From an uncultured Deinococcales bacterium (GTDB lineage Bacteria > Deinococcota > Deinococci > Deinococcales > JAAFIG01): DNA of 20,499 bases. Below the pieces are notes generated by a model. It was given only the letters and a program-made list of their open reading frames with translations, was not told where the DNA came from and did no database searches. How positions within the stretch are numbered: the first letter of the stretch is position 1; every line of letters begins with the position of its first letter. The stretch lies in assembly GCA_964247135.1 (NCBI GenBank), contig CAXTTL010000068.1:1-20499 (forward strand), given 5' to 3'. This document shows, piece after piece, positions 1 to 20,499 of the stretch. The position numbers were made by a program, and so were the translations under genes.

Positions 1-289
1 AATCTCGAGCGTCGGCGTGAACAAATTCAACCCTCAAATTTTGCAGCACAGCTTTTTGACGGGCGTACTCGAGCATCGGTTTTGCAAGATCGATGCCCGT
101 GACTTCAAAACCACGTTCTGCCATTGGCAATGCGTACAGTCCAGTACCGCAAGCCACATCCAAAATCGAACCGCCAAATTCTTTGGCAAGCTCGAGGTAA
201 AACGCCAATGGACGCGCAAGGTATTGGGCTTCCTCCAAATCGTAATTTTCGGGGTTCTGAAATTCCTCGAGGTTGTCGTGGGTTTCCAT
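1..289 (-). CDS. Class I SAM-dependent methyltransferase, N-terminal part (runs off the window start)
   Basis: Not in the ORF track. Hand translation from ATG 289 gives METHDNLEEFQNPENYDLEEAQYLARPLAFYLELAKEFGGSILDVACGTGLYALPMAERGFEVTGIDLAKPMLEYARQKAVLQNLRVEFVHADARD, with motif I ILDVACGTG and the post-I VTGIDL. Confidence 0.92.
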   Translation of the reverse strand, partial: METHDNLEEFQNPENYDLEEAQYLARPLAFYLELAKEFGGSILDVACGTGLYALPMAERGFEVTGIDLAKPMLEYARQKAVLQNLRVEFVHADARD

Positions 290-296
290 AGGCTTG

Positions 297-302
297 ACAT
301 TA
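297..302 (-). promoter_or_regulatory. Putative -10 box (TAATGT) of a leaderless transcript
   Basis: TANNNT lies 7 nt upstream of the methyltransferase ATG and there is no SD. This arrangement is typical of Deinococcus-Thermus leaderless genes. Confidence 0.5.
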
Positions 303-373
303 TGGCGCGAATCTCGAGCTTCAGGGTTTTGTCCAAGTCGGTTCGAGATTCAATGGAACGGCGTATCGATGAA

Positions 374-715
374 TTATTCACCCACCGATTCTTGCACCAT
401 TCTGGAAGCCGGATGGAGGCAGAACATCTCGAGCACTCCATCGCCAACGTTCAGAAATTTGTGCGCAATATTCGGGGCGGCGACGACAATGTCACCAGTT
501 TGGACTTCGATCTCATCCTGACCAATGGTAAACCTTGCTTGTCCGCTTTGAACCAACCACGTTTCGGGATAAGGATGCAAATGCAGCATTGAACCCGTGC
601 CAGGTGGACTTTTGACATGAAAGAAAGAGCCATCGACACCGTATGGCGCACCCTCAAATTTTACGGTTCCACCTGGGCGCAGCTCCAGGGTTTGTGATGA
701 AATCACTTTGTACAT
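374..715 (-). CDS. Cupin domain protein
   Basis: Cupin motifs LHLHPYPETWLVQSG and GDIVVAAPNIAHKFLN. Start moved to ATG 715, which follows an AAGGA SD. Confidence 0.88.
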   Translation of the reverse strand: MYKVISSQTLELRPGGTVKFEGAPYGVDGSFFHVKSPPGTGSMLHLHPYPETWLVQSGQARFTIGQDEIEVQTGDIVVAAPNIAHKFLNVGDGVLEMFCLHPASRMVQESVGE

Positions 716-766
716 TTTGATCGTCCTTTCCAAATCTGGGCAGTCAACGGGCGCCCTTAAGGGTTT

Positions 767-1666
767 TCACACGTTCATCGACAAGGTTGTCTGACGCGAA
801 AACCGCTTGACTTGCACACCTGTCACCAGCATTGCACCAAATAAAACCGTGGCACACGACAGGATTTTCTCAAAACTGATGGTTTCATGCAGCAATGCCG
901 CCCCCCAGACAAGCGCAAAAACGGGCACCAGCAAACCGACAACCGATGTTCGTGACGCGCCGAGGTTGACCACCAGCGGCAAAAACAACAAATACGCCAC
1001 CACAGTGCAAGCCAGCGCCAGTGCCAGCAAACACACCACCACCAGGGCATCGGGTGCCGAGCGAATTGGGTTGAAAGGCGCGAGCGGCGCAAGGCTCAGG
1101 CTCGAGCTGAGCAGCGCTCCCGTGACCATGTCTATCGGCGGGGCACCCTGCAATTTTGCTTTGGTCAAATTGGCTGCCAGCCCGTATGAGAACGCTGCCA
1201 CCAGCATTGCCATCACGGACAGCACCGTGTTGAATCCAGGCTCGAGCGGACTCCAACCGACCAGCGTGGTCACGCCCAGAAAACCCAGGACAATACCAAC
1301 AAAGCGCTGCCAGGTGAAGGCATCGCCAAACCAAATCACCGCGATCAAGACAGTCCAGAACGAAACGGTGGCGTTTAAAATGGCTGAGGTGGACGCCGAA
1401 AGCGTCAATTCGGCAAACGAAATCAAGACAAATGGCAAGCCGCTGTTCAAAAGTCCCACCAGGGCAATCCAGCCGCCAAAACGCCGCCACTCGAGGGGCT
1501 TATGGGTCAGCAAAGCGTAGATAAGCAACACTCCAGCGCCAATTGTCACGCGCAACAGCGCCGTCATGACCGGACCCAGCACGGGCGAGGTCAGGCGCAT
1601 GAAAATAAAACTAAACCCCCAAAGGGCTGCCACCAAAAGCAACTGTATGGCTTGAATCGGTTTCAT
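767..1666 (-). CDS. DMT/EamA family transporter
   Basis: 299 aa with about 10 hydrophobic segments in two halves; N-terminal LLVAALWGFSFIFMR and C-terminal LLHETIS...GAMLV are typical of EamA. AAGGA SD. Confidence 0.93.
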   Translation of the reverse strand: MKPIQAIQLLLVAALWGFSFIFMRLTSPVLGPVMTALLRVTIGAGVLLIYALLTHKPLEWRRFGGWIALVGLLNSGLPFVLISFAELTLSASTSAILNATVSFWTVLIAVIWFGDAFTWQRFVGIVLGFLGVTTLVGWSPLEPGFNTVLSVMAMLVAAFSYGLAANLTKAKLQGAPPIDMVTGALLSSSLSLAPLAPFNPIRSAPDALVVVCLLALALACTVVAYLLFLPLVVNLGASRTSVVGLLVPVFALVWGAALLHETISFEKILSCATVLFGAMLVTGVQVKRFSRQTTLSMNV

Positions 1667-1687
1667 GACCCACTTCCTTTTCTGGGT

Positions 1688-2110
1688 TTAAAGGCGAAAG
1701 GCGATTTGCATTCGGTTCCAAGAATTCACGGCGATCACGGCATAGGTCAAATCGACCAGTTCCTCCTCTGAAAACTGCGCCCTGGCTTGGGTGTAAACCT
1801 CATCTGGCACTTGCGAATTTGCCACCAGTGTGACCGCCTCAGACCAGGCGAGCGCCGCGCGTTCCCGTTCGCTGAATCCCTTGGCAAGCCGCCAAGCGCT
1901 GACAAGATGGAGTTTTTCATGGCTGTGCCCAGCCTCGAGTCCATCTTTGCTGTGCAGGGCGATACAGTACACGCAACCGTTGATTTGCGAGGCGCGAAGT
2001 TTGACCAGTTCGAGCAAAGGTTTCTCGAGGCTGTTGTTGTTGGCGTAATCGTCCAAAGCGTTCAAGGCTTGGTAACCACCCGCCGCGAGTTTGTAAGCGT
2101 TTAATCTCAT
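1688..2110 (-). CDS. Carboxymuconolactone decarboxylase / AhpD-like family protein
   Basis: ELVKLRASQINGCVYCIALH (CxxC...H), FSERERAALAWSEAVT, INSWNR. GGAGG SD. Confidence 0.93.
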   Translation of the reverse strand: MRLNAYKLAAGGYQALNALDDYANNNSLEKPLLELVKLRASQINGCVYCIALHSKDGLEAGHSHEKLHLVSAWRLAKGFSERERAALAWSEAVTLVANSQVPDEVYTQARAQFSEEELVDLTYAVIAVNSWNRMQIAFRL

Positions 2111-2144
2111 GGTCTGAAGTCCTCCGAGAATTATTGTGCAACAA

Positions 2145-2170
2145 TTTTGGCTTGCCCAGAAGAGCCAAAA
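2145..2170. promoter_or_regulatory. Candidate MocR operator, inverted repeat TTTTGGCT-N10-AGCCAAAA
   Basis: Perfect 8-bp inverted repeat in the 80-bp divergent gap between the AhpD-like and MocR genes. Confidence 0.5.
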
Positions 2171-2190
2171 ACTGCTATTTTAAATGGGTC

Positions 2191-3618
2191 ATGATTGACC
2201 TTAAACGTGAGTTAAACCTTGATGCAAACGATACAAACCCGACTCCGATCTATCAACGAATTTACCGCAGTGTTGCCCAGGCGGTGCTCGAGGGACGCTT
2301 GAAAGCCTCAACCCGTTTGCCCTCGGTCAGAAGCCTTGCGGCACAACTCGGTGTGGCTCGAGGCACGATTGAAACCGCCTATCATTTGCTGGCGGCTGAA
2401 GGCTACATCGTCTCACGGGGCGCGGCTGGAACGCGGGTCAGCAAAACCATCAAACGCACTTTGCTTGAAGCCCATGCCAAAGAAATCAATCAACGCGTCG
2501 AAGTGCAGCCTGCGCCAGACTCGAGGGAACCCAAAATGTTTCAGATGGGTTTGCCCGCCCTTGACGGCTTTCCAAACGCAGTCTGGTCGCGTCTGCTCGC
2601 CCGGGCAGCCCGAGCCACCACACCGAGCGATTTGGCATATCCCAACCCTGCCGGACTTGAAACGCTACGGACGCAACTTGCCAGTTACCTTGTTGTGGCT
2701 CGAGGGATCGCCTGTCTGCCCGAGGATATTTTCATCACCTGCGGTTACCAGGGCGCGTTGGGCTTGATCGCCCATTGCCTGCTGGATTCTGGGGACCGCG
2801 TGCTGATGGAAGACCCTGGCTATCCTGACAGCCGCGATGCCATGCGTTTGGCTGGGGCAGCATTGATCCCAGTTGCGGTTGACCGTGAAGGGTTAAACGT
2901 GCCACAAATCGTTTCAAAAAACCTTTCGGCGCGTTTGGTGCTGGTCACACCAACCCATCAGTACCCAACAGGGGTCACCTTGTCGCTCTCGCGTCGAATC
3001 GCGCTGTTAAAATGGGCGCAAACCAATGACGCCTGGATTGTCGAAGACGATTACGACAGCGAATACCGTTACCAGGGCAAGCCGCTGCCCGCACTCAAAA
3101 GCCTTGATCGGCAAGACCGCGTGCTTTATGCAGGAACCTTGAGCAAGGTGCTTTCTCCGAGCCTGAGGGTCGGCTATTTGGTGGTTCCAAGAAACCTCAA
3201 CAATACTTTCCGACGCACTGCCAACCTGCTGCAACCGCCGCCTTCGGTTTTGGTACAAGCCAGCCTGGCGGCATTTCTCGAACAGGGGCATTTGGGTCGT
3301 CACATTCGCCGAATGCGGGCATTGTACTTGGAGCGGCGCACGGCGCTGGCGACAGCCTTAAACCAGCAACTCGGCTCGAGGCTTCGGGTTGAGTTACAAC
3401 CAGGTGGGATGCACCTTTTGGGTCGTTTACCAAAAGGCACTGACGACGTTGGTCTGGTGGCAAGGCTACAACAACATGGTCTCAGTCCAGCCGCGCTCTC
3501 TGCTTGTGGAATGGCAAGCTCCCAGGTTGCAGGCTTGCTGCTCGGGTTTACCAATATCAACTCGAGTCAGGCGACCACGGCGGCAAAACGCCTGGCAGAA
3601 CACTTTGACTCGAGATGA
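2191..3618 (+). CDS. MocR/PdxR-type GntR regulator (wHTH plus PLP aminotransferase-like domain)
   Basis: wHTH RLPSVRSLAAQLGVARGTIETAYHLLAAEGYI; TPTHQYPTG, IVEDDYDSEYRY and GTLSKVLSPSLRVGY (PLP Lys). Start more likely ATG 2191 than the track's 2134. Confidence 0.95.
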   Translation: MIDLKRELNLDANDTNPTPIYQRIYRSVAQAVLEGRLKASTRLPSVRSLAAQLGVARGTIETAYHLLAAEGYIVSRGAAGTRVSKTIKRTLLEAHAKEINQRVEVQPAPDSREPKMFQMGLPALDGFPNAVWSRLLARAARATTPSDLAYPNPAGLETLRTQLASYLVVARGIACLPEDIFITCGYQGALGLIAHCLLDSGDRVLMEDPGYPDSRDAMRLAGAALIPVAVDREGLNVPQIVSKNLSARLVLVTPTHQYPTGVTLSLSRRIALLKWAQTNDAWIVEDDYDSEYRYQGKPLPALKSLDRQDRVLYAGTLSKVLSPSLRVGYLVVPRNLNNTFRRTANLLQPPPSVLVQASLAAFLEQGHLGRHIRRMRALYLERRTALATALNQQLGSRLRVELQPGGMHLLGRLPKGTDDVGLVARLQQHGLSPAALSACGMASSQVAGLLLGFTNINSSQATTAAKRLAEHFDSR

Positions 3619-3738
3619 TTTGCGCCTGACATTTGAGGTTCGCATCAAAAATGGCGCTCTCGCTCGAGTTGTCCGCTGCTGTAACGTCAAATTCATAATT
3701 TTGTAACACCAAACAGCTTGGCTCGAATTGGCGCGGGC

Positions 3739-3764
3739 TATAATGCAAACTTGAGTTGAAGGAG
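3739..3764 (+). promoter_or_regulatory. TATAAT -10 box and GAAGGAG SD of the LLM gene
   Basis: Consensus TATAAT at 3739-3744; SD just upstream of ATG 3770. No convincing -35. Confidence 0.55.
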
Positions 3765-3769
3765 ACTGA

Positions 3770-4807
3770 ATGCAGATTGGAATCGATAGTTTTGCCGCCG
3801 TGGTTTCAAATCCCGACACGGGCAAAACCCTGAGCACCACCGAACGCATGGGCAATCTGATCGAAGAGATCGAAGCCGCAGACCGTTTTGGCATCGACGT
3901 GTTCGGCGTCGGCGAGCATCACCGACCTGAATATTTGGATTCCGCCCCAACCATGATTTTGGCGGCTGCCGCCGCTCGCACCTCGAGCATCAAGCTCACC
4001 AGTGCGGTCACGGTGCTCAGCGCGGCTGACCCCGTGCGGGTCTTTCAAGAATTTGCGACGCTCGATTTGATCTCCAAAGGACGCGCCGAAATGGTGGTCG
4101 GACGCGGATCGTTCATCGAATCTTTTCCGTTGTTTGGCTTTGCGCTCGAGGATTACGACGCGCTGTTTGCCGAAAAACTTGACCTGCTGCTCGAGATTCG
4201 GGAGCAGACCCATGTTCAGTGGTCTGGGCGTTACCGGGCGGCGCTCACGGGACAGGGCATCTATCCGCGCCCTGTCGGCACCCTGCCGATTTGGTTGGGC
4301 GTTGGCGGCACGCCCGAGTCGTTCATTCGGGCGGGCAGCCTCGGCTTGCCACTCATGGTCGCCATCATCGGCGGCGATTACCGTCGTTTCCGACCGTTAA
4401 TCGACCTGTACCGTCAGGCGGGGCAAATGGCGGGGCATTCACCAGATCAATTGAAAGTTGGCATTCACGCCTTCGGTTTTGTGGCGCCAACCACCAGCCA
4501 AGCCATCGATCTGACCTACCCTGGCTTCGAGCGCATGGCAAGCACCATCGGCAAAGAGCGCGGTTGGTCGCCGCCGTCTCGAGCGCAATTTGAGGCGGCG
4601 TGCAGCCCGTTCGGTCCGTACCTGATCGGCGATGTGCAAAGTGTCGCCGAGAAAGTCTTGTACGTCAACCGCGTGCTGGGCGGCATCTCGAGGTTGTCGT
4701 TTCAGATGACCAACGTGATGCTGGCACACGAGCAAATGCTGGCGGCAATCGAATTGCTTGGCACTCGAGTTTCACCGTTGGTGCAAGAAAAGCTGACGAT
4801 CAAATGA
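3770..4807 (+). CDS. LLM-class (luciferase-like) flavin-dependent oxidoreductase
   Basis: DVFGVGEHHRPEY, LTSAVTVLSAADPVRVFQEFATLDLISKGRAE, GRGSFIESFPLFG, IWLGVGGTPES. Confidence 0.95.
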   Translation: MQIGIDSFAAVVSNPDTGKTLSTTERMGNLIEEIEAADRFGIDVFGVGEHHRPEYLDSAPTMILAAAAARTSSIKLTSAVTVLSAADPVRVFQEFATLDLISKGRAEMVVGRGSFIESFPLFGFALEDYDALFAEKLDLLLEIREQTHVQWSGRYRAALTGQGIYPRPVGTLPIWLGVGGTPESFIRAGSLGLPLMVAIIGGDYRRFRPLIDLYRQAGQMAGHSPDQLKVGIHAFGFVAPTTSQAIDLTYPGFERMASTIGKERGWSPPSRAQFEAACSPFGPYLIGDVQSVAEKVLYVNRVLGGISRLSFQMTNVMLAHEQMLAAIELLGTRVSPLVQEKLTIK

Positions 4808-5336
4808 TTTTTGGGTAACGCTCGAGAATCAAATCCACGGTTTGCTCAACACTCAATTCGCTCGAGTCAATCACCAACCAACCCGTTTTGGAGTGTGCTT
4901 CGATGCCCGCTTGAAGGCTGCGAATCGCCGTCTCGAGGATTTGTTTGAAACTGCCCTCGTCAGGATTTCTGGCATGAAGTCGTTCCAATATTGTCTCGAG
5001 CTTGGGGAGCAACAAAACCCGAGTGATACGCCGCGATATTTTGCGGTTGTAATCCTCATCGGGGTTTTCGCCCAACCAAAAATCGTCGATGGCGACCGCA
5101 AAACCGTCATCGGAGTACATTCGCGCCATGACCGAGGCGGACTCTCGAGCCAGCCGCAATTGCCGATACGTTTCTGGCGGGATTTCAAAAGCCATGTCCG
5201 AAAGTCCAGCCACCACCAAGTGACGAAGGTCGTCCACAGGAATGTGCAAACCACGTTCAAAACGCTGCATCAAGGCTTTGGAGACGGTGCTTTTGCCCGA
5301 GGCTGGTGTTCCCATGATTAAGAAAATTGGTTGCAT
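4800..5336 (-). CDS. P-loop nucleotide-kinase-like protein (AAA_33 type)
   Basis: Walker A GTPASGKST, VDDLR, lid ERLHARN and C-terminal IDSSELSVEQTVDLI. Its 3' end overlaps the LLM gene by 8 nt. Confidence 0.88.
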   Translation of the reverse strand: MQPIFLIMGTPASGKSTVSKALMQRFERGLHIPVDDLRHLVVAGLSDMAFEIPPETYRQLRLARESASVMARMYSDDGFAVAIDDFWLGENPDEDYNRKISRRITRVLLLPKLETILERLHARNPDEGSFKQILETAIRSLQAGIEAHSKTGWLVIDSSELSVEQTVDLILERYPKII

Positions 5337-5357
5337 GATTGGCTTTCTGGGGTGAGA

Positions 5358-5687
5358 TCAAGTTTTGAATTCGGTCAGGATGACATGGATATTTTCCGTG
5401 CCAACATTTAGCAGCGAATGCGGTGGGATTGGCGCGGCTGGGATTGCCGTCCCTGGAAGTGGCGTGTTGGTCATGCGTGCAGAATCCATCATGACGTTGC
5501 GATGCTCGTCGTAACGCACAAAATTACTCCAAGAAATGATGTACAAAAACCCAGACCAGACGTGGGTGTGCAGCGCCGTTTCCTCGCCAGGTTTTAACAG
5601 CGTCTCGAGCACCCGAATCTGGTCATTCTCGAGTAAAACTTTATGGTGTTCGGGTGCGGCGGCAACGGCATCCAGTTGATCGAGCAT
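5358..5687 (-). CDS. Cupin-fold protein
   Basis: HHKVLLENDQIRVLE..LKPGEETALHTH and PHSLLNVG. AAAGGA SD. Confidence 0.85.
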   Translation of the reverse strand: MLDQLDAVAAAPEHHKVLLENDQIRVLETLLKPGEETALHTHVWSGFLYIISWSNFVRYDEHRNVMMDSARMTNTPLPGTAIPAAPIPPHSLLNVGTENIHVILTEFKT

Positions 5688-5725
5688 GAGTTTCCTTTCA
5701 AACGGGTTTCTCGAGCCTTGGGGTT

Positions 5726-7183
5726 TTATTGAACGGCAATCTCGTTTCCAAGCCGCACGACCTCGGTCGCCAGCAAATCAAAATCTGCGGTCACGCTGCG
5801 GTGGTTGGCTATCGCAATCCGCAAGCAATACTGACCGTGAAGCGTGGTGTACGACGGCACGGCAATGCCTTTTTCGTGAAGTTGCATCAAAATTTCTTTG
5901 TTCAAGGCGTTCAAAGCTTCAAGCTCGAGGTGTCCTGGGTTGTACCGAAAACAAACAATATCCAAACCAATCGGAGCCATCATCTCGAGCTTTGGGTCTG
6001 CTGCGACCAGTTGACCAAAGTAATGCGCCTGTTCGACATTGCGCTCGATCATGCGCCCGAACCGCGCCAGACCGTGTTCTTTGATCGACATCCACACCTT
6101 CAACGCCCGAAATTGCCTGGAAAGCTGCAAGCCGTAATCGCTAAACCAATTGCCTGCCGCCAAGCCTCGGGTTTGGATTGCCAGGTACTCTGGGGTCAGG
6201 GCAAAGGTCTCGCGGTGGGCGGTTTTGTTACGCACCAGCACGCAACCCGCCTCGAACGGAATGTGCAACCATTTGTGCAAATCGAGCGCCACCGAATCGG
6301 CGCGTTCGATACCAGCAAGTTTTGGTTTGACATTTTCCGCCAGCACCGCCACCGCCCCAATCGCGCCGTCCACATGAAACCAGAGCGTTTCGCGTTCGCA
6401 CAGATCAGCCAGTGCATTCAAGTCATCGATTGCTCCTGTGTTGATCGTTCCCGCATTGCCAATCACGCATAACGGTTGATGCCCCGCATTTCGGTCTTCG
6501 CTGATGGCTTGCTCGAGCGCCGCCAGGTCAATCGTGTAATCGGGGTTGACCGCAATTTTATGCAAACTCGAGTTGCCCATGCCCAGCGCCTCGATGGCTT
6601 TTTGGACGCTGCTGTGAACCTCGCTCGAGGCATACACCATCAAGCGTCCCGTCGCGCCGTGCATTCCCAATTCCCGAACGTTAAAACCCGCACCCTCGTT
6701 TCGAGCCACCGCGAGCGCCGTAAAGTTTGCCATGCTACCGCCGCTGACCAGCAAGCCGCTGGCATCGGTTGGGAAGCCCATCATGGTTTTAATCCAGTCG
6801 ATCACCTGGGTTTCGACCAAATTGGAAACGTGGTTGCCGCCACCAAGGTTTGAGTTCATGATTGACGCCATAAAATCCGCCAATGCGCCAAGCACCGTGC
6901 CGTTGCCCATGTACCAAGCCCAGAACCTGGGGTGGGTGTTTCCCATCGGGTAGGGCAGAATGCTCTCTTTAAAATCTTGGTAGGTGGACACTGCCCCTTC
7001 AGGCTCGAGCGGTGCGGCAACTTGAAACTTCGCCGCGACTTCATCGGGGACGGGTTGCCAGACTGGTCGTTCGCGCAGGGTTTGCAGGTGATGAAACGCA
7101 TCGTCGATCATCTGGTGTGCCAGCGCCCGCATGTCATCCCAATTTTCGGGGTCGAGCGTCTCGGGCTTTTGAGATTTTTCCAT
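5726..7183 (-). CDS. Group II PLP-dependent amino-acid decarboxylase (aromatic-L-amino-acid/DABA decarboxylase-like)
   Basis: HPRFWAW, SGGSMANF, HSSVQKA, GTINTGAIDDL, WFHVDGA, DSVALDLHKW (PLP Lys), SRQFRALKVW. Start ATG 7183 follows AAGGAGG; an extended -10 TGnTAAAGT lies at 7219-7227. Confidence 0.95.
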   Translation of the reverse strand: MEKSQKPETLDPENWDDMRALAHQMIDDAFHHLQTLRERPVWQPVPDEVAAKFQVAAPLEPEGAVSTYQDFKESILPYPMGNTHPRFWAWYMGNGTVLGALADFMASIMNSNLGGGNHVSNLVETQVIDWIKTMMGFPTDASGLLVSGGSMANFTALAVARNEGAGFNVRELGMHGATGRLMVYASSEVHSSVQKAIEALGMGNSSLHKIAVNPDYTIDLAALEQAISEDRNAGHQPLCVIGNAGTINTGAIDDLNALADLCERETLWFHVDGAIGAVAVLAENVKPKLAGIERADSVALDLHKWLHIPFEAGCVLVRNKTAHRETFALTPEYLAIQTRGLAAGNWFSDYGLQLSRQFRALKVWMSIKEHGLARFGRMIERNVEQAHYFGQLVAADPKLEMMAPIGLDIVCFRYNPGHLELEALNALNKEILMQLHEKGIAVPSYTTLHGQYCLRIAIANHRSVTADFDLLATEVVRLGNEIAVQ

Positions 7184-7376
7184 TTGTTGCCTCCTTGAAT
7201 TTATCGGGTTCAAAAATGACTTTAACAGTTCAGAATTCAATTGCCATAAAATGGTGAAGCCTAAAAAAATCGGTACCTTGGGTTTGGATCATCGGACCAG
7301 TCTTGTGGCTCGAGGTGGCTGCAAAAATTTGAAACGCCCGAGGCTGCCTTTTACAATCTCGAGCATGGTTGATCCG

Positions 7377-7832
7377 TTAAAGGACGTACCTCAAACCAAG
7401 CCCAATTTGATACCCAAAGGCTGGCACAAAAAGCAACCTGGATTCCAGGTAAAGCGACAAGGCGTTGGTGAGCGTGTAACGAAAACCGATGATCGCGCCA
7501 AAGCCAAAAACTTGCGCGGGGCTGATGAACAGCGTGGCTCGAGGACCCGCATAAATTCCAAAGTCAGCAATTTGATAGGCGACCATCGCTTCCAGGCTGA
7601 CGCCAAACAGAAAAGTGCCAGCGGCAAAAGTGCCCTCAATGTCAGTTCGAGCGTCAATGTCAAGGTCTTTGCCCAATTTCACCAGCTTTTCGACGCCCAA
7701 GTTCACGCCAAAACCGAAAGCCACGCCATCACTGAACGATGAGGTGATGCCGGCGCCGACCGTAAATTTTTGAGCGCCCGCCAAGCTCGAGAAACCGATG
7801 ATGGCGACCAAAATCAGAAACCATTTCTTCAT
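7377..7832 (-). CDS. Small secreted protein, probable 8-stranded outer-membrane beta-barrel
   Basis: Signal peptide MKKWFLILVAIIGFSSLAGA-Q, alternating Gly/hydrophobic strands and a C-terminal QIGLGLRYVL resembling a beta-signal. ATG 7832 follows AAGGGGG. Confidence 0.75.
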   Translation of the reverse strand: MKKWFLILVAIIGFSSLAGAQKFTVGAGITSSFSDGVAFGFGVNLGVEKLVKLGKDLDIDARTDIEGTFAAGTFLFGVSLEAMVAYQIADFGIYAGPRATLFISPAQVFGFGAIIGFRYTLTNALSLYLESRLLFVPAFGYQIGLGLRYVL

Positions 7833-7973
7833 AAAACCCCCTTGAAGCGTTCCCTTTGTTGAGTCTGTTTTGTTGGCGACCACCCACCAATCTGGCAGTG
7901 GTTTGAGCTGAGGTTCACTGTCTGATTTCGAGCGCAAGCAACATGCTTTCTCGAGTTTTGCACTTATGTTTTC

Positions 7974-8004
7974 ACTCGAGCTTCAATTGGTTTGAAGCTC
8001 GAGT
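7974..8004. repeat. 13-bp inverted repeat ACTCGAGCTTCAA-ttggt-TTGAAGCTCGAGT (hairpin)
   Basis: Perfect 13-bp arms. A T-rich tail follows only on the + strand, so it is not a canonical terminator for the flanking minus-strand genes. Confidence 0.6.
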
Positions 8005-8067
8005 TTTGTTTGCCGCCTTGGTTGATCGGATTGGGGTGCTCAATCAAGACGCAGGACAGCAAGTTTT

Positions 8068-8439
8068 TTAGAGTTGCGTCCAGGTTTCTGTGCCCTCTTT
8101 GGTATCGTTGTAATCTTGCCAGTACCCGCTCAGTTGCGCGTCGTTGATGATTTTTAAAAGGGTCACGGTTGGAATGCCCCTGTTTTGTGATGCGATGGCG
8201 ATGCTCGTGCCAAGATCGTTGGCGATGCCCGTTTCACCCTCGCCGTAATCGACACGGTAACCATCGCCGTAATCGGTGACAACCACCGTGTCAGAAAATT
8301 TGCTGCCATCTGGGTTGACGCCTTTGACCACGTACTTTCCGGCAAAATCGTAACGTGTTTGAGCGCCAACGTGTGACAAGCCAATGCCGAGAGACAGGGT
8401 AGCGATTCCGATCAAAGCCAATTTGTAAACGTTTTTCAT
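8068..8439 (-). CDS. Small secreted beta-rich hypothetical protein (resembles the LIC10280-like family)
   Basis: Signal peptide ending VGA-Q; AGKYVVKGVNPDGSKF, LSGYW and GTETW. AAAGGAG SD. The family name is from memory and was not searched. Confidence 0.75.
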   Translation of the reverse strand: MKNVYKLALIGIATLSLGIGLSHVGAQTRYDFAGKYVVKGVNPDGSKFSDTVVVTDYGDGYRVDYGEGETGIANDLGTSIAIASQNRGIPTVTLLKIINDAQLSGYWQDYNDTKEGTETWTQL

Positions 8440-8508
8440 GACATCTCCTTTAAAATATTCGCGAGTGGGTTTGGGTTGACGGGCGGACGGAACGCAAAGC
8501 GAAAGTAT

Positions 8509-8517
8509 TCAGGTCAT
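8509..8517 (-). other. SD-led minigene ATG-ACC-TGA (Met-Thr-stop), copy 1
   Basis: Minus strand reads GGAG-aaaacc-ATGACCTGA in the leader of the 8439 gene. Confidence 0.45.
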
Positions 8518-8628
8518 GGTTTTCTCCGTTCTAAAGCTTGTCTTTTGGTAAAACACTTTTGGAGCCTCGAGTTTTTGTATTGAGCTACATTTATTGGGTT
8601 TTTAAGGGCGGTTCGTTTGAACTGAGAT

Positions 8629-8662
8629 CAGTTTGCAAAATCTTGCGTCGCACGAGCGTCGC
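8629..8662 (-). promoter_or_regulatory. Activator-dependent promoter P1: GCGACGC-tcgt-GCGACGC-N9-CAAACTG
   Basis: Heptamers at 8656-8662 and 8645-8651 (11-bp period); -10-like box at 8630-8635. Same spacing as P2 and P3. Confidence 0.8.
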
Positions 8663-8776
8663 GTGGGTTTTTTAGGCTCGAGAAACGAGATTTCAGGTAC
8701 GCCATTCACGCCCGCATGACCCATCGCCCATGTTCATTTCTTGTTCTTGCTCGGGAAGGTTGGGTTGTGGCTCGGG

Positions 8777-8968
8777 TTAGCGGGTCAGGCTGGCGTTGGT
8801 GCTGACCTGCGAAAGTCCAAAAATCCAGTGCTTGGCGATCTCGAGAATCTCGCTCAGGGCGTGGCGCAGCGCCGCACTTTGTGCTACACGAATTTCTTTG
8901 AGGAGGGCATGGTTTTGGGCTTCGCGTTGAAGGCTGGCAATTCGGAATTCCACTTCATGGTTTTTCAT
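8777..8968 (-). CDS. 63-aa hypothetical helical protein
   Basis: MKNHEVEFRIASLQREAQNHALLKEIRVAQ...; AAGGAG SD 6 nt before ATG 8968, just downstream of P2. The track's extension to 9250 runs through the promoter and the pseudogene. Confidence 0.7.
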   Translation of the reverse strand: MKNHEVEFRIASLQREAQNHALLKEIRVAQSAALRHALSEILEIAKHWIFGLSQVSTNASLTR

Positions 8969-9004
8969 TTGCTGCTCCTTTTGTCGCTTGTTCTTTCTTG
9001 AACA

Positions 9005-9062
9005 CAGTTTGCAATTTGGCGCGTCGCATGGGCGTCGCACGTGTATTCGCGTCGCGCGACGC
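9005..9062 (-). promoter_or_regulatory. Promoter P2: GCGACGC-ccat-GCGACGC-N9-CAAACTG, plus an upstream palindromic heptamer pair
   Basis: Heptamers at 9032-9038 and 9021-9027; -10-like box at 9006-9011; extra GCGTCGC-GCGACGC palindrome at 9049-9062. Confidence 0.8.
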
Positions 9063-9141
9063 CAGCAAAAATACTGTGCAGGATTGATTTCTCGAACGTA
9101 TTGATACCAAACCATCATTGCGCCGAAGTTGATGTTTGGTG

Positions 9142-9306
9142 ATCGATGTCTGGCTTCAACCGCTAGAGACTGCCAATATGCAGCTCGAGTTTTACAGCAA
9201 AAAGCGTTTGTCTGAGACAAACGCTTTTTGCTAACGGTGTTGGCATTCAAAAACGATTGGGTTTCTCGAGATCAGCTTGACAATTTATTCTGAGCGGACA
9301 CCGATT
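9142..9306 (+). pseudogene. Decayed 5' fragment of a BTAD-STAND regulator paralogous to 15735..18644
   Basis: About 75% nt identity by hand alignment to 15735-15900, with a 25-nt exact match (9255-9279 = 15849-15873). ATG is replaced by ATC, there is a +2 frameshift near 9199-9204 and TGG has become TGA at 9291. The remnant reads LAFKNDWVSRDQLDNLF*ADTD versus LAFKADWVSRDQLANLFWSDTD. Confidence 0.9.
9196..9232. terminator. Perfect 18+1+18 palindrome shaped like a bidirectional intrinsic terminator
   Basis: AGCAAAAAGCGTTTGTCT-G-AGACAAACGCTTTTTGCT: A5 tract, stem and T5 tract on both strands, about 120 nt downstream of the HEAT gene stop. Confidence 0.7.
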
Positions 9307-9337
9307 TGCGTGGGATTGAAATTGAAAACTCGAGTGT

Positions 9338-9346
9338 TCAGGTCAT
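9338..9346 (-). other. SD-led minigene ATG-ACC-TGA (Met-Thr-stop), copy 2
   Basis: Minus strand reads GAGGT-gcaacc-ATGACCTGA; the SD overlaps the TGA stop of the HEAT gene. Confidence 0.45.
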
Positions 9347-9355
9347 GGTTGCACC

Positions 9356-10540
9356 TCATCCCTGCAACACTCGAGCCGCCGCCATTCGCACCTCGAGCTG
9401 TTCGTGGTTGAGAAGCGGTTGAACGGCGTGTTTGCCCGTTTCGCCAAGCGTGCAAAGTTGGTCGGCGGCGGCACTGCGAATGCGCCAATCGCTGTCTTGC
9501 AGCAACTCGAGCAGCGTGGTTTGGTCATGGTTGCCGAGCCTGCGAATCGCGGCGATGCGCACGGTTCTGGCGCTGGCTTGCAAGGCACGAGTGCGGTTGT
9601 TGCCCGCTGCTCCCGCCCGTATCGCTGCGGCTTGCACTTCGGGGTTTTGGGTTTGGTCTGCCAGTCGCTCGAGGTCTTGGCTGTACTGGTGACTGATGGC
9701 GGGTGTGCTGGCGGCTTGAATGGCTTCGAGTTGCAATTGCGCGTCGTGCATCGCCAGGTCGGTCAGGCTCGAGAGGTTTGGAGATTCCGTTTTGGTGGCA
9801 AGCTCGAGCAACCAAGCCCGAGTCTCGCGGTTGAGTTTTTCCCAAGCCTGACTGAGCGCTGCAATGATTGATTCAGGTTGAACCTCGAGCCATTCTCGGG
9901 CGCGGTCTGCGAACGCGCCACGCAATTCGGTCAACCAAAGTTCGGTGTGATGCTCGAGGTTTGGGACGATGCCCGAAAAGTGCTCGGCTGCCAACGACAA
10001 GCGCAAATTCACGGCGCTCGAATCGTCGCTCGAGACTCTCCAGGCGTTCGCCACGGCTTGCGCACGGTCTGAATCGTTGCCCAGCAAACTGCGCTCGAGG
10101 TGTTCACGGATTGTGGGGTCGTCGTCCTGCACCAACCTCCCGAGGGCACACAGGCGCTCGTTGGTGTCATCGGACAAAAACCAAATTTGCTCGAGCGCCG
10201 TTGTGACGCGTGAATCGGATGGCATGGCACCCAGGGCTGCCAGCAGGTACAGGCGCATCTCTGGGCTGAAAACATGCTCGAGTTCGGAGCGCAAGACCGC
10301 AATCAGGTCGCGGCTTTGGTGTGACCCCAAAGCCAGCGCGGCTTCGGGGTCGATGGCGATGGCTTCGAGTACACTGAGGCGGGTCAAGAGGTCGTTGGAT
10401 TCGATGGCGGCGAACAAATCGGCGGCGGTCTCGAGTCGCAATTCATCCTCAATTTCTTCAGCCCCCAAGGCTCGAGCGCTGGCAAATTGAGCCTCAAGCG
10501 CCGTCTCGAGTTGCTGGGCAATTTCAGAAGGCTGCATCAT
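9356..10540 (-). CDS. HEAT-repeat (PBS-lyase-like) alpha-solenoid protein
   Basis: Repeated units PEMRLYLLAALG, PEVQAAAIRAG, RTVRIAAIRRLG, LLQDSDWRIRSAAADQL and LLNHEQLEVRMAAARVL. ATG 10540 overlaps the upstream stop (ATGA). Confidence 0.88.
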   Translation of the reverse strand: MMQPSEIAQQLETALEAQFASARALGAEEIEDELRLETAADLFAAIESNDLLTRLSVLEAIAIDPEAALALGSHQSRDLIAVLRSELEHVFSPEMRLYLLAALGAMPSDSRVTTALEQIWFLSDDTNERLCALGRLVQDDDPTIREHLERSLLGNDSDRAQAVANAWRVSSDDSSAVNLRLSLAAEHFSGIVPNLEHHTELWLTELRGAFADRAREWLEVQPESIIAALSQAWEKLNRETRAWLLELATKTESPNLSSLTDLAMHDAQLQLEAIQAASTPAISHQYSQDLERLADQTQNPEVQAAAIRAGAAGNNRTRALQASARTVRIAAIRRLGNHDQTTLLELLQDSDWRIRSAAADQLCTLGETGKHAVQPLLNHEQLEVRMAAARVLQG

Positions 10541-11667
10541 TTGGTTGCGCCCCCAAACACGACCTTGCGCCTGGTTTGTGGCGCGGCTGGACCACAACCG
10601 CAACTGCCTTGCGCATCAAAAGACTTGTTGACCGTGCCAATGGTGTTCTCGAGCGCGTTGAACGCATCGGTGTCGGTTCCCAGGTTCACGCCTGCCAGCG
10701 CGGAAATAAAATCGATGATGCTCCAGGTCCATTTCTGTCCAAAGTACCCAAACCTCGAGTGCGAAAGCGCCAGTTCAATGCCCACCCGTACTTCAACGCG
10801 GCTGGTCTGTTTGATGTTGAGGGTGAGTTTGGTATCGGCATTGTCGGCTTTGTCACCGGCGGCGTTGCGATCACCAATCGTGCGGCTGGCATCAAAACGC
10901 AAGTTGTTGTACGACTGCTTGCCGATCACAATTTCGCTGGGGGCAATGGTGATCGGAAACCCAACTTGTACCACAGGTCCGGCAATCACATTGCCACCAA
11001 AGCGTTGCAGCAGGGCGTTGGCGGCTTTGGTGAACGGAATCAGGTCAATCACGTTCAGTGTGCCTTCGATACCTGGGGTCAGTTGAATGTTGCCTTTGGA
11101 TTTCCATTCGCCGTTGCGGGTTTGAAACATGTCAAAATCGAGTGTCCCCGCATTCGAGGTGCGTGGTTTGTCCGAGCCTTTTGCCGAAGAACCGCCTGTG
11201 CTGGCTCGAGAGATCAGAAAATCGAGGAAAGTCTTGAGGATGTTGATGCGGAATTCGCCGTTGCCTTGCAGCCTTGGAAAGATGCGCGGCGGGAAGATGT
11301 CGTAATTCCAGGTCAGGGCGAATTCCAAACCGACCTGAATGCCGCCCGCAAAACCGTCCTGCGTGCCGTCGCCGTACTTTCCAGCCCAGTTGAGCTGAAC
11401 GGCGGGTTGGTCTGGGTTGTCAAAATTGCCACCGACTTCGGTGTTCATTGCCCAGGCTGGACCGCAGATGCCAAAGAAATAACTCCAACGCACGTTGACA
11501 ATCACATTGATAAAAAAACTTTCAAATCTAACGTCGATCAGCACACGTTGCACGTTTGAACCTTGCACGCTGGCACGCAATGTGCCCAGGGCGGGAATGA
11601 TTGCAAAGCCCTGACAGATGTCCAAAGACGGTGAGGTCTCGAGGGTGGTGATGGCAAGATCGGGCAT
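10537..11667 (-). CDS. Hypothetical beta-strand-rich protein, 376 aa, no recognisable family
   Basis: AAGGAG SD and operon position. Long alternating strands (GGIQVGLEFALTWNY, RVEVRVGIELALSH), no signal peptide, C-terminal GSCGCG and a basic tail. Confidence 0.8.
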   Translation of the reverse strand: MPDLAITTLETSPSLDICQGFAIIPALGTLRASVQGSNVQRVLIDVRFESFFINVIVNVRWSYFFGICGPAWAMNTEVGGNFDNPDQPAVQLNWAGKYGDGTQDGFAGGIQVGLEFALTWNYDIFPPRIFPRLQGNGEFRINILKTFLDFLISRASTGGSSAKGSDKPRTSNAGTLDFDMFQTRNGEWKSKGNIQLTPGIEGTLNVIDLIPFTKAANALLQRFGGNVIAGPVVQVGFPITIAPSEIVIGKQSYNNLRFDASRTIGDRNAAGDKADNADTKLTLNIKQTSRVEVRVGIELALSHSRFGYFGQKWTWSIIDFISALAGVNLGTDTDAFNALENTIGTVNKSFDAQGSCGCGPAAPQTRRKVVFGGATK

Positions 11668-11690
11668 GATTTAACTCCTTTGGATTGAAT

Positions 11691-13115
11691 TTAAACGGGC
11701 AAACCCAAGACCAGCGATTGACTGTCGTCCTCGTGAATCACGACAAACACCAGTCGTCCCTCATCGTCGCTGTGCATTGCCGAATAACCGACGCCGATAA
11801 AGTCGCTGACTGGGCTGGGATGGTTGACCAGCAGATCGCCGGTTTTCAAAATCGTGCGCGACCCGCTGCCGTTGCTGGCGAGCAACTCGATGCCCGCGCT
11901 GGTTTGAACCATGAAAAACGTGATGCCGTCGGTCGCCAGTTGCGGCGTGGCGATGGCTTTGACCACATTGCCCGTCGGCGAACGATCACCCGATTGCATC
12001 ACCACGCGGTTGTTGACCACCAATGTATGCTGGCTTCCGTTGTTGACCACGTGCGCAAAGCTCGAGTTTGGTCCACTGCGCGGGGCATAACAGGTCAGTC
12101 CCGAAGCTCGAGAGGGGCTTGAACGCAAGCCGCTCGAGATCGAGCTAGCTTCGACCCGCAGGTTGCTGGGCGAGCCTGTCCTGCGGGTATTGAGCGAGAC
12201 GGTGTTGAGGTTGCCGCGCAAAACGGCAGTTTGTTGTGTGCCTTGGGCATACTGGTTGGCGAATTCTGCGGCGGGGGTCAGCATGGCTTGCAGCACAAAT
12301 TGTCCGCCGTCGTGCAGGCTGATTAAGCCAAATTGCGAGATGACTGGGGCGCTGGTGCTGGCTGCCAAGCTTGTACCGCTGGTCACCACCAAGCTGGCGT
12401 TCTCACCCTCGAGTCCGCGCAGCAAGAACACGCCCTGACGCACGTCTTTGGTGACCTGACCGGTGTTGTGATAGTAATTGGCAACAAAGATCAGGTCATT
12501 GTCGTGAAAGTTCAGGTCGCCGAACATGCCCGCAAATTCGTGACCATCGGTGTTGAGCACATGTTCGTGTAAGACTCGAGTCAAGCCTTGACCCAGGTCG
12601 CAGTAAATGGCTTGCATTTTCATGGGGGCGGTGCCGCCGTCAAAACTGCCGTGCTCATCGGTGGTGTTGTAATTCATCTCGGTTTCGACCCTGACCACCA
12701 GGGCAAGCTGCCCTTTGGCGTTGATGTCGTGGTTGTTCAGTTCGACCACGCGCCGCCCGTCGAGCGTGTCCCCAATCCGCACGATTCGGCTTTCACCCGA
12801 AACTCGAGGGTTGGCAGCGCTGAGGTCGAGTTGCAGGGCGTACAGACCAATTCGGTCTTCACTGTCCATCGCGCCGTACACCACCCGCCCGTTGGCGTCG
12901 ATGGCGGCATCCAGACGCAGGGTCTGACCTCGAGTTCCACCCGGCAACAGGTCGGTGTTGTGTTTGATCGAAAAGAACTGGTAGCCGTTGGGCAACACAC
13001 CGTCCGTGCCCGGGGTTGGCGGCGCGGGGTTGGGATTCGTGGCGCAGGCACTTAAGAGTGCGCCCGAAAAGGTCAAACCCGTGGCTTTGAGAAAATTGCG
13101 GCGATCAATGTTCAT
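11691..13115 (-). CDS. Tat-exported lipoprotein, probable beta-propeller with NxxGxxAF-like repeats
   Basis: MNIDRRNFLK twin-arginine motif plus lipobox LLSA-C and a Pro-rich linker. Repeats IDANGRVVY, INAKGQLAL, LHDGGQFVL and SDDEGRLVF alternate with VRIGDTL, MQSGDRSP and LKTGDLL. GGAGG SD before ATG 13115. Confidence 0.85.
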   Translation of the reverse strand: MNIDRRNFLKATGLTFSGALLSACATNPNPAPPTPGTDGVLPNGYQFFSIKHNTDLLPGGTRGQTLRLDAAIDANGRVVYGAMDSEDRIGLYALQLDLSAANPRVSGESRIVRIGDTLDGRRVVELNNHDINAKGQLALVVRVETEMNYNTTDEHGSFDGGTAPMKMQAIYCDLGQGLTRVLHEHVLNTDGHEFAGMFGDLNFHDNDLIFVANYYHNTGQVTKDVRQGVFLLRGLEGENASLVVTSGTSLAASTSAPVISQFGLISLHDGGQFVLQAMLTPAAEFANQYAQGTQQTAVLRGNLNTVSLNTRRTGSPSNLRVEASSISSGLRSSPSRASGLTCYAPRSGPNSSFAHVVNNGSQHTLVVNNRVVMQSGDRSPTGNVVKAIATPQLATDGITFFMVQTSAGIELLASNGSGSRTILKTGDLLVNHPSPVSDFIGVGYSAMHSDDEGRLVFVVIHEDDSQSLVLGLPV

Positions 13116-13130
13116 AAATGCCTCCAAAGC

Positions 13131-15422
13131 CTAATTGCTGCCCCAACGCGTGCCGTTGGGCGCGGTGTTGACGCTGCCGAATTTGGTGTTGCGTTCGCCG
13201 GTCGGCAGGTCTTCCTCATGCTCGAGCACCAAATTCCAGCCCGGGTGCAGGTTCAGGTCGTATTTGAAGGTGTTGTCCACCAGTCCCGCGCAGGTTTGCG
13301 TGCCAACAACCGTGGTGGCTGCCTCGAGATACCACCAGCTCAGTTTCTCGAGTGAACCGTCCGAGTCTTCGTTGGTGATTTCGACTGGGCTTTTGAAAAC
13401 TGTTTTGTTCCAGATTTCGAGGTTGAGTGCGCCGTATTTGCTGGCGGGTGGTGTCACGGTGATGACTCCCGTGCAATCCGCTCGAGCGGGGTTGAGGGGC
13501 TTCAGGAGGCTTGAGGAGACGGTTGTTGGAAGGCTGGCAGTGACTTCGCCATTCGCACCAAGTGGTGTGCTCAAAATCGTTTGACCGCCCACCGTCAAGT
13601 GCAGGCTGTTGTTGGCAAAGGCAGCTCCAACCGAACCGCTCAGGCTGCTCGAGGTGCTGCCCGTGTCAGGCAAGCCTGGTTCTTTGTCGGCTTCAAAAAA
13701 CCATTCCGAACCCGCTGGCAGTGTGCCCGAAGTGTGCTGGATGGTTTCGTTGTCGTTTTTCAGGGTCACGGTTTCGATCAGCAAATTCCAACCTGGTACA
13801 AAACTGATGTTGTAATCGTGTTCCTCGCCCGCGCCGTCGCCGCTCGGGCAGTTTTCCTGCCCCGTCACCGTGACCGCGCTCGAGGCGTACACCCAATTGA
13901 CGGTAAACCCGCGTCCGCCCACCGCAATCACGCCCAGGGGGGTGCCGTTGCGGTCTGGCTCGAGCGAGGCTTTGACGCCCGTCGGGTTGGCGGGCGTTGA
14001 GGTCACACCGGCGCTGCAACCTTGGGTCAACTCGAGGGCTTCCAAAGCGGCGGCGTCAACGGTGGCGGGCAAGGTCAGGTCAAACTCGCCCGTGGCACTG
14101 AGAACGCCTGTGGTCAAGCTGACGCCCGCATCAGATTGGAGCTTGAGGCTTGCCGCCAGCGTGTCCGTCCAGCCGCCCAACTTGCCGTGCATTCGCGTGG
14201 CGCTGCTGCCTGCATCCTGACCACCGAACTGCCCTGGGGCAACCCCAACGCCGACATCCTCGAGCCTGGTGAGCCATTTCGCCTCGCTTGGAATGCCGGT
14301 TTGATTTTTCCAGGTGGTGGTTTTTAAAAGGCTGTCCTCGAGACGCTGCACGAGATTCCAACCCACCTGCAAATTCAGGTTGTACTGCGTGATGAAGGTC
14401 TCATCGCCGCTGCCGCATTTTTCTTGTCCAGCAATATTGACAGCGCTGGCTGCATACCACCAAGCCGTGGTGCTCGAGTAGGACACCAAGAAGGTTTTGC
14501 CGATGGCGCTGTTGCCCCTGAAAACCGAAAGTCCAAGTTGACCGAGCAGGGCGTTCGGGTTGCTGGCATTAAAATTCCCTTGGCATCCAGCCTCTTTTAA
14601 GCCCGACGCCACACCGAGCAGGGCGGCGTTCGGGGCGGCTGGCAGAGGAATGTTAAAAATGCCGGTCGCTCCGGTGGCAGGGATCGCGGTTGGGGTCAGG
14701 TCGTTGGATTGACCCGTGCCAGGTTTCTCGAGTTTTAAAACCAAACCGTACCCCTGCTCGCCGAGCGTGCCTTGAACTCGAGCGATGGTGCTGCCCGTAT
14801 CTGTACCTTTGGCTGCCGCCAGGTCGTTGGAGGTGCTCACGCCCCAAGTGACGGGCGTATCCAGGGGCGCGTTGCTGAAACTGGTCTCTTTGGCATCGGT
14901 CAGCACCAAATTCCAACCTTGCTGCAAATTCAGGTTGAATTGCGTGTCGTTGCCGATTCTCGAGGTTCGGGTTTTTGCCGATGGACAAACCAGCGTACCG
15001 TTGATGGTTACAGGCTCTTCGGCGTAAACCCAACGTGCCAGTTGATTGCCAGTTTTTGCCACCAGTTCACCCGCCGGTTGCCCAGCAATCTCGAGCGACG
15101 ATCCGACCCAGACCGCCTCGGCATCGGCGGGTTGCACGGTGACGCCAGTGCAGCCCGTTGGGGCTTCAAAAACCGGTCCGAGCGCGTTTACATCTGGCAA
15201 ATCGGGTAGGTTTAAATTGAAGGTGCCACCAGTGATGCCAGTTTCACTCAGCCTAAAAATGGGGTCGCTCGAGAGTGACAGCGCCACGGCTTTGCTGCCG
15301 GCGGGAACTGCAAAGCCCTGAACGTTGCCGCCAACGTTCAAGCCGGTGCTTGGATTGCCGCCGCCGCCGCACGCCACCAGCAACAGCAGCATCCAGGGGG
15401 TCAGTCGTTTGAGTTTTTCCAT
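13131..15422 (-). CDS. Lipoprotein, 763 aa, with four tandem ~185-aa two-cysteine domains
   Basis: Lipobox LLVA-C-GGGG. The motif (Y/F)xxxxxxGWNL recurs with WN codons at 14910, 14355, 13785 and 13233 (185, 190 and 184 codons apart). GGAGG SD. Confidence 0.9.
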   Translation of the reverse strand: MEKLKRLTPWMLLLLVACGGGGNPSTGLNVGGNVQGFAVPAGSKAVALSLSSDPIFRLSETGITGGTFNLNLPDLPDVNALGPVFEAPTGCTGVTVQPADAEAVWVGSSLEIAGQPAGELVAKTGNQLARWVYAEEPVTINGTLVCPSAKTRTSRIGNDTQFNLNLQQGWNLVLTDAKETSFSNAPLDTPVTWGVSTSNDLAAAKGTDTGSTIARVQGTLGEQGYGLVLKLEKPGTGQSNDLTPTAIPATGATGIFNIPLPAAPNAALLGVASGLKEAGCQGNFNASNPNALLGQLGLSVFRGNSAIGKTFLVSYSSTTAWWYAASAVNIAGQEKCGSGDETFITQYNLNLQVGWNLVQRLEDSLLKTTTWKNQTGIPSEAKWLTRLEDVGVGVAPGQFGGQDAGSSATRMHGKLGGWTDTLAASLKLQSDAGVSLTTGVLSATGEFDLTLPATVDAAALEALELTQGCSAGVTSTPANPTGVKASLEPDRNGTPLGVIAVGGRGFTVNWVYASSAVTVTGQENCPSGDGAGEEHDYNISFVPGWNLLIETVTLKNDNETIQHTSGTLPAGSEWFFEADKEPGLPDTGSTSSSLSGSVGAAFANNSLHLTVGGQTILSTPLGANGEVTASLPTTVSSSLLKPLNPARADCTGVITVTPPASKYGALNLEIWNKTVFKSPVEITNEDSDGSLEKLSWWYLEAATTVVGTQTCAGLVDNTFKYDLNLHPGWNLVLEHEEDLPTGERNTKFGSVNTAPNGTRWGSN

Positions 15423-15505
15423 CGCTCTTACCTCCGATGATCAAATGTTCTTGGACAGCTTTGAGACAAAACTCGAGGATCAATTTTGGTCGTTCTGGGT
15501 TTCAA

Positions 15506-15516
15506 ATCACCTCCTT
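15506..15516 (-). promoter_or_regulatory. Full-length SD AAGGAGGTGAT inside the operon 5' leader
   Basis: 11-nt perfect complement of the canonical 16S 3' end, about 85 nt upstream of the lipoprotein ATG, which has its own GGAGG at 15431-15435. Confidence 0.55.
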
Positions 15517-15600
15517 CGAGATTGCGACTTGCCTTGACCTGCACTCCAAAATGGCTTCGGCTCGAGTGGATGTCATGACTTGGCTTATCTGAACTGGCTT

Positions 15601-15634
15601 CAGTATGCCAAAAGGGGCGTCGCATGGGCGTCGC
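15601..15634 (-). promoter_or_regulatory. Promoter P3: GCGACGC-ccat-GCGACGC-N9-CATACTG
   Basis: Heptamers at 15628-15634 and 15617-15623; -10-like box at 15602-15607. It lies in the divergent gap next to the BTAD regulator. Confidence 0.82.
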
Positions 15635-15714
15635 GTAGGGTTAAGCATGTGCCACTCGAGTTTGTCTTGTTGCGCCATTCGTTCGCTGGAGGCTCTCAAT
15701 CGTTTGGCGATTGC

Positions 15715-15723
15715 TGTTAAACT
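15715..15723 (+). promoter_or_regulatory. Extended -10 (TGtTAAACT) of the regulator gene
   Basis: Located 11 nt upstream of ATG 15735. Confidence 0.5.
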
Positions 15724-15734
15724 GATACGGGGAT

Positions 15735-18644
15735 ATGGGAATTTACGTTCAACTGCTCGGGACTGCCAAAGTACAGCTCGAGTCTCACAGCGTTCCGTTT
15801 GTCTCGGACAAACGCTTTTTGCTGCTGGCATTCTTGGCGTTCAAAGCTGATTGGGTTTCTCGAGATCAGCTTGCCAATTTGTTCTGGTCTGACACCGATT
15901 CGGTTTCGGCTCGCAAGAATTTACGGCATCTGCTCAGCCGCACCCGAAATCTGGACTTTGCGCAACTCGAGGGGCAGGACGACGTTCGCTGGTTGGTGCA
16001 AACCGACGTGGCATTGTTTCAACAACACTTGGGGGCTGGCGATTGGGAGCAAGCCATCGCGCTTTATCAGGGAAATTTACTTTCGGGTTTAACCAGCGAT
16101 TCGAGCGGGTTTGAAGATTGGTTGGGGCAAGAATCGGAAACCTTGCAAACCGCTTACCGCGAGGCGGCGTTAAACCACGCCAAGCAACTCGAGGGGCAAA
16201 ACCGTTTTGATGACGCGGCGGCACTGCTGGCGAAGGTCTTGAAGATCGATTTGCTGGCTGAAGACATCGTTCAAGTCTACCTGCGCGTGGCAGGTCAGGC
16301 GGGGCATCGGTTGGAAGCTTTAAAAGTCTTTGAATCGTTCAAATCCATGTTGTCTCTCGAGCTTGGTTTGCTGCCGCTCGAAACCACCTTGCAATTGGCG
16401 GCGGATTTGCGGCTCGAGTCCAAAGCCGCCAGTCAAGCACCCGTGGAAATGTTGCGAAATTTCCCAACGCACAGCACCCCGTTCGTGGGTCGGGATGTGG
16501 ACTTGAGCGAAATTGCGGCGTACTTCGAGCAACCCGAGGTGCGCCTGATGACCTTGATCGGCACGGGCGGCATCGGCAAAACCCGTCTCGCCATTCAGGT
16601 GGCACTCGAGCAAGCCAAGTATTTTTCTGACGGCGCGGTGTTCGTGCCGCTCAGTGAAATTGCCGCCAGCGAAAACATTGTGCCAGCCATCGCTCAAGCC
16701 CTGGATTTCAGCTTCTCGAGTTTTGATTCGCAAGACTCGCAATTGCAAAAATTTCTGGGCGACAAGCACTTACTCTTGGTGCTCGACAACCTCGAGCATC
16801 TGCTGGACGGGGCAAATTCCTTTCTGGAATTGCTGGCGCACTGTCCAAAGTTGCGGATTTTAACGACCTCCCGCGAGGCGCTCGATTTTCAGGGCGAGTA
16901 TTTGGTGGACGTGCTCGGTTTGGATGTGCCAAAGGACCCAAACACCGAGCAGATCGAAATGTACGACGCGGTTCAACTCTTTTTGCGCAGCGTCAGGCGC
17001 GTCAACCCGCAGTTCAGCCTCGAGCGTGAAGCCAAACCCTTTGTGCTGCAAATTTGCCAAATGTTGCAAGGTTCGCCTCTGGCAATCGAACTGGCAGCCA
17101 ACTGGTTGCGCGTGCTCGATGTGCAGGCGGTCAAAAACGAGATTCAAAAAAGCCTGGACTTTTTAGAGATCAACCAGCCCAACATTGCCCATCGCCACCG
17201 CAGTATGAGGGCGGTGTGCAACTCGAGTTGGGTTCGGCTGGAAGCCAACGAGCAAGCCACCCTGGCGTGCCTGAGCTTGTTTCGTGGTGGTTTCAGCGCC
17301 CAGTCGGCGGCTCGAGTCGCCAATGCCAACCCTGGAATGTTGTTGCGGCTGGTCAACAAGTCCTTGGTGTCAAAACGTGAAAGTCGTTTTTTCATGCACG
17401 AAGCCTTGCGGCAATTCGCGGCGGAAAAACTTGGGGCACCAGAAAAAGATGCCGCGCTTCACAAATTATCTTTGCTCGCCCAAGAGTGGGCACAGGCTGT
17501 TTACATCAACGAAACCACGCCAAAAGATTTGGAAAGTTGCCAAAATTTCGAGACTGAATATGAGAACATTGATGTCGCCCTCGAGTGGTCTTTTCAAACG
17601 ATGCCGCGATTGTGCGCCGAAATTGTCTGTGCGCCAGTCTATTTTTGGTACGCGAGCGCCAGAAAACAAGTGGCGATTGCCTGGATCAGCGCCCTGCTCG
17701 AGTTGCCCGAATTGAAAGGGCGTGACGCCCTCCGTAGTAAACTTCTCTACAGCCGTTGCGTGCTGGGCGACGGTGCCAGAGATTACGAACTTTGCCTGAT
17801 CGACGCGAATGTATCGCTCGAGATCGCCATCGAAATTGCCGATTTGGATCGCCAAGCCTGGGCATGGTGCGGCATCGGCATTTGCCAATTTGAGTTGGGC
17901 AGAACCAGGGCGGCGCTCGAGTCGAATCAAAAAGCTTGGAAGTTGAGTCTTCAGGTGCAAAACCAGAACGTTCAAGCCTACTGCCAGACCGAACTTGGCA
18001 ACATTTACGTTGTGCTATCCGAGTTTGAACTTGCGGCTCAAGTCTACGGGCAGACCATCAGCCGTTGCCTCGCCACGGGCAACCGCCGCAGCTTAGCCCA
18101 TGCGCACACGTTCATGGCGGACGCTTACGCCAGACAGGGCAAGCTCGAGCTTGAACAGGAGACGCTCGAAAAGGCGGCGGTCATTTACCGAGGGTTTAAC
18201 GATGTCAGCAATTTGTGCGGCATTTTACTGCGACTCGCCAGCGTCAATGTTCAACGCAAAAATCTGGTTGTCGCCGAACAGACGCTGCGTGAGGCGAGCA
18301 AACTCTGTCAACAATTGCACGAGGTCAGGTTTTACTTTCGCCTGTTTCATCTTTTTGCGATCATTGCAGGGCAACGCGGTTTACCTGCCAAAGCCTTGAG
18401 GCTGCATTTCATTGCCTCAGACTGGTCGGCGCAACTCGAGGCAGAGGTTGACGTGCATGAGCTTGATTTCAACCGTTTTGATCTTGAGCCAATTCAAGCT
18501 CCTTACAGCCAGCTCGAGATTGAACAGATCAAATTGGAAGCCAGCAACCTCAGTGCTGGGCAAACCGTGCAATACGCGCTGGGTCAACTCGAGATGTTTG
18601 ATGACCCACCCCTTAGCCAAAGCCTTGCGGTGCAGGCAATTTAA
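15735..18644 (+). CDS. AfsR/SARP-like activator: wHTH, BTAD, NB-ARC (STAND ATPase) and TPR domains
   Basis: VQLLG..., LLAFLA...VSRDQLANLFW, ARKNLRHLL; BTAD TDVALF, ALYQGNLL, FEDWL; FVGR, Walker A GTGGIGKT, Walker B LLLVLDNLEHL, TSRE, GSPLAIELAA; C-terminal TPR-like helices. Confidence 0.95.
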   Translation: MGIYVQLLGTAKVQLESHSVPFVSDKRFLLLAFLAFKADWVSRDQLANLFWSDTDSVSARKNLRHLLSRTRNLDFAQLEGQDDVRWLVQTDVALFQQHLGAGDWEQAIALYQGNLLSGLTSDSSGFEDWLGQESETLQTAYREAALNHAKQLEGQNRFDDAAALLAKVLKIDLLAEDIVQVYLRVAGQAGHRLEALKVFESFKSMLSLELGLLPLETTLQLAADLRLESKAASQAPVEMLRNFPTHSTPFVGRDVDLSEIAAYFEQPEVRLMTLIGTGGIGKTRLAIQVALEQAKYFSDGAVFVPLSEIAASENIVPAIAQALDFSFSSFDSQDSQLQKFLGDKHLLLVLDNLEHLLDGANSFLELLAHCPKLRILTTSREALDFQGEYLVDVLGLDVPKDPNTEQIEMYDAVQLFLRSVRRVNPQFSLEREAKPFVLQICQMLQGSPLAIELAANWLRVLDVQAVKNEIQKSLDFLEINQPNIAHRHRSMRAVCNSSWVRLEANEQATLACLSLFRGGFSAQSAARVANANPGMLLRLVNKSLVSKRESRFFMHEALRQFAAEKLGAPEKDAALHKLSLLAQEWAQAVYINETTPKDLESCQNFETEYENIDVALEWSFQTMPRLCAEIVCAPVYFWYASARKQVAIAWISALLELPELKGRDALRSKLLYSRCVLGDGARDYELCLIDANVSLEIAIEIADLDRQAWAWCGIGICQFELGRTRAALESNQKAWKLSLQVQNQNVQAYCQTELGNIYVVLSEFELAAQVYGQTISRCLATGNRRSLAHAHTFMADAYARQGKLELEQETLEKAAVIYRGFNDVSNLCGILLRLASVNVQRKNLVVAEQTLREASKLCQQLHEVRFYFRLFHLFAIIAGQRGLPAKALRLHFIASDWSAQLEAEVDVHELDFNRFDLEPIQAPYSQLEIEQIKLEASNLSAGQTVQYALGQLEMFDDPPLSQSLAVQAI

Positions 18645-18704
18645 AATTTGTTGAATGTTTAAAACGCATTTGATTCGAGGCTTGAAGACTCGAGTTTGAA
18701 ATCT

Positions 18705-20499
18705 TCAGCCAAAACGCAGTTGGCGAATCACATCATCCAACTCGAGCATTGTAATTCCATTCAAACTTTCGGTCTTGACTCGAGTGTTGATCAGGGCGGT
18801 TGCACGGGCATAATCTGACTTGCTGGTTTTGGGATGCTGTCGCACGGTCTGGAGGAGACGCAGCGCAAACGCGTCGTCTTTCGGCGGCAGGTACTCTATC
18901 CAACTTAGCAACAGCGCCAAGGTTAAAGGCAAGGCTTGCGCCTCCCAGGCGATTCCAAGCGCTTGGGAGAGATAGGATTTGGCTTTGTTCTGGTCGGCTT
19001 GTGACAGCGCAATCTGGCATAAAATCATCAGCGAATCGCTGTGGTTGGCAAGAGAAGATTGACTTTTTTGTTGCTCGAGCGCCAAGGCTTTTAAAGCATG
19101 GGTTTCGGCTCGCTCGAGTTGCCCAAGCCCAAAGCAGCATTCAGCCAAGGAATTCAGCACGAAAGGCACTTGACTGAGTTCGCCCGCATTGGTGGTTAAC
19201 TCGAGGGTTTCTTGCCAGAGGCTCAAGGCTTGCTCGACCTCGCCAGTGTCTAAGAGCAAGGTTGCCAAGCCGTTCAAGTTGAACACCGCGCCGATGTGGT
19301 TGCCGAGCTTTTTGAACAAATAAATGGCTTCTTGGTAAATCAGTTTGGCTTGCGCGGTGTTGCCCGTTAAATCCTCAGAAATTGCCACCCAGCCCAGAGA
19401 CACGGCAATCAGTCGTTCGTTCGCCAAGGCTCGAGCCTCGCGCAACGCGTTCTGACGGTACGCCAGGGCTTCGTGGTGCTTGCCCAAAGATGTGGCGGTC
19501 GTGCCGAGCATTCCCAAGCCCCAGATGATGGTTTCACGCTCCTCGAGCGGCATCAGCAAACGCAGACCTTTTTCGGCAAGTTGCACCGCCGTCTCAATTT
19601 CGCCGCGCCGTTCAAAAAATTTACTCTGATGGATCAGCAGTGTCCCCAAGGTCGCGTGATCGTCTGGATTTTCCTCAACAAGTTCGGTTATCGCCTCCTG
19701 GAACATCGCAATCGCTTCCTGATAACGCCCTCGAGCATCAAAAAACCGCATCAGGGCTTCAGTGGCAAGCTTAATAAAATGCCAACGTCGCTGCTCGATA
19801 GCCCAGCGCCACGCCTCGTGAATATTCTCAAAATCCAGCTCGAGCATTTCCAGCGCGGCTTTGGACTGCGCACCCCTGATACCCTCGAGTCCCTGTTGCA
19901 GGATTGAGAAGTAATATTGGCTGTGATCGAGTTTGGCTTGCATGGCTTCCTGGGGGTTTTCACAGAGTTTATCCTGCATGTATTGATGCAGCAAACGGTG
20001 ACGACGGTAACGACCCTGACTGTTTAAACTTAAAAGCGATTTGTCGATCAGGCTGCCGAGCACTGGCAAGGGCACGTGGGCGGCTCGGCGCACGGCTTCC
20101 TTAAAAAATCCGCCCCTGAAGACCGCCAAGCGCCGTAGCGCCTGCTGTTCTTCGCTGGTCAGCAAGCCCCAGGAGTGCTCGAAGGCGGCACGGATGCTGC
20201 GGTGGCGTTTTGCAAGGTTGACACTGTTGCTCGAGAGAAAATCGAGGTTCTGGGCAATTTCTTTGGCGATATCCTGCACTGGCAAAGCCCGCACCCATAC
20301 GGCTGCCAGTTCGATGCCCAACGCCAAACCGTCAACCAGACGGCAAATCTCGAGCACCTGCGCCAAGTTGTCATCGCCCAGTCGAAAATCTGGGCGCACC
20401 CGACGGGCGTGCTGGGCAAAAAGTTGCACAGCCTCGAGGCTGGGGATTTCGTTTGGTTTGACCTCGCTCATCTCGGGAACGGCGAAGGCATCGACGGGC
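18705..20499 (-). CDS. Second NB-ARC-TPR STAND protein, C-terminal part (5' end outside the window)
   Basis: The frame stays open to the window edge (PVDAFAVPEMSE...). EAVQLF, ICRLVDGLALGIELAA, RHRSIRAAFEHSW and LAVFRGGF are collinear with the 15735 gene and followed by TPRs. Confidence 0.93.
   Translation of the reverse strand, partial: PVDAFAVPEMSEVKPNEIPSLEAVQLFAQHARRVRPDFRLGDDNLAQVLEICRLVDGLALGIELAAVWVRALPVQDIAKEIAQNLDFLSSNSVNLAKRHRSIRAAFEHSWGLLTSEEQQALRRLAVFRGGFFKEAVRRAAHVPLPVLGSLIDKSLLSLNSQGRYRRHRLLHQYMQDKLCENPQEAMQAKLDHSQYYFSILQQGLEGIRGAQSKAALEMLELDFENIHEAWRWAIEQRRWHFIKLATEALMRFFDARGRYQEAIAMFQEAITELVEENPDDHATLGTLLIHQSKFFERRGEIETAVQLAEKGLRLLMPLEERETIIWGLGMLGTTATSLGKHHEALAYRQNALREARALANERLIAVSLGWVAISEDLTGNTAQAKLIYQEAIYLFKKLGNHIGAVFNLNGLATLLLDTGEVEQALSLWQETLELTTNAGELSQVPFVLNSLAECCFGLGQLERAETHALKALALEQQKSQSSLANHSDSLMILCQIALSQADQNKAKSYLSQALGIAWEAQALPLTLALLLSWIEYLPPKDDAFALRLLQTVRQHPKTSKSDYARATALINTRVKTESLNGITMLELDDVIRQLRFG

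Follow-up and report, generated by a model that had tools for sequence, protein, structure and literature searches.

Tandem GCGACGC boxes as candidate operator-promoters of an AfsR-like STAND regulator in an uncultured Deinococcales bacterium

Genes and repeat boxes at the locus

The window, a contig of 20,499 nucleotides from an uncultured Deinococcales bacterium, carries a large regulator gene, 3 tandem repeat boxes, and the genes that these boxes face. The features are as follows.

7377..7832, minus strand: neighbour of the P1 target; 151-aa exported beta-barrel-like protein
8068..8439, minus strand: P1 target; 123-aa exported protein with a signal peptide (...SHVGAQ); 5' leader of about 184 nt
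8629..8662, minus strand: P1; heptamers 8662-8656 and 8651-8645, N9, CAAACT 8635-8630; predicted start A 8623
8777..8968, minus strand: P2 target; 63-aa helical protein, no signal peptide, AAGGAG ahead of the gene
9005..9038, minus strand: P2; heptamers 9038-9032 and 9027-9021, N9, CAAACT 9011-9006; predicted start A 8999
9049..9062, minus strand: extra heptamers upstream of P2; inverted GCGTCGC 9062-9056 abutting GCGACGC 9055-9049
9356..15422, minus strand: P3 operon of 4 genes; 5' leader of about 173 nt
13131-15422, minus strand: P3 operon gene 1; 763-aa lipoprotein, four internal repeats, lipobox LLLVAC
11691-13127, minus strand: P3 operon gene 2; 478-aa Tat-signal lipoprotein (RRNFLK and LLSAC)
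10537-11667, minus strand: P3 operon gene 3; 376-aa protein without obvious signal
9356-10603, minus strand: P3 operon gene 4; 415-aa HEAT-repeat protein
15601..15634, minus strand: P3; heptamers 15634-15628 and 15623-15617, N9, -10-like CATACT 15607-15602; predicted start A 15595
15735..18644, plus strand: AfsR-like "large SARP" of 969 aa; wHTH and BTAD (1-235), NB-ARC/NOD ATPase (about 250-475), C-terminal TPR
18705..20499, minus strand: C-terminal TPR part of a second BTAD-STAND paralogue (TPR_MalT 1.9e-18); convergent with the regulator, runs off the contig

The pattern GCGACGCNNNNGCGACGC occurs exactly 3 times in the window, each copy lying on the minus strand (8645-8662, 9021-9038, and 15617-15634), and 0 times in 100 dinucleotide-preserving shuffles of it. 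The extended motif GCGACGC-N4-GCGACGC-N9-CAWACTG fills the P1, P2, and P3 intervals: after exactly 9 nt, the reverse complement reads CAAACTG at P1 and P2 and CATACTG at P3. Four nt past the -10-like G, P1 and P3 have CAGTTCA in common; P2 has CAAGAAA there. Pattern matching and reverse-complement reads thus reproduce the coordinates, N4/N9 spacing, strand, and shared CAGTTCA word reported by the first-pass annotation. GCGACGC is an odd palindrome (GCG-A-CGC), so its "direct repeat" orientation is read from the central base and from a conserved flank, caT or caC, ahead of each heptamer. P3 lies 100 bp from the start codon of the regulator and is directed away from it. The inverted GCGTCGC upstream of P2 stands 17 nt ahead of the box; across sites, an upstream heptamer occurs 17 nt before the box at 14/39 and at 16-18 nt in 17/39, a count that allowed at most 1 mismatch and is hence blind to heptamer orientation.

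The heptamer itself is common, with 952 occurrences on both strands of the 5.09-Mb genome, and its tandem form is rare. Two copies at spacing 4 occur 4 times, where about 0.09 would be expected from that many heptamers; every other spacing within 0-30 occurs 0 times or once. The fourth perfect box, on contig C53 (G000:C53:13904, plus strand), is followed by N9 and CAAACTG as in the window; all 4 are intergenic and face a gene, with an invariant distance to a -10-like hexamer. The earlier suggestion to scan the genome for the motif therefore has a clear outcome: with 4 perfect sites and uniform -10 spacing, the distribution is non-random.

Gene spacing in the P3 operon is tight (3, 23, and -67 nt), and among its products a Pfam search matched HEAT alone and NCBIfam nothing. 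The 63-aa P2 target belongs to no Pfam or NCBIfam family; homologues of 62-64 aa follow orthologous P2 promoters in 4 other genomes (G001, G003, G004, and G005). The P1 target has a weak NCBIfam LIC10280 family match (3.1e-06, under the family cut-off) and falls in hypothetical-protein clusters only in the Atlas. Its neighbour, the 151-aa protein (OMP_b-brl 0.0044, below cut-off), may be co-transcribed from P1. The interval 7833-8067 contains no box; in G012 and G014, homologues of the protein (MKKWFLILVA...) are each preceded by their own box (L032 site 7677; L049 site 4937). Judged from their sequences, the targets overall are lipoproteins, small exported proteins, the 63-aa protein, and a secreted protease (a lipoprotein, trypsin-like). 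The description of the targets as mostly exported holds for those of P1 and P3 and fails for the P2 protein, with its 63 aa and no signal peptide, and within the P3 operon for the 376-aa and HEAT-repeat proteins.

A distant relative of AfsR

Pfam assigns BTAD (3.9e-09, above cut-off), NB-ARC (4.1e-10, residues 264-475), and TPR_12 (7.2e-10) to the regulator, whose translation also contains Walker A GTGGIGKT and Walker B LLLVLD. A profile built from 74 homologues aligns with AfsR over almost its whole length (8k60_I, E 5e-72, profile positions 48-856 to chain residues 25-863), and also with the AfsR SARP domain (8hvr_I, E 4.6e-21) and with EmbR (2fez, E 2.5e-23). The AF2 model of residues 1-250 (pLDDT 93.3) has three strands, three helices, and a hairpin, followed by a helical bundle; in Foldseek the top six PDB folds belong to AfsR (8k60/8hvr) and EmbR (2fez/2ff4), at TM 0.61-0.69. 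It is this profile and fold that carry the SARP assignment, because Trans_reg_C matched the wHTH below cut-off (E 0.028) and a single-sequence PDB search returned no match. JGI labels the homologues [quoted passage not shown].

The regulator thus opens, as SARP-family proteins do, with an OmpR-type winged helix and a helical BTA domain, and continues, as AfsR-type large SARPs of the STAND NTPase class do, with NOD/NB-ARC and TPR. These results uphold its first reading as a wHTH-BTAD-NB-ARC-TPR protein. NCBIfam NF053617, the AfsR equivalog, scores 58.4 bits (E 3.3e-16) against a cut-off of 1430 bits; by sequence, the protein appears to be a distant AfsR relative of the same architecture, not an orthologue. 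We also considered an OmpR/PhoB response regulator and rejected it: the Pfam scan of the 969 aa gave no Response_reg, and the wHTH sits at the extreme N-terminus.

Comparison with known systems shows both a familiar plan and local departures. AfsR of Streptomyces coelicolor (PDB 8k60, 8hvr, and 8jke) has the same domain order, SARP - NOD/NB-ARC - TPR, and the same SARP-domain fold, but the identity of the two SARP domains is only 17-19%. Unlike AfsR, which acts on afsS and secondary-metabolite genes in an actinomycete, the regulator described here belongs to a Deinococcales bacterium, adjoins its candidate targets (lipoproteins, exported proteins, and a protease), and is linked to the heptamer GCGACGC; many of the sites have a third heptamer, which stands 16-18 nt upstream. 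The small SARPs ActII-ORF4, DnrI, and RedD resemble it in their 11-bp-phased direct repeats and in an activator gene placed within the cluster; they consist of the SARP domain only, whereas the regulator adds NB-ARC and TPR, and they control antibiotic clusters, whereas no biosynthetic genes were seen in the window. EmbR of Mycobacterium tuberculosis (PDB 2fez and 2ff4) shares the SARP-domain fold (TM 0.61-0.65) and carries an FHA domain in place of NB-ARC and TPR.

Box geometry and conservation across the family

A start placed 7 nt past the hexamer puts one heptamer at -39..-33 and the other at -28..-22, within a 22-bp box that spans -40..-19. Given this predicted start, the position equals that of the published afs box of the afsS promoter, which PMC10936776 describes as two 11-bp repeats at -40 to -19 with the first 8 bp contacted; the 5' 8 bp of each repeat are likewise conserved in both boxes. 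By the rule quoted in the same paper, SARP targets, including those of small SARPs, are direct repeats with a period of 11 or 22 bp, and about 8 bp separate the -10 from the 3' repeat; here the period is 11 bp and the hexamer follows the 7-bp core after 9 nt at 4/4 genome sites. Both promoter types lack a -35 and have a suboptimal -10 (PMC10936776). In the genus of the window the -10 is weak, with C at position 1 and 3-4/6 matches to consensus, and a generic sigma-70 scan found no -35/-10 pair at P1-P3.

Relatives keep this arrangement. The box is present in 15/18 other genomes of the same uncultured family (reversed-pattern control, 0-1 matches per genome), and a [TC]A...T hexamer follows at exactly N9 at 35/40 distinct in-family sites, at N8 at 3, and at 0/6 out-of-family sites, the family genomes being related and not independent samples. 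A scan of relatives, proposed with the original motif, thus finds it retained. Orthologous promoters exist for P1 in G001 (L030), for P2 as given above, and for P3 ahead of the same lipoprotein gene in G001 (L013), G002 (L036), G005 (L029), and G012 (L046). Genes homologous to the P1 target in genus g5 have the box with TATACT, TAAGGT, or TAAAGT. Could the repeats be mobile or structural (REP/MITE-like) copies, or chance GC-rich matches without a regulatory role? Out-of-family genomes do give chance pattern matches, but the empty shuffles and the small number of intergenic, gene-facing copies at a fixed -10 distance speak against this explanation, and retention of the box at orthologous genes across genera while the flanks diverge contradicts it; we consider it scarcely credible.

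The hexamer of genus g5 is consensus-like (TATACT), and the distance from it to the ATG is 7 nt at 5/6 sites and 9 nt at the remaining one, which makes g5 transcripts look like leaderless mRNAs. In Deinococcus deserti, leaderless mRNAs with the -10 immediately upstream are the norm according to PMC4007540, which also describes a recognisable -35 as generally absent from Deinococcus promoters. Such features would suit a STAND protein that binds the boxes and mainly represses, or acts as a dual switch, by occluding a -10-only promoter: the box spans -40..-19, and near-consensus g5 promoters might fire unaided. Against this, SARPs are described as activators, AfsR at exactly -40..-19 activates by holding sigma R4 (PMC10936776), and the weak -10 in the genus of the window is what an activator-dependent promoter would be expected to have. 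On balance, repression is unlikely.

Linkage of regulator and box, and its possible meaning

In three genera, boxes have an orthologue of the regulator (39-63% identity) as their immediate neighbour, at G002:C543, G003:C287, G004:C130, G005:C63, G007:C101, and twice at G012:C88, the heptamer and the end of the gene being about 65-125 bp apart; at G014:C75, 71 bp separate a box (40936) from a match to the DNA-binding domain (40554-40865). The association with BTAD genes anticipated by the first-pass annotation is thereby borne out. Box and close homologue (whole protein 50-89% identical, or DNA-binding domain 59-70%; the G010 site has one mismatch) occur together in 14/18 family genomes, neither occurs in 2/18 (G011 and G015), and the domain occurs without a box in 0/18. 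The recognition helix (S/A)ARKNLRHLLSR(T/V)R is kept in 8/9 aligned box-linked regulators from three genera, at overall identities down to 39-50%; the exception, G012b, has -SRKNLRHLLSRVR. Paralogues tied to other heptamers differ in this helix, and both GCAACGC-linked paralogues share ARRNLRRELHRLK. Other BTAD paralogues in the genome have 11-bp-phased repeats of their own: within 600 bp of BTAD genes lie 13/139 intergenic 11-bp-period repeats, against 1.35% of intergenic bases (about 7-fold enriched), and 16/1561 repeats of other periods, with no enrichment.

SARPs are not alone in having tandem 11-bp repeats at -40..-19: PhoB/OmpR-type proteins, too, use direct repeats with a 10-11-bp phase across the -35 region. 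Another winged-helix protein of this type, such as a two-component response regulator, might bind the boxes, with the STAND gene as bystander or target. C53 carries a box and no BTAD gene, and in G008 (91% complete) and G018 (57% complete) a box is present and a close DNA-binding-domain homologue was not found. Such a binder is nonetheless very unlikely given the adjacency of box and orthologous BTAD-STAND gene in three genera, a recognition helix kept in exactly the box-linked regulators, and the enrichment near BTAD genes of the 11-bp period and of no other.

We therefore favor, as probable from sequence comparison, the reading in which the 3 boxes and that on C53 are operator-promoters of the neighbouring AfsR-like STAND activator, with an envelope and secreted regulon as output. 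Two wHTH-BTAD (SARP) domains of the 969-aa protein would bind head-to-tail, one per GCGACGC, and paralogues with the same recognition helix could bind likewise. The bound pair would cover -40 to -19 in place of a -35 element and, in class-II-like activation typical of the SARP family, would hold sigma region 4 and RNA polymerase at a promoter with only a weak -10 (CAAACT/CATACT). The NB-ARC ATPase and TPR parts would gate activity in response to a signal; the output would be a small conserved regulon of the lipoprotein operon, the 123-aa exported protein, the 63-aa protein, and the lipoprotein trypsin-like protease. The helix recurs in several paralogues, two per genome in G003 and G012 and a similar one on G000:C126, so the model leaves the protein acting at each promoter unnamed.

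To present this as a newly defined operator and regulon for a STAND sensor-activator, as was first proposed, is too strong, the design being textbook SARP; it is the familiar SARP/AfsR design, real, in a new lineage, the Deinococcales. A broader reading is more tentative, and we hold it to be possible rather than likely: each family genome would carry about 30 AfsR-like STAND sensors, each with a private 11-bp-phased heptamer pair, with helix and heptamer co-varying and shared boxes integrating signals. GCGACGC, GCAACGC, GTGACCA, TGAAACG, TGGAACG, and TCAGACC are examples of such heptamers. If this reading is true, the code by which SARPs recognise DNA could be read from this genome as a natural dataset. 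Several sensors with different NB-ARC/TPR parts (the A/B paralogues in G003 and two in G012) have a single helix and a single box in common; helix-sharing sensors may bring different signals together at shared promoters, perhaps as mixed dimers bound to the tandem repeats, and a third heptamer 16-18 nt upstream may recruit a further protomer of an oligomerised STAND protein. For the paralogue truncated at the end of the window, a 446-aa fragment at the end of C126 (helix ARKNLRHLIGR) is probably the N-terminus, the contig join being predicted; the same convergent pair of regulator and paralogue occurs at G003:C44.

Putative box promoters and the genes they precede

The first-pass annotation had described three identically built promoters, P1, P2 and P3, beside the gene of an NLR-like BTAD activator; the three box positions, their spacing and the downstream word are exact in pattern matches, shuffles and reverse-complement reads. 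The box, GCGACGC-N4-GCGACGC, matches the window 3 times, on the minus strand in each case, and is absent from all 100 dinucleotide-preserving shuffles of the window. The regulator gene, the boxes and the genes they precede are these:

15735-18644, plus strand: regulator gene, 969 aa, with BTAD, NB-ARC and TPR domains (Pfam)
15617-15634, minus strand: box of P3, a promoter 100 bp upstream of the regulator gene, directed away from it and heading four tightly packed genes
P3 gene 1: 763-aa lipoprotein with lipobox LLLVAC and four internal repeats
P3 gene 2: 478-aa Tat-signal lipoprotein (RRNFLK, LLSAC)
P3 gene 3: 376-aa protein without obvious signal
P3 gene 4: 415-aa HEAT-repeat protein
9021-9038, minus strand: box of P2; target, a 63-aa helical protein preceded by an AAGGAG ribosome-binding site
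8645-8662, minus strand: box of P1; target, a 123-aa exported protein, the next gene encoding a 151-aa exported beta-barrel-like protein
C53:13904, plus strand: box on a second contig; target, a lipoprotein with an SdrD_B-like domain and a trypsin domain (Trypsin 3.2e-50)

Each box in the window is followed by 9 bases and then, on the reverse complement, by CAAACTG (P1, P2) or CATACTG (P3); 4 bases past CAWACTG, P1 and P3 have CAGTTCA in common, and P2 has CAAGAAA at that place. The window is the entire contig C68 of draft genome G000 (5.09 Mb, 386 contigs, 52.6% G+C, 84% completeness). A scan of this genome, as the annotation had proposed, returns 4 sites in 5.09 Mb, each with N9 and CAWACTG: the single heptamer GCGACGC has 952 copies on both strands, pairs at spacing 4 number only 4, and none of the other spacings between 0 and 30 has more than 1. 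The C53 site again has N9 and CAAACTG, a continuation found in none of 6 one-mismatch box matches, and all four sites carry a CA dinucleotide with its A 7 bases past the hexamer. A generic sigma-70 scan detected no -35/-10 pair at P1-P3. Since GCGACGC is an odd palindrome, heptamer orientation depends on the central base and the flanks.

The C53 lipoprotein aside, the targets match no above-threshold family in Pfam or NCBIfam, and neither NCBIfam nor the protein Atlas yielded a function for them. The predicted output comprises lipoproteins, a secreted protease and small exported proteins, not a biosynthetic cluster. Ordinary genes fill window positions 767-7240 (an EamA transporter, a CMD-family protein, a GntR-aminotransferase regulator of MocR type, a luciferase-like monooxygenase, a small P-loop kinase-like protein and a pyridoxal-dependent decarboxylase), and no box stands at any of them. 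Both this genome and its relatives are strikingly rich in CTCGAG, in coding as well as non-coding DNA (window 7972-8003 and 15479-15484, for example); two such words make up a hairpin at 7974-8004, which lies between the genes of the 123-aa and the 151-aa protein.

Conservation of the box and its link to the regulator

Of 40 related genomes searched, 18 belong to the same family, and 15 of these contain the 18-nt box pattern, with 1 to 9 sites per genome; the reversed pattern used as control gives 0 or 1 match; the scan of relatives proposed earlier thus finds the box conserved. From loci L003-L018 and L023-L050 and the window we drew 40 distinct in-family sites (L001, L002 and L019-L022 are out-of-family; L051-L054 were excluded as duplicates). 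The hexamer [TC]A...T lies exactly 9 bases past the second heptamer at 35 of the 40 and at 8 bases in 3; the remaining two are the first pair of a triple repeat and a chance-like match in coding DNA (G007:C6). None of the 6 out-of-family matches has the hexamer at N9. It reads CAAACT, CAGACT or TAAACT in the window's genus and TATACT, TAGAAT, TAAGGT or TAAAGT in genus g5, and these forms support the reading of CAWACT as a putative -10 element with an unusual first base. The N4 spacer (CCAT, TCAT, TGGT, TGAT) and the bases preceding the first heptamer (cat or cac) are conserved too, so that the repeat unit is really an 11-mer. Of 39 family sites, 17 have a third heptamer 16-18 nt ahead of the box (window 9049-9062 and L017 1467-1473 are examples). 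Its orientation varies: genus g5 has the direct form; the copies before the 63-aa gene and the protease gene, and those at the G006 and G007 sites, are inverted (GCGTCGC).

One-mismatch matches in G008, G010, G011 and G015 were no more frequent than those of the reversed control, and of 11 such loci inspected only G010:C406 resembles a real site. At G013:C13 (L023), a heptamer-bearing 24-bp unit occurs in three copies ahead of the final pair.

The box recurs at the same genes. It precedes the 763-aa lipoprotein gene in G000, G001, G002, G005 and G012; the 123-aa exported protein family in G000, G001, G002, G012, G013, G014 and G016; the 63-aa protein gene in G000, G001, G003, G004 and G005; and the beta-barrel-like protein gene in G012 and G014. 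Genus g5 adds more exported proteins and lipoproteins, as well as a small protein followed by a gene of ~413-444 aa.

The regulator accompanies the box. The proximity of the box to BTAD genes was borne out in relatives: homologues 39-63% identical to the 969-aa protein adjoin boxes, with ~65-125 bp from gene end to heptamer, at G002:C543, G003:C287, G004:C130, G005:C63, G007:C101 and G012:C88 (twice), and in G014:C75 a DNA-binding-domain match (40554-40865) is 71 bp away from a box at 40936. An 89% orthologue in G003:C44 is interrupted by the contig end. Counting as close homologues whole proteins 50-89% identical or DNA-binding domains 59-70% identical, we find homologue and box together in 14 of 18 family genomes (the G010 site having one mismatch), neither in 2 (G011, G015), a box with no homologue found in 2 (G008, 91% complete; G018, 57% complete) and a homologue without a box in none, a tabulation that is descriptive and carries no statistical test because the 18 genomes are kin.

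In aligned N-termini, (S/A)ARKNLRHLLSR(T/V)R is identical in 8 of 9 box-linked regulators from three genera; the exception, G012b, reads -SRKNLRHLLSRVR. The ARKNLRHLLSR stretch is, by its position in the structural model (helix 56-71), the predicted wHTH recognition helix, and paralogues linked to other heptamers have different residues there. Within G000 the exact word occurs in the window's regulator only. The truncated gene at 18705-20499 of the window probably has its missing N-terminus in a BTAD-STAND N-terminal fragment that runs off the end of contig C126 (12762-14054) and reads ARKNLRHLIGR. Both G003:C44 and G005:C63 have the convergent gene pair intact, so C126 and the window probably abut. 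Several paralogues have the helix in common, so any of them may act at a given promoter.

G005:C63 (L031) lacks the window's regulator between P3 (14618) and the convergent paralogue (14726-17713), leaving a gap of ~100 bp. Beside P2 on that contig lies a 989-aa paralogue whose first 247 residues are 77% and whose remainder is 53% identical to the window's regulator, a difference suggesting that DNA specificity is shared and that the sensor part has diverged.

Regulator family and proposed promoter mechanism

The Pfam wHTH model scores below threshold on the regulator (E 0.028), and a single-sequence PDB search with residues 1-260 returned nothing relevant, so that a profile search was needed. 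A profile of 74 homologues aligns with almost all of AfsR (8k60_I; E 5e-72; profile 48-856, chain 25-863), and also matches EmbR (2.5e-23) and the AfsR SARP domain (4.6e-21). AlphaFold models residues 1-250 with confidence (pLDDT 93.3), and the six best PDB matches of the model are AfsR (8k60, 8hvr) and EmbR (2fez, 2ff4), with TM 0.61-0.69 and 17-19% identity. Profile and fold together make the regulator an AfsR-type "large SARP"; it is not an AfsR orthologue, since it scores 58 bits with the NCBIfam AfsR equivalog, whose cut-off is 1430. In its translation both Walker motifs, A (GTGGIGKT) and B (LLLVLD), are intact.

PMC10936776 describes SARP target promoters with direct repeats 11 or 22 bp apart, the 3' one being separated from the -10 by 8 bp. 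The AfsR operator, or afs box, spans 22 bp (-40 to -19) as two 11-bp repeats of which the first 8 bp alone are contacted; two adjacent SARP protomers hold sigma region 4 together with parts of the core enzyme, replacing the -35 contact, and the dimer forms on DNA (PMC10936776). If transcription starts at the A 7 bases past the hexamer, the heptamers here fall at -39..-33 and -28..-22, and the box with its conserved preceding base at -40..-19, a register equal to that of the afs box. The starts predicted in this way are 8623, 8999 and 15595 on the minus strand of the window, and about 1545 in L017. On this register and design we interpret P1-P3 and the promoter on C53 as dependent on an AfsR-type activator, a role that the neighbouring STAND protein would fill, its NB-ARC and TPR parts forming the presumed gate. 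Motif, geometry, conservation, synteny and fold are observed; we infer binding, activation, the transcription starts and the signal. A search of sequencing runs for window 8000-16000 gave no RNA run, only a single run of unspecified type with a 0.07 share of the words.

According to PMC4007540, Deinococcus promoters generally have no -35 motif, so the missing -35 here is weak evidence for activator dependence. We leave room for the regulator repressing, or playing a dual role, at the boxes: the -10 boxes of genus g5 are already near consensus. The two genomes with a box and no close regulator count against the activator reading. Activation by an AfsR-type protein is nevertheless our main reading.

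The design is shared with AfsR and its afs box and with the small pathway SARPs, and the mechanism is not new; the understanding of AfsR from cryo-EM is unchanged. Unlike those systems, the promoters belong to another lineage, use another heptamer and frequently add the third heptamer, and their targets are envelope and secreted proteins, with no biosynthetic genes in the window. To our knowledge, SARPs are almost exclusively known as antibiotic-production switches of actinomycetes, and the signals and targets of STAND-class activators are mostly unknown. Here a SARP operator-promoter design is legible from sequence for an AfsR-like NB-ARC/TPR sensor of an uncultured Deinococcales family. This gives a STAND activator an operator that can be tested, a defined regulon and predicted starts of transcription. 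We found no description of an operator for an AfsR-like protein in the Deinococcus group in the literature covered, which lay outside subscription journals; PMC3564903 reports a D. deserti CheY-SARP response regulator with unknown targets, and PMC1274311, on Deinococcus, uses the word SARP in an unrelated sense.

Other paralogues, repeats and leaders

G000 has 29 BTAD matches. Its intergenic exact direct repeats of at least 7 bases number 139 at period 11, 67 at period 10 and 71 at period 13. Of the period-11 repeats, 13 (9.4%) have a BTAD gene within 600 bp, a ~7-fold enrichment over the 1.35% of intergenic bases that near such genes; for other periods from 8 to 25 the figure is 16 of 1561 repeats (1.0%). 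Most of the 13 are heptamer-N4-heptamer followed 8-10 bases on by a TAnnnT-like hexamer.

Period-11 pairs near BTAD genes in G000
GCAACGC: C174:6804, C76:15856
GTGACCA: C27:21613, C45:24997
TCAGACC: C185:4196
TGGAACG: C5 (sites on this contig: 22513, 23769)
TGAAACG: C79 (sites on this contig: 11394, 11729)
Further sites: C181:3207, 7705; C341:3244; C30:28258

CTGAAAWT, GGTCACG and GCGACAC are further repeat words near BTAD-STAND paralogues, and both regulators adjoining GCAACGC boxes have the helix ARRNLRRELHRLK. The pattern suggests one private operator per paralogue; paralogue-specific heptamers are material for how SARP wHTH domains select DNA and indicate a larger paralogue-operator system. 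Scoring 11-bp self-similarity in the 300 bp upstream only gives a weak BTAD enrichment (at least 9/11 in 4 of 21 full-length BTAD upstream regions versus 203 of 4140 for all genes); the all-intergenic test within 600 bp is better, since many boxes lie downstream of or farther from regulator genes.

The lipoprotein operon leader (window 15423-15595) is ~160-180 nt long in two genera, with orthologues at L013, L029, L036 and L046 and a conserved internal GGAGGTGA ~85 nt past the predicted start. Rfam gave 0 matches in window 7000-16000 on both strands at E up to 0.1, so the long 5' leaders carry no known riboswitch or leader. A possible 26-codon upstream ORF in the P3 leader was discarded because relatives' indels there are not multiples of three, and comparing relatives revealed no conserved upstream ORF in the lipoprotein operon leaders. 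For the 123-aa gene, genus g1 has a leader of ~180-200 nt, and g5 a much shorter one of 22-30 nt.

At six g5 loci (L005, L007, L008, L010, L024, L026) the box precedes genes for an exported protein of ~620-640 aa (two complete copies, 624 and 641 aa) that begin 7-9 nt past a TATACT hexamer and so apparently give leaderless mRNAs. Of the six g5 sites ahead of an MKKIL... exported protein, five have the ATG 7 nt past the hexamer and the sixth has it 9 nt past, a layout typical of leaderless mRNAs. In D. deserti, PMC4007540 reports, 60% of mRNAs are leaderless, and 94% of starts have a -10 motif directly upstream.

Elsewhere in G000, at C28:2169-2215, C131:5305-5340 and C8:14130, there are 11-bp-phased direct repeats of TGTGGATAAC(TT). 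We take this word to resemble the DnaA-box consensus, and the three loci may be candidate replication-origin regions.
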